NCBI GenBank assembly: GCA_045837725.1
Contig: JBEWZL010000124.1
Location: 124,001-188,000, forward strand
From: Vermamoeba vermiformis
Lineage: Eukaryota
Length of the DNA stretch: 64,000 nucleotides
Direction of reading: 5' to 3'
The notes under the pieces: generated by a model
The model's input: only the letters and a program-made list of their open reading frames with translations
Databases searched by the model: none
Told to the model about the DNA's origin: nothing
Shown here: positions 1 through 64,000 of the stretch, piece after piece
Layout: each line of letters begins with the position of its first letter
How positions within the stretch are numbered: position 1 is the first letter of the stretch
Made by a program: the position numbers and the translations under genes

Positions 1-2078
1 ATTAGGGTTTGTCAAATATAGTCACCAACGATTATAACATGAATATATATACGATGTATAGTCTATTGTTACCTTGTTGATTTTTTTGGTTTGCAAAGTA
101 GCCACATCCGCGAAGAAAGATTTGAACTCAGGCTTGTACCTGTTATTAGCCTTATCTTCGAACACGGCAATAGCACCCTTATTGTTATTAGAGCCACAAT
201 AATATGACGCTGAGAAGAGTGTATACAGCTTGTCTTCGTGCCAGCTCAAGTACCCTTCGTCCACGAGTTCGTGAGATCTGATCACGAGCTCCAAGTTGTT
301 GTGCTTCAAAAAGTTACGAGTAGCAGCTGCTCCGAATCTAACTCCCGCGCCACGATCTGACGGCTCCCACTCATCGATTTCAACACTCGGGTCACTCCAG
401 ATAACTTGTTCCATGATGTGTTGTTCGCGGGTTGAAATATGTTTGTGACGAGGCAAGCCAATCTTACGGTTGATACTAAATATAGAATACATTAATACCA
501 TATATAGAATCATATTTAACAGGCGTTTATCTGTTGATCTAAAATTTTTTCGAATTTTTTAACTTACGATTGGATCTCCTTAATCGTGACATCGTTGAAG
601 CTGAACAGGCCACCTATATTAATAAATATTAATATGATATGTATATAAAGATAGGAGCTGCCGTCTTACCGTGCAAAATGAACACTTTGTCTTCAATCAT
701 CGCAGCCAAAGGCAACAACTTGAACGTGTCCTGAATGAGTTCGAAAATCTCACTGTCGTAGCGCTGTCGGATCTGATCTTCAAATTTGTACTTTTCGTTC
801 ATTCTGCGTGCTTCGTGATTGCCACGGTTCAAGAACACATTGTTCGGGAACGCTGCAAAAAAAAAAACCCAAAAATTACTAAATTTGTTCTTAAAGCATT
901 GTTTTTGTCATTACTATATGGTAATATCGTATTATCGTACCTAATCTCAAAGCATAAACCATGAACAAGACTTCAGGGCCGTGGAAACCTCTGTCTACAA
1001 AGTCACCGTTGAAAATGTACGAAACTTTCTCTGAGGGCAAACCTGCATATATAATATATATATTAGACACAATGCAAATATGATGCGTAAGAATTGAATT
1101 TAACGTACCGCCGAGATCCAACAAAGTAATCAAATCCGTTAATTGACCGTGAGTGTCTCCAACAACAATAACACGACCTATAAATAGTAATGCGTGCTAT
1201 TAATATTAAGTAGGTAAAATAAGATTAAATTAGCCTTTTCAGGAAAAGTTGAGAGTTTTAGCACGTGCTTTGGGTCATGTTTGAAAACGGTTCTAAAGTA
1301 TTCTACGTACCGCCCTTAGGAATAGGTACGCTAGATACGTTTGGAACGGCATCTAAATCCGTTTTAACGTGATTTAAAAGTTCGTAGGCGTATTTGTAGT
1401 GCAACAAATTGTTTTGTTTGTAATGATTCAGAAGGTTCTAAAAAACCGGTCAATATTAATAAAATATTATGATAATAGAACTATATCAATTTTATAACAT
1501 ACGGTAATGTCTTCGAGGGTTGGAGGAAACTTCAGATGCGGGCCTTTGTAGTCAGCGGGAATCTGGAATTTCTCCTCGCGTGTAACAGGCTTTCTGACCG
1601 GAATTGTTTGAAATACTATATCGCTAATGTCTCCATAGCAGTCTTCATTCGCAATAGTCATTTTTTCTAACGAGATGCGTTAGGAAGTTGTACAAATATC
1701 AAAGGTGGAATTCTACTGCAGTAAAGACTTAAAAATTGCAATATTAATATGATAATTCTTGGTAGTAATATAAATTAGCAATGATCACATTATTGAAGCT
1801 GTGTCGTTAGAGGTGGTTGAAGATCGAATAAATTTCAAAAAAAAAAAAGGGAATAAATATTTAGAAATTTGCAATTTACCTTCATGGTAGTCTAAATGAT
1901 TCCAAGTATCTTTGAATACATTTCTAATTAATTCTCGTTGCGACAGGTACCGTCTTGCGTATTTTTGAACAATAATCACGGATTTGACGTCGTATTTGCT
2001 CGCTTCCATTTTCTTTTGTCTTTTTTTGCTATTTTCCGAGTGATCGCTGTTTGAATTGTTGGACAAGCGACGCTTCAT
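1..2078 (-). CDS. PPP-family Ser/Thr phosphatase, PPEF/rdgC (PP5/PP7 branch)-like; multi-exon, 3' end probably runs off the left edge
   Basis: Spliced exons give GDTHGQ, NGDFVDRG, LNRGNHE, WSDP, IRSHE, TLFSASYY. N-terminal IQ-like motif IIVQKYARRYLSQR as in PPEF/rdgC. EF hands not seen in the window. Confidence 0.85.
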
Positions 2079-2406
2079 TGAGAGGACTGAAAAAACAACT
2101 ATTTTTTACGGATCAAATTATCTTTGCCTCTCATGCAACTCCCAACATTAGCGTATAAAGCCAAAGAAATTACGAACAACAAATTATAACATTATTGCGC
2201 TTATTTTAGTAATGATAGGACCAAGCCGCCAGATTCGTAAAGAGGTAACGTTTTTTGTTATCGGCTTGGGTAACGCAAAACAATTTTTAACTAATTTATT
2301 TCGTATTCCGTATATTACATCTAAAATTCTCTAATATATACTATAAATATTGACATAAAATTAATTTTTTTAGGGATCGAAAAAGATGCGGGTTTGGAAC
2401 TGAGCT

Positions 2407-3977
2407 TTAGCTTTCAATAGTGATTGGCTGCGCTTCTTTCGCATCTTCGTAAAACTGTTTGTACCATTTTCTGAAGGTCGCAATCGCACGATCAGTTTTG
2501 ACGAACATTGGGTTCTTCAAGTACTTCTTGTTGTTCCAGATCACCACGTCGCCTTCGTACAGATGCAAAAACTCGTTGAACATGATCTTCGCGACGAACC
2601 TTGGAATGTAGTGCACCAAGTACAGCATGTGGTACGATACTGTCACGCCTTGCTTGACCGGCTTGAGTGTTTGAACGAGTCTCATGAAGCCACCGGTGAA
2701 AGTCAAGAGCACGACGCCAGGGCCATGCTGCACGATGTCAGTGTCGAGAGATTGCACGCGCACACCGAGCACAAAGGCCTGCTCTGTCAGTCGCACGTGA
2801 GCCAAGTGCGGCGAGTTTGGATCTTCGCTTGGACGCCAAGACGCGTTCAAAAATCTATGAGTGATGAATGGCATGCTGCCTTTAACGTGCACGACGTTCA
2901 AGTGGCCGGCGTCTGGTCCGTTCTCATGCAAGTCCTGTGGAATAGTTTCAATTTCGTGCTCACTGACACCATGGAGAACCATCGAGGCATCAGCGATGAT
3001 CTCGGGTATGTCGTATTTGGGCGTTCTGTCTGCAGAGTTCCATATCAGCACCATGCCATTACGTTCTATCACTGGCCACGGCTTCAATTTGGCTGCATCA
3101 AATCGAAGGTAAGTTCCGGATTCGCACCATCGATTCATTATTTAAAAAATGACTTACCATTTGTAGGTATGCATGTATCTTCAATATCAGGTACTTTAAC
3201 GCATCGACCAGTGTTGCCTTCGAACTCCCAGCCGTGGAACGGACAGACCAGACAATCGCCGTTCACGATCGGACCGCCCTTGGTCAACTTAGCTCCCAGG
3301 TGCGGGCAATAGGCATCAAAAGCGGATACTATAGGTATTTGTAAGTATAAGAACTCGATATTGATATTTATTGCGCAATTTAAGGAAAAAGATTCGCGCG
3401 TAATGGAAATTGAAACTGATCCAAAATTTGTTTCAATTCAAATTTGCATTTTAATAATTCAATAACAATTCTAATATTGATTCAAGGCATTAAGATTATA
3501 ATATCATCTTAGTTACCTTTTCCTTCAGAATTTCTAAAGAAGACCAAATCCTCGCCGAAGATCTTCTCGTCGCGGTACTCTCCTTTCTTCAATTGGAATG
3601 ACGGAAAGGCGGCAAACCACCTGCAATAGACAATATCAGTTAATTGCTATCCAATTTATAAAGGTTTGTAGTTTCCGATCGATGGATCGAGACGGAGTTT
3701 TACCCCAATTTTACTTGTAAGTAATTTTAATTTGTATAACGAACATATTTAGTATTATTTATTATCGGCAGATAAATCCTTCGTACCCGACGGGAATTGG
3801 CGGCAATTGACCTCGGCGGATCTGCTCTTTCAATCTCCTAAGATTGCCTCCACCAAGTTGCTTCGCATTTCTCTTATATGAGTAGACTCGGAACAAAAGC
3901 TTGTATATCCGATGCAACAGTATGAAGGTGACAGCCATGGCAACAATGCCTAGTGGTACGATGATAACTAGATCCAT
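2407..3977 (-). CDS. nvd: Rieske-domain cholesterol 7-desaturase (Neverland/DAF-36-like), multi-exon
   Basis: N-terminal TM helix; Rieske motifs AYCPHLGA and CPFHGWEF (about 3225-3320); iron motif [14 protein letters not shown]-terminal [12 protein letters not shown] and FRKWYKQFY. Confidence 0.88.
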
Positions 3978-4345
3978 TTCGTGAACGCAAGAAATTATGA
4001 TTGGAGACGGTATGTGGCTTCTTGCGTAAATTATATGATAAAAATGATGTTTGGTACGGTTCGAAGATTAGGTCAGGGTTCGTAACAAGAATTTTTACGC
4101 AGCGAGTAAAAAGGAGAAAACAATATTCCGAGAGGCGCCTTAAACATTCATTTGGGCAATAATATGATCGCAACTGATAATTAGGAAAGGAGATATTACT
4201 AGTATAGTCCTAGTTATGACGAACACTTAAAAGCGGCTGTATTTCAAATTTATCATTTGAAATTATTTCAAATCAATTTTGATAACGCATAATATAATGA
4301 TAAACAAATAAAAACGCAAGCTTAGCCTGAATTTACATAGTTTTA

Positions 4346-6057
4346 TTAAGGAAATTCAAGCCCTTCAGGCGCAAATAATGAGCATAATACTGCAATTAGC
4401 ATCTGTGCGGCAATTCCTCGCTGCAGTAGTTTTCTATTAAGCGTGTCGAAGAAGGTATGCCAATAAGGGTTATGATTGTCGATTATATCTTCTACCGTAA
4501 GTTGCGCTGTGTAGTATTGTATCCGGACCGTTAAAATTTGGAACAGATTAATAAACATTGTCATCCATATTCTATTCGTCACTATATATTCTATAGCCAA
4601 GCTCCAATCGATTGCGTATACGAATAATATCGTTATTGCTGTTGTCATTGCTGTTGCTATTTTTAGACCAAAGTGATGTCGTCTAAACCAAAATGCTTCA
4701 AATAGCCATTCATAGCCCTCAATGCATCCACCTATAATCCAACATAATCCATTGTTGCGCCAATAATTTGGATATTGCCCAGCTAGCCAGATATAAACGG
4801 ATAAAAGCGATCCAACTAATGTCGTGCTGCCCACTTTGAAGAAAAGGGACTGTTCTCGGATAGATTTGACGAAAAACCAACAAAATAATGCTATAAGCGT
4901 ATATGACGTTAATACGCCTAAGAGATACAGATAGGGCGCTGAATTCGGATAACACTGAAGAAGAGCCCTAATGTCCATAACTAGGATTGGTCCATATACC
5001 AAAGCTAGCATCATCAATACGCCTAAAAATGGCATATTAAAAAATTGGTCGTATTTACGCTAGTGTTTTTTACCTAATCTCCAGTCAAGAAGTTTTTTGC
5101 CGCGTAATCGATAAATTTTGTTTAACGTAATTCCTTGAAATTGAAAATCATTTAGATCGGCAATGACGTCGTATTCTTCAGCAATGTTCTTCGTATTCAT
5201 AAGTGTCTTGGGGATCTTGATCTTTCGCTTTCTTCCAACAGACGCGTTGTTAAAAATAACGTATTTTTCATTCTCTCTTGACCACTTCAAACTCGTTTTA
5301 ACTGCATAACTGCACAACAAAAAAATTTTAAAATTCCAGCCAAGACCTATTCGTGGTGTGGTTCTTACTTTCCTACGTTGAGGTATCTGTAAGGCATGTT
5401 GAATCCGATCATTAGCGCCGTTTCTACTGCCACATCTAGCACTTTCTTATTCAATCGATTCGCCAAATATCTATCTTCAACGTGCCATTGCGGCTTGTAC
5501 GTGCTCTGAAAATTAGTTAGATCGGTTTGTAAGGTAGAATCCGATTGACCTTACAGGGTAAACATTGAATGAAGTTTCTTGTGGGCAACGAATATCTTTG
5601 TCCTTGGTCAAGAAGTTCTTCGCACCAAATCTGACATTTTAAAAAGTTTTAGTTTTCTTCAAATCACTCAATCACGTACTCTTTGTTACAGATAGCCGAG
5701 CTTAAGGAATGGATGCACGGATAATTATGCCATTGAGGATTGACTTGTGCGGCTGCTAATAAAGAAGGCAGATCTAAATAACTCATTATCTCTTCTACTA
5801 ATTCCTAAAATCCCGAATAAATTAGTTTACACAATATCCAAGCTTATTTTATCAAGGAGCAACTTTATAATTGTTTTTCTTACGTAGGGGAGCCGATCAA
5901 AATGCGAAGCAGATGTGTTGACGTTTGCTCGCTTCCTCGCGTAATATTGTCGCCTCCTATATTTGTAATATTTCCATAGAGCACTGACAAATGTAACTAT
6001 TAGGAGGAAAGCGAAGAATACGCGTGAGTATGGAAATGCAACTGGTGGATTCGTCAT
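4346..6057 (-). CDS. Hypothetical multi-pass membrane protein, probably one spliced gene
   Basis: ORF 5827-6057 (TM helix) plus short GT-AG-flanked exons at 5060-5760, then a hydrophobic 229-aa ORF at 4346-5035. Exon joining not fully resolved. Confidence 0.45.
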
Positions 6058-6173
6058 AACGTTTGCCAGGGCATTGGGTAACTAGTTACTTGTACAGTGT
6101 TATTGGCGGTGGTTAAATTGACAAAAGTAGTTTAGGACGGGAAATTGGGTTGGTTAAATTCTTGACTTCGACT

Positions 6174-7878
6174 GGGAGGCGTAAAACTCCTGTCGGTTTT
6201 CAATTTAAACCGACAGTTTTTTAAAGACCTACAATCCGTCTGTCTGCCGGTTTTCAGAAAATACGCCGGCGCGGACCTCAAACCGACATGAACCGCCGCT
6301 TTATATACCACAGAAGGCATGCAGAATAACGTTATTGTGCGGGTCATAGGCATATTCCGCCTTATTTCTCACCTTTAAACACCGTCAGCTTCGTGATCTG
6401 TCCTACTGTAAACGAATTTGGTGATGCTATGGTACGTCATTAATTTTAAAATTATTACCTGAATTTTATTACTGTTTATTAGTGTTAATTTCGTGATCGC
6501 TTTTGAAATTTTCCCAACTTTTGATCTGATCTCGTTCCGTTTAACAGCGAACCAAAAGTTCCTGATTTCGCCAAGCTGTTTTACTTTGCTTGAGAAAAAA
6601 TTACGGACAATTGCTGAGAAAGACAACACCCTCGAAAGATGGCTCAGCTGGATCGCAAAAGCAAGGGAACGACGATATACGTCTCATTACGGAGCTCACA
6701 AGAACGCAAGACATTAGTACTGTGGTGCTTCTTCCTGTTATTAATTATTAGTGCTTCGATATTGCTAGCAAAGAGGTTCAGTAAGTTCGATAACCGTATT
6801 CACTTCATTTGACTTACTATGTCGTATAGAGCCTCATATCATCACCAAGAGCATCAACGATAAGTAAGTAAATTTTGTAGACTGGTTTTGAGCTCAAAGA
6901 TATCGCTCTACTTTTATCGAAATCAGATCTTAACACGTGCGCACTTTTGGAAAAAACAGCACAAGAACAGACAAAATCAGCCGAATAAGACTGTACTAAT
7001 TTTGTGTATCAAAGCGAAACTGATTACAGTCTTTATGATGCTCCTGGGCGAACTACTGCCAAAGAATACCCCGTGCCACATGCTGATGAAGTACAAACAA
7101 TATCTCGCAATCTGTTTGCGACCCGGACAGAAAATAAAGGTACGAAAAAAAATTATATAATGCTGGTTTATACTGAAGCGATATCTAATGATATTTCGAG
7201 GTTCCAGAAGTGCTTGTTGATAAATTTCAACAACGCGAGATCAAGATCGTTCATGGCAAAGCTTCCAAAGAGAGCATTATTATGCTATCAGCCATCAGAA
7301 GATCAACGCATAGCTATTCATCCGAGAATCGATTTGATCACCCCTTAAATAAGATAATTTTGCCCGATCCGTCCACAACGATCCGAAAAGCATTCCCACC
7401 TTATTGAAGATGACATCAGCTCTTGTTGGAATCTATTAGCTACACTGAGGAGGAATTAATCACAAAAATGATTGGTACTGGGCGACGAAACAAAATAGTA
7501 CCAGTGGTGAAACAATCTTGATCTGGATTCGATCGCGGCCAGGAAAAACGAGCCTTGGGAATGACCAAACGTAAGTTAATTAGCCTGTGATAATAATAAA
7601 CTGGCAGAGATACGCAAGGAGTATTCGTTTGAAATACCTGACGCTGATCTGCAGCGATTCTTGGTAGATTCGTTGTTGTAACAATAAATTTATTTTATTT
7701 CACTCCGCTACTACTTTGTGGTTCAATTCCGTGGCTCCAGAGCTTCGATAAGCGAACAAAACCGACACCAACCGACGGAATTAAAACCGACGGAAGAAAA
7801 CCGGCAGACAGACGGATTGTAGGTCTTCAAAAAAACTGTCGGTTTAAATTGAAAACCGACAGGAGTTTTACGCCTCCC
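6174..7878. mobile_element. Non-autonomous TIR DNA transposon, 1705 bp (Mutator- or Merlin-like)
   Basis: TIRs of about 82 bp at 6174-6255 and 7796-7878 (GGGAGGCGTAAAACTCCTGTCGG..., one substitution and one indel). 8-bp TSD CTTCGACT at 6166-6173 and 7879-7886. Repeated AAACCGAC motifs. No intact transposase ORF. Confidence 0.92.
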
Positions 7879-8151
7879 CTTCGACTGGATCAACCACGTT
7901 TACTGCGTGTATGGCGGTCGAGCGTACTAATCGTACTAGAAATTGAGATGTTATGTAACATATCAGCCATAATACTTCGTTTAGCCAAAAATAGTAACCA
8001 CGCTGCAATTCTGGTTTTATTCTGGCGCCCTGAAAACACATTTGATTCTACAGCCAAAACAAAGCGGTTCTGTCATTTTTCGCATAATCGTTAATTTAAA
8101 AGTCAATCGCACCACGAATCTTAATCCTATTCAAATTTTGAATTTACGAAA

Positions 8152-10758
8152 ATGATTAAAGGCATGATTGACAAGGTGTTTGGCTCCACAGAGGGTATGT
8201 ACCGTCTAAATATTAAGGCTAGCATTATAAGGTGTTGATCACGACGATCGTGGACCATAAATGTTTATAGAATTGTAAATCTGAAATTCTAGATTGTGAT
8301 CCGTCGCTTGATCTGCTCTTATTTATGCGATCCTTGCTGTTAGAAATATTAAAAATATTAATTACTATTTTTAGAGGTCAAATTCAACAAATCAGATGAT
8401 TCTGCTGGTTGCACAACTCTCGTTGCCGTTGATTATTCTGGATCTACCGGTGGCAGCGCTCATTATTGGAATGCCGTTGAGCGCATCGTTAATGATATCC
8501 CTAGAGATAGTTCTACTTCATATTTGCTTTGGGATTCTTCATCTTATCCCGTTACCTACGACAAGTTGATCGCCAACTGCAAGAGCCGAACTGGAAACGG
8601 TGGAACTAACCCTGAAGAAGTCGCGACATATATTTCGAAGAAATTGAAGGACCAAGAAATAATTCTGCATTTATTTACCGACGGACAAGTTGGCCAAGGA
8701 TCAGTTACTGCTTGCGACACCATTATTAAGCAGCATAACCTCAAGTTCAAGAAGGTCTACGTGCACTTCTATAATACTGGTGGCGTTATCAATCTTTCGG
8801 TATCAGCTCCGTTCACTCGCAAATGCGCTTTCGAGATCTGCGTTGACGGAAATAGAATTGCCGACGGAAATTCTCGCGAAGAAGTGGATCTGAGCAAGTG
8901 GGAAGACCTCGATTATTTCTTGGAAAACTACGAGAAGTTGAAAGGAACAATCGTCATGCAAAACCTCGGCGTTATGAACAACGACTTGCGTAACCAATTG
9001 TTGGAGCTCAAAAAGAAACTTTTGGCTGCCTATGTCAAGAAAGGATTCAGCGGAGAATCGGAAAAACCTTTAATGGACGCCTTGAGCAGCGGAGATTACG
9101 CACGTGCATTGAAAGAAGTCAATTCTATGGTCGTGGCTTATCAGAGCAAGATGGACGGTCCAAAATTGATCGAAAAGGCTATCGGTGACATGGTCACTGC
9201 TTGCACTTCTCCGGGAAATTTCAGCTTCGATTTGATCAAAGGATCACGTGCTGAACGCGCCGAGATGGTCTCTGACATGCCCGCAGAACAAGTCGAAGAA
9301 GTTTTGGCCAGTGAAAAAACCTTCGAGTGCCCGATCATGCTCGACTCTGACGTTCCCGCGCTGTTGATCGCTAAGCCTGATTTACCAATTTTGGCAGGAT
9401 TGGAAAAAGATATCGTGGACGACATCATCAACTGCCCGCTCAACCTCTGGAAGTACAACGACCTCGTGACGAAAGTAGCACAGTTGTTGGACCACCCTGT
9501 TGGCTGTCAGTCGCTCAAAGGCGGCCTCTTCGAGACCTCACCGCTCACTCGACGAGAATTAGTCGGGGCTGTCACGCTCGGTGCTGCCGAAGACCACTGC
9601 AAAGCGACTAATTGGACCTTGGCTCAAGTCTTCTCAGGCGGAAAATTGCTCGGAAATCCTGATTTGTGGACTGTCCTCGTGTACTACATTGCCCAAAAAC
9701 GTGTCAACTATTTGTCCGAGAACCAGGACTTGATGACCAGCTTCGCGAGCCACTTGAAGTTCCGATTAATGAAGAACAAAACCAACTTGGGTCTCTCCGG
9801 TCTGCCCGACTTCCCGTTAATCAAGGTCCCAGTCGCAGCTGCTCTTTGGTACTGCGTGGCTTCAGGCGACATTTACGCGGAAAAAAATCACGCGCAAGAT
9901 CGATTACGCGCATTCGGAGGCATCGGCGAGATCTTCGTGCATATGTTAGACGTGCTTGGATTGCCTTATGATAAGGAATATACTCACGACCGATTGAAGT
10001 TGTTGCGCGTCTATGGATGGATGATGTCGCAAAAATTGAACAAAGCCAAGTTGTTGGATCTGTTGCGCTCGTACTACCAGAACCACATCTACTTGGTCAA
10101 GAAGGAACGATTCATTTTCTTAGACGGCCCTGCACCTGCTGAACGTAATCCTAACGCTCCGACCTTGCCCGAGTTCACTCAAGGCGTTCCATTCGAAGTT
10201 CTCGTCACGATCAGCAACTTGGTGGATCCGTTGAAAAAGAGCGGAGATGTTATTATTGAGAAGTACGTGGCTCCTACTCGTATTCACTTTAAGAAGAACT
10301 ATGGATACCCTGCTAACTGGACCAAAGAACAAATTTTGGATAAACAAGCGAAAGTACAGATCTGCCCGATGACTTTCCGTCCATATTTCATCGATCCTAT
10401 TAAGCATAAGCATTGGGAATTGTGCGTCGAAGAGACATGGGAATGCTCCTTAGACAAGATGCTCAGTCTCAAGAACTACTACATCCGCTACGTGATCGAA
10501 AATATGCAGTTCCCTACCCACGAAGAGCTTATTGAATTTTTATACGACAAGCAGCGCAACAAGGAATCGAATGCTATGGATACTTTGCCTCAATACACCG
10601 AAATGTTTGTCAACGACATGATCTCGCAGATCGAAAAAGCAATTAAGGCCAACGAAGAAAAATTTGGCGAGAAAGTTACCGTAGAAAAGTTTAAACAAAT
10701 TGTTGAGCGCAGTCGTAACCGCGAAGAACGAGAAAAGATTGAAAAGGAATGGAAATAG
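8152..10758 (+). CDS. VWA-domain protein with split U-box-like motifs; baculovirus p94-like; 2 exons
   Basis: ATG 8152, intron about 8195-8374, then open to TAG 10758. MIDAS VAVDYSGS and LFTDG; FECPIML...TSPLTRREL. The p94 resemblance is recalled, not searched. Confidence 0.7.
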
Positions 10759-11062
10759 ATCCGAAAGGCTTCTTTTTTGTTAATAAAACCTCACTTTAAT
10801 TAATAATCGGTGTGAGCATAATTGGAAGCGAATTTCGATCTTTGCAGGATTTTGGGCCAAATTCCTTCGGAGACTAATTGCACGGCGACAGCGGAAAAAT
10901 GGCGCCTTTTTTTTTTAATTTTTCTGTTCTTGTGCAACACACGCGCAACCTGCAGCACAGTTTCTGCTTATAGTTAGCTTAATTGTTGTTATTTTTGCAT
11001 TGCCGCGAGACTACAAGCCCTTCATAACCTGCTTTGCGAATCCAACCTGTTCGCCTCCGATC

Positions 11063-12465
11063 ATGGAAAATACGCCCATTTTGGACGAAGGTAAATATAG
11101 TGCTTACGTTTCGAAATATTTAAGTATCCAAATCTAATTTCATATTAGATTTTAAACGAAGACTAACGTTAAAAATTATTCAGCTGGATTTGGAAACTTT
11201 GAATCAACGCAATTAGCAGACTGGGCCCGAAAAATATTAGCGAATGAGGTAGAGAAGGTAGAGTCTCGGAGGGACTTACTGGCCAAAATGTCCTAGATCT
11301 GGATCATCAAGCGTTTTTTGCCGTACTTCAACGCGCTGGATTCAAATCAGGACCGTTACAAACTCTTTGGAAGCAAATCCAACGCATCAAACAACAAAAG
11401 ACAGGTGCGTAGCATCTAATCTATTAATGAATCATTTTAACTAATATAATATTATTAAGAACAACCTGCGCCTCTCTTAGAAAAGTTTACGACAGTAAAC
11501 TCAACCTTTGCTGTTTAAGCGCTACGTCTAATTTATTTATTAGAAATATCATCATGACAACTATGATGCATTGTTACGCACGGACAACAATCGCGAGATT
11601 CACATCACTACTCAAATTGTTGCAAAGACCAGTCGATCAATGATACTGAAAGCAAGTTGGCCAGAAACAAATCAATTTGTTTGCGTCAAGTGTTGTCGTG
11701 GTGTAGATACCTCTTTGAAGAACGAAATTGATGTTTTGAAACAACTCAATGCCGCCAATGTGCCTAATGTACCACAGCTACTAGCAAGCGGCTATTTGCA
11801 CCAGAATGGTGAGAGATATTATTGCTTTGTAACAGATAGGGTAAGCTTAAGATCGTCGTGGAGATTGTAGTTTGTATGGTCTTTCTGGGAAATTTCGTAC
11901 AGTTTGGCGAGAGTGTTACTTCACTGTTGCCCTTGCCATTTGCTGAGGTGCAGAACATGGCTAGCGATGTATTGCAAGCGTTGGAGAACATACACAAACT
12001 TGGGTTCGTTCATTCGGACGTCAAACCTGCAAATATCGTGCGCAAATGGGACGAATCTTTGCAGCAGTATCGTTACATCCTGATTGATTTTGGACTTTCA
12101 TTCCTTGAAGGGTCGATTAAAGACGACAATTGGGGCTGTAGTATTGAATACGCATCAATAGAAATGCTCAACGGAAATGTTCCTGCAAGTCCCTGTGTTT
12201 AATACTTATTTTATTAACTTTAATGTAGACAAGTAAAGACGATTTGAAGGCATTATGGTACACTGTAATGCATGCACTGACCGGTTCGTTACCTTGGCAA
12301 CATGTCTTCATGTCAGCGGAATTAACAAAGAGGCTCAAAGAGGCGTGGAAAGATGAGTTGATGTATCAAGAGAATCAAGGCTACACAAAGCTCGTCCAGT
12401 TGTATGATGCAATGGACGTGCTCTCACCACATCAAGCATGGGAACAATACTTAATGACTCAATAA
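11063..12465 (+). CDS. Ser/Thr protein kinase, multi-exon; N-terminal exon structure ambiguous
   Basis: VCVK, NEIDVLKQL, HSDVKPANIV, LIDFGLS, YASIE, DDLKALWY in exons separated by GT-AG introns. Confidence 0.8.
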
Positions 12466-12659
12466 TAGACTCAGTTTGTGCCACGATGGACAGGCTCTCA
12501 CTTAAAGACAACTTGATTTCATTGTCGATGTATATTACGTTGCAAAGTGACGTAGCAAATGCATGGTTCTACAAATGGTTGATGCTGCTCATCCATTGAC
12601 TACATTGATAACACTCTTCGACGAACGCTAGTCGGGCTGTAATAAACTTCTCTTTATTC

Positions 12660-15156
12660 TCAAACCAACATGATACATGAAGCAACAGTTATTGTAACAA
12701 ACCAACATACAGCACGTGAGGCAGTGCTGGTAACAGAGCTGTCAGGTGTGTGAGAGTTGGTGGGAGTTTCAGGATTAGTAAAGGTGAGTTGATTGCCATC
12801 CCAAGTGCCAATTGTTTCGCCGATATTGAACGACCACGTGTCCCCATTATGATTAAGCTGCGGTTCATTTCCCGTACAGTCAGGATCCAACAACACAACA
12901 AACGTGACTGACGTGAGATTTGTGTTGAGTTTGAACTGTCCGTGTGCTTGATTAGGCAAGTTCACCGGAACAGTAAATTGATCTGTTTGAGTGAAGGCGT
13001 AATCAGATGACGTGTACAGCATCTTGATGCACAACGATGCGTTGCCATCACTTGACTTGACAGTCGATGGCGAGACAACAGTGAAGTTTTTGAATGCGTG
13101 CAGATTCCATTCAAAGCTGCGAGACGAGTTGGCGTCAAATTGATCGAAGATCACAAATTGATTGCTAGCACGGAAGTAGACAATGGAGCGAATGGCACGT
13201 GTTAACTGAAGATTTGTGTTAGCTACACCATAGTTGTACGCGACCAAAGCATCGCCAGTGATGAAATCAAACTCGTTTGAGTGGCCAAATTGAGTGATGT
13301 TGCCTGTTGCCGAGATATTATCAATCAATTGCCCAACACCTCCATCCATTGTCACACCACCGCTCTTAGATCGCGTGGTCCTAGTCCAACCATTATGATG
13401 AGCAGAGCCATAGTAATCGTAGTACCCACTGTTGATGAGCAGCGCTTTGCCTTTGTGTGCAAATGTGAAGCACAACTGATCCGCGTAGTTGTGATTGAAC
13501 GAGCCGAATCTGCCTGAGCGGAAAAACATTGACGTGCGTAGATTGTCAGCAAGAGAGCTGTGGAATGAGGCCCAGCCAATCGATTCCAAGTGTATAGCAT
13601 TGGGATAGTTGCCTGTCAGAGGTTGAGGCGAGTTGAACTCACGACTCCAAATAACATCGTAGCGGAGCGTGTCGACAATGCCTTTGTAGGTGAGCGCATT
13701 GCAGTACCAGTTATAAAGTTCTTGGTATTCCATGGTCGGAGATTCATCAAGGATGTAACTAACAACGTTGAGACAGACCATAGGTTGATACACTCGCATG
13801 TCATTCTGCCCGCTGTCACCAAAGCCAAGGCCACCGGATGCCGCGCCTGGCGGGGAGAAGTAAATGAACTGCAAGGGCCACTGCTGCACCCACTGCTTCT
13901 GGTACAGACTCACGCCAGTACTCCACTTCAAGAATTTGAAGTTAGACGGTTCACTTGTCGCGGAGTAGTAGTTGTAGCCCATGCCGTCGCCGAAGCCTCC
14001 TTCGTGCTCACCCCACGTGCTGTACATGTTGAAGAACATCGGAATACTCGCTGCCCATGCGTCTGCTTCAGGAATCAGTCCAAGCATTGCCGCACTAGCA
14101 CTGGCAACGTTGCCGAGAGTGGCGGCACCATGAGAGTCGTATGGTGCTGTCATTAATTGAGTGAAGAAATATCCATTGTTGTACACTTGTTCAGTTCTGT
14201 TCTGGATGTTAGCTAAGATTCTATTGCGATCAGTTACGGTGAAGTTGTCGTAGATCAAATCTAGGGTTTGCGCCAATGACAAGAGGATGGCTCCGTTTAC
14301 TAGATCTTGTGAGGCATAGCTTGTTGCTCCGGCTGGATCCGTGTCCAAAAGTGCTAATGTTCTTCGCTTGAGCTCGTTGACCAAGGTTGCGTTTGACGAG
14401 TCGTACCAAAGAGCGTAAATGCAGTTTGAAATGTAAAGGACCTGCGGACTCGTGTAATCATTCATAACGCTCAATAGGTAGGCAGCCATTCAGGAGATCC
14501 AAGAGGAAAATCACTAGCAGTTTTGTTCGGTGCAGCAGGAAGTGTTGCTCCGAGCTTACTGTTCAGGTAAGGAATTACAACGGTATTCAATTGCTTGACG
14601 AAAGATTGACCAGCGGATGAAGCCAAGAAAGTCGCCTTCGCATCGCCCTTAAGCAACAATCGTGGACGAGCAGAGTTCTTCGTCGTTGTGATGACGTCAC
14701 TGGGCACGATAAATGTTGTGGCATCGGATGTGACGAAGAACGAGCGCACATCGCTGTCAGTCGACGTGCCCATGACAGAGTTCATCAAAGTCACTCTCCA
14801 AAAGTATGTCGTGTCCACGGGTAAGGCAAGCGGCACGTTGTAGAAGTTGTTTGTCGTGTTGAAACTCCAGTCAGGTTGACGATCGGATGCCGAGTTGGCC
14901 CAGATCGACAATTTAAAGGATTTGCCGGTGCCAAGATATCCTTGAGCAGTCCACCAAAATGAGGGAGGATTAGATTTAATAATTGCACCATCTGGCGGAA
15001 CGATCCGAACGTAAAGCAATCCATGATTCGTTAATATATCTAACAATTGACATTAGCAAGGGTAAATATGCGATCATCAAATTAAATACCTCCGACAACA
15101 AAATTAGATGCGAAGGTCAGCAGGATGAATGCCATAAAAAACAGCTGCAGTCTCAT
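12660..15156 (-). pseudogene. Heparinase II/III or oligo-alginate lyase-like (DUF4962 + Hepar_II_III), copy A, with a 1-bp frameshift
   Basis: Signal-peptide exon 15156-15090, intron 15089-15040. ORFs 14471-15046 and 12660-14489 together match copy B. GAATGGCTG here versus GAATGGGCTG in copy B, i.e. one G lost near 14486. Confidence 0.8.
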
Positions 15157-16210
15157 TGCGTCCGGTTTGTCAGCTCACTAGCGAAATATGGTCTGTTAAC
15201 AAGTTTATGATCGCATTAAGATATGCCTTACGGTGATTGTTGGCTCTAATTCAAGATTTTGTTGATTAATAAAATAAGACGCGTGGGCTAAATTTTCTTA
15301 CTTTTTTTGAATCACTTCACATCCCCTTGTTAGTCATTGCGGTCTACTTATCCGGAGTTCCGTTTACCTATAATTAAAGAGCAAGTTAAAAAGGACGTAG
15401 GAGATACTAAGAATTATTTTAATCGACTTCTCGTATGTTTAATCTAATTTACGGTTAAAAATTGTAACATTAATTATATTATCAAATAGACTTGCTGGAA
15501 ATAAGTGAAGAACTATTTAGTAATTTAATTTATTATTAACCAATGATTTTGCAACACTGAAATGCATTTACCTATTTTGTAGACTATTTTCGAGTGAAGC
15601 TCAATACAAAGACTGCAAGCAATGTCGATGTCCTACCCGCCATGTCGTGTTGTTGTCAATACGGTTAGTTTGATTTTGCGTCGCCAACAAAAACACATTT
15701 TGACGCGTCGTTGTTGGAAAATTGGTCCATTGTGATTTGATAGGTCCACACGTCAAAATATTGCTTTGACTGGAAAGCAATTAATTATTTATAAATGCCT
15801 TTTAGCGGTAAAGGTGATAATTTAATATTTGGAAGCAATGCAAGCTTGATTGATTGAGCTGTAATTAATAATTAGGCGAAAGGAATATTCTTATCGTAAT
15901 TTAGCCATCAAGGAATAATATTTTAATATTAATACCTGGTACCGGATGAGAGGAGTCGTCGATCAAAAAGATCGGATTTTTGAAATGCTACATCGCAACG
16001 GCAACGAACTGCAATGGCGAAGAGTTTGCTAGAACTGAGACGAGACCAGACAATAGAGGCACGCGTGGTGCAAGGACGAGACAAAGATCAGACAGAAAAG
16101 TTGCCGCCAAAAAAATTGAATTTTTACAACGGTAACTTGACTTTTGTTTCGAATTTCAACACGTTTTTAACATTATTCCTTTAGCATACTACCACGCCTA
16201 AACTCGTGCT

Positions 16211-19200
16211 ATGAGCCAAGTAAAATTACACGTTGCCACGGTGAAGGGTTGGACTCTTGCCAGATTTACAGATAAGGAGTAAGTTCTCCTGAAGCAATAA
16301 TTGGTTCCTACATCGATTTATTAATATTTAATAATTAGTGGTGCATTCGTTCTTACGAGCGATCATTCTCACAAGGTGAAAGCCTTGGACAAGAACGGGG
16401 AAACCAAGTCTGATCAAAAAAAACACGACGATGGAATCAACGATATTGCCATTATGAACGTACGGCACTATATATATTTTACCACCAAGTAAATTCTAAT
16501 ATTTCGTCAGACTTTCCTCGTGACTGCATCTTCAGATCGCACAACCCGTTTGTGGAGCATTGACGAGGGTATTATTGAAGGTGGTGACCAATTTGATCGA
16601 GTAGATACGAAAGTATACTCAGTTGCTGGTTCGAGCGATACAAACTTCGTTGCTTGCGGGTAAGTCAAGTAAAATTCGAATCTGACTTAGATTTGAGATT
16701 CAAAAGACATTTACGGTATTAAGTACGTTACTAACATAATATTTAGTACCGATCGATCCATTAGATTGCTTCAACGTCACGATATGACTTATCTCCGCTC
16801 GATCAAGGGCCACGAAGGTTTCGTAACCAGTTTGGCTTTTGACCCTTGCAGAAACTATCTTGCCTCTGCTGCTACTGATGGCACCGTTAAAATCTGGAAA
16901 TATACTGCTGATGACGCTCTTATGACCACTTTGAACATTGCTAGCAAGGACAACTCGTAAGTTCCTGATCTGTTGTTCTTATTTTCTCGCCCAAAACAAT
17001 TCTAATGCGTATCGTTAGTCTATCACAACGTAATAAAATGGCCTGGAGCAAGAGTGGCGCTTATTTGGCCGTTGCTACCGACAAAGGTAAGATCCGTGCT
17101 CAACAGTCATGAGAGCGCCTTTATTAACCTATTATTAGGTGTTGCAATCATCTCTCGTGATACTTGGCAAGTTCAATACACTACAGAGGAGCCATCTAAG
17201 GTTTTGGACGTTGCTTGGTCTGCATCTGGCGACTACTTGGCCTCCGCTCACGAGAAATCAGTTTTTATCTGGTCCACCGAGGATTGGGCATCTACTAACA
17301 GGTAATTAACTATACATCATTTATTTGAGCCACATCGGGTGGATTGTACTGACTCATTTCATTCTTAGAATTGAAGTTGCTGGCGTTAGCTCGATCGAGT
17401 GGCACCCAAAAAATCAAACTACTCTTCTCGTGTCTACCGTTGAAGGTCAATGGGGTCTTATTGAGAATGTTATCTTTGAATCAAAGAAGAAAAAAGCGAA
17501 AACTGCCGCAGCGGATCCCTTAGCTGAAGTGCAGAGACAAGAGAACTCCCTAAAATTTCTATTGGATGATGAAGCTGATGAGGACGATGAAGGAGACGAC
17601 CTCGATCAAATGATTCTCGACGACTCATCCAACCAGTAAGCTTTCAAAATCGAATCCACAATTTTTTAACTTTTCCTAGTGGTTCATCCTCCAGAAAGGT
17701 ACCTTTGGGCAGGTCTCGTCGTAGTTTGGTTGACGATAATTCTTCCGTGATTAACGACGATATGGGCGACTTTATCGTTGACGATGTTGCCAGCGAAAAG
17801 AGCTTCAAATCCGCTACTTCGAAGAATATCATGGCTGCTCCTAAAAACAAGGCTCCTAAGGAACCTAAACAAGCTGTTACTATTATTCAAGGCTATACTC
17901 CCGAAATTCAAGCTCCTTTCCAACCAAACGCATCCAGCGTTGAAGAAAAACGCCGTTACCTAGGTACGAATATGAAGCTAATTTGTTCATAGTTCCATTA
18001 CCTAACAATATATAATATTGTAGCTTGGAATACTACTGGCAGCGTTGTTGCTCGTTACGACGACGCTTCAACTAACATTGAAGTCGAATTCAGCGATCAA
18101 AGCGCTCACAAGAACTTCAGTATGAATAAGGGCATTAAGATTACGTAAGTATTAACAACTATAGTTATATTAAGAGCGTTTATTAACGGTTTTATTTGTA
18201 GTCAAGCTGCCTTGGGTAATAAGGCCGTTGTTTTGGCTAGTGATGGCAAAGACGGTAATGCCTCGTCAGTTCTTTACTGTCAATTCGAGTCCTGGGCTCA
18301 CAACTCTGATTGGACTATTAAATTGGAGCAACCTGAGCAAGTTGAAGGTTCGTTGTTAGATTCGATCCGGATGTAGAAAACAAAACTAATTTGTACTCAT
18401 TTAGCCGTTGCTGTTGGTGATGAATGGATTGCCATTGCTACTTCTAACCGATTCTTGCGCATTTTCACCACTTCTGGCATTCAGCGCGCAGTTTTGTCTG
18501 TTGCCGGTGATGTTGTCTCAATGGTCGGTCAACAACGCAAACTTGCCGTCATTTTCAGTGCTACCCCTAACCTTCCTGGTATGTACATTATTCTACTAAT
18601 TTTGGAGAGTAGACCTGACTCTAGTTTGTTTTTTTAGGTGATCAGAACATGAACTTTATGGTTCTTGATGTTCAAAAGCAATTGACTCTTACTGAAGGTT
18701 TCTTGCCTTTGAGCCGCAAGAGCAGATTGGAATGGATTGGCTTCTCTGATGAAGAACACGTACGCATCCACAAAAGGTCTTGAGATCTCATATTTCTAAC
18801 CTTTCGTTTCAGATGCTTTGCTCATTTGACTCAGCCGGTATTTTGCGAGCTCTTGTTAGCCCTACCAGCCAAGTAAGTTCTATATTAAAATGAAATTACC
18901 TACCATGGTACTAACCGGATGTTGTTAGGGTGAGTGGGGCAAACAATGGTCTCCGATCTGCGAGACTGAAACTAACGGCAAAGGCACTCGTGTGTGGCCT
19001 ATTGGTATCGTGCACGACAAGCTCATCTATATTCCCAAGCCAGTACGTAAAATAATATTCTTTTTGCGTCCTGATTACTTACGTTATTTTTTTTTCCTTT
19101 TTAGGAAAGCGCAGTTGCTCCGTTAGTCTTGCCTAGACCTACTCCTACAACTTTGCAGCTTCAAATCCCCGTTTTGAACGTGAACAAGAAGGAAGAAGAG

Positions 19201-20048
19201 TACATGCGCGAGAGCATCCGGTACTTCCATACTAAACAAGAAGCAATGGATAAGTGCGTCGATGGCTCTTCTTGGAAGACTGATGGTGATTTGCTCGATG
19301 AGCAAGTCAAGCTCGACAAACTCATGACTGAGATCCTTGCCGTACGTTGACGACCACATCCGTTTTCAATAGCTCTATACTAACAATACCCTTAATGTTT
19401 AGGCTGCTGCTAGTGGTGACAAACTTGAACGTGCTTATGATGCTGCTTCACTGATGCTTTTGCGCCGCTCTTTGTCAATTGGTTTGGCCGTTGCTCAGCG
19501 ACTCAATCACGGTGCTTTGGCTCAAAAGATTCAAAACCTGAGCGTACGTAGCATTAATAGTTATACTATAGCCGGCAAGTACTCATCGAATACTTTATAG
19601 GAGCAACAAGGTCGCTTTATGCACGATGTTGTGCCTTCGACTACATCCGCATCCAGTGCTGAAGACGACTCCGATGCTCGTCCTACTAAGCGTCAACGAA
19701 CGTCAATGGACACTCACAAAGTCACTGCAGTTGAAAGCGACCAAGAGAGTGATGAAGAGAGCGTTGAATCTCAACAATCCAGCTCTATTAAGGAAAACGA
19801 GCGCAATGCTACCAACATTTTGAATAGCTTGCCTGCCAAGCCCGTTGAAAAGAAGCAGCCCGCTGCTGTAAAAGGTATTTAATTAACAATAACTTACTTC
19901 AGTTCAAATACTTACGAGATCTTGTTCAGCAAATCCGTTTGCCAAACTGACCGCGCAACCTGCTCCTACTTCTGGATCGCTGTTTTCTACGATCAACTCG
20001 ATTAAATCATCGCCTGCCAACAACAAGAAAAGAAAACTCTTTAATTAG
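16211..20048 (+). CDS. WDHD1: WD40/SepB replisome factor WDHD1 (AND-1/CTF4/Mcl1), many exons
   Basis: N-terminal WD40 repeats (GHEGFVTSLAFDP...DGTVKIW), acidic linker, SepB signature APFQPNASS..KRRYLAWN, helical C-terminus, NPFAK tail. Confidence 0.88.
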
Positions 20049-20169
20049 AGTGTCTTTCGTTGCCTCGGCATTGTAACTTATAATTAAACTTTAAATTTAT
20101 CAGATCGTACAGAAGGCTTCGATAGAGCGCAGCAAGTAGTGACTCGACCACTAAATTGCTGTTTGTCTC

Positions 20170-20275
20170 GGGCACGACCACACTACCAAGAATGCACCGC
20201 TTCCCGTCCGATCAGCGAAGTTAAGCTTGTTCAGGCCTTCAGGAGACTACCTGGGAATCGGAGGTGTTGTGCTCT
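20170..20275 (+). rRNA. 5S rRNA gene copy with an internal deletion of about 14 nt (probable pseudogene or variant)
   Basis: Helix I GGGCACGAC/GTTGTGCTC; conserved CCCGTCCGATC, GAAGTTAAGC, GGAGAC, TGGGAA; T-rich terminator downstream. About 106 nt; the loop E TTAGTA segment is absent. Confidence 0.88.
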
Positions 20276-20409
20276 TTACTTTTTGTTTTTTGCCTCTCCT
20301 ATGTATCCCTAAGATTATCATGATAATTTTTACGACCGATCGGCATTTTGTGCATCTGGGTTCGATCGTGTTGTTGGGCCGATTTTTTTTTGTTCATTAT
20401 TGTATATAA

Positions 20410-21668
<1,259 letters not shown>

Positions 21669-21769
21669 CATAAACGTTATTTTAGTTTAGATATAGCATG
21701 GTTATTTTGATGCAGCGAGGTCGTATTAGTATTGTATAAATAATTCTTTATTATTATTTCTTTAACTCA

Positions 21770-23210
21770 ATCTTTACATGGTTATACAAAATGGTTACTA
21801 GGTTTACTCTCCTAGGTTCGCTAATATTTGTAGTTGCGAGACTGTCGAATCATCCATCCAACTTTCGGTTGAGCTCGTTGTTAGAAGTTTTGAGCTCCTC
21901 GACTTTTTCCTTGAGGGTTTTAAGGGCCTCTGGGTTGTTGTTGACCGCATATTTTAGGCCTGGATCTCCACTGTCAGCTCATGTTTCGGAGCGGCTTTGC
22001 TTGTGGGGATACTGAATAGAAAATATTAGTATTACTTCTTGTATTGTCGAGTTAATAAAATGCAAAAAAAAATGATCTTCGAAAATTTGTACGTACAAAA
22101 ATTACTTCGCGAATTCACGCTTGAACGTGAAGCATACTTACTCAAGTATTCGTTGCAACACCAAGATTATAGTGCTTGCCGCAACTGCTGTGCCTAAGTT
22201 GCTTTTCATCGTAGGCCTGATGGGTACCACCTGATGCAGAAGAAACTTCGGTGGAATGGCCCAGCAATAATTCTATCGCTCGTGTAAAAGAAGATTTGTG
22301 TTCCATTGCAGTGAAGTTGTAATGTAACTGAAAAATCTCAACTCACGTCGCAAGTCGATTTGATTTTCCACACGTTGAACGGTGGCATGGACTGACCGGG
22401 GTTCCTTGGGTTTGCCCGATCCTTTAGACGAGGCAAAGAAAGAGTACCAAAGAGCGCCGTAATAGGGTTGCTTGTTGGGATTATCCAATATTGCAGGGCG
22501 TCGAATTTCATGTCGAATCTGTTAGCTTTTTCGCTCCTGGGCTCGATCAAGTTAACTGCAAATTGACCGATCCGATTCTCGAATATCTCCGCAAGAAGTT
22601 TTGCTCTGCTTAGGAAATTCTCGAATATCTAGTACAATATCTCAACAAGGAATTATACTATTGGTCAGCTAAGAAATAGGACAAGATTTTTGAGCTCTAC
22701 GAACGAATGAAGATCGAGTTCGAACGCGAAGTCTTCTACAGTAAGAAGCTCATAATATATATAATATAAATGCAATATAATAGTATTTCGAGGTAGAAGT
22801 CCGAAAGTTAGGCTCAAAGTTGGATTTGACCGCCAAAAAAAAAGTAAATTCAATTTCGATCCAGATGATTTTAATAATTGCAAATAACCTTATTAAATGT
22901 TTAATATGTAGTATAGATGTAAATTTGAGGCTTTGATTAATTTTTAAAAACTTATGGACCGACCTGAAAACGCATCGGGTTTCGTACTGGCCTGGAATTC
23001 AGAAAGACGAAGCCGCAAACAGTCTCTGATCTATATCATAATTTTTTTAATAGCTAATAACCATATTATTAATACTTACGGCACTATTCGGGGTTGCTGA
23101 CAAAGGTTGAGTCGGATGTAGGCGGCTTCAACCGGCGGAGAGTCAGCAGAGATAAGCAGCCGGTTGTCGGATATAGGCGCTTACCGCGAACCTTTGTCAA
23201 CATGTTTCAT
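21770..23210 (-). CDS. Hypothetical spliced gene; frame unresolved, possibly degenerate
   Basis: GC-richer blocks flanked on the minus strand by GTAAG/GTGAG donors and CTAAC..AG acceptors. No family recognised and no clean full-length reading frame could be built. Confidence 0.3.
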
Positions 23211-23673
23211 ATTGTCGAAGAATAAGGAGTGGTTGTTGACTAGCGCGAGAGAGCAGAAAAATGAACATCAAAAAACAAAACTCTTTAGCGTACGCTTGAA
23301 TGAAGAGATTGGAGCAATTTTTTCTCGTAGAATTAATAATGATGCGTCATATTATGCCTATGGTTGATCTAAGCGTAAGAGCTTCACTCGAAAATAGTCG
23401 TAAAATAATTCTTAATATCTCCCTACGTCCTTTTTAACTTGCGCTCTTGTAATTATAGGTAAACGGAATTCCGATCAGTAGACGGCAAAGACTAACAAGG
23501 GGATGTGAAGTGATTCAAAAAAAGTAAGAAAATTTAGCCCACGCGTCTTATTTTATTAATTTACCAAATCTTGAATTAGAGCCAACAATCATCGTAAGGC
23601 AAATCTTAATGTGATCATAAACTTGTTAACAGATTGACCAATATTTCGCTAGTGAGCTGACAAACTGGACGCA

Positions 23674-26170
23674 ATGAGACTGCAGCTGTTTTTTATGGCA
23701 TTTATCCTGCTGGCCTTCGCATCGAATTTTGTTAACGGAGGTATTTAATTAATGATCGCATATTTACCCTTGCTAATGTCAATTGTTAGATTTGTTAACG
23801 AATCATGGATTGCTTTACGTTCGGATCGTTCCGCCAGATGGTGCAATTATCAAATCTAATCCTCCATCATTTTGGTGGACTGCTCAAGGATATCTTGGCA
23901 CCGGCAAATCATTTACGTTGTCGATCTGGGCCAACTCGGCATCCGATCGTCAACCTGACTGGAGTTTCAACACGACAAACAACTTCTACAACATGCCTCT
24001 TGCGTTACCCGTGGACACGACCTACTTTTGGAGAGTGACTTTGATGAACTCTGTCATGGGCACGTCGAATGACAGCGATGTGCGTTCTTTTTTCGTCACA
24101 TCTGATGCCACAACATTTATCGTGCCAAATGACGTTATCACAACGACAAAGAATTCTGCTCGTCCACGGTTGTTGCTTAAGGGCGATGCGAAGACAGCTT
24201 TCTTGGCTTCATCCGCTGGTCAATCATTCGTCAAGCAATTGAATGCCGTTGTAATTCCGTACCTGAACAGTAAGCTCGGAGCAACACTTCCTGTTGCGCC
24301 GAACAAAACTGCTAGTGATTTTGCTTATGGATCTCCGGAATGGGCTGCATACTCATCGAGCGTTATGAATGACTTCACGAGTCCGCAGGTCCTTTACATT
24401 TCAAACTGCATTTACGCTCTTTGGTACGACTCGTCAAATGCAACCATAGTCAATGAGCTCAAGCGAAGAACATTAGCACTTTTGGACGCGGATCCAGCAG
24501 GAGCAACAAGCCAGGCCTCACAAGATCAAGCGAACAGAGCTATCTTCTTGTCATTGGCACAAACCCTGGATTTGATCTACGACAATTTCACCGTAACTGA
24601 TCGCAATAGAATCATGGCGAACATCAAGAACAGAACCGAGCAAGTGTACAACAATGGATATTTCTTCACTCAATTAATGACAGCGCCATACGACTCTCAC
24701 GGTGCCAACACTCTCGGCTACGTCGCTAGTGCTAGTGCGGCGATGCTTGGACTGATTCCTGAAGCAGACGCATGGGCAGCGAGTATTCCGATGTTCTTCA
24801 ACATGTACAGCACGTGGGGTGAGCACGAAGGAGGCTTTGGCAACGGCATTGGCTACAACTACTACTCCGTGACAAGTGAACCAGCTAACTTCAAATTCTT
24901 GAAGTGGAGTACTGGCGTGAGTCTGTATCGGAAGCAGTGGGTGCAGCGGTGGCCCTTGCAGTTCATTTACTTCTCCCCTCCAGGTGCGGCATCGGGAGGT
25001 CTTGGCTTTGGCGACAGCGGGCAGAATGACATGCGAGTGTATCAACCTATGGTCTGTCTCAACGTTGTTAGTTACGTTCTTGATGAGTCTCCGACCATGG
25101 AATACCAAGAACTTTATAACTGGTACTGCAATGCGCTCACCTACAAAGGCGTTGTCGACACGCGCCGCTACGATGTTATTTGGAGCCGTGAGTTCAACTC
25201 GCCTCAACCTCTGACAGGCAACTATCCCAATGCTGTCCACTTGGAATCGATTGGCTGGGCCTCATTCCACAGCTCTCTTGCTGACAATCTACGCACTTCA
25301 ATGTTCTTCCGCTCAGGCAGATTCGGCTCGTTCAATCACAACTACGCAGATCAGTTGTGCTTCACATTTGCACACAAAGGCAAAGCGTTGCTCATCAACA
25401 GCGGTTACTACGATTACTATGGATCTGCTCATCATAATGGTTGGACTAGGACCACACGATCAAAGAGTGGTGGTGTGACAATGGATGGAGGTGTTGGGCA
25501 AACGATGAATCAGATCTCGGCGACAGGAAACATCACTCAATTTGGCCACTCAAACGAATTTGATTTCATCACTGGAGATGCTTTGGTCGCGTACAATTAT
25601 GGCGTAACAAACACAGATCTTCAATTAACACGCGCCATTCGCTCCATTGTCTACTTCCGCGCTAGCAATCAGTTTGTGATCTTCGATCAATTTGACGCCA
25701 ACTCTTCTCGGAGCTTTGAATGGAATCTGCACGCATTCAAAAACTTCACTGTTGTCTCTCCATCGACTGTCAAGTCAAGTGACGGCAACGCATCAATGTG
25801 CATCAAGATGCTGTACACGTCATCTGATTACACCTTTACTCAAACAGATCAGTTTACTGTTCCGGTGAACTTGCCTAATCAAGCACACGGACAGTTCAAA
25901 CTCAACACTAATCTCACTTCAGTCACTTTTGTTGTGCTGTTGGATCCAGACTGTACGGGAAATGAACCACAGCTGAATCATAATGGGAACACGTGGTCAT
26001 TCAATATTGGCGAAACGATAGGCACTTGGGATGGCAATCAACTTGCCTTCTCTAATCCTGAAACACCCACTGACTCTCACACACCCGATGGCTCCGTCAC
26101 CAGCACTGCCTCGCCGACTGCCTTTTGGTTTGTCGCAATAACTATTGCTTCGTGCATCATGTTGGTTTAA
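23674..26170 (+). CDS. Heparinase II/III or oligo-alginate lyase-like (DUF4962 + Hepar_II_III), copy B, intact; signal peptide and GPI-like tail
   Basis: Signal exon MRLQLFFMAFILLAFAS, one short intron, 795-aa ORF with RPRLL, YDSHG, GFGNGIGY, GFGDSG, FRSGRFGSFNHNYADQ, LLINSGYYDYYGSAHH, FEWNLH; S/T/P stalk and hydrophobic C-terminus. Confidence 0.85.
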
Positions 26171-26472
26171 GAATAAAGACAAACAGACAAGTTTATTACA
26201 TCTAATGTCGTTAACAGGTGAGCAGCATCGACCATTCAGATGAGAGAACCATGCAAATAACGTGCGTCAACCTTTTTTGTCGGTAAGTATCAATTCCAGT
26301 ATACCTATGATTACCTAACGCAATCGTTTGTAGTACCTGTTCCTGCCTACGTTAACGAGCGTAATTCCGGCTGTCATTGATTGATTGATGGACCGACGAG
26401 AAAAAAATCATATTTTTCATTTGCGTTTGAATGCACAGACACCAAGATATTAAGCAAATATTATCAGTAATT

Positions 26473-26930
26473 ATGGCCGATCATTTGCTCAAGCTGCCTT
26501 TGGATGCGCTACGTCTAATTTGGCGTTATTTATCCCTGCCTGACGTTATTAGGTAATTATTATCAATTAACTACGACTATAAAATTTACGTGATTATTAT
26601 AAAGCAATTTCTTACTTTATTTGTGGTCCCAAAGATAAATTGGACCCGGTCCCCTTTGTTTGGATCCATTAATCAGCGGCATTGAGTTACGAGCCGTCTA
26701 TACAAGAAGTTCCTATTGCAGTTCAATGGATCGAGGCACTTAAGTCATCAAACTTGCCGAATCTACAAAAGTGGCCATTGATCTCGTATTTTCGAAATAC
26801 AGTAATCAAAGAATTGAAAGCTAAAGTACCTTTCAACGTTGTTTTTCTTGACCGGTCAAGAGTTGGTGTGTACAACGAATTTGAAGATTTTGAATATGAC
26901 CCAGATATTTATCACGCCGAAGAAGACTAG
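26473..26930 (+). pseudogene. F-box-like gene fragment
   Basis: First exon MADHLLKLPLDALRLIWRYLSLPDVI fits the F-box consensus. The downstream exon stops early and ORF 26682-26930 is in another frame. Confidence 0.35.
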
Positions 26931-27418
26931 ACACATTAGCGGAAATGTTGATGAACGCTCGTTTTGAATGAAACCTAGTGGCTGTACACTTGAATAAAGT
27001 TAATTCCTTAGCGGTTACACTAGAGGAAAGGTAAAAGGGGGTAAAAACACCGTTTTTGACCTAAAACAATTTCACTCGGACCCCATTTTTGAAAGAGAAA
27101 ACGCCGTTTTCGGTAAGTACAGTTTATTCGTTTTACAAAATGGTTTTGGCAAAGTAGTAGACCTTCGAGTTAGGACTTTGTGTGCGGCTAAGTCGAAGGT
27201 GTTTCGTGAATAGACATTATTTCTCATTAATTTGCTACCAAAATATTCATATCCGTCATTTGGTTATTGAGTGAGTACTCTTTGATCAAACCTTCTGATA
27301 GCAGCTGCCAAAACTGGATCCAAACTTTCCAACGAAATGTCGCTTTGTGAATTGTAAAGAGTAGACCACAAGTCCCTCGCTTATTTATTTATTAATCCAA
27401 ATTATTGTATATTGAACT

Positions 27419-30066
27419 ATGGGTGGCGTGGCTGATGACGGAAGCCAGTACTCGAACGGAGTAGCTGCGATCTTCGTATTTAATTTAATTGTCGGAGTCG
27501 GCGTGTTAAATTTGCCGCTTGGATTTCAAAGCGCAGGTCTGGTAAGTATTTATTAAAAACACAATTAAAAAGCGAAGATTTTCTAACGGCAGTTTTGGAT
27601 CCGAATTTTAAAAAATCTTATAATTCGCCAAGGCGCTGAAATATTAATTTAATTACTTATAATCAATTATTCGTTATTTTTACGGTTTATGAAAGTCATA
27701 AATTAATTATTATTTTGTGATCAGGTGCTGGGAACAGTTTTTTTGGGATTCCTCGCTTTACTAGCGTAAGTTTATTAGTGCCATATTATGAAATACACAT
27801 TAATATTAATTTATACGGCAAAGTTACATCACAATTTCGTTTATGATTGAAACTCACGCTGCAGCAAACGCGATCTTGTCCGAAGAGGAACAACAGGTAA
27901 ATAAATACCTATTATATTTACATTTATATTTACGATAATGAATTATGCTATCTTTCAGTAATACAAAGCAATAGTTGAAATTTCGAATGTTGATCGGGAT
28001 CTTCTGATCGCTAACACTTTTTTTAATGAATACCTAGACCCAGCCACTATTAGGAAATGAAGAAATAGTAGTAGGACGCACTATTAATGAAGCCCCGTCG
28101 GACCGAGATCCGTTCGATATTTCAAAACGAGTCGAAATGGGTGTTATGGCCGAAATTTTCTTAGGCCCCGTCGGCAAAATTTTCTTCTACATTGTTATGA
28201 TCGTATCCTTATAATATTATTATACTATACTAATGTCATGCGCTAAACTCAATTAGCAAGAAATTTTTTTCCTTCACTAAATATTCTCGCAGATCTACTT
28301 GTTTGGAGATCTGGCAATTTACGCCGTCGCAGTTCCATCATCTCTTGCTGCAGCCACTGGTGGTTGGTCTGTAGGTAAGTATAATACTGCATTTGCGAAT
28401 AGTCTAGCGAATATTTCGGAGGAGTTTCCGAGGGACAAACCTTGTGATTCGAAATTGCTGTCAATTTTTCTGACCGTGAAAATGCAGTTTCCTAATTTGT
28501 AATTTTTATTATAGGCTCAATTACATTCACCGATGATAATGTATATTACTTCTATTTGGCTTGTTTTACGATTATTGTAGTGCCATTTGGATTTTTTAAT
28601 TTCCAAAAAACGAAATATTTGCAATTCTTCACTATGGGCACGAGAAACACTGCTTTATTTATGTAAGTACTATTCGTATTATCGTGTTATTATGCATTTC
28701 CTTATTTATTTTGCAGGATGATTATTTTGGGTTTGATTTTCATTGGTCAAGGCAACGGCGCATTACCCGATCAATTGCCGTTAGTAAATTGGGCGTAAGT
28801 ATTTATTTTTAAATTTTACCACAACATATTTTATCAATTTTATCATTCTCGGCAAATTTTTAAAAAAGTAGAGTACTTCCGCGCCAATTTGGTAATTAAT
28901 TTTTCTACGGCTTGCAAAAAAAGCGAACTTTATTGTATTTTACTTTGGTATTATTATACAATTATTAAATTATTATTATTTTTGCGCAGAGGCTTGCCTA
29001 AAATGTTCGGAGTTGCCGTGTACGCATTCATGTGCCACCACAGCTTGCCGTCAATCGTGACACCGATCAAGGACAAATCATTCGTCGGAAAGTTGATGGG
29101 CATTGACCTCTTGTTGATCTATCTCACGTACATCTTGCTCAATTATTCCGCCATGTTCGCTTTTGGCGCTATTGACAACCCAACCTGTGACTCGACACCA
29201 GGTAAGAAAATTAACTCCAATTCCATCGTAATTGCATATTTATTACTTAAAGAATCGTAATTATGATAACTATTCGATATTTGGAAGTTAATTTTTTGGT
29301 AGTTTTGAACGAATGTGAAAAAAAATCAAGATCTGGATCTGACAACTTTTTTCATGCACATCAAAGCAAGCGGTACTAATATTGTTTTTAAGGTCCTGCA
29401 TGCAAAATTCAGCCACTCTACACGTGGAACTTCAATTCGTACCACATTGTGCCCATCGCCAAGTTCTTGGGCTTGTTCCCCGTGTTCACGTTGTCCACGA
29501 ACTTCCCGTTGATTATGATCACACTGCGCAACAACGTGATGAACTTGATCAAGGTTGGCGAGCGTTCAATGAATCCTACTTTGCGCGGAGTTATTTTCAG
29601 CATTCTTGTCACCGCACCTGCTATCACCATTGCATTTTTCACTCAGGACATCAAAATTTTGGTACGTAATAATAATAATAATTACAAATACGTATGACAC
29701 GTGACTGAAATTAGCAAAAATATTCCAATTTTAAAAAAGAATTGCAAAATTTTGGTTTCGTTTGTGACACGTGTCAAAACAGCACTTGCATCGATTTTTG
29801 CTTGTATATGATCTGTTCGTTCGCTAACCTCGCTGTGACAGGTGTCAGTGACGGGCTCGTACGCAGGCATGGGCATTATGTTCTTGTTCCCTTCGCTGCT
29901 CGTCTTCTTCGCTCGTCGCAAGATCACTGCGCGCTTCGGATTCTACGAAAACAAGCACGCATCATTCTTCAGACACACTTTTTGGATCGTGTTGATCTGG
30001 ATCTGGGTTGTTGGTGCTACTGGTCTCGTGGTGTACACTCAAATTAGCTCTGTTGTATCTGAATAA
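27419..30066 (+). CDS. TMEM104: Transmembrane protein 104 (Aa_trans amino-acid transporter family), multi-exon
   Basis: FVFNLIVGVGVLNLP, KRVEMG, IYLFGDLAIYA, YAFMCHHSLPSIVTP, FPVFTLSTNFPLIMITLRNN, TGSYAG. Confidence 0.9.
28203..28292 (+). other. U12-type (minor spliceosome) GT-AG intron in TMEM104
   Basis: 5' splice site GTATCCTT; branch-like TTCCTTCAC at 28269-28277, 16 nt before the AG. Removal joins FYIVMI to IYLFGDLAIYA in frame. Confidence 0.8.
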
Positions 30067-30223
30067 AATATAGGTACTTTCCTAATATGGTAAAATCAAA
30101 AAACAAGCAGACAAAAATCTCCCGCCTTCAATTCCGTTCTTTTTCTCAGTTCAATAGCATAGTGAAGCACGATTAAATGAAAAATAGGTAGCCACTCATT
30201 ATAGTAATACGTATACCACATAA

Positions 30224-32930
30224 ATGGAAGTTAAAACTGAGGATCTTGAGCGGTTGTTCGAATCCAAATATTCAGGTAATTTCAACTTTGTTGTTTAGCA
30301 ACAAATAAATAATGAAAATTAGTAAAATAATTTTAGATTATTAATTAAGTTGTTTTGAACAAGATTTAAAGCTCCAGAATATTTATTTATTTGGATCGAG
30401 ACTTTACCAATGTCATAACGAGCAATCCGATTACGATTTTATCGTATTAGTAGAAGGAGAATATTTCTTTGGATCTAAATTAATAGAAACTGATCTTGTA
30501 AATTTAAACGTAAGTCGCTTTACACCAAAATATTGATCTCAATTAATTTTAATTTTTAAATAGATCTACCACCTCGATTATTTTAACGAGCTGCTTAAAG
30601 AAAACATAGTATGGGCGATAATGCTATATTATATTCCTCCGGAGTTTATCTTCAAAGAGAACATCAAACTCGATTTCAAAATTCGGATCCCGAGCTTAAA
30701 AAAATCATGTACGTCTCATATATGATTAATATCCTTATTAATTATTTATATAGCGCTTATGGATGCTTCTCACAATTACGCGAAGGCTAAACGCCTTTGG
30801 TCTATGAACGACCACAAAAAATCGAAGAAAAATATTGTTCATGGTCTTCGGTGCGTATTTAATTAAATATTAGTATAATATTATTATTTTTTAATTTGCA
30901 ATAAAATTATAGTAAAATCATCAATTAGACCGAATTATTAATCGTTCGTTGATAGATATTTATTATTAGCGAAACAACTGCTCGAACAAGAAAAAATCGT
31001 TGATTTTACCGCTGGCAATGAATATTGGCGCGATTTAATGCAAAATGAGTGGCGAGATTGGGACGAGATTGAATGCAAATACAAACCTATCTACGGCGAT
31101 CTGATGCACGAAATCAAACACTCGTACAATCCTGAAGATATTAACGTAAGTACATCTAATACTTATACTTAATATAGTCATAGCTAATTAAGGAAATATT
31201 TTTGCGTTAGAGCGACGAAGAAAATAAATTATTATCAGTAGTGTACATACACCGACTCGGAATCGATGCCTTATGCTCCGTAAGTACTATTTTTCAACAA
31301 TACTCTTTTTAATAGCATTAACATCACAATATGAAAGTACTATTAATTTTTTGAATAATTTTATTGTTATTTTTTTTTGTTGACCGGTTAATTTTTTAGG
31401 ATTTTAGTATAACGAGCACGAAACACAAAACAGTGAGTGATTTAGTGCACTTAAAATACGACAAAAAGAGCTCGCCACTCGATCAACTGATAGTGCAAGA
31501 ATGTAACGGGCTCGTTGTGGACGTGAAACAATTGAAAGCGATCTGCGTCCCGCCAAAGAAATTCTTTCAACACAACGGCAATTTGAAATCAACTGTCGAT
31601 GAGCAATCAGGTAAAAAAATATTATAATATAACAAGATACTGTTCTCCTGGTTTGATTTTCATTTTCGCGTGAAAAATTAGCTTGACACGTGTCAAAGAT
31701 ATTTTTCACAGGCATCGCGATCGATGTACGCTCCTTATTTAGAAACTAATATTATACGATTACATTACAGCGGTGGTTTATGAAAAGATCGATGGATTGA
31801 CAGCGAATTTGTACTATTATAATGACACTTGGCACGTGTCAACAGATTACACAGCAGACGGATCCGAACAAATTGAAATTCCGTTTCATTTCTCAAAACA
31901 AGAATATAAATTACGTTGGAATGCGTGGCGAACGACAGAATTCACTGAAGAAGAGAAAAAAATGAAGGGACTGTCATTGACCAATCAAAAAATTGACGCA
32001 ACGAACGAGCACAAGAAAATTGTTTCATTTTCGGAGTTATTTTGGGAAGCATGGTCTAAAAATGGCTATAAATTGCCCGAAGACACGACAAAGTGCTACT
32101 TATTTGTGCTGATCTCGAAACGCTACACGAATGTTTGCAGATATTTCGAATCGATCGATCAGCAGCAACCGCGGTTCACTGAAAACACTCTCTTACTGAT
32201 TGGTTGCAGAAATTTATCGACATTTGATGAAGAAGCTCCTGAAGGTCCGTCATTATCCTTTTATGGAAGCTTCACCAAATGTACTAACTAAGCATTTAGA
32301 TGTGGCGGAAAAATATGGCTGGAAAGCAATTGCATCGTACAATTATTCCGCGTCAATCGATGACTTGGCTAAAAAATCATTGGAATTGGATCCGATCTTT
32401 CACGAAGGATTCGTTGTTTGCGACAGCAGGTACGTACACGGTTACTAAATATGGAAATAACTACGTAATATGAACAATTACTAATTTGGTACTAATGAAG
32501 GTTCAACCGAGTTAAAGTTCGATCGCCTCAATTTTCCGCACTTTTGGAGCTGGATCTGGTCAACAATGACTTGAACACTAATTACAGACTAATGATCGAT
32601 CTCATTCGGTCAAACGATCACGTGACATTTTTGGAGTATTTCACGCAGTTACAACCACTCTACGAGAGCGTCAAGAAAGATTTTGACAATTTTTGGAACG
32701 AGTTCCAAAAAGTATACAATAGTATACGATTTGATATTAACGATCCAAATTTGGATCAAAAGTTATTGGCGAGAAATTACGCCGCGACAGCGAAGAAGTA
32801 CAATTATTATCAGCTCTTATTTGAACTTCGAAAGATGAATTTTAGCGTGATTAGTGTCAAAGATTATTTGCGCACGATAAGATTGAAAAAGATTATCGAT
32901 TTATTGCGCGAGATCAAAGCTAAGAAATAA
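30224..32930 (+). CDS. Fusion of a Pol-beta-superfamily nucleotidyltransferase and a T4 Rnl1-type ATP-dependent RNA ligase, multi-exon
   Basis: YLFGSRLY...SDYDFIV (30385-30445), helical SHNYAKAKRL..KKNIVHGLRY, then VQECNGLVVD, PPKKFF, YEKIDG (motif I), WHVST, LLLIGCRN, EGFVVCD (motif IV), FNRVKVRSPQF (motif V). Confidence 0.82.
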
Positions 32931-33119
32931 ACTCGTTTCGATAACATTCGATATTGTTCAGTGAACAAATTAGGAAATCGAATAGTTACAGCGGCATGTA
33001 TTATTTCGAATATGTTTTTTGTTGGCTGAGATGGTGGTATTATTGATTTAATGGCGTATAATAATATAAAACATATTAGAATACACAAAGTCGTCGTTAT
33101 TTTCAACTTTTCTTGTCTT

Positions 33120-35051
33120 TCAATCGATGAGGACTGAAAAATATTGTTGCTGCCATTTCAACGATTCTTCCTCGTTTTCAGTGAATATAACACTATCAAT
33201 TAATCTTTTTGCTCCAACTTTCGTTTCTTTCAACAATTTTGCTAATTGTGGCGTTACAGCTGATCGCGTGATAAGTATGTAAAGCACATCCGTTAACGGA
33301 ACCGATGGAGGCAAAAGTGCTTCGAGTCTGCCATGCGGATCAACGTTCATATACCAATCTATTATATCTTGCGTAGTAACATCTTCGGGTCGATCTTTTT
33401 TTCGCTCATCTGGCGGAAAACTTCCGGCGATCAGATCCATCTTCGGAACCCATGAAAAATGTTCGTCTTTTGCATAATTTTTGAAAGCATTTTGAACAGT
33501 TGTTGATATATAATCATCTCTATTAACAACTGCATCGTATTGAGATCGGTCTTTCAAAAACGCTAAGATTGCTTGGGATGTGATTTCTTGTTGGGCTTGT
33601 AAAAACCAATATCCGCTTTTGTAATCGTAAATTTCTTTTCTTTGCAGTTGTTTTAATAATTCCAATTCTCCGCGAGTTGCTGTTGCTCCATAATGAGAAC
33701 TTCTATTCAAAAAATATGCAAGATCCGCTCCAATACTTTCACTAAAAGTGCTATTAGTCCATACATTGCCTCCATATTGTGTCGCTTTGAATTCTTTTGA
33801 TGCTAATTTTAGCCACGGGCGTAATGGCAACGCATGGCCTGATATTAATGTTGTGCTGCTGTTCATCGTTATTTTGGATTCGTTAAAAGCAGTGCGTTTG
33901 AATATAATAGAAACAGGTCCATAATGCACATTCGGTCCCATAACTGCAAATACGTGTTCGTGAGTTCCAAGAAATTCGTCGACCCAATAACCGATCCCTG
34001 TTTGTGACGATGTTTTCGGATCTGATACGAGACTCAGTGCGACTTTTTCGATCTTATCAAAGTCTTCTTTTGTAAAGGCCGGGAAGTAAAATTCAAATCG
34101 TGCTCTGCGTAGTTGAATTACACGTGTGTTACCCAAGCGATCGGCTGCAATCATGACCTGAAAAAAATTGTAAAAAATTGCAATAAAAGTTTTCATACTA
34201 AATAATTATTACTAATTTATCAATAAGAATATTATTAATTAATTAGTAGCACTTACTTCAGCCAAATTGATGATTTTTTCGATGCAATGATAGCACCGCC
34301 AAATGGGTACTGACTTATCCCACGGGCAAATTTTGCCGGTCATAATTTGCATAAAATGCGTTTGAAAATTCAGCATTAATTTAGTATACACTGAAGGTAT
34401 AGTGTCTGGTGGCATTAGTCGGGATCGGGCCTTGACGCTTCCAGATTGAATTATCTTGATGAGTGTATCGACTGAGCAACTATGAACTGGTAGTAGCTTC
34501 GTCAAAAGGTCTGTTACAGCTGCAGGCGGAGTTCTTAAAATTGCTGAAGGGAGCTTGTCGTCTTCAAACTGCGCCCGCCAAATATTCCGGCTCCACTTGC
34601 AAAAAGAGTGGTTTGATAGTGATGGTAATGCAGATGCTATATTAATAAAATTTCGGTCACTAGGTTTTATAATAATTGCGTACGAGTGAAAATTAAATTG
34701 CCCCATTTCCAGATCCCCAAAGATTTTGTTTCGCAGTATTATTTAAATTTTAATATTGTTATCATTACCTTGAAATAAATAAACGCCAATAACTGCGCAA
34801 TCACCAATTTTGTTGGTCGCCAAGGGCGAATCTGGGGAAAACGACACCTTCGTCTGCTTTCCTTCACCTTCTTTATAATACCACAGATAAATACAATGAA
34901 TATTCGGTGGATTTATGTTCGTTTTTTCTTTGATCAATTCTACCAAAGTTTGAGCGCTGCTGCACACGGCGATCTTGTAACCATTCACCAATGTCGTGCC
35001 TGTTGGTGTATCATAGTGATTTATAGTCAAAGAATAAATAGCTGTGTTCAT
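33120..35051 (-). CDS. Ubiquitin-like N-terminus plus putative ADP-ribosyltransferase-fold (DarT/DUF3626-like) domain, about 3 exons
   Basis: Three ORFs (34743-35117, 34239-34706, 33120-34196) linked by GT-AG introns. Motifs LPVHSC.VDTLIKIIQSGSVKAR, HVFAVMG..HYGPVSIIF and LEALLPPSVPLTDVLYI resemble the ART strand pattern. Coding status is solid; the family call is inference. Confidence 0.55.
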
Positions 35052-35164
35052 ATTTACTAACGTTGAAACTAAATAACGCCAGTTTCCCCGTTTTTTCTGG
35101 ATCTTGCCTCGAACCACGTGGATCCTATCAACAAATCAATAATTAAGTTAAAAAATAACCGTCT

Positions 35165-36111
35165 TTATGCCATCAACAGAAACACTGCTACGATTAAGAG
35201 CACAAGTGAATCCAGTACATGTCGAGCAACAGATGAAGCCTTAGGAACGCTCGGTGCAGCTTTAGGAGTCGTTTGAGTAATAGGTGCAGCTTCAGGAGTA
35301 GTATTGGCCATTGGTACATCGCTAGGGGTACTAATTTCGACAGGAGCTGCGCTAGGCGGATTCAGAGGTACATCCGCTGTCGGAACTGGAGGAGGGCACT
35401 GCAAGGCTTGACCATAGCCTCCTGAATAAGACGAGCAATTGTACGGAATATTGACGACTGAAGGTGATCCCGAGCAGTTGTTGCTATTGTAGATCTCGAT
35501 AGGAATTCCAGTGTCAGGGCCGCACGCAGTCATCTTAGCCGTGTAGGACATGCCAGTATAGTAGCACGTATTAAGTAAAGCTGTAATAATTGGATTTATA
35601 ATTAATTGACTACTGATCGGTTGACGCGTTGCAAATCTTGATCCGTTCCAGATCATCGCTTGCTTACCTGCTCCATATGAAGTTCCTACTCCCGTGCAAG
35701 CGGCTTGGCCAGACGAACTGTATGCTGCGAAAGTTGAGGGTAAAGATGCAACATCCAACGTGCTGCACACATACGTGGTCCACAAACCATCGCTTAATTG
35801 CGTGCAAGATTGTGGCATGCAAGTTCCTACCTAATACAATATTATTTTAACAAACAGAATCAAAACTAATGGATACAAGTATACTTTTAAAATTTAATTA
35901 ATTTTGATTCAGTATTGCTTTTGTTTAACGAAGCCATAATATTTAAATATGCCTATTAACTGATAAGTTGCAAATTACTTACATTACCCAATTTATAAGC
36001 TCCGATCAGTTCAGTGCAATTATCATTTGAATAGCTGAAGTAGACTTGAGCTCTTGAACTAGCGATAAAACAAACGCTAAGCGTAAATAATATGTATAAC
36101 GTGCCCTTCAT
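35165..36111 (-). CDS. Secreted, probably GPI-anchored Cys-rich surface protein with Pro/Thr/Ser stalk
   Basis: Signal peptide MKGTLYILFTLSVCFIASSRA, Cys-rich core, PT/PS-rich stalk, C-terminal hydrophobic LVLLIVAVFLLMA. Confidence 0.75.
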
Positions 36112-36268
36112 GGTGTTGCTTCTGCCAGCGAAAGTTAACTGTGATTTTGACACGGGTGTCAACCAATTTCGGTTAAAAAAAACTGTGGATCTAACAACGC
36201 ATTAGATTAATCTAAATAACTTTACAAATATTATTAATATATACAATAAGTTAATCGCTGTATTTTGT

Positions 36269-39200
36269 TTAAGAGCTTGACAAGCTCGAGCTGCTGCTCC
36301 TACTTTCAGATGCCGAAACACTTTCTTGGTCCTTCGATCCAGACACATCATCTGTTCGCTTTGACTCATTATTCGAAGCGGAGATATTCATATTTCCGCT
36401 GGCACTGCTATTAAATGTTCCGCTCAATGCGCTGTTTCTGGTTGTTTCAAGTCTGCTCGTATTAATCGGTGTTATAAACGACCTTGCGCTCAATAAATTC
36501 GATGAACTCATATTCAATAGTCCTCCTTGACTGCCGGGCAATGACGGCACCATTTCGCTGCTACTACTGCTGCTTTCTTCGCTCGGAAGTTCCACATCCG
36601 GATAAACTTCGACGTATCTGCTCGTTGTCGGAGTTTTAGGCGTCTTCGGAGTTTTAGGTGTGAGCGGGTGTGGCGTTTGTACAGTTTTATCCGCAGTCGT
36701 TGACGTGGTTACTGTCGAAGTACCTGTCACTTCCATTTCATTGACTTCATCAGACTTGTGGCTCATCGCTTCAACAGAGTTTGTGACCTCTTTAGAAGCA
36801 CTAGTGCCAAAGTTAAGTGACCGTCTTGTAGCCGACACTGTTGATCTCGACAACTTCTGCTTAGCATCAACAGTTCGAAGAATAGATACGACAGTAACAA
36901 TAGGAATCACTTCGACTGCAATCAAAATCGCCATGGCCAGGACGTTGTTGCGGTAGCCAGTGAATAGCAACGCCAATAAGAACGCACATTGTAACAACAG
37001 GCCAATGGAGCAAATTGTCGCGGTCCAAAAAATCTGCAAAAATATTAAAATTAATTTTTTTAACTTAAGTTTCTTTACGTACTCTTCGCTTGGTGCCTTG
37101 CTTGTCGGTAACTTTGCCCGATCGTTTATCAGATTGCACCATGTTGCTGTACACTCTGAAACCGTTGATTAAATAACCAGCACCAAGTGCGAGTGACAAA
37201 ATCGAGACAATAAGACGATAAACCATTGCAATCTTTTGTCTAAACATAACTCAGTTAGAAAATTTTTCCAAATTAGGAAATATATACCTTGTGTTAAAAT
37301 CACGTGATATAAATCTTCCGCCGCAGATTGCAACGTCCTCTGACGACAAAGTCTCGTACAAAATGATCAACACGATGAAAATCGCGTAGAGTGCGCCGTT
37401 GATAATAGCCACGACAGTTATAATTCTCTTGTTCATAACTCGGCGGGAAATGCTTGGCTGACGAATCAATCTCATCGTGAAGATCCTGTCGTGAAAAAAT
37501 AAGTACAAAGCTATTACTAATAAATATACAGATATTTATCGATATCAAATTCAAAAACTGCGTTGATTTCGATAATGAAAAAATGGTATCGATAAATGCT
37601 CCACTAATAATATCTGAGACGTACCATAAGACCACAAAGAAACTCAACGCAGAGAAGTAAAGAAACGAAGGCAACTCGACAACAACGTACACACCTCGTG
37701 CATTGGCCGTAGAAAAAACACCGCCGGCAGAGAGCAAGTAGAACAATAATCTCACTGAAAAACATTAATATTTCTTGTAAACAGATGTATCGATTGAAGA
37801 CGGGACTTACCCAAGCATAAAGCAGCCAACAACAAGATGACTACAAAGTTCAATTGCTTGTACAATCTGTAGTGCAAGATGATCGCTGCTTTGACGACTG
37901 CAAACACCAAGCAAAACGCGTAACACACGATAGAAATGACCAACAAGGCAATCTCACCGTCTGTGAAAGACTAAAGTACGAAAAAAATTAGTGCAATGAC
38001 TTACGGCGCGAGCACGTGATTTTTAAGCTTACCACTGAAGGTCTAACCGTACTCCAATTATCAACGCGAATGATCGGTAAGTAGACTACTTTTTCTCCTG
38101 CAACAATCGACGGAACAACTCCGCAATAATTGTTGCCTGAAACACGCATTGAAATGCCCATGGGCGTCACTTTGTTTGTTTTTACGTCACTGGATCAATC
38201 ACATTAGAACTGTTCAAATTGTACTGCATTACTAAGACGTACACTTTACCAATGTCCAAAATAGGAAATTTGTTCATGATCGCGGTGCTTGGCCCAGATT
38301 CAATCTTCGTACAAATTTCAATGGAAGTCAACGACGCGTCAGTGAACTGTATTAAACTTGTCAATAAAGTTCAAAATAAGTCTTTCACTTCACGTACCCC
38401 AAAGCTGACTCCATCTCCAATCAGACGACCTACAATCGCGTCCAAAGTGTTTGTGAAACTGTATTGATTGTCCTCGCTGAAATCAATCAAGAAACTAGAC
38501 AACGGGTCCTATTCAAAAGTTCGTATTAGTACATTATACTGGCTTAATGAGACTGTGGATGCGTTATAGCGTACCTTGGTATTGAAGCGGAATTCGCCAA
38601 TGCTCACAGCACCGAGTCCAACATTGATGCACGTGCTCGTGGCCTCAAGCGAATCAGCCGTGTAATACGCCACGACATTGTTTGCCTCAAGAGTACCGTT
38701 GACTCCTTGACAAATGACATTGACAGCGTCACTTGTAGTCGGGTCGTATGCATCAAAACATTCTTCGGAAGCATAGCCCGAAGGATTACAGCTGCACGTG
38801 ACGATGTTCAAGAGGTCAAATTGTTGCCCATAGAAGCACTTCGATTGAGTCTTCAATTCGAACGCGTACTTGGTGTCAATGGCAAGACTGATTTCATCGT
38901 ACAAGCTGATGAAGTCAACGGTGGGCTGGATGCTGTAAGGCTTGTAAACTGCACGTGCTTGCCAAGTCAAGTCACGAACGAGACCTCCTTCCCAAGTACC
39001 CTGATTTCGAAGTTGTAAGTACTTTTGTATGGGGCACAGCAATTCAACTTACAGGCTGCCAAGTCATGATTGAAATGTACTCTCCATTAGCCTCCAAGCA
39101 GTTGGCCTGATCTTTGAATGACACGATGTACCCGTTGTTAAACGAGAACGAAATGAACGGCTCCTTGCAACCAAATCCAAATGCCTCGCATTCTGCCTTA

Positions 39201-42200
39201 GTCTTGGCCGCTGTGAAAGATAATTAGACGAGACATTATTGTCAATTGCCGCTTACGGTTCATCCAAGTTCCGTTGTAAGAAGTACATTGTACAGCCGAA
39301 GAAATCGAATGATCGACACATCCGTACTAAAATTAACGTGTAAATAAGGCAAATGAAGTACTACTGGACGTGTACTTACGTATGTGGTGACCATAGGATT
39401 TGGATTCAAATTGTTCAGAGGACAAGGAGGGTTTTGATAAGGCGCAGTTGGGAACACACAAGCGCCATTACTAAGAGTAATTAGCACGACACATCTTATT
39501 AAGATATACTTACGGTTCCAAGTACTCATCGCCAATGCATTCGCCAGAGTTCGTGCATTCGTTTGCATCTACGCAGGCTCGAGGTGTGTTGCCAGTCCAA
39601 CACGTGGCATTGCACCGTTGTTTTGCGGTGCAAGCGGCAGCATTGACTTCACCCGTAACAGTCTTGTCGTGCAAGATGCAGCCAGTAGCTGCAGTGCACG
39701 AATTTGAGTTCGTGAGCGAGGCTACCTCCACGAAGTTTTGGCCGTCTTCGGTGAGTCCGCAGAACGATACCGAGAGCACTGGATTCAAGCACTCAGCGGA
39801 GCAGTTGGCTGGATTGGCTAAAGTAGAGCAATCGAACCAGTTGCACTTTTCAACGCCAGTACACTCTTGCGCAGTAGGAACGATCTCGGTCTAACAAGGC
39901 ATTAGAAAATAATACGAAAGATAATAACGACTTACCCAAACTTTGAAGCATTGGCCTTGGATGTAGTTGTCGCACTCATAAGGAATATCACAACGCTTGT
40001 CGAGACATTGGAAGGACTCGCATTGAGGGCAAAGTGTTGACTCAAAGCCCGGATCCAACGACCAGTGCGTACGATAATTCAAGGCCAGATCGTACTCACC
40101 AGAGCAGTCGTCCTTCGTAAATGCGTTTTTCCATTGTTGCAAGTTCGTTGATGCACCAACTGCTGAAACAGGTTGAATTGACTTCGCATTTTCGATCGTT
40201 GAACGAACGAACGGATCCGCTGCGAGCAAGAAACAGTTCCAAAAAGTATCGTATTGAGCAGTCACGTTGATCAAGCACGTCTTCGTGAGCATGTTGCACT
40301 TATACCCGTTGCAATCATCGTCGTTGTAGCACGTGATACCCTTCTTGGGATACTCGCCAAAGGCAATATCTTTGCACTGTCCGTACATCATGAACAATTC
40401 AGTTCGATACGGCAGCTCTCTCGGTGTGTTAGAACTGCAGCCGATAACTATATCTGCTGCTACGGAGCTCTTAGAGAAATAATCTTCGATGAAGCTCTCG
40501 AGGCATCGTGGTGCGTAGCATTGATTTGCAGTCGATGTAGTTGCAATAAACGCTGAAATTTCGTACGGCTGTTCACGAACTGAGCAAGCAGGACCTGTCC
40601 ACGATAAAGAGCTGTTGCAACAAGGGTCCGTGGCAAACTCAATAGTGTCTGCCGCAGCCAAGCAGTTCGGAGTTTCAATCTGGACCTGTTCCGTTGAAGA
40701 TTCGTATAACTCCGAAACGAATTCGCGACATCCGACAGTATTGTCGAACATTGAATCAACGTCCAACTAAACAAAAGTTAGCAACGATATCGACTGCCAA
40801 CCTTCTCGTACCTGATATCTTATGTCTGAAAGTCTTTGCCCTTGCTTGATGTCTTGTTGTTCGGCAAGCAACTCTTTCATTCTGCTCGTCGTGCTTTGCA
40901 ATTGTTTTGCATCACAACCCAAGTTCTTGTCATCAAAATTGACTGTCATTTGCAAGGGCTACAAATGTAGAGTCAGTGCTGTTTCCTATGAGTTTACGAA
41001 GAGTGTACTTACCGAACGATTTCCATCCACAAGACGGCCAAGGAATTTCATCGAACAGTCCCCAATGTCATCTTCAGTTATGATAACTTTCGTTTGCAAG
41101 TCGAGCGTGTAGTTCAGTAACATCACTCCGACGAACTTTGTTGAACGTGGGTTAGACGGAACATCCAGCAACCTAGTAGAATAATTAAGTGGGGCTCCTA
41201 GAAATAATAATATCAGAGGCTACGTACATTATTTGATTGAAGTCAGCTTGGCCCGTAGTAAAAGTAGGACGAGGGAACAATGGCACCGCGTCATCAGTCG
41301 GCGAGACAGTCCAATAGAGCTCACAATCGCGGTCATCGTAAATTCTGTAAAAACACACGAACACTGTATCTCGCGAGGGGCACGATATCATTGACGTTCC
41401 ATACGTTTCAAACACGTATTGGAATGGATTGTATCGGGTTAATGGCTCGTAGAAAACCCAACCAGGGTTCGTTGATACGCCAATATACGACGTGTTCCTC
41501 GTGCTAGTCACGGAGAGATAGAGCTTATTTGCGCCAAGGTCCTAATACAGCATAATAAGTATAAGAGAGGAGGCTAGCTATGGCGTGAAAAAGTACCTGT
41601 GGACACAGCATAAATGCGTCGCGTTGAAGGCCACCGCTGTCATCGACTGCACGATAGAACACTGACGCCTGATCTTCGAGCTTCTTGGGTTTAGGATCGG
41701 TATACGAAAAAAATCTAATCAAAGGAAGATTAAATTATGTGCGTCCAAAAAAAAGATTTGTCTCCTACACTTTGGTGCCTCTGCTAGAAAAGAAGCTAAT
41801 AGGCGTGCACGTCTGCGGCAACGCCATTTCAAAATAACGAATGCCTCCTTCCTCATTAGACGGCGTAAAGTGCAAAATTTCATCGTCTTTCAAGCACGTA
41901 TGTTCGGCGCTCGTTGGAGTGCACGATAACGGCGCCAAAACTGGCTGAGGAATATCTAAAATAATAAAATTAGTAAGGTGAATAATTTAGGATGATTTAA
42001 ATTTATTTGCTGTCATTAATCAAGAACTGTAAATTGAACTTACCATGTAAGGAAACGGTTAAAGTAATGTTGGCACCAACGCCCAAAGCAAAAAATTCGC
42101 TCGGGAACGAATAGACCTCGATGGCTAATGTGCCCAATTCATAATCTAAATCGGCCGGGCATATAATCGCTGTCTCGGGACCGTAACGATCCGAAATGGC

Positions 42201-43149
42201 AGAAGTGAATCCTGCAGATTGATTTGACGTGAGTTTAAATTTATAAAAATAGATTGTTTTGATTACCTTCTGAATTATACTGCGAAGCTGAAGCCACATA
42301 AAGATCCGGATCGCCGTACTGCGTTTCTAGGCGAATATAAATGAATTTACATGTTGCAGCGCCTTACAAATGAATCGGTTAATTTATTGCCACTATTACT
42401 ATAATTTTATTGCTTACCAGTATAAACTTTAAAATCAGTGACTTCGTCAGGCCCAATGTAGATCGTAAACGGTTGATCTAGCTGCAATGTCTACAAATAC
42501 GATTTCACATTTAGACTCAGTGAACTTTTATAAATTACTATGGCTTGAACTTACATTTGTTATATTGCAAATAGGACCAACGGGGCAAGCACACGGGCCA
42601 GTTGATCGAGATCCCGCGCAAACATCCGGATTTGTGTAATCGCAAGGCTCGCAGGCAGGAGTTGGTGCACACGTCCGATTAACACATTGTCCTTGAGGGA
42701 TTAATATGAGCGAGTTGTTAAGTCATAAATTAATTATTTATTGGTTTACGGATTACGTACCGTAAGTTTTAGTGACAGCGATATCTTGATCGAATTCAAC
42801 TTCAAATACACCCTATATATCACCTGTTAGTAATGCATTGATAGAATCGTAATTTGTGGGTTTCATAATCTCCAGGGCAGCACAAAAACTGTTGCAATTA
42901 TTCATTTGTTTGATTAATATTTAATAAAGCTTTATAAATGAAGCGCTTAAGAGTGTTACGTACCACTGATACAGGAGCGCCTAACAAATTGCCTGATTTC
43001 ACCTACATTAATTGTCAGTTACGACAACAGAAATTTTTCTGTAGATTCAACGGCCTTACTTGTCTTGTTGAGCTCGTTACTGATATGCTATATACACTCG
43101 ACAGTGCGAGGATCGAAATTAACAAAAATAAGTCAAAATTGTTTCGCAT
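36269..43149 (-). CDS. Large Cys-rich ectodomain plus 7TM (THH1/TOM1/GPR137-like) receptor-type protein, many exons
   Basis: Signal peptide MRNNFDLFLLISILALSSV at 43149; Cys-rich exons (DPCCN, CYNDDDC); seven hydrophobic helices at 36870-37950 including VELPSFLYFSALSFFVVLW; Ser/Thr-rich cytoplasmic tail. Confidence 0.7.
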
Positions 43150-43623
43150 TTTCAGTTCAGATCTTCGTCTGATTGCTTTTCAATGATATGGCTCGCATGC
43201 ACGACAAGCTCTCTCGTATAAATTGCTAGAGAACTGACGTAATCTCCTAAAGCTTGATTCAAAAATGATTTTTTGCCCGAAGCAACCTTTTTAAGGCAAT
43301 TCAGAATTGTCCTGGAAAATATACGTACCAGCTCTGAAATTTAACCTTTAAGATAGCAGTGGTTAGTGCGATGAATACGGAAGAAGTTAATGCTCATTGC
43401 TTACCTAAGTTTAATCGTTGCACAAGTGCTCGTTTCCCGCATCTAAATAAATTAGTTTTACCTAATACGGCAAGTCCTTACAAAAGGAGCCGAATTCAAT
43501 TTTTGTTCGCGTGAAGGCATATTGCCTCTGTTTAGATGGTATTGGTTGCCCGCCTTCAGCGGACCCTGTCTTTATTACATATTTACACCAAATCTGATTT
43601 CTGATCAATATTCAAAATAATAA

Positions 43624-43857
43624 TTATTTTTTGACTTTGAGAACGAACCATGACGGATAATCTACCACAATTTTGTAGCTAGAGAGTAAACGAGAATCAT
43701 CATCTAATTTTTCACTTCCAAGTCTCAAGTCTTGAGCCTCGATCGGAACTTGCTCTTTATCAGCAATAAGCTTCTTGAACTCACCAATGGTAATGTCAAT
43801 ATTGTCAACGTCGATAGTGATAGTCTTTCCCGTGAGGGTTTTCACAAAAAGGTTCAT
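43624..43857 (-). CDS. Stand-alone divergent ubiquitin-like protein without C-terminal Gly-Gly
   Basis: MNLFVKTLTGKTITIDV...IADKEQVPIEAQDL...LDDDSRLLSSYKI; ends LKVKK; intronless. Confidence 0.75.
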   Translation of the reverse strand: MNLFVKTLTGKTITIDVDNIDITIGEFKKLIADKEQVPIEAQDLRLGSEKLDDDSRLLSSYKIVVDYPSWFVLKVKK

Positions 43858-44026
43858 CGTGGTCTTGTGCAAGCACGCAATAAAAATATGACCGTTGGCA
43901 TTTGGATGGCCAAAACTTCATTCAATACCCTTGAAGAACACAATTTGCCTTCGTTTTAATTATGGAGGCAAACATATTGTCTAACAGACCAGTAGTTTTG
44001 ATTACTGTGACCTCGTGTAAGCAGAT

Positions 44027-46457
44027 ATGACACGATCAAGAAGATCTGGCTTACTCCTCGTGCAAATTTGTACTAAGTCATTGAATTAAATATAGCGAGC
44101 TCACTAGCAAACCTGGGTCCGATATTATCCGATGTAGCTGCTAACGGAGGATCAGTGGCCAACATCTCGGTCAAAGATAACAACATCAATCTATTTTTAT
44201 ATAAGCAACAAGGTATACACTTTTATTTACATACCATATTATGGAGAAAATATTTGGCTAATTCTTTAAAAATACTGACGTTCGATGTACAATTTATTGA
44301 ATGGGTGCGCAGTAGATGGGCCCAAGTTCTACATCATTTTAGCACAACGTATTGACATTTATTGTATAAGATGACGAAACAAAGAAGATTTCAGAAATTA
44401 TGCAAAGATACGGCTCAGTATTCGTAGCTGAGAGCTACCTCGAGCTCATCTTATCAGTGCACGTGACTGAAACTGCAGAAATCTATTCAATCGTTAGCAA
44501 CTCGCAAAATCATCACATTCAAAAGCATAATGGAGTCAATACCCAAGTAATTGCAGGTAAGAACGCATCCGGGTCCGAGACCGTTGATCCAACGCCACAC
44601 AACTTCTTGAAAAGGTCATCTTTCTAACATTTGTACATAAGATAGCACTACTATACACGAGGTACTAGAGTTACTGAAGAAGCAGCACAAAGAAGAGAAC
44701 AAAACGGAAGACAAACAAATTGAACGTACGTGAGACTGCTGCTTTGCGTTACGATGTGACCGTTATAATTAATTCTATCATAATAGATTCAGCGTGGTGG
44801 ACACAAAGGCGGGGAGCTTTATTGAGTTTAGTTGCTTCTGGAGCTCACAAGACCCCTCTGTACGTTTATAACAAGTCGCTTGTGGAGGATCGGATCCGCG
44901 CCTTGAAGGAACTGAGAGCCATCAACAAAATATTTTATGCAATCAAGGCTAATAACAACAAAGAGATTTTAGAGGTGCTTAATAAGCACGGAGTTGGTTT
45001 TGAGGTACGTTGTTTCGGATGCTGAGCAACTCGTGATCCGTTCTTTCGTGTAGTGCGTGAGCCCTGGAGAGTTAGATCATATTCGAAGCTTGTTTCCTGA
45101 TATAGATACATATCAAAGACTGCTATTCACTCCTAACTTTGCACCTATTGACGAGTACAAGTACGCGTTCAACATGCGCGCTATTGTGACCGTGGATAAT
45201 ATCTATCTTTTGGAGCATCATCCTGAGGTATTCAGGTATGTAAAAGAATTTCATATGATGGAACGATATGCTAAAGGTTGATTTTAGGGACCAATCAATA
45301 TTCGTTCGCATTGATCCAGAGATCGGTCGAGGACATCACAAGCACGTTAAGACAGCTGGCACTAAGGTAATGCAGGCCAAAAATCGACATTATTCATTAT
45401 TAACGCACAAGTTAGTCAAAATTCGGTGTTCCTGTCTCATCTGCGGATCGCTTGGAAGAGCTAGTTAATCGTTACAACATCAAAGTTGTCGGTCTCCATG
45501 CTCACTCTGGAAGCGGTATTTTGCAAGAGCCCGAGAACTGGTCTGAAGTAGCTAAGTTGCTTTACTCACTGGCACCAAGGGTACGTTGCTATTATGGTGC
45601 TATTAATGGTGTAATGACACGTGATCCAGTTCCCTCACTTGCACACGCTGAACTTGGGCGGTGGTCTAGGCATCCCTTATCGACCTGAGCAAGTACCTCT
45701 CGACTTGAAGGCTGTTGGAAAACTATTAGACGAGTTCAAATTGCACACTAAAGAGAAGCACCCGCATCTGCAGTTCATGATCGAGCCAGGTAAGCGCTTT
45801 TTTGGTCTTACTATCATAATAATGAGGAATTTAGGACGCTTCCTCGTTGCTGAGGCTGGTGTTATTCTCTGTAAGATGACTCAGTTGAAGCAGAAGGGCA
45901 CGATGTGGTACCTTGGTGTTGACTCCGGTTTCCACTCCTTGATCCGACCTGTACTATATGATGCTTACCATGAAATCGTCAATCTGACTCGCTTGGATGA
46001 GCCACTAAAGTGGAAGGTGGACGTAGTTGGTGTCATTTGCGAGGTAAGCAGTGCTCCCTCTTTCCTTTTTGACCGGTCTCGGTTGGCGTCGTTTTTCGAC
46101 TCCAACAAGCTTCCATAGCTCAGTCGGCAGAGCGTTCGGCTGTTAACCGAAAGGTCCCTGGTTCGAACCCAGGTGGGAGCGAATTTTTTTTGCCCTTTTT
46201 TGCTGCTTTACACCTTCGCTTGCGTATTTGTTATTATTCAATTTAACTTTAGCGAAGTTTTCTTACTACCAAAATTTTCCCTGATCCACATCGATCTGAC
46301 TTTTGATCAGTCAGGAGACGTGCTTGGTCACGAGCGAGACTTCCCAGAGAGTCAAGAAGGGGACGTAGTACTAATTGCAAATACTGGCGCGTATGGAAAA
46401 GTAATGAGCAGTAATTACAATATTCGCGATCCTGGTCAAGAAGTATGTCTGGCGTAA
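44027..46457 (+). CDS. lysA: Diaminopimelate decarboxylase with N-terminal ACT-like extension, multi-exon
   Basis: TPLYVYN, FYAIKAN (PLP Lys), GFECVSPGE, FTPNFAP, GRGHHKHVKTAG..SKFG, GLHAHSGSG, LNLGGGLG, EPGRFLVAEAG, IRPVLY, ICESGDVLG, NTGAYG..MSSNYN. Confidence 0.92.
46109..46181 (+). tRNA. tRNA-Asn(GTT), nested in the last intron of lysA
   Basis: Acceptor stem GCTTCCA/TGGGAGC, D arm GCTCAGTCGGCAGAGC, anticodon arm TTCGG-CTGTTAA-CCGAA, T arm CCTGG-TTCGAAC-CCAGG, T-run terminator. Confidence 0.97.
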
Positions 46458-47453
46458 TAACACGAGTAAATACCGTTGCGCACACCTTCGGTTAACCCAT
46501 CAACACGTTGATTGCTAGTTTTATGATATTAGGATCTGTAATTAACAGCCCCAACTGCGGAGGAGTCCTTACAGCAATTGGTTGCTTGCCTTGTAAGCTT
46601 GGAACAGGACTTCAATGTCTTCTAAGACTCCTAACTTCCGAGGAGTCCAATTGAGCAGTCGCATTGTTTTCAATGGCGAACAGACCACGTGGCAATCAGC
46701 GAAGTTCTCCCAGTCATTGCTCGGCTGACGTACTTTGATCTCGCCGGTGAAGCCTGCAATCTTTGCCGCTGCAGAGTAGACCTTATATAAGTAGATTAGT
46801 TATTGTATTTTAGTGTTATATGCCACGCACTTGTTCGTTAGTAGTATGAGAGAAGCCAACGACATTGAAAATTTGACCGTCGATTACGCTGACTGGTGCG
46901 TCAACTGCACGACGATAAGCATCGGCTAGATCTGACACATGGACGTACGAGATCCTATTTAAGCAATATCAGTACTCACTAAAATTCTTTCAAGACGGAA
47001 TTTCTTACTGGTTTTGAACATTGCCGATAAGCTCAACTTGACCTTTCAGCGCAGCTCCAAACACGATGTGACCGAATCTTTAAAGGAGGTATTAGTAACA
47101 CTTGTCGGATATAAGATAGAGAGATGTTGCATACATCCCAGAACTCAAGCCATAGACCCAACCAGGTCGCACAACAACGCCTCGAGCAAGAGTCGATTTC
47201 AACACTCGTTGTTCAATCTCGAAACGCGTAACAGCCCAAGGATGAATATTTTCAACTTGTGGCGATGATTCATCGAGGATTTTACCAGGATTAGTTCCAT
47301 AAACAAAAATTCCGGATGTGTAAATGAATGTTTTGGATTTAGGCGATCTAAGAATGGGTTATCGTTAATAGATGGTATAATGAGTTTGTATTACCTTTCG
47401 GAACATTTTTCCACGACTTCTAACAAGGTCTCAGTAGATTTTTTACCGGACAC

Positions 47454-47627
47454 TGCGACGATCCAATGTCGCTTTGGAAATTCCGTTTTCCTAAAATAGA
47501 AATATTAGTTTGTAAACCGTTTTTGTATCGTTTTCGTATTTCGAATAAAGCACCACAACAGGTATTTTCTTACCTATTGTCTGTCTCCGTACTGATCTGA
47601 TCCGTGAAGATAGTCTGCATCTTCATA
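47454..47627 (+). repeat. 5' LTR
   Basis: TGCGACGATCC...GCATCTTCATA, direct repeat of 54974-55147; contains AATAAA. Confidence 0.95.
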
Positions 47628-47629
47628 TT

Positions 47630-47642
47630 TGGTGCGCCCTTC
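47630..47642 (+). other. Primer-binding site
   Basis: TGGTGCGCCCT starts 2 nt after the 5' LTR; TGG is complementary to the tRNA CCA end. Confidence 0.75.
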
Positions 47643-47694
47643 GCCTGAATCCGTACTCCGTCTCTGCAACCGCGCCTTCATTTCCACGTAGCTA

Positions 47695-50600
47695 ATGGAG
47701 AAGAATACGCCTGTTTCACGCTCGTCCTCTAGAAAGGGGGAGAAGCGTCCGTCACATCTGTCAACGTACCACATCGAACAAACTTCAAACGGTAGTGATC
47801 ACGATTTTTGGGTCGAACATCATGGGAGCGATGACTCCGACGACCAGATTACTTGGGACGATCTTGCCTATCTCGAGTCAAGCTCTGAAGACAGTTCCGA
47901 AGTCGAGCACAACCCGTCACATCCAAGATCTGTGAATCGAAAGATCGAACCGACATCGGAAAAGAAGTCCAACAAGAAGAAGAATGTCCTTAAGGAATTT
48001 CTGGTTACCCATGCGACTCTTTTGAAATCACTGTCGATCGAAGTCAAAGCGCTGCGTAAAGAACTCGATGAAACGAAGCGCAAGAAGAAGAGCAAGAAAG
48101 CTCCGCAAGAAGATCTGAATAAGACTATTTATCGTCCTTCTACTGAGCGCGATAACGATTCTGAGGACGATAGATCTGAAACTCCGCCCAAGAAGAAACT
48201 GTCCTTCAACACTCCAGGACACTCAACGCCTTATCGACCTCGAGGCGAAGAAGGACTCATTAATGACGATGGTCCTTATTTGGAGATTGGTCTGCAAGAG
48301 TCCATCAAGTTTCCTGCTGGTGCCGACCAACTTGAGACTTTCCAAGGCGAACAAGGTGACACGTTTGCGCTTTGGTGGGCTCACTTCCGTCGAATCTCTG
48401 CCAAGTGGAGCGACTCTGTTCGTCCACGTGCTGCTGGCTAAGTTTGGCCGCAATCCTCGTGCATGGCTCTTGAATGTGCTTGAAAACAAGATCACGTGGA
48501 ATGGTCTTGTCAATGAAATCGAACGCGCGTACTCGTCCCTCAACTCTGACACGGAGTTGCGCCAGAGCATGCGAAAGCTCAAGTGGTTGCCGAGTACCAA
48601 GAAGACTGCTCAAGTTTGGCTCCAGAAGATGGAAGCTCTGTGCGTGCGAATGAAAGAGAAGATCCCCGACAAGGAATTCTTGCGTCTGATCTTTGATGAC
48701 TGTCTCCCGGCGAAAAATCGCATGTATTTAGGAGACCCTGACAATTACTCGACGTATTTGGACTTCCGTGCAAAGTTGCTTCAACACGAGCTCACCTTCA
48801 TGCAAGTGCTAGAAGAAGAGAACAATGAGCGTCAGAAGAACCACAACAATCGCGGTAGTGCTAAGAGTCCTGCCCCTGCAAAGGCCCAGTCAACAACTGC
48901 TGCCACTACGACCCCTGCGACGTCAACGACAACAGACGCCGCCACGACCGAGGTAAAGAGCAAGCCGGATGCATCAGGCGTCACTTGCCATTATTGTAAG
49001 CAATTGGGTCATTACAAATCCGATTGCCCTAAAAAGAAGCGAAATGCTTTCATGTATGTCGCTTCTTCCGATCCAGGACCGTCCGAGGAGTCTTCGTCTG
49101 ATACTGATGAGGACTCTGAGGAGTCTATTCAAGGCTCTCCGGGATCTAGCGTAGCCATCGAGCCTGTTGACGAAAACTCCGCTGAGCCTGTCATCGTCTC
49201 AGTTCATCATAGTTCGTCAATGCATCAACAAATACAGGCATCTCGCGGCGATGGAGACGCTAGCCCACCCGTCCCCGATCGGCAAGTACCTCTCTATTCT
49301 ATCCCACAACGCGTGTGGATGCCAGACCTGATTGATACTGATGACTTCGGAACACCAGTTCGCTGGACTACACAACAAATTATTCCAACCGTCAACAACG
49401 CTGTTGTCCCGGATTTCCCGATCCCTGGTGTTCTTCCTGACACCCCTGGCTCGTCCCCCGAGCTGCTGATTCAGTTTGACGACATGCCTCAGCCCGAGCC
49501 TGGCAACAACACCAACGTTCAAGTGCCTGGTTCACCCCCTGTTTCTGTTTCAACGGAGACATCACTGCCCTCGCCCTTGAAAGACATCGTCATAGGCGAC
49601 AAGAAGAGCCGTTTGTCCTCCGTGACTCCTGCTGAGACCGTCGTGACTATCGACGAGAACCCCTTCAAGTGTCTGTTGGACTCTGGTTCGAACGTCTCGC
49701 TCATTACAGCAGCTGCATTGCAATTGTTGCCTGTTAATAGCTTCACTGTAATCCCCGCTAGCGACTCTTTTAAAGTCGGCAATAGCGAGTCTGTCTCCCT
49801 TCATGGTGCGGTGTATTTGCCCGTGACCATGTGTTCTTTGACTGTTCCAGTGCGTTTTGAAATCGTAGACCAATTCGAAGGCTACGACGTAGTCATTGGT
49901 CTTGACGAGATGATTCGTCTCGACATGGATTTATGTCTGCCGCTACGACAATTTAATTTGCCCGGTGGACATCCACAACTTTTGTGGATTGGCTACGCCC
50001 CAACGCACAAGATCCCTGTCCTGTCCTATGCTCCCGGTCCTTTTGCTGACAAACAGGTCCTTCAACCGTCTGTCACAACCCCTGTCAAAGTACGACTGCC
50101 AGTTGTCATTCCTTCGAATATGTTTTTCCGCATCGTCGATCCAACATGCCAAGATGCGTTTATTTTGACGCAAGATATTATTCAAGGCAGTGACAGTTTG
50201 TTTTATGAGCTCGACGCTTATAATCCTAGACTCGCCCGAGTGCATCTACTCAACGGGTTGCGGATCGCGAACATCGAGATCGTTGGAACTGATTCTCTCT
50301 TTCAAAAAGGGGAGAAGAAGGTCAATATAGAAGACAAGAATAATAACAACATGACTGTTGACCCAGAAGTTCCGACTTCGGCATCTGCTTCGACATCTGT
50401 TTCAACGTCAACGTCAACAAATCAGAATTCCGACTCACAAAATCTTGATCCGGTAATGTTTGGTCTGAAGATTGGCAAACTAGAAGCTGAACAAAGAGCC
50501 AAGTTAGATCTATTGATTGCGAAATATTCATCAATTTTCGATCGACCCAAGAAGTGGGGTGCCAACATCTGCGTTCAGCACCAGATCGAACTGAAGCCCG

Positions 50601-53433
50601 ATGCTGTCCCGTATCGTACAACACCAAGACGCGTGCCTCCTCTCCAACAGAAGTCCCTGGATGATCAAATTGAAGACTTGCTGAAGCGTGGTATTATCCG
50701 TAAGTCCTCAAGTCCTTGGGCCTCGCCAATCGTACTGGTTAAGAAGAAGGATGGGTCTTGGCGAATCTGCATTGATTTCCGCATTCTCAATGACAAGACG
50801 AAAAAGGTTGCCTATCCCTTGCAACGAATCGACGCTGCACTCGACGGTATGGCTTACGCGAAGATCCTCTCGTCATTCGATCTTGAGAAGGGCTATTTTC
50901 AACTCAAGCTTCAAGAAGAGGACATTGAGAAGACTGCCTTCGTAGTACCCAACGGCCACTACGAATTTGTGTTCCTGCCGTTTGGTCTGACCAACGCACC
51001 TGCGACTTTTCAACGTGCCATGGACGACCTCTTCCGTGAAGAACTTTTCAAGTTCCTGATTGTTTATTTGGACGATATCATCGTCTATTCAGAGTCATTC
51101 GATCAACACTTGGAACACCTCGAGATTCTATTCAAGAAATTGCAAGAGGCCAATTTGTACCTCAACTCACCCAAGTGTCAACTCTGTCAAGACAAGGTCA
51201 ATTACCTGGGTCACGTCGTCGGATCCAAAGGTATCGAGACTAATGGCGACAAGACCAAGGCTGTCAATAGCATGGAGCCGCCTCGTAACGTCAAACAGCT
51301 GCGCAGTTTCCTTGGAATGGTTGGTTACTATCGCCGCTTCATTCAAGACTTCGCGACTCTCGCCGACCCTCTGCACAGACTGTTGAAGAAAGATGTCCCG
51401 TGGAATTGGAGTCTAGACTGTCAGTATTCGTTCTTAGAACTCAAGAGTCGACTCACCAAGGCCCCAATCCTTGCTTTTCCGCACATGGACAAGCTGTTTA
51501 TTCTGCAAACCGACGCTAGCAACACTGGTATTGGTGCAGTTCTTGCCCAAGTCCAAGATGGCGAAGAAAGAGTGATCGCGTACTACAGTCGCGCCTTGCT
51601 GCCTGCCGAACGCAACTACCACACCACTGACCTCGAGTGTCTCGCCGTCGTCGCTGCTCTGAAACACTTTCGCTGTTATTTGCTTGGCAGTGAATTCGAA
51701 GTGTTTACTGACCACTCTGCGCTGACTACTTTTCTGACTCGCAAACAAACCTCTGCCAGACTCCTGCATTGGGCTCTCGAACTCGCTGAGTTTGGTAATT
51801 TCAAGATCAGTCACCGTTCTGGCACCAAGAATGCCAACGCTGATGGGCTCTCGCGCCTGGGTTCTGAGCGCGAAGACCAGCCTCGTGTCAATCACGCTGT
51901 TAGGACTATCAAGCCCTGTCAACTGTTTGTCTTGCATGGCACGAAGGATCGTCCTAGCTCAGTACAACTCAACTACGGAGAAATCTCGCAACTTCAACGC
52001 GAAGACGTTTGGCTGAATCATATCTACGAGAGCATCGTCAATAGCAAAGTGCCTGACGACCCTGATGTAGCCAAAAGCGTTGCTGCTCAAAGAGACCTCT
52101 ACGTACTTGAAAATCAAGTCCTGCATCGCATCTACTCTGTCGAATCCAGTCACCGCCGTCACGAGACTCGCAAGCTCGTTGCTGTTCCACGCAGTCAAGT
52201 CCCGACCATTCTCAACGCGATGCACTGCAATGTCGAAGGCTCCCACCTTGGCATTGACCGTACCTACGAGAAAATTCGTCTGCACTTTCATTGGCCGTCA
52301 ATGTATGGTGACATACGCCGCTTCGTTAAGGAGTGCGCGACTTGCGCAAAGAAGAAGCCGCCTGTGCGTTCCCCTGCTGGCCTGTTGATGCCAATCCGAG
52401 CTGCTGGACCATGGGACACTGTTGGTGTCGATATCCTTGGCCCCTTGCCCATCACTCAGTCCAAGCACCGCTATATTGTCGTTTTTACCGACTACCTGAC
52501 CAAATGGGTCGAAGCTTTCCCCATGAAGGACGCTGACGCAAAGACCCTGGCTCGTATATTCGTCATGGAGATCATTTCTCGCCACGGAGCGCCTCGCAAG
52601 CTCATCTCTGATCGTGGTTCAATCTTCCTGTCAGAACTCAGCACTGCTATTTACGAATTCATGAATATCAAGAAGCTGTTTACGACTCCGTACCACCCCC
52701 AGACCGATGGTCTCACGGAGCGATTCAACAAGACTATTGCGCAAATGTTGACAGCTTACGTCGATCTGCATCAGACTAATTGGGATCAAATCCTGCCGTT
52801 AGCGCTACTTGCGTACCGCACTGCCCGTCAATCCTCGACAAGAGAGACTCCATTCTTCATGACCTATGGTCGCGATGCCTTTTTGCCGCTCAATCGTATT
52901 TACCCGTCAGAATTGGATGAAGAGTACTCTCCCGACGAGTATACTTTCAAATTACTCGAGAACCTGAAGGCTGCATTTAAAATGGCTGATGTTAACGAAG
53001 ACACTGCCAAGGCTGCTCAAGAACGCAACTATAACCCTGGACGGTGACATTTGAAGTCGAACAACTGGTTTGGTACTATTCTCCGAAGCGTGTCAAGAAT
53101 CAAGTTCAAAAGTTAAGCCCACTTTGGACTGGACCGTACCTCGTCGCTCAACAGCTCAGTCCTGTCGTCTATTTGATTGAAGACATTGACACTGGCAAGA
53201 AATTTGCTGCGAACATTCAACGACTCAAATCGTGCGAAATTTCATACGCTGAAGCGAAGAAACTCCGCCTTCGAGGCCTGCAACTACGCGACTCAGCTCA
53301 AAAGGGGGAGAAGATTCCTGAAGAATTGACCCCTACGGAACAGAAATTTTTAGAACAAGTTGAAGCCATGGACAAGTTCGACCTGTTTGACAAAGCTGAA
53401 TCTGATCCGTCAAATTCAACATCCGTCAAACAA
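47695..53433 (+). CDS. Gag-Pol polyprotein with two frame breaks (near 48420 and near 53044)
   Basis: Zn knuckle CHYCKQLGHYKSDC, protease LLDSGS, RT LPFGL and YLDD, RNase H LQTDAS, integrase HHCC and DD35E core, GPY motif WTGPY in ORF 53044. Confidence 0.93.
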
Positions 53434-54572
53434 GGGAGGAACTTTTTTAAGGGGCAAAATGGTACGATTATTAATGATCATATGATCAACTTTACAAAAT
53501 CATTTCCCATCATATGATGGCTGCAGTTTATCATATGATAAATTTATGCAAGCCCAAGCAACCCCTGGGCAGGATTTCACCAGGGCACGTGCGCGGAGCT
53601 TAATCGTTGCATGTTCAACAAGTCACTCCCGAGTTTAACACAACCCTCAATACATGATATCATTTTTCGTTTATATAACCTGCTACACTAAGCATTCACC
53701 TTTCACCAACGTGAGGATGCAATGCGTAATTCGAGATGGGCCTTTGATTCAGCTCTGTGGCAACTGCAGATCATAATCTCCTCGTGCAAGTATGATAAAA
53801 AATATGCACTTACTAATTGCACTCAATTTTGAGAAGATCCAAGCTGAATTGCCGGTTTGGATTTTGATTTAATTATTTTAAATTTTCTTTCTTTGGCCAC
53901 AAAATTATTTTCATTATCATTCATTAGCCATCACCACCCAGTAAATAAGCAAATTTTAAAATAAGACTAATTTTGAATAATTTACCGAGCATTACCTCAT
54001 CTCATCCGTAACGGTCAAATAATTTTATTAAATCTGAAAAATTGTCTGAAGATTCACCATTTTTCCCCAATTTCATTATCATATTTCCACTATCATTACT
54101 ATCTAAAATTCACACAGGAGTGCTGGAAAACACTGCAAATACTTGAGATCTGAGTGCGCGCACCGATCATGAGGTTCAAGCGGTATTGTTTGTTTTGTAG
54201 TATTATCGGCAATTTAGATTAAAATGTGATAAAAAATTATACAGTGGAATCCACTCCCAAAAGCCCAAGCCATGAATTAGTTATTTAATTAGCAAATTCA
54301 CATCTGGCTTAGATGTTGATGAGTTCACCAAATGCAATCTTACCGGTAAACTACGGAACACTTGTGAAGAATTTTAACAATGTAAACAAGCTATGCATGC
54401 TTGTCTGTTTAACATCAAACTAGAAGGGCATAAAATGGCACTGGCTCGTTAGGCCTACCCACGTGCCACACCACGAGACAATTTGAGCATATGATCGATT
54501 TTATCATATGATGGCACTTATCATATGATCATTAATAATCGTACCATTTTGCCCCTTAAAAAAGTTCCTCCC
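53434..54572. mobile_element. Non-autonomous TIR element (1139 bp, Mutator/Merlin-like) nested in the Gypsy pol 3' region
   Basis: Perfect 53-bp TIRs at 53434-53486 and 54520-54572 (GGGAGGAACTTTTTTAAGGGGC...). 9-bp TSD GTCAAACAA at 53425-53433 and 54573-54581. Repeated palindrome ATCATATGAT near both ends. Confidence 0.95.
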
Positions 54573-54962
54573 GTCAAACAAGAAGCTGAAATTTCTGCGG
54601 AAAATGCTGCTATTGAGCAAATCACTAAAGAAGAGGCTGAATTCATCGTGTCTCCTGAAGACGAAGTATTCCCGATAGTTCCGACTAAGGTCAGTCATTT
54701 CTTTGACGCATTATTCCGAATGTACACGACATTCCGCGACATTTCTACGTTCAAGATTAACAAAATGGCCCAACAACTCGATCAGTTCTTTGATAAGCCG
54801 TTTATTATGGGTTCTACAGAACGAAAGAAACTCCTCGCCGAATTGAAGACTGCTAAGAAGTCCCGATCCGCTCTTTTGAAATTCCTCTTGGATTGCACTA
54901 GCAATTTCATGATTAAATTTGCTAGTAGCATTGATCGCCACCCTGACATACCGTCCGCCTAA
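54573..54962 (+). CDS. Distal remainder of the Gypsy Pol C-terminal extension
   Basis: Removing the TIR element and one TSD joins STSVKQ to EAEISAEN... in frame. TAA at 54960-54962 overlaps the PPT start. Confidence 0.8.
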   Translation, partial: VKQEAEISAENAAIEQITKEEAEFIVSPEDEVFPIVPTKVSHFFDALFRMYTTFRDISTFKINKMAQQLDQFFDKPFIMGSTERKKLLAELKTAKKSRSALLKFLLDCTSNFMIKFASSIDRHPDIPSA

Positions 54963-54973
54963 AGGGAGGTGAG
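54961..54973 (+). other. Polypurine tract
   Basis: AAAGGGAGGTGAG immediately before the 3' LTR. Confidence 0.85.
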
Positions 54974-55147
54974 TGCGACGATCCAATGTCGCTTTGGAAA
55001 TTCCGTTTTCCTAAAATAGAAATATTAGTTTGTAAACCGTTTTTGTATCGTTTTCGTATTTCGAATAAAGCACCACAACAGGTATTTTCTTACCTATTGT
55101 CTGTCTCCGTACTGATCTGATCCGTGAAGATAGTCTGCATCTTCATA
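54974..55147 (+). repeat. 3' LTR
   Basis: Identical by eye to 47454-47627. Confidence 0.95.
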
Positions 55148-55747
55148 ACACCCCATCGATTGCTGGATTTGCAGTGAAGTCAATCACGTAGCTCGCATGT
55201 TGCACCTCGTGCTCATAAGTAGTAGGCTTATTGACGTCTCTATATTGATGTTAGCACTAACATAATTTTCACGTACGGACCATAACAGTCACTTTATACC
55301 CTGCTTCTCTATATATGCAAAAAGATTAGTACGCCATTAGTTGGTTTCACTGACAAGACAAATTACCTTAAGGCGATCGCAACAGCACTTCCGATGAATC
55401 CAGCTCCAGCAATAAAAACAGTTGCCATGTTCTGCTTACTTTATACTTTTGTATTGTATTTATATATAAGCATTAAGCTTCAAGTTCGTTATTTAAAGAG
55501 TCTCGGAAAAACGGTTCCGCTTGATCTAAATCGCCGAAGCGGCGAATCGGAACAGTGAATCTTCTAGAAATGCAAGTCAATGCTGGACAACACAAAGTCG
55601 TAACGAGCAATTTTTTAAGGAAAAAATGCCTCAATTGGCTATGTGAGGTATAAAATAATGCATAAAATGATGTTGCATTAATCGCATTACAGACCAGATC
55701 CGATCAATTAAGCAATTAATTAAACAATATTATGATGTTTTTTTACC

Positions 55748-58700
55748 TTATTTAGTGCTCAAATACACAGTTTCAATTGTTCTTACGACTTCACCAATGA
55801 GTGGTCTGTCGTTCGGTTCTTGCGCCCAACACTGCGAAATCAACTTGCTAATTTGATGCGGGCAGTCTTGCGGCACGGTCATTCTTTTGCCTTGCAGAAC
55901 AAATTCAGCCACGTCCCAGCTGTACTTGAACTCTTTGTATGGCTCGTCTTGTGTTATAATGGCCCAGAGCAACACGCCGAAACTGAAAATATCTGCGCTT
56001 CGGGCGTAATTTTCATTTTTCAAAATTTCTACAGAGAAACCAAAATTAGAAAAATATGAAATTTGTTCGTGAAAAAGACGTAAATGAAAATAAAATATTG
56101 CCAAAGATAAGTTTTTTTTTGGTTTTTTGATACGTACCTACGGCCATATAAATAGGTGTTCCAACGCCCTTTGTGAACTTCGAAGTGACCGAGTCTGACA
56201 CTGATCGTGCAGTACCAAAGTCTGCAAGTTTGACATTGACAATGGCGTCTTTTGAAGTTGACACGACTAATGCATTTTCAGGCTTAATGTCACGATGCAA
56301 AATATTGTTCAAATGTAAGAATTGCAACGCTTCAGCGATATCGAGTGCCAACTTGAGCTTGAACTTCATATCTAACTGTTGCTTCTGTAATAAATGTTTC
56401 AAATCTCCGTTGGTGATAAACTCGGTCAAAATCGCTCTTTTGCCTGTGACACGTGACGCACCGATAAACTGCACGATTGACTTGTGATGCAAGTTCATCA
56501 TCATGCGCACTTCTTGCTCGAACTCACGTGTAATCTCCTCGCCGAGATCTTGCATCTAAATTAGGAAAGTTTAGTACCAGGTGAAATTTCGAGTTTTGCG
56601 AGTGCCTTACTTTGAGCGTCTTGAACGCAACTCGCTGACCACGATACATCGCCTTATAAACAGCACCGAATCTACTCGTCATTAGTAACACTATGTAATA
56701 TGAATCAATAAGCTACTCACCCTCCTTCGCCAATCGCATCGCCTTCAACTTGTACCTCGTCAACATCGATCCACGGCGAATGTTCGCTTGCTGCATCGAA
56801 TTCAATCAGAGAATATATTTCTTCTTCAGGCAGCTCTATCCAGAGTGACACTTGACATTTTGTTGTCATTTTCATTGTCAGCACAAGTTCGACTTCGGTA
56901 CTTCCGCCGTCAGGCACTTCGAACACTTGTGGCGTTGCAATGAGGTTGTATTTGGGCGATATAATTGGTCTGATTTGAACGACAGTGCGGTGCTGTACGA
57001 GTTTGTCGTAAAGAGATCCGACGCTGATCACTTTGGACTTACGAAGTGACACGGTAAAACTATCCCGCACTACCTTATCGACAATCAATAGATTGCCTTT
57101 GGTGCCAAATTTGAAGCTTGTTTTTGACAGCTTGATAGGCAAGTCATCGGGCAGCTTGAATGTGAACTCTTCTGGCGGCGCGGAGTTGTTTTTGACATGT
57201 GACGATGATAGCGTCAACATTTCGACACGGGACTTGAGCTGTTCTTCTCGCTTTTTTCGCGCTCGCACGATAACTATGAGCAAGATCGTGGCTGCAATAA
57301 GAAGTGTTCCAAGAGGCACTGTTAAGCCAACTACTAACGCTATTGACGTCTCAGTTGGGCAACTCATCATGACTGTGATTGTTTTTCCGACAGTTCTGAT
57401 TGACGAAGAATGGCACGAACGTCCTTCGCTTGAAATCTTCATCAAGGAGTCGATTTGACTGCCACCACACGTCGTAGTGATGGAAAAGACAGGCGATTCA
57501 GCCTCAGACTCGGTCATGTCGAACACCATCTCGCCTTCAAACTGCATGCAATCAAGTATCAGGGCATCTTTGTTGCGCACCACGAGCTTGGCATTAGGCT
57601 CAACGATCAAATCTGATAAAAGTTGTTATGTTAGGTCTGCGGCAAGTGTTGATGAGACTTACTGTGAAAAGCTGCTACATTATGAAGGGTTGATAGTGAT
57701 GACGTCGCTCCTGAGTGCACGAAAAGTGTTGATTTGGCAGGACAGTAAGCTGTTTCAACGATTATTACCAAATACAGTAAACAGTTGTGTTTTGATCGTG
57801 TACCGTCATAACAATTGAACTCTTCCAAGGCACAACAAAAAGCATTGCCGTCAATACTGCATTGATTAGACCCCTCTGTGAAGGTCGATGGAAGCGCCAA
57901 ACATCCACGAAGCAAATTGTCACGAACGTGGATCTGCTGCAGAGCTCTCATGCTACTCATCGCTGGCAACGTGCCACTGAACCAGTTCGATGATAAATCT
58001 CTAAGGTATTATATAGATATTAGTACAAAGTTGCATGACTAAAATATACTGTACGTACAATTTCATCAAAGTTTGCATTGTAGCAATTCCGTTAGCAATT
58101 GTGCCGTTCAAGTCATTATTAGACAAGTCCCTATATTATAATATATTAATAAATGAGGTCATAATGCAAGGTATTTACGTACAAGACTTTCAGGGGAAGG
58201 TCGAAAAGTTCGGGCGGGATCGTGCCAGTGAAGGTGTTGTTAGCCAAGTGCAACTCTTGTAAGCGGAATAATCGCGACAACGTTAATGGCAGTGTGCCAC
58301 TGAAGCCATTGTTATCAAACTGCGCCATATTAAGGGAGATTAGCTGGTTAATCGACTCTGGAATTGTCCCACTAAATCCATTGTTTTCCAGTTTTAAAAT
58401 CCGAAGCAGTCCTCGTGTAGTTAATGTTGGCGGGATCGTTCCAATAAAATTGTTGTTGCTAAAGTCCACTTCAGCGATAGTATCCATATAATCAAACATA
58501 TTCAATACGGTTCCGGTCAGCTGGTTGTTAGAAAGGTTGATAGAACGCAGTCTAGTCATTAATCTGTAAGTCATTGGCACTGTTCCAGTCAGCTGATTGT
58601 CGTTCACAGTGAAGAATACAAGCTCTGCAGGGAGAAAATTGGGTGATTCGAATGAAGGCAATGGACCCGAAAATCTGTTGCCGCCAAGTACCAAATCACC

Positions 58701-60197
58701 CAACCTTCGGTTTCTTCCAAGCGCTCTGGGAATGGTGCCAATCAAGTTATTGTTGTTTAGCAAGAGGCTTCTGATCGATGCGAATGTTCCAAATGACTCG
58801 GGAATGACGCCGCTAATTCGATTGTGCGACACTGCAAAAGTGACTAAAGATGACATTCGTGCTATGCTCGGTGGCAACGTTCCGGTGAGATTGTTTATCA
58901 CTAAGTTGAGAGTCTGTAGTAGTTTCAGATTTCCAATTGTCTCGGGAATAGGACCTTCTAGTTGGTTTCTGTAAGCGTTGAAAACCTGCAGGCCGGTGAG
59001 CTGTCCAACGCTCGCAGGAATTGTTCCAGAAAGTCTGTTGACGCTCAATAAGAGTTGTTGTAGCATAGTTAGCCGGCCAATGTCATTTGGTATCGTTCCA
59101 GTTAACTCGTTGTTTTCTGCTTGGAGCCAAAGTAACTTGCGTAGATTCGTGATCGAGTTCGGAAGTGTTCCGCTGAGCCGGTTTCTGGACGCCAAAAAAT
59201 GAGTCAATCCAACCATATTACCAATGTCATCTGGTATTGTGCCACTAATCTGATTGTCTGCAATTAAAAATTGTGTCATGGTGGTGAGCTGCGTAACAGA
59301 TTTGGGGATCGTGCCGGTCAAACTGTTTCCAATGACTTCAAAGCGCACTAATGACTTTAATTCTCCAACGGACTCAGGTATGGTACCACTAAGCCGATTG
59401 TACGCAAGGTCGAACGCCATCAGATTTTGTAAGTGGTTGATCTTGTCGGAGATCGTCCCGGAAAGTTCATTGTGTGCTGCGCCGAAGTACGTGAGATTTG
59501 TTTGATAAATAGATTCTGGTATTGTTCCACTGAGTTCATTTCGCGACAAATGTAATTCTTGAATTTTTTTAAGCTGTCCAAGTTCTGGTGGTATCGAGCC
59601 TGTCAATTTGTTCCCCGCTAGGAAAATGATCTCCAAGTCTGCATTTGCTGCTAGTGACGCTGGAATTGTTCCTTTTAATTGATTCGTGTTTAGCAGAAGA
59701 CGCTGGAGGCGAGGAACTCCGCTAAAATCCGGTATGGTGCCAGAAAATTGATTGGAGGATAAATAAATATAAAATAAATTCGGTAAATTAATCCATGTTG
59801 GTATTATTCCACTAAGCTGATTTCCACCAAGCCAGAGTCGTTGAAGCATTGACAAATTTTTGATCGACTCGGGAATTGTTCCCGATAAGTGGTTACCTTC
59901 TAAATTGATAACGTCAAGCATCAATAAATTGCCAATTGATTCCGGAAGCGTTCCAGTCAGTTGGTTGCTTGGCAGAATGAGCTGGACGACGCGCGAGTTG
60001 AGGCACGCGATCCCCGCCCAAAAACAGGCTGAAACATTGTTTGAAAGCCAATTATCTGATCGAAGCCAATATTGTCCATTTGTGGAGTGGTAAAGTTGAG
60101 TTAATATTGCACGCTCTTCCTCTTGTGGATCGCATCGTGCGCAATTTGTCAAAAATAAAACAAATACTACCAACACACGTTTAAATGATGCGTTCAT
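55748..60197 (-). CDS. LRR receptor-like kinase (TKL group), copy 1, complete
   Basis: Signal peptide, LRRNT_2 cap (LYHSTNG..W...C.WAGI.C), more than 20 LxxNxLsGtIP repeats, TM helix, juxtamembrane beta domain, kinase GEGGFG, HRDIKPEN, DFG, GTPIYMA, DIFSFG. Confidence 0.92.
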
Positions 60198-60515
60198 CTT
60201 GCAGTCATGCTTATGGTATCTGTAATGAAGATCGTTACAAACGAAGAATGATTGAGAGGATATGTGACAGGTATTCGAGGCAATCACAACGTTTTACGTT
60301 TGACACCATTTTAAATCTAAGCAAGCTTCCTGAACAATCTCAAAGTCGTAACGAACCAATTTTTTAAGGAAAAAATGCCTCAATTGGCTATTTGTGACTT
60401 ATGAAGATAAAGAACAAATAATTTTGCACGAATTGCATTGGTTTGGTTCACTTTTTAAGTCCCAGATCTACGATTACTATGATGCAATTAAACAATATTA
60501 TGATGTTTTTTTGCC

Positions 60516-63500
60516 TTATTTGGTGCTCAAATACACAGTTTCAATTGTTCTTACGACTTCACCAATGAGTGGTCTGTCGTTCGGTTCTTGCGCCCAACAC
60601 TGCGAAATCAACTTGCTAATTTGATGCGGGCAGTCTTGCGGCACGGCCATTCTTTTGCCTTGCAGAACAAATTCAGCCACGTCCCAGCTGTACTTGAACT
60701 CTTTGTATGGCTCATCTTGTGTTATAATGGCCCAGAGCAACACGCCGAAACTGAAAATATCTGCGCTTCGGGCGTAATTTTCATTCTTCAATATTTCTAC
60801 AGAAGCCAAAATTAGAAAAATTTAAAACTATTCGTGAAAAAGCCGTAAATGAATGCTCAGAAAAGAAAAATATTGCCAAAGATAAGTGTACGTGCCTACG
60901 GCCATATAAATAGGTGTTCCAACGCCCTTTGTGAACTTCGAAGTGACCGAATCTGACACTGATCGTGCAGTACCAAAATCTGCAAGTTTGACATTGACAA
61001 TGGCGTCTTTTGAAGTTGACACAACTAACGCATTTTCAGGCTTGATGTCGCGATGCAAAATATTGTTCAAGTGCAGGAACTTCAATGCTTCAGCGATATC
61101 GAGTGCTAGTTTAAGCTTGAACTTCATATCTAACTGTTGCTTCTGTAATAAATGTTTCAAATCTCCGTTGGTGATAAACTCGGTCAAAATCGCTCTTTTG
61201 CCTGTGACACGTGACGCACCGATAAACTGCACGATTGACTTGTGATGCAAGTTCATCATCATGCGCACTTCTTGCTCGAATTCACGTGTAATCTCCTCGC
61301 CGAGATCTTGCATCTAAATTAGGAAATGTTTTAGTAGCGCCCGGGAAATTTCGAGTTGCGGGTGCCTTACTTTGAGCGTCTTGAACGCAACTCGCTGACC
61401 ACGATACATCGCCTTATAAACAGCACCGAATCTAATTGTCGTTAGTAATGATATGATATATGAATTAATACGCTACTCACCCTCCTTCGCCAATCGCATC
61501 GCCTTCAACTTGTACCTCATCAACATCGATCCACGGCGAGTGTTCACTTGCTGCATCGAATTCAATCAGCGAATAGATTTCTTCTTCAGGCAGCTCTATC
61601 CAGAATGACACTTGACACTTTGTTGTCATTTTCATTGTCAGCACAAGTTCGACTTCGGTACTTCCGCCGTCAGGCACTTCGAACACTTGTGGTGTTGCAA
61701 TGAGGTCGTATTTGGGCGATATAATTGGTCTGATTTGAACGACAGTGCGGTGCTGTACGAGTTTGTCGTAAAGAGATCCGACGCTGATCACTTTGGACTT
61801 GCGAAGTGACACGGTAAAGCTGTCCCTGACCGGGTGATCAACAATCAACAGATCACCTTTCGTGCCAAATTTGAAACTCGTCTTTGACAGCTTGATCGGC
61901 AAGTCATCAGGCAGTTTGAACTTGAACTCTTCTGGTGGCGCCGAGTTGTTTTTGACATGTGACGCGGACAGTGTCAACATTTCGACACGTGACTTGAGTT
62001 GGTCTTCTCGTTTTCTTCGTGCACTCATAGTGACTATGAGCAGGACCATGGCTGCAATAAGAAGTATGCCAAGCGGTACTGTCAAGCCAACCACTAACGC
62101 TATTGATGTCTTGTCTTGTGGACAGCTCAAAGTGAACGTGATTGTTTTGGAGACGGATCTGATGGACGGTGAATGGCAGGCACGTCCTTCACTCGATATC
62201 TTCATCATAGAATCAAAATTACTGCCGCCACATGTTGTCGTGATATAAAACACTGGTGTCTCTACTTCTGACTCGGCCATGTCGAACACAATCTCGCCTT
62301 CAAATTGCATGCAATCAATGACCAGAGTGTCTTTGTTGCGTACCACGAGCTTGGCGTTAGGTTCAACAATCAAATCTGAATGAACGAAGGAACTTTAGTA
62401 AGTGATCGGATCAGATTCGCTAGTGGGTCGGACTTACTATGAAACGCCGCCAAGGTATGTATATCCGATAGTCTTAACGTTGTTCCTGAATGTACATAAA
62501 GCGTTGACTTGGCTGGACAATGAGCTGTTGTTTGGCGGTTAGTACCAAAAAAGACAGACCGGATGCGTCGATTCAGTACGTACAGTCGTAGCACTTGAAT
62601 TCCTCTGTAGAGCAACAAAACGCATTTCCATCAATATTACATTGGCTGGCTTCACTTTTGAAGGTCGAAGGTAGCGCCAAACATCCGCGAAACAAATTGT
62701 CTTGGATGTGAAGCTGTTGAAGTGTTCTCATATTGTTCATCGCTGGCAACGTGCCAGTAAACCAATTCGAAGAAATATTACTTAAATATCGTTAGTATGA
62801 CACTAGTAGCGTTTGTATTAGTATTACTTACAGTTTTCTCAAATTTTGCATCGAAGTTATTCCGTGCCCTATTGTACCATTCAAGTTGTTGTTAGACAAG
62901 TCCCTAAATATTATACGTTAGTATGTGTAACTTAAGGCGATACATTCAACGTACAGCTCGGCTAGAGGCAGTTCGAAAAGTTCGACCGGGATCGTGCCAG
63001 CGAGGTCATTGTTGGCCATGTGCAGCTCTTGCAAGCGAAACAATCGAGACAGCGTTGATGGAAGTGTACCACTGAACGCGTTATTGTCAATTTGAACGTA
63101 GTTCAGAGAACTTAATTGTCCAAATGACTCCGGAATCGTGCCGCTGAATCGATTGTTGTCGATCTTTAAAATTCGTAGTAGACCTCTTGTAGTCAATCCT
63201 GGCGGGATAGTTCCGATGAACTTGTTGTCACTTAAGTATAGTTCAGCAATAGTGTTGGTCAAATCAAATAAATGCAACACAGATCCGGTCAGCTGATTGT
63301 TCGACAAGTCGACAGTGCGCAATCTGTTCAGCAACCCGTAAGTGATGGGTACGGTGCCTGTCAGTTGATTGTCATTTGCAGTGAAGTAGCCAAGCCCTGC
63401 GGGTAGAAATCCGGGTGATTCGAATGAAGGCAAAGGACCCGAAAGTCTGTTGGCGCCAAGTGTCAGATCCGTCAATCGTCTGTTTCTTCCGAGTGCTCGA

Positions 63501-64000
63501 GGGATGGTACCAATCAAGTTATTGTTGTTCAATATGAGGCTAACGATCGATGGAAGTGATCCAAATGACTCGGGAATGACACCACTGATGCGATTGTGTG
63601 CCACTGCGAAGGTCGTTAAAGATGCCATGCCTCCAATGCTCTGTGGCAACGTGCCAGTGAGATTATTGAACACTATGTTGACGATCTGGAGTTGTTGTAG
63701 GTTTCCTATTGAGTTGGGTATAGGACCTTCCAGTAGGTTGGCGTAAGCGTGGAAAGCTTGAAGTGCGGTGAGCTGTCCAATGCTCTCAGGAATTGTTCCA
63801 GAAAATCTGTTGAAGCTCAATAGCAGTTGTTGAAGTTGCGTTAGCTGGCCTATATCGTTGGGTATCGTTCCAGTGAGCTCGTTATTTTCTACTTGAAGCC
63901 AGAGCAAGTTGCGCAGATTCGTGATCGAGTTCGGAAGTGTTCCGCTAAGTCGGTTCCTGGACGCCAAGAAGTGCGTCAGTCCGACCATATTTCCAATATC
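60516..64000 (-). CDS. LRR receptor-like kinase, copy 2 (tandem paralog, 5' end outside the window)
   Basis: Same exon layout and domains as copy 1; stop codons 4768 bp apart. Confidence 0.92.

Follow-up and report, generated by a model that had tools for sequence, protein, structure and literature searches.

Since 2016, operons have been known in which nucleotidyltransferases (NTases) are associated with RNA ligases; the RlaP family was reportedly named in that year by Burroughs and Aravind, in work that may already describe NTase-ligase fusions. Two phage NTases, Bacillus phage PBC2 gp154 and Xanthomonas phage XacN1 ORF208, are stand-alone proteins with the third-strand motif S-x-H, and gp154 lies 1.4 kb upstream of a pair consisting of an RNA ligase of the PF09414 type and a polynucleotide kinase (a kinase-HD protein). 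A 2025 preprint on RlaP describes the first reported activity of the family, addition of one or two NMPs to the 3′-OH of RNA, along with three strictly conserved Asp residues and, in PfRlaP, an NTase domain with a helical domain after it, forming a cleft.

On the ligase side, the reference protein is phage T4 Rnl1 (gp63/RnlA; PDB 2c5u, 5tt6, and 9do4; Pfam PF09511). According to one source (PMC6379707), the ATP γ phosphate is contacted in T4 Rnl1 by Arg54, a residue essential in vitro; the activity residues of Trl1 include the Glu of motif III and the two Lys of motif V; and appended domains define the ligase families. Trl1 (Rnl6) of fungi and plants is a polypeptide that combines end healing with sealing, and its kinase and CPD domains lie downstream.

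Here we describe a gene in a 64,000-nucleotide stretch of Vermamoeba vermiformis DNA (the window) that joins an RlaP-like NTase to an Rnl1-like ligase module. Both folds, and the association of such NTases with ligases, are already known, so that this is not a new kind of system; we found no paper describing the fused form in the open-access literature searched.

Gene structure and transcripts

The locus is a nuclear, spliceosomally spliced eukaryotic gene encoding a single two-module protein of 647 aa. The whole CDS (30224-32930 on the + strand, as are all features below) consists of 10 exons separated by 9 introns, and the joined path of 1944 nt comprises 647 codons plus the stop codon, free of internal stops; the gene limits given in an earlier note on this DNA, made from the letters alone, fall exactly on the ATG and the stop. 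Exons 1 to 5 (30224-30275, 30364-30509, 30564-30708, 30754-30850, and 30956-31145) encode the NTase module, and exons 6 to 10 (31211-31279, 31400-31610, 31771-32244, 32300-32429, and 32501-32930) the ligase module. All of the motifs quoted in the earlier note can be found on this strand within exons 2 to 10: FGSRLY and SDYDF in exon 2, VNLN|IY straddling the exon 2/3 junction, ECNGLV and KKFF in exon 7, KIDG in exon 8, EGFVV in exon 9, and RVKVRS in exon 10. The introns (9/9 GT..AG) are 45 to 160 nt long with a GC content of 18 to 36%, compared with 38% for exons, and intron 5 (31146-31210, phase 0) marks the boundary between the two modules. A protein from a public collection, P0001 (649 aa), shares 87.5% identity over 646 aa and coincides with every junction in the window, as expected for the single intron-containing gene that had been proposed. 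No second copy of the gene occurs within the 64-kb window.

RNA reads came from runs bearing the same species label which represent a close relative rather than the exact strain, most reads being 90-95% alike. In this relative's RNA, joints or loose ends match introns 1 to 6 and 8, and intron 9 roughly; intron 7 has no joint among those listed. The two halves are bridged by joints 31145→31214 (intron 5; 1, 4, and 1 reads in runs X2, X3, and X4), 31279→31400, and 31145→31400, the last of which skips exon 6 and is represented by 6 reads. Depth of the relative's reads falls to about zero in 30063-30183 and again in 32967-33087, indicating that the transcript is bounded at either end. In addition, a complete-ORF transcript from another eukaryote, P0002 (650 aa, 35% identical, 100% coverage), carries both halves joined. 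The two halves are thus joined in the relative's RNA and in P0002; our analysis shows the gene structure, a single mRNA in relatives, and (see below) the fold and family of both halves, the residue states, and the contrast across the family between the NTase and ligase sites.

Could the two halves nonetheless be separate genes or transcripts that only appear continuous, or could the whole be a decaying pseudogene? The absence of intron 7 from the listed joints, the six exon 6-skipping reads, and the origin of the RNA in a relative (no run of the exact strain was found) would be compatible with such a reading, but the 647-codon path stays open through nine introns, the domain boundary is spanned by RNA joints, both P0001 and P0002 extend over the full length, both halves occur in the same order in 39 of the 233 relatives retrieved, and 33 of the 40 listed differences between the window and the relative's RNA (94 further differences exist) fall in third codon positions, in both halves. 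On the strength of the open path, the RNA joints, and the full-length relatives, we considered and rejected this reading, to which we assign almost no probability. The preponderance of third-position changes, together with an identity to P0001 of 80-92% by region across the ligase module, indicates that purifying selection still acts on this module; such selection would fit a retained function, which could be catalytic.

The nucleotidyltransferase module

Residues 1-210 (30224-31145) form an RlaP-like module in which a Pol-beta NTase is followed by a four-helix domain. The piece encoded by exon 2 exceeds the Pfam cut-offs for both PF18765 (30.6 bits, cut-off 26.9) and PF01909 (24.2 bits, cut-off 21), as anticipated for an N-terminal Pol-beta NTase, and the P0001 model has strands at residues 21-28, 42-49, 56-60, and 64-70, then helices at 109-132, 136-159, 169-177, and 183-202. 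The hG[GS] motif G28-S29 (30393-30398), both Asp of the metal-binding DxD motif D40-Y-D42 (30429-30437), and K141 are invariant in 41/41 family NTase domains. The strand of the expected third carboxylate, N64-L-N66 (30501-30509), is a candidate position in the aligned family: sequence alignments to solved NTases stop short of this strand, so that the assignment of N64 is a sequence candidate. With that assignment, the suggestion that Asn occupies the third carboxylate position holds for the family as well as for the window protein, the residue being N in 34 of 41 domains, D in 5 and E in 1 (D/E in 6), and Q in 1.

The likeness to RlaP lies in the order of an NTase and then a helical domain (the layout of the P0001 model compared with the described layout of PfRlaP), in the G-S and D-x-D motifs, and in physical association with an RNA ligase; unlike RlaP, the window family has two Asp and an Asn rather than three conserved Asp, and its ligase association is a covalent fusion rather than an operon. 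Against the RlaP profile (PF10127, gathering cut-off 23 bits), P0001 gave no match at E≤1, and relatives scored 21.6, 19.3, and 18 bits over ~145 residues, all below the cut-off. The comparison with RlaP and MNT that had been suggested for this half is therefore upheld in part, the NTase being RlaP-like with MNT/MntA among its nearest sequence matches, but falling below the Pfam RlaP cut-off. The phage NTases gp154 and ORF208 are 27-28% identical to P0001 residues 9-202; unlike the window protein they stand alone, and the ligase adjoining gp154 is Rnl2-like whereas that of the window protein is Rnl1-like. We place the NTase in a family adjoining RlaP, with G-S and D-x-D catalytic residues that are intact.

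The nearest solved folds leave room for a different substrate. In a VIA structural search the NTase half (model residues 21-199) matched Hailong HalB with Z 10.5, and the nearest solved folds are HalB and ANT(4′), just as the closest sequence matches are MNT/MntA and ANT; with Asn at the third carboxylate position and a score short of the RlaP cut-off, these matches would be in keeping with an NTase whose product is a signaling nucleotide or oligonucleotide, or whose target is a protein or small molecule, while the ligase-like module serves as a sensor or scaffold. An RNA substrate is favored instead by the permanent joining to an RNA ligase fold, by the phage relative that adjoins an RNA ligase and a polynucleotide kinase, and by the weak but repeated RlaP matches over ~145 residues in relatives, and the HalB ranking may reflect only which structures are available, PfRlaP not being among those compared. 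We regard a non-RNA substrate as improbable.

The ligase module

Residues 211-647 (31211-32930) comprise an Rnl1-like N-subdomain, an adenylyltransferase core, and a helical C-domain. A family profile matched T4 Rnl1 with E 9e-22 and 1e-21, the latter over T4 residues 36-251, and VIA aligned 233 residues (model residues 216-523 with chain residues 0-251) at an rmsd of 2.6 and Z 18.1, confirming a C-terminal Rnl1-type adenylyltransferase domain. Direct searches with individual sequences gave nothing significant: P0001 had no match to PF09511 at E≤1 and only 20.1 bits to PF09414, below the cut-off of 27; window pieces did not reach PF09511 directly in Pfam either; phmmer of P0001 against PDB gave a best E of 0.92; and BLASTP of the window protein against T4 Rnl1 a best E of 0.37. 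Four stand-alone relatives pass PF09511.

Like T4 Rnl1, the window protein has an Rnl1-type N-subdomain and adenylyltransferase core with an all-helical C-domain after motif V; unlike T4 Rnl1, it has a disordered insert of ~30 residues and a 210-residue NTase module fused upstream, and its gene is eukaryotic, with introns. The insert is a low-confidence, charged segment of the adenylyltransferase domain (P0001 residues ~350-381, with model pLDDT <50 at 350-362 and 366-381), located at 31900-32010 by an estimate from the frame of exon 8. The all-alpha C-terminal domain (32550-32927) has eight helices in an AF2 model of exon 10 (pLDDT 89.2); this model runs co-linearly with residues 223-372 of T4 Rnl1 along 120 residues (rmsd 3.8), at a Z of 4.7 that is at noise level (best row Z 5.0), and is no more than a candidate for the Rnl1-specific C-domain. 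A profile of the C-domain alone gave no sequence match to T4 Rnl1, and a wide structural search with the C-domain alone gave nothing above Z 5.0.

The Rnl1-like adenylyltransferase fold is also shared with Trl1 and archaeal Rnl3 (VIA Z 15.4 and 15.8), and the window protein resembles Trl1 in being multidomain; unlike the window protein, Trl1 has no upstream Pol-beta NTase, sequence similarity of the window family to Trl1 and Rnl3 is much weaker (9qw7, E 1e-4), and the C-domains differ.

Mapping of residues to T4 Rnl1 reveals a mixture of retained and replaced catalytic positions. Specifically, i) N269 (31505-31507; ECNG rather than ECRG) occupies the position of T4 R54; ii) in motif I (KIDG), K309-I-D311 (31785-31793) aligns with K99 and D101 of the T4 sequence K99-E-D-G, K309 being the presumed adenylylation lysine; iii) V416 (32106-32108; FVL rather than FEL) occupies the motif III Glu position, T4 E159; iv) motif IV, EGFVV (E497 and G498; 32406-32420), is retained; and v) in motif V, K510-V-R512 (32514-32522), T4 K240 is kept and T4 K242 has become Arg. 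The counterparts of T4 K75, F76, F77, K99, D101, G102, E227, G228, and K240 are kept, and those of R54, E159, and K242 are replaced by N269, V416, and R512; 8 of 11 catalytic positions survive in the window protein, including the nucleophile Lys, the D and G of motif I, the EG pair of motif IV, and the first of the two Lys in motif V. The change from K to R at the last site, K242, is a conservative one.

Stand-alone relatives (n=164) are nearly uniform at these sites, with the motif I Lys in 164/164, Arg at the R54 position in 162/164, Glu at the E159 position in 163/164, and Lys at the K242 position in 163/164. Among fused proteins (n=32) the corresponding residues are found in 6 (R54), 16 (E159), and 11 (K242), the motif I lysine is absent from 16, and at least 10 of 11 catalytic sites are kept in only 6/32, against 155/164 stand-alone proteins; in the most divergent of the fused proteins, the residues are read from alignments of long-branch sequences. 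Going by these substitutions, a ligase half that lacks three near-invariant residues may by now have exchanged RNA sealing for RNA binding.

Fused relatives and genomic neighborhoods

In an unrooted tree, the fused group forms a separate deep branch that is not nested among viral or bacterial rows, and the window protein lies on the same side of a 95% SH-aLRT branch as 26 fused proteins with decayed active sites. Fused relatives with intact sites include P0016 (624 aa) and three proteins, P0013, P0045, and P0157, that have an N-terminal RNase_T-type exonuclease domain. Like the window protein, all four have an NTase followed by an Rnl1-like ligase, with an identical NTase signature; unlike the window protein, they keep 10-11 of 11 ligase sites (P0016 passes PF09511 directly), the pattern of their NTase strand is h(N/D/E)A(A/V)hYD in place of hNhNhYH, and they are only ~30% identical to P0001. 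P0011 has an EEP domain but only 7 of 11 ligase sites. Across the fused family as a whole, a conserved NTase site thus contrasts with an eroding ligase site.

We also looked for NTases beside stand-alone ligases, and found none in 80 viral and 80 prokaryotic loci (tblastn, E≤1e-3) with 8 NTase queries and flanks of at most 4 kb on each side, a range within which RlaP genes farther off would escape. This locus scan used a 12-sequence alignment (A3), an alternative alignment (A1) being too diverse.

The earlier note had read the protein as a patch-and-seal enzyme, in which the NTase would restore 3′ nucleotides and the Rnl1 module would self-adenylylate at K309 and seal the break. Part of this proposal stands, since there is one polypeptide and the lysine nucleophile is kept; the part that assumed an active ligase fares less well, because R54, E159, and K242 are replaced and most fused relatives are more decayed still. 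A bifunctional repair enzyme would account for the union of both modules in one polypeptide, for the retained K-x-D-G, EG, and first motif V Lys, and for purifying selection on the ligase half; phages and bacteria, too, have RlaP-type NTases linked to RNA ligases; the RNase_T exonuclease domain of P0013 and P0045 and the EEP domain of P0011 would suit a logic of trimming, adding, and sealing; and, with at least 10 of 11 sites preserved in six fused relatives, it is very probable that there is a fused form with activity. The window protein itself, however, has N269, V416, and R512 where at least 162 of 164 stand-alone relatives keep the original residues, one of which corresponds to the Arg54 reported to be essential in T4 Rnl1 and another to the motif III Glu that is an activity residue in Trl1 (PMC6379707), and it groups with the 26 decayed-site fused proteins (95% SH-aLRT). 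We therefore consider it rather unlikely that the window protein both patches and seals.

Proposed function and significance

The explanation we favor, with a probability of roughly 0.55, is that the protein adds nucleotides to RNA 3′ ends and relies on a decaying ligase module to recognize RNA; what we infer is the substrate (RNA 3′ ends), the part played by the ligase module, and that ligation has been lost. The Pol-beta-fold NTase would add one or a few nucleotides to an RNA 3′-OH, for example that of a nicked or trimmed tRNA, a tailing role that matches the activity reported for bacterial RlaP in the preprint. As the NTase has no clear third carboxylate (Asn) and scores below the RlaP cut-off, we infer its chemistry and substrate too. 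The second module descends from an Rnl1-type ATP-dependent RNA ligase. It has retained the fold, the motif I Lys, motif IV, and the first of the motif V Lys, and has lost the Arg for the ATP γ phosphate, the Glu of motif III, and the other Lys of motif V; its main task would be to recognize and hold broken RNA, its own sealing chemistry having been weakened or lost.

More tentatively, and at somewhat less than even odds, a sizeable family that is apparently eukaryotic may have converted an Rnl1 ligase to a domain for RNA recognition, without catalysis or with altered catalysis, that is permanently fused to an RlaP-like NTase, in effect a "pseudo-ligase" guiding a 3′-end adder. Were this so, the window protein would be a part-way intermediate that keeps the nucleophile but no longer has the ATP γ phosphate Arg, the Glu of motif III, or one of the motif V Lys; the NTase would be the sole working enzyme, with Asn replacing the third carboxylate; and the surface with which Rnl1 binds broken tRNA would have been reused for choosing NTase substrates.

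Here the known partnership between NTase and ligase takes the form of one spliced eukaryotic protein, which has many fused relatives, and the family provides a natural series that runs from intact exonuclease-NTase-ligase fusions to proteins in which the ligase site is gone and the NTase site unchanging. The pattern of this series predicts which activity is essential, and the family yields candidate pseudo-enzymes and a route to what Rnl1-type domains recognize in eukaryotic RNA.

Gene structure and transcription

The gene at 30224-32930 (+) was assembled by hand, joining open frames through GT..AG introns into ten exons on the forward strand: exons 1 (30224-30275), 2 (30364-30509), 3 (30564-30708), 4 (30754-30850), 5 (30956-31145), 6 (31211-31279; 69 nt, in-frame), 7 (31400-31610), 8 (31771-32244), 9 (32300-32429), and 10 (32501-32930). 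The spliced coding sequence of 1944 nt contains 647 codons plus TAA and zero internal stops, and the introns (45-160 nt) have a GC content of 18-36% compared with 38% for exons. The boundaries chosen in an earlier note coincide exactly with the start and stop codons, and all the motifs quoted there are found on this strand between them. Exon 8, used as sole query, retrieved one longer protein, P0001 (649 aa, labelled "predicted nucleotidyltransferase" by one source), which matches the spliced translation at 87.5% identity (646 residues, one gap) and reads through every hand-drawn junction.

Three RNA-seq runs carrying the same species label (X2, X3, and X4) and a contig run (X1) were mapped to 29700-33300 with a likeness threshold of 90%. 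Because most reads are only 90-95% alike to the window (193/201, 172/194, and 140/154), their source must be an orthologue from a relative, a strain other than that of the window. Specifically, i) intron 1 is spanned by a joint from 30273 to 30362 (GT..AG with the cut at +2; 6, 5, and 3 reads in X2, X3, and X4), intron 3 by 30707 to 30754 (16, 7, and 11 reads), intron 5 by 31145 to 31214 (1, 4, and 1), intron 8 by 32242 to 32298 (19, 15, and 12), and intron 9 by an imprecise joint from 32431 to 32547 (2, 4, and 5); ii) X1 contigs join intron 4, and also intron 6 (31279 to 31400); iii) at intron 2, loose ends at 30509 run on into the beginning of exon 3 (8 reads in X3, 9 in X4); and iv) intron 7 has no joint among those listed, and depth falls to zero within it (31636-31756) with coverage on both flanks. 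In the relative, the joints at 31145 and 31279 bear out the prediction of a single mRNA across 31146-31400. RNA depth is about 0 in 30063-30183 and 32967-33087, so the transcript is bounded at either side. Among the 40 nucleotide differences listed between window and RNA (94 more exist), 33 fall in the third codon position, 6 in the first, and 1 in the second, and they are located in exons of both halves.

Six of the relative's reads (3 in X3, 3 in X4) join 31145 directly to 31400, reflecting either skipping of exon 6 or a diverged exon 6 hidden between, and 6 other reads include exon 6. Loose read ends with long T runs where intron 6 is T-rich (31347-31378; 10 reads in X2, 8 in X3) are probably low-complexity mapping rather than a genuine RNA end.

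A second relative, P0002 (650 aa, 35% identical, 100% query coverage), comes from a transcriptome assembly, and its ORF is marked complete in a eukaryotic proteome collection; together with the relative's RNA, it shows both halves sharing a single message in two or more other organisms. That the halves are separate genes, or the locus a pseudogene, is thus very improbable: RNA joints cross the halves in the relative, and the P0002 frame is full-length.

Upstream, an uninterrupted 797-codon frame at 23777-26170 (+) encodes a DUF4962 domain (E 9e-17), a Heparinase II/III C-terminal domain (E 6e-15), and a C-terminal tail that is hydrophobic; since it is intronless beside intron-rich genes, this polysaccharide-lyase-like gene could have been acquired horizontally. 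Just downstream on the opposite strand, long frames (361, 167, and 130 aa) at 33120-34205 (-) and 34239-35135 (-) gave no Pfam match among those scanned.

The N-terminal nucleotidyltransferase

Exons 1-5 (residues 1-210) encode the Pol-beta nucleotidyltransferase (NTase) that had been proposed for the first half. Exon 2 alone scores 30.6 bits with PF18765 (cut-off 26.9) and 24.2 bits with PF01909 (cut-off 21), and an AlphaFold2 model of P0001 (103-row alignment; pLDDT 90.4, pTM 0.88) displays four long helices after the NTase strands. The closest solved folds are Hailong HalB (VIA Z 10.5, 168-170 residues aligned) and aminoglycoside or kanamycin NTases; a non-RNA or signalling NTase nonetheless seems distinctly improbable to us.

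All 41 family NTase domains share the G, the S, the two Asp of D-x-D, and K141. The Asn flagged earlier in place of a third carboxylate is indeed present (N64 in the window protein, N65 in P0001; of the 41 domains, 34 have N here, 5 D, 1 E, and 1 Q), and two phage relatives have S-x-H on the same strand. Alignments to solved NTases end short of that strand; the Asn may plausibly act as the third ligand.

According to the RlaP preprint, RlaP (PF10127) combines an NTase with a helical domain, the layout seen in the P0001 model, but has three strictly conserved Asp, which the window's NTase family lacks. P0001 has no PF10127 match, and every member scanned falls short of the 23-bit cut-off, with 21.6, 19.3, and 18 bits in relatives. 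On both counts we term the module RlaP-like, not RlaP.

The C-terminal ligase domain and erosion of its active site

Exons 6-10 (residues 211-647) encode the ligase module. Neither P0001 nor the window pieces match PF09511, and PF09414 matches only below threshold. HMMER against 1.84 billion representatives returned 3306 relatives at E<=1e-3, many of 360-380 aa; 4/4 stand-alone relatives scanned (ligase without NTase) pass PF09511 (E 9e-13 to 4e-22); and the family profile finds T4 RNA ligase 1 at E 9e-22. T4 Rnl1 also heads the structure ranking of the P0001 model (Z 18.1, 233 residues aligned, rmsd 2.6), followed by Rnl3 (Z 15.8), Trl1 (15.4), and Naegleria Rnl5 (14.6). An adenylyltransferase-only profile matches T4 residues 36-251 (E 1e-21), and a C-domain-only profile has no match in T4 Rnl1; 120 residues of the exon 10 model (pLDDT 89.2) align co-linearly with T4 residues 223-372 at only Z 4.7, the best unrelated row scoring 5.0. 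Because this likeness is weak, and RNA ligase families are defined by appended domains (PMC6379707), we restrict the Rnl1-type label to the adenylyltransferase domain. A Lys/Glu-rich insert within that domain (about 31900-32010; P0001 residues 350-381) is the sole low-confidence part of the model (pLDDT <50), and the profile alignment places no T4 Rnl1 residues opposite it.

With the window protein and T4 Rnl1 aligned to one common profile, the kept residues (T4/window) are K75/K287, F76/F288, F77/F289, K99/K309, D101/D311, G102/G312, E227/E497, G228/G498, and K240/K510, and the changed ones are R54 to N269, E159 to V416, and K242 to R512. We compared 164 stand-alone relatives whose domain is nearly complete and 32 fused proteins (NTase and ligase in one chain), the window's included: R54 is R in 162/164 vs 6/32, E159 is E in 163/164 vs 16/32, K242 is K in 163/164 vs 11/32, and K99 is K in 164/164 vs 16/32. 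All 11 catalytic sites are kept by 131/164 stand-alone proteins, and at least 9 by 163/164; at least 10 are kept by 6/32 fused proteins, 8 by the window protein and P0001, and 4 or fewer by 15 others. PMC6379707 describes T4 Arg54 as contacting the ATP gamma phosphate and essential in vitro, and counts the Glu of motif III and the two Lys of motif V among Trl1 activity residues.

The earlier proposal of a patch-and-seal enzyme holds in that both modules share one protein. Taken by region, identity to P0001 remains at 80-92% in the ligase half and is 92% in the NTase half, which speaks against outright loss and would suit a truly bifunctional enzyme; the ligase half is clearly retained for some purpose. 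Replacement of three near-universal ligase residues argues the other way, and we regard true bifunctionality as possible but unlikely.

Relatives and origin of the fusion

Among 233 relatives examined, 39 have both halves (NTase first in 39/39), 12 the NTase only, several evidently truncated fused proteins, and 182 the ligase only. Other architectures include RNase_T exonuclease, NTase, and intact-site ligase (P0013, P0045); a similar N-terminal extension, again with an intact ligase site (P0157); EEP nuclease/phosphatase, NTase, and ligase (P0011); kinase, dual-specificity phosphatase, AEP primase-polymerase, and Rnl1-like ligase (P0019, P0053); and Rnl1-like ligase with poly(A)/uridylyl-transferase (P0034). 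In P0071, an intein with a LAGLIDADG endonuclease splits the Rnl1-like ligase.

The ligase stands alone in the best 80 viral and best 80 prokaryotic loci, with no such NTase in the flanks examined (0/160). The closest prokaryotic stand-alone ligases (L083-L162; identity about 30%, E 1e-46 to 1e-57) come overwhelmingly from filamentous cyanobacteria (Microcoleus, Tychonema, Kamptonema), which supply 71/80 of these loci.

From 96 ligase domains we built a quick, unrooted maximum-likelihood tree, which comprised 32/32 fused proteins (twelve long-branched), 33/164 stand-alone proteins (every fifth), 14/80 viral loci, and 17/80 prokaryotic loci (all 9 non-cyanobacterial or unlabelled plus 8/71 cyanobacterial). 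A branch with SH-aLRT support of 95% separates the 26 decayed fused proteins from the six intact ones, which lie near the base of the opposite side, and viral and bacterial rows are dispersed among stand-alone proteins. The tree could accommodate either one fusion event or two, which would then have been followed by decay; the viral or bacterial donor favored by the earlier note is not indicated by this unrooted tree.

Proposed function

Operons and jumbo phages already provide examples of NTase-ligase partnerships, and neither fold is new; in the literature searched we found no description of the fused eukaryotic form or of ligase-site decay, although prior mention is possible. Unfused, the partners are also found associated in Bacillus phage PBC2, in which genes for an RNA ligase (PF09414 plus OB domain) and a kinase-HD protein follow 1.4 kb downstream of the NTase homologue gp154.

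The gene thus encodes one spliced protein with an invariant NTase site and a ligase fold that is kept while three near-universal catalytic residues are replaced. The varied architectures of its relatives are in keeping with RNA end repair. Bacterial RlaP is reported to add one or two NMPs, preferably to damaged RNA, and we propose that the NTase may extend RNA 3'-OH ends with nucleotides. The chief task of the ligase-derived module would be to hold broken RNA in position, with sealing weak or absent. We give a probability of roughly 0.55 to this reading, an RNA 3'-end adder in which a former ligase may now serve to hold the RNA.

What the first reader, a model, noticed from the sequence alone, without database searches (positions are those of the whole stretch)
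30224..35051. Candidate two-gene conflict module: RNA-repair fusion tail-to-tail with an ART-fold gene
Seen: the two genes converge with only about 190 bp between stop codons, between unrelated membrane-protein genes. Inference: either a toxin/repair pair or a complete RNA heal-and-seal pathway. The second is plausible because the ART fold includes Tpt1/KptA RNA 2'-phosphotransferases and RNA-end-modifying enzymes that act with ligases. Adjacency in a compact eukaryotic genome can be chance.
Basis: inference. Interest (0 to 1): 0.75.

Follow-up and report, generated by a model that had tools for sequence, protein, structure and literature searches.

The report
RNA-ligase fusion beside unannotated ART-fold gene
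Two neighbouring genes in a gene-dense eukaryotic genome encode an RNA-repair-type enzyme and a member of an uncatalogued family of likely ADP-ribose-transferring enzymes, but nothing yet shows that they work together.

Summary
Gene A (+, 30224-32930, 10 exons, 647 aa) fuses a Pol-beta nucleotidyltransferase (GS...DxD) to an ATP-dependent RNA-ligase domain (KIDG, EGFVV, VKVR). Gene B (-, 35051-33120, 3 exons, 567 aa) converges on it, with 189 bp between the stop codons.

Gene B has no Pfam, NCBIfam or PADLOC match. It belongs to a family of 141 representative clusters with three conserved motifs: PVH[RS]C...SIL..G..S, GP..YG, and DSH..E.[HL]LP. A model of a 28%-identical homologue matches only ART-fold enzymes at the top of the list: SopF, OspC3, CopC and DarT at Z 9.3-11.2, and Tpt1 at only 6.9.

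Of 139 family members scanned, 23 carry a microbial-type PARG domain and 12 a PBZ domain. None carries an RNA-ligase or nucleotidyltransferase domain. Some members sit in phage head-module proteins.

The proposed functional link is not supported. The only relative with genomic context keeps the pair, but it keeps the flanking transporter too. All three spacers measured here are 113-189 bp. No relatives of gene A were found in viral or prokaryotic collections. The Tpt1 "heal-and-seal" reading is unlikely.

Most likely these are two independent genes that happen to be adjacent. A nucleic-acid ADP-ribosylation/repair pairing remains possible at about 15-20%.

The parts
30224..32930 (+). Gene A: Pol-beta NTase fused to an ATP-dependent RNA ligase, 647 aa. 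Exons: 30224-30275, 30364-30509, 30564-30708, 30754-30850, 30956-31145, 31211-31279, 31400-31610, 31771-32244, 32300-32429, 32501-32930.
   Evidence: Splice model with nine GT-AG introns and an intact 1944-nt ORF, 87.4% identical to P0005. tblastn of P0005 covers every exon.
30393..30437 (+). NTase catalytic motif: G28-S29 (30393-30398) and D40-Y-D42 (30429-30437).
   Evidence: G, S and both D residues are invariant in all 9 family members. Pfam Polbeta and NTP_transf_2 score above their cut-offs on this exon.
31785..31787 (+). Codon of Lys309 in EKIDG, the putative adenylylated lysine of ligase motif I.
   Evidence: The Lys is kept in 6 of 9 family members. PF09414 and the T4 Rnl1 profile matches span this region.
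32404..32516 (+). Ligase motifs IV-like (EGFVV, aa 497-501, exon 9) and V-like (RVKVR, aa 508-512, exon 10); the range spans the 71-nt intron 32430-32500.
   Evidence: The motif names are recalled from the ligase literature and were not assigned by a tool.
32931..33119 (.). 189-bp spacer between the converging stop codons.
   Evidence: It is not alignable to the 283-bp equivalent in L001.
33120..35051 (-). Gene B: ART-fold protein, 567 aa. Exons: 35051-34769, 34636-34257, 34157-33120.
   Evidence: The exon 2/3 junction NLAE|V is contiguous in homologues P0006 and P0009. In L001 the exon-2 frame has no upstream in-frame ATG, which implies an upstream exon. Attachment of exon 1 rests on splice-site logic only.
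34482..34484 (-). Codon of His146 in PVHSCS (ART strand-1 histidine).
   Evidence: The motif was found in 86 of 95 family members with enough upstream sequence. H is invariant in alignment A2 and lies on strand 61-65 of the model.
33921..33923 (-). Codon of Tyr300 in GPNVHYGP (candidate ART tyrosine).
   Evidence: Y-G is nearly invariant. Its structural equivalence to the catalytic Tyr of known ARTs is inferred, not measured.
33321..33323 (-). Codon of Glu500 in DPHGRLEALLP (candidate catalytic glutamate).
   Evidence: The H at -4 is invariant and the E nearly invariant across the family. The E lies on strand 451-455 of the model.
34769..35051 (-). Gene B exon 1 (94 aa): an N-terminal domain of unknown type, possibly a beta-grasp by eye.
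   Evidence: The ORF is open from ATG 35051, with a GTAATG donor in phase with the exon-2 acceptor. No Pfam match. It is not present in P0006 or P0009.

Best explanation
These are two independent, separately transcribed genes that lie tail to tail because this eukaryotic genome is gene-dense. Gene A is a single-polypeptide RNA-end repair enzyme. Its AadA/KNTase/MntA-like Pol-beta nucleotidyltransferase, with its helical partner domain, would add or transfer nucleotides at RNA ends. Its Rnl1/Rnl2-like ligase domain would seal 3'-OH/5'-PO4 ends through a Lys309-AMP intermediate. Gene B is a stand-alone member of an uncatalogued H-Y-E ART-fold family whose nearest folds are SopF/OspC/CopC and DarT. 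It most likely uses NAD+ to ADP-ribosylate a macromolecule, either protein or nucleic acid. What is shown: the gene structures, domain identities, conserved catalytic-type residues, the fold of a homologue, and the family's domain partners. What is inferred: the enzymatic activities, the substrates, and the independence of the two genes.
For: Gene models. NTase: Pfam above cut-off on the window exon; GS and DxD invariant in 9 of 9 family members; profile matches to an NTase-domain protein (E 0.005), streptomycin adenylyltransferase (0.011) and MNT antitoxin (0.12). Ligase: the KIDG, EGFVV and VKVR motifs; weak PF09414 and T4 Rnl1 matches; precomputed PF09511 on P0148. ART fold: the P0006 model has 188 residues at pLDDT >=90, and the top 8 of 48,161 chains are all ARTs at Z 9.3-11.2, with the next unrelated row at 7.8 (repeated). 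Family partners point to ADP-ribose signalling: PARG in 23, PBZ in 12, and Macro, PARP and ART in 1 each, out of 139. Independence: the genes converge, so they cannot share a transcript. Spacers of 113, 157 and 189 bp show that tight packing is the local norm. No ligase or NTase fusion occurs in 139 gene-B relatives, and no ART domain was listed by Pfam for P0005 or in the precomputed domains of the 9 gene-A relatives. None of 3 phage loci has a ligase or NTase nearby. The conserved adjacency in L001 extends to the unrelated transporter.
Against: Both genes belong to enzyme classes typical of nucleic-acid conflict and repair, which is a thematic match. The pair is retained in the only relative whose context could be read, while synteny breaks about 6 kb further on. 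There is a bacterial precedent linking a ligase with the same PARG type that is fused to gene-B relatives: the D. radiodurans DRB0100-DRB0099-DRB0098 operon (passages of PMC11833690). Co-occurrence across distant eukaryotes and co-expression could not be tested. The structural evidence comes from a homologue, not from the window's own spliced protein.
Confidence: 0.6

Rival explanations
1. The two genes form a functional nucleic-acid ADP-ribosylation/repair pair. Gene B ADP-ribosylates RNA or DNA, either on bases (DarT-like) or on 5'/3'-phosphate ends. Gene A works on the same molecules: it either restores and seals ends after the mark is removed, or its sealing is gated by the mark. This would make a toxin/repair or attack/self-protection module.
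For: DarT, which modifies DNA, is among the nearest folds (Z 9.3-10.0). 23 of 139 family members carry a microbial-type PARG. The passages of PMC11833690 seen report that bacterial-type PARGs remove ADP-ribose efficiently from RNA/DNA phosphate ends, and that one sits in an operon with an RNA/DNA ligase and a kinase-phosphatase. Adjacency is kept in L001. The N-terminus of gene A weakly matches candidate-defence NTase models (PADLOC PDC-S09, E 9.7e-05) and MntA (E 2.1e-04).
Against: Eukaryotic neighbours are not operons, and these two converge. The L001 synteny includes the unrelated neighbour gene. No fusions or neighbourhoods join the two families anywhere I could look: 0 of 139, 0 of 9 and 0 of 3 phage loci. 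The window encodes no PARG or Macro eraser in ORFs of 140 aa or more (only a partial test in an intron-bearing genome). The spacing is typical for the locus.
Confidence: 0.18
2. The pair is a complete heal-and-seal pathway. Gene B would be a Tpt1/KptA-type 2'-phosphotransferase that removes the junction 2'-phosphate left by a Trl1-like ligase in gene A.
For: Tpt1 is an ART-fold enzyme and appears among the matches (Z 6.9, 107 residues aligned). The ligase of gene A has weak Rnl1/Trl1-type affinities (PF09511 precomputed on P0148; T4 Rnl1 E 0.026).
Against: No PF01885 match was listed at E<=1 for the window exons, P0002 or 28 family members. Tpt1 aligns only through its ART lobe and ranks below eight DarT/SopF/OspC-type chains. 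The family's triad is H...Y...E rather than Tpt1's Arg/His set (recalled). The family's partners are PARG and PBZ, not RNA-repair domains. Gene A has no kinase or cyclic-phosphodiesterase domain that would generate a 2'-phosphate.
Confidence: 0.04
3. Gene B is a non-catalytic ART-like scaffold (a pseudo-enzyme) or a NAD+ glycohydrolase rather than a transferase.
For: No activity is known for any member. The window's subfamily has L where most members have H in E.HLP. The fold match has low sequence identity (6-12%).
Against: H146, Y300, H496 and E500 sit at the family's invariant or near-invariant positions. Family members are repeatedly fused to erasers (PARG, Macro) and readers (PBZ), as expected for a writer.
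Confidence: 0.1

Closest known systems
DarT (DarTG toxin, DNA ADP-ribosyltransferase)
   Same: ART fold. 161-178 residues align over most of the roughly 200-residue enzyme at Z 8.6-10.0. Both have a strand-1 His followed by a helix of SIL..G.L.S type, and a late catalytic Glu.
   Different: No Pfam DarT match was listed at E<=1, and identity is only 8-11%. Gene B has a roughly 120-residue helical hairpin inserted after the first strands and a second insert between the two conserved blocks. No DarG-type macro partner was seen next door. Gene B is a eukaryotic gene with introns, and its target is unknown.
SopF / OspC3 / CopC (bacterial type III effectors with an ART-like fold)
   Same: These are the best structural matches: Z 10.3-11.2 with 207-222 residues aligned.
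   Different: Identity is 6-12%. These are cofactor-activated (ARF, calmodulin) bacterial effectors. Nothing here points to such cofactors or to ADP-riboxanation chemistry.
Tpt1/KptA RNA 2'-phosphotransferase
   Same: The ART lobe resembles the model (Z 6.9, rmsd 3.0, 107 residues aligned).
   Different: It ranks below eight other ART chains and shows no family HMM match. Gene B shows no match to Tpt1's RNA-binding lobe, and its conserved residues differ.
ART domains of phage polyvalent proteins (Tox-ART-HYD2 clade; Iyer et al. 2017, PMC5512222, passages seen)
   Same: Phage relatives of gene B lie in 1062-1128-aa ORFs between the portal and major-head genes. They are fused to, or sit next to, InPase, MuF-like and Zeta-toxin-domain proteins. 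That is the context described for virion-packaged effectors.
   Different: That clade is H-Y-D and has its own Pfam model, whereas this family is H-Y-E and matched no Pfam ART model.
T4 Rnl1 / fungal Trl1 ligase domain and Rnl2 (PF09511, PF09414)
   Same: The KxDG lysine motif and the downstream EG... and K.K/R motifs are shared. There are weak HMM and profile matches.
   Different: All matches fall below curated thresholds. Gene A has an N-terminal Pol-beta NTase instead of kinase/CPD healing domains, and a C-terminal helical domain of its own. Three of 9 family members have lost the lysine.
AadA/KNTase/MntA-type Pol-beta nucleotidyltransferases
   Same: The GS...DxD core plus a following helical domain. 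Matches: Pfam above cut-off; PDB streptomycin adenylyltransferase E 0.011 and MNT antitoxin E 0.12; NCBIfam MntA E 2.1e-04.
   Different: None of those is fused to a ligase, and gene A has no HEPN partner.
D. radiodurans DRB0100 (ligase) - DRB0099 (PARG) - DRB0098 (phosphatase-kinase) operon (PMC11833690, passages seen)
   Same: It links an RNA/DNA ligase with the bacterial-type PARG domain, which is the domain fused to 23 of 139 gene-B relatives.
   Different: It is a bacterial operon and contains an eraser, not an ART. The window has no PARG. The connection to this locus is by inference only.
Kinetoplastid editing TUTase plus REL ligase (recalled; only a weak row for TbTUT4, E 0.52)
   Same: It works alike in principle: a Pol-beta NTase adds nucleotides and an Rnl2-type ligase seals.
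   Different: Those are separate proteins in a complex. No homology beyond the superfamily level is shown here.

Membership tests
ADP-ribosyltransferase (ART) fold superfamily | Split beta-sheet ART core recognisable by structure comparison | tested here: met
   The model of homologue P0006 (28% identical to the window gene by tblastn) has ARTs as the top 8 of 48,161 chains, Z 9.3-11.2 (repeated). The window's own spliced protein could not be folded.
ADP-ribosyltransferase (ART) fold superfamily | Strand-1 His, strand-2 Tyr and strand-5 Glu/Asp (H-Y-E class; definition as in PMC5512222 passages) | tested here: met
   H146, Y300 and E500 of the window protein fall on invariant or near-invariant family columns, and H and E lie on predicted strands. 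Spatial convergence of the three residues was not measured.
ADP-ribosyltransferase (ART) fold superfamily | NAD+ binding and ADP-ribose transfer | not testable with these tools
   Needs biochemistry.
DarT (Pfam DarT/DUF4433; accession recalled) | Match to the family HMM | tested here: not met
   No such row at E<=1 for the window exons, P0002 or 28 family members.
DarT (DarTG system) | Adjacent macro-domain antitoxin (DarG) | tested here: inconclusive
   No Macro match in window ORFs of 140 aa or more, but ORF-level scanning of an intron-bearing genome is incomplete.
Tpt1/KptA (PF01885) | Match to the family HMM | tested here: not met
   No row at E<=1.
Tpt1/KptA (PF01885) | Two-lobe structure: RNA lobe plus ART lobe | tested here: inconclusive
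   Only the ART lobe of 7yw4 aligns (Z 6.9, 107 residues).
Pol-beta nucleotidyltransferase superfamily (PF18765 / PF01909) | HMM match above the curated cut-off and the GS...DxD motif | tested here: met
   30.6 bits (cut-off 26.9) and 24.2 bits (cut-off 21) on window:30345-30536. The motif is invariant in 9 of 9 members.
ATP-dependent RNA ligase (covalent nucleotidyltransferase superfamily; PF09414 / PF09511) | HMM match above the curated cut-off | tested here: inconclusive
   PF09414 scores 18.8-20.1 bits against a cut-off of 27. PF09511 is only a precomputed label on P0148. T4 Rnl1 gives E 0.026.
ATP-dependent RNA ligase (covalent nucleotidyltransferase superfamily) | Motif I lysine (KxDG) with motifs IV and V | tested here: met
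   EKIDG at aa 308, EGFVV at 497 and RVKVR at 508. These co-vary across the family: the three members that lack K also lack E. Motif definitions are recalled.
Two-gene conflict (toxin/repair) module | Linkage conserved beyond general synteny, or co-occurrence across distant lineages | tested here: inconclusive
   One relative keeps the pair together with the neighbour gene.
Two-gene conflict (toxin/repair) module | Domain fusion or neighbourhood joining the two families anywhere | tested here: not met
   0 of 139 gene-B relatives, 0 of 9 gene-A relatives, and 0 of 3 phage loci.

The most novel reading that the evidence does not exclude
Gene B represents a so far uncatalogued DarT/SopF-like ART family that writes ADP-ribose onto nucleic acids, with PARG-fused relatives in eukaryotes and virion-packaged relatives in phages. 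In this lineage it would be paired with an NTase-RNA-ligase that restores the same RNA ends. That would make a eukaryotic chromosomal attack-and-repair module analogous to bacterial toxin/repair systems.
Probability: 0.15. Interest if true: 0.8.

Novelty: new variant of a known kind. Interest (0 to 1): 0.4.

Why it matters
The two-gene module itself is unproven, but two things are worth keeping. The first is an ART-fold family with no Pfam, NCBIfam or PADLOC model: 141 representative clusters, structurally nearest to DarT and to SopF/OspC/CopC. In eukaryotes it is repeatedly fused to bacterial-type PARG and PBZ domains and to immune-type modules (GBP, Roc-COR, STAND-like). In phages it sits in head-module effector proteins. 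This suggests an unstudied ADP-ribose writer used in conflicts on both sides of the prokaryote/eukaryote divide. The second is a protist-type family that joins a Pol-beta NTase to an RNA ligase in one chain, a compact add-and-seal RNA enzyme. Its NTase is always intact while the ligase has decayed in some members. Either protein could be expressed and assayed directly.

Tried and rejected
- AlphaFold of gene B exon 3 alone with 5 close sequences gave an unusable model (pLDDT 37.9).
- Foldseek found nothing at E<=0.001 against PDB or BFVD. The weak PDB rows did include SopF, DarT, Tpt1 and CopC.
- A sequence profile of the ART family against PDB found nothing (best E 0.088, a designed protein).
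- The ESM Atlas gave no usable hit for P0005 or P0006.
- The window's whole genome is not held.
- Pattern scans found no gene-A relatives in viral contigs (87 stretches matched, none confirmed) or in prokaryotic genomes (30 stretches, none confirmed).
- Pattern scans found no phage-type ART relatives in prokaryotic genomes (25 stretches, none confirmed).
- These pattern scans are insensitive, so absence is weak evidence.
- RNA evidence: no RNA holder was listed. The three same-species-label RNA runs laid only 9, 23 and 14 reads, mostly 95-99% alike and only partly fitting, with no joints. This is uninformative on expression, splicing or co-expression.
- Earlier findings of this scan: nothing by place, sequence or words.
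- No paralogues of either gene occur elsewhere in the window.
- Complex prediction was not run. I do not claim binding, and the full pair exceeds the size limit.
- Burroughs & Aravind 2016 (NAR 44:8525), the likeliest place for a prior description of NTase-ligase fusions, is not held. Prior description of either family therefore cannot be excluded.
- I considered a HEPN reading of gene A's helical domain and rejected it, because the conserved R...H spacing is 15 residues rather than 4-6 (recalled criterion).


Full report
**What is there.**

The region is eukaryotic: its ORFs are broken by short GT-AG introns.

Gene A lies on the + strand, from ATG 30224 to TAA 32930.
- It has ten exons and nine introns of 45-160 nt.
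- The spliced frame is 1944 nt (647 aa) and is 87.4% identical over its full length to P0005, a 649-aa protein that one source names "predicted nucleotidyltransferase".
- P0005's N-terminus fixed the first acceptor site at 30363/30364.

Gene B lies on the - strand, from ATG 35051 to TGA 33120.
- It has three exons and encodes 567 aa.
- The exon 2/3 junction (NLAE|V) reads through without a break in the distant homologues P0006 and P0009.
- In relative L001 the exon-2 frame has no in-frame ATG upstream of the conserved part, so an upstream exon is needed there too.
- That exon 1 (35051-34769) is that exon rests on splice-site phase only.

The two stop codons are 189 bp apart.

**Gene A.**

The N-terminus is a Pol-beta nucleotidyltransferase.
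- On the window exon, Polbeta scores 30.6 bits (cut-off 26.9) and NTP_transf_2 scores 24.2 bits (cut-off 21).
- G28-S29 and D40-x-D42 are present.
- A family profile weakly matches an NTase-domain protein (E 0.005), streptomycin 3''-adenylyltransferase (0.011) and MNT antitoxins.
- NCBIfam gives MntA at E 2.1e-04, far below its cut-off. PADLOC gives PDC-S09 candidate-defence NTases at E 9.7e-05.

The second half is an ATP-dependent RNA-ligase domain.
- PF09414 scores 18.8-20.1 bits, below its cut-off of 27. T4 RNA ligase 1 gives E 0.026. One relative carries a precomputed PF09511 label.
- The motifs EKIDG (K309), FSELF, EGFVV and RVKVR are present. The motif names are recalled.

A word-indexed search found 9 family clusters, including P0005, among 8,000 scored candidates. 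They are 27-35% identical, and the sources shown are EukProt transcriptomes, JGI, ENA and Logan. In their alignment the NTase residues are invariant in 9 of 9. The ligase Lys is kept in 6 of 9, and the three members without it also lack the motif-IV Glu. So the NTase is the constant part, and the ligase is intact in the window's gene.

**Gene B.**

No Pfam, NCBIfam or PADLOC model matches any of its exons.
- A word-indexed search found only 4 close relatives at 67-97% identity.
- A profile of those, run against 1.84 billion representatives, found 141 proteins at E<=0.001, 46 at E<=1e-10 and 4 at E<=1e-30.

The family shares three motifs.
- L.PVH[RS]C...F.SIL..G.vMS was found in 86 of the 95 members that have at least 60 residues upstream. 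In the window it lies in exon 2, with the His at position 146.
- GIGY.vD..LGT..HVF..GP..YG, followed by SG...RPW (Y300 in the window).
- vDSH..iE.[HL]LP..VPL (H496 and E500 in the window).

I could not submit a spliced protein, so I folded the full-length homologue P0006 (28% identical to the window gene) with 27 other family members. The mean pLDDT is 69.6, with 188 residues at 90 or above. The His and the Glu lie on predicted strands.

Structure comparison gave these results.
- Foldseek found nothing at E<=0.001.
- An all-against-all structural alignment to 48,161 PDB representatives put only ART-fold enzymes in the top eight:
  - SopF: Z 11.2, 215 residues aligned.
  - OspC3: Z 10.6 and 10.3.
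  - CopC: Z 10.6.
  - Four DarT entries: Z 9.3-9.9.
- The next row is an unrelated helical match at Z 7.8, and yeast Tpt1 scores 6.9 with 107 residues aligned.
- A second look at Foldseek's own list gave the same order.

The fold call therefore stands above the tool's stated background (typical best Z of 7-8), but it is at fold level only.

**What the family associates with.**

I scanned all 139 other members (P0006-P0144) against Pfam. The threshold was 1e-3 for the first 40 and 1e-4 for the other 99.

| Pfam domain or class | Members (of 139) |
|---|---|
| Microbial-type PARG (PF10021) | 23 |
| PBZ (3 of them below Pfam's cut-off) | 12 |
| Methyltransf_FA | 8 |
| PARP catalytic, PF01129 ART, Macro, GBP, Roc-COR-LRR, Arf/Roc, DUF4062+NPHP3_N, protein kinase, InPase | 1 each |
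| RNA ligase, Pol-beta NTase or other RNA-repair domain | 0 |

At E<=1, none of 28 members matched any Pfam ART model.

A subfamily occurs in phages. Three distinct IMG/VR loci (L002/L004 with its twin L003/L005, then L006, then L007) carry the domain in ORFs of 1062-1128 aa in two of them. In L007 the match lies across ORFs of 759 and 608 aa. These ORFs sit between the portal and major-head genes. They are fused to or next to InPase, and lie near MuF-like and Zeta-toxin-domain proteins. That is the setting described for virion-packaged polyvalent effectors in the passages of PMC5512222 that I read. The ART clade named there is H-Y-D, not H-Y-E. No ligase or NTase was found in those loci.

A quick midpoint-rooted FastTree of the conserved blocks covered 90 members; the others were dropped for incomplete blocks, and no support values were examined. 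It puts the window's clade with P0006, P0007, P0009-P0011 and P0013, apart from both the phage clade and the large PARG-fused clade.

**Is the pair a unit?**

- Context was obtainable for only one relative. L001 is an 8.7-kb metagenome contig about 71-76% identical in the coding parts.
- It keeps gene B, gene A and the amino-acid transporter in the same order and orientation. It then jumps to a sequence that lies about 11 kb away and inverted in the window.
- Synteny at that distance, neighbour included, says nothing about function.
- The intergenic spacer does not align, and it differs in length: 283 bp against 189 bp.
- The spacers on either side of the pair are 157 and 113 bp, so 189 bp is ordinary here.
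- The genes converge, so they cannot share a promoter or a transcript.
- Scans for gene-A relatives in viral and prokaryotic collections found none.
- The RNA runs offered did not cover the locus usefully.
- I could not learn which organisms the distant homologues come from, so co-occurrence remains untested.

**What argues for a link.**

- Both genes are of nucleic-acid conflict/repair type.
- DarT is a DNA-modifying ART.
- In the passages of PMC11833690 that I read, bacterial-type PARGs strip ADP-ribose from RNA/DNA phosphate ends, and in D. radiodurans one sits in an operon with an RNA/DNA ligase and a phosphatase-kinase. This is the PARG type fused to 23 relatives of gene B.
- PMC9503650 (passages) describes NTases acting with RNA ligases in repair, and KptA as the ART branch of RNA repair.

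These observations make a pairing conceivable, but they do not demonstrate one.

**Verdict.**

- The domain reading is right.
- The Tpt1 "heal-and-seal" version is unlikely (about 0.04).
- A nucleic-acid ADP-ribosylation/repair pairing stays open (about 0.15-0.2).
- The best-supported reading is two independent neighbours (about 0.6).
- The more durable result is the ART-fold family itself. It is absent from the Pfam, NCBIfam and PADLOC libraries scanned here, and I found no description of it in four literature searches. One key paper could not be read.

Noticed in passing
window 48119-53514 (+): One open frame of 1642 aa with zinc knuckle, reverse transcriptase, RNase H and integrase domains, followed by an integrase C-terminal piece. 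It looks like an intact Ty3/Gypsy-type retrotransposon in the most GC-rich part of the window (48-50% GC).
   Followed up: no
window 56049-60293 (-) and 60831-64000 (-): Two tandem genes, each pairing a long leucine-rich-repeat region with a protein-kinase domain (receptor-kinase-like duplicates).
   Followed up: no
window 12663-15052 (-) and 23777-26167 (+): Two paralogous heparinase II/III-like + DUF4962 genes on opposite strands. This is an unusual enzyme type for a eukaryote and possibly of bacterial origin.
   Followed up: no
L001 8318-8694 vs window 16180-16566: Beyond the shared transporter gene, the relative's contig continues into sequence that lies about 11 kb away and inverted in the window. 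This marks a rearrangement or insertion between the two genomes.
   Followed up: no
L004 10384-13767; L006 8847-12032; L007 7073-11296: Phage head-module ORFs carry the same ART-like domain together with InPase or next to a Zeta-toxin-domain protein. These are probably virion-packaged effectors with an ART type that has no Pfam model.
   Followed up: partly
proteins P0150, P0151, P0152 (gene A family): Three of nine family members have lost the ligase lysine and the motif-IV glutamate but keep every NTase residue. In them the ligase module may be a non-catalytic RNA-binding part.
   Followed up: partly
window 30001-32000: Gene A is the most AT-rich stretch of the window (GC 0.326 in that bin; 0.342 for the whole gene against 0.416 for the window). 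The cause is unknown.
   Followed up: no
window 29800-32604, RNA runs X1-X3: The few RNA reads that fit are mostly 95-99% alike and carry consistent differences (for example at 31874-31967). The runs labelled as the same species seem to come from a diverged strain or a paralogue.
   Followed up: no
window 45618-46115 (+): An exon of an ornithine/DAP/arginine decarboxylase gene.
   Followed up: no
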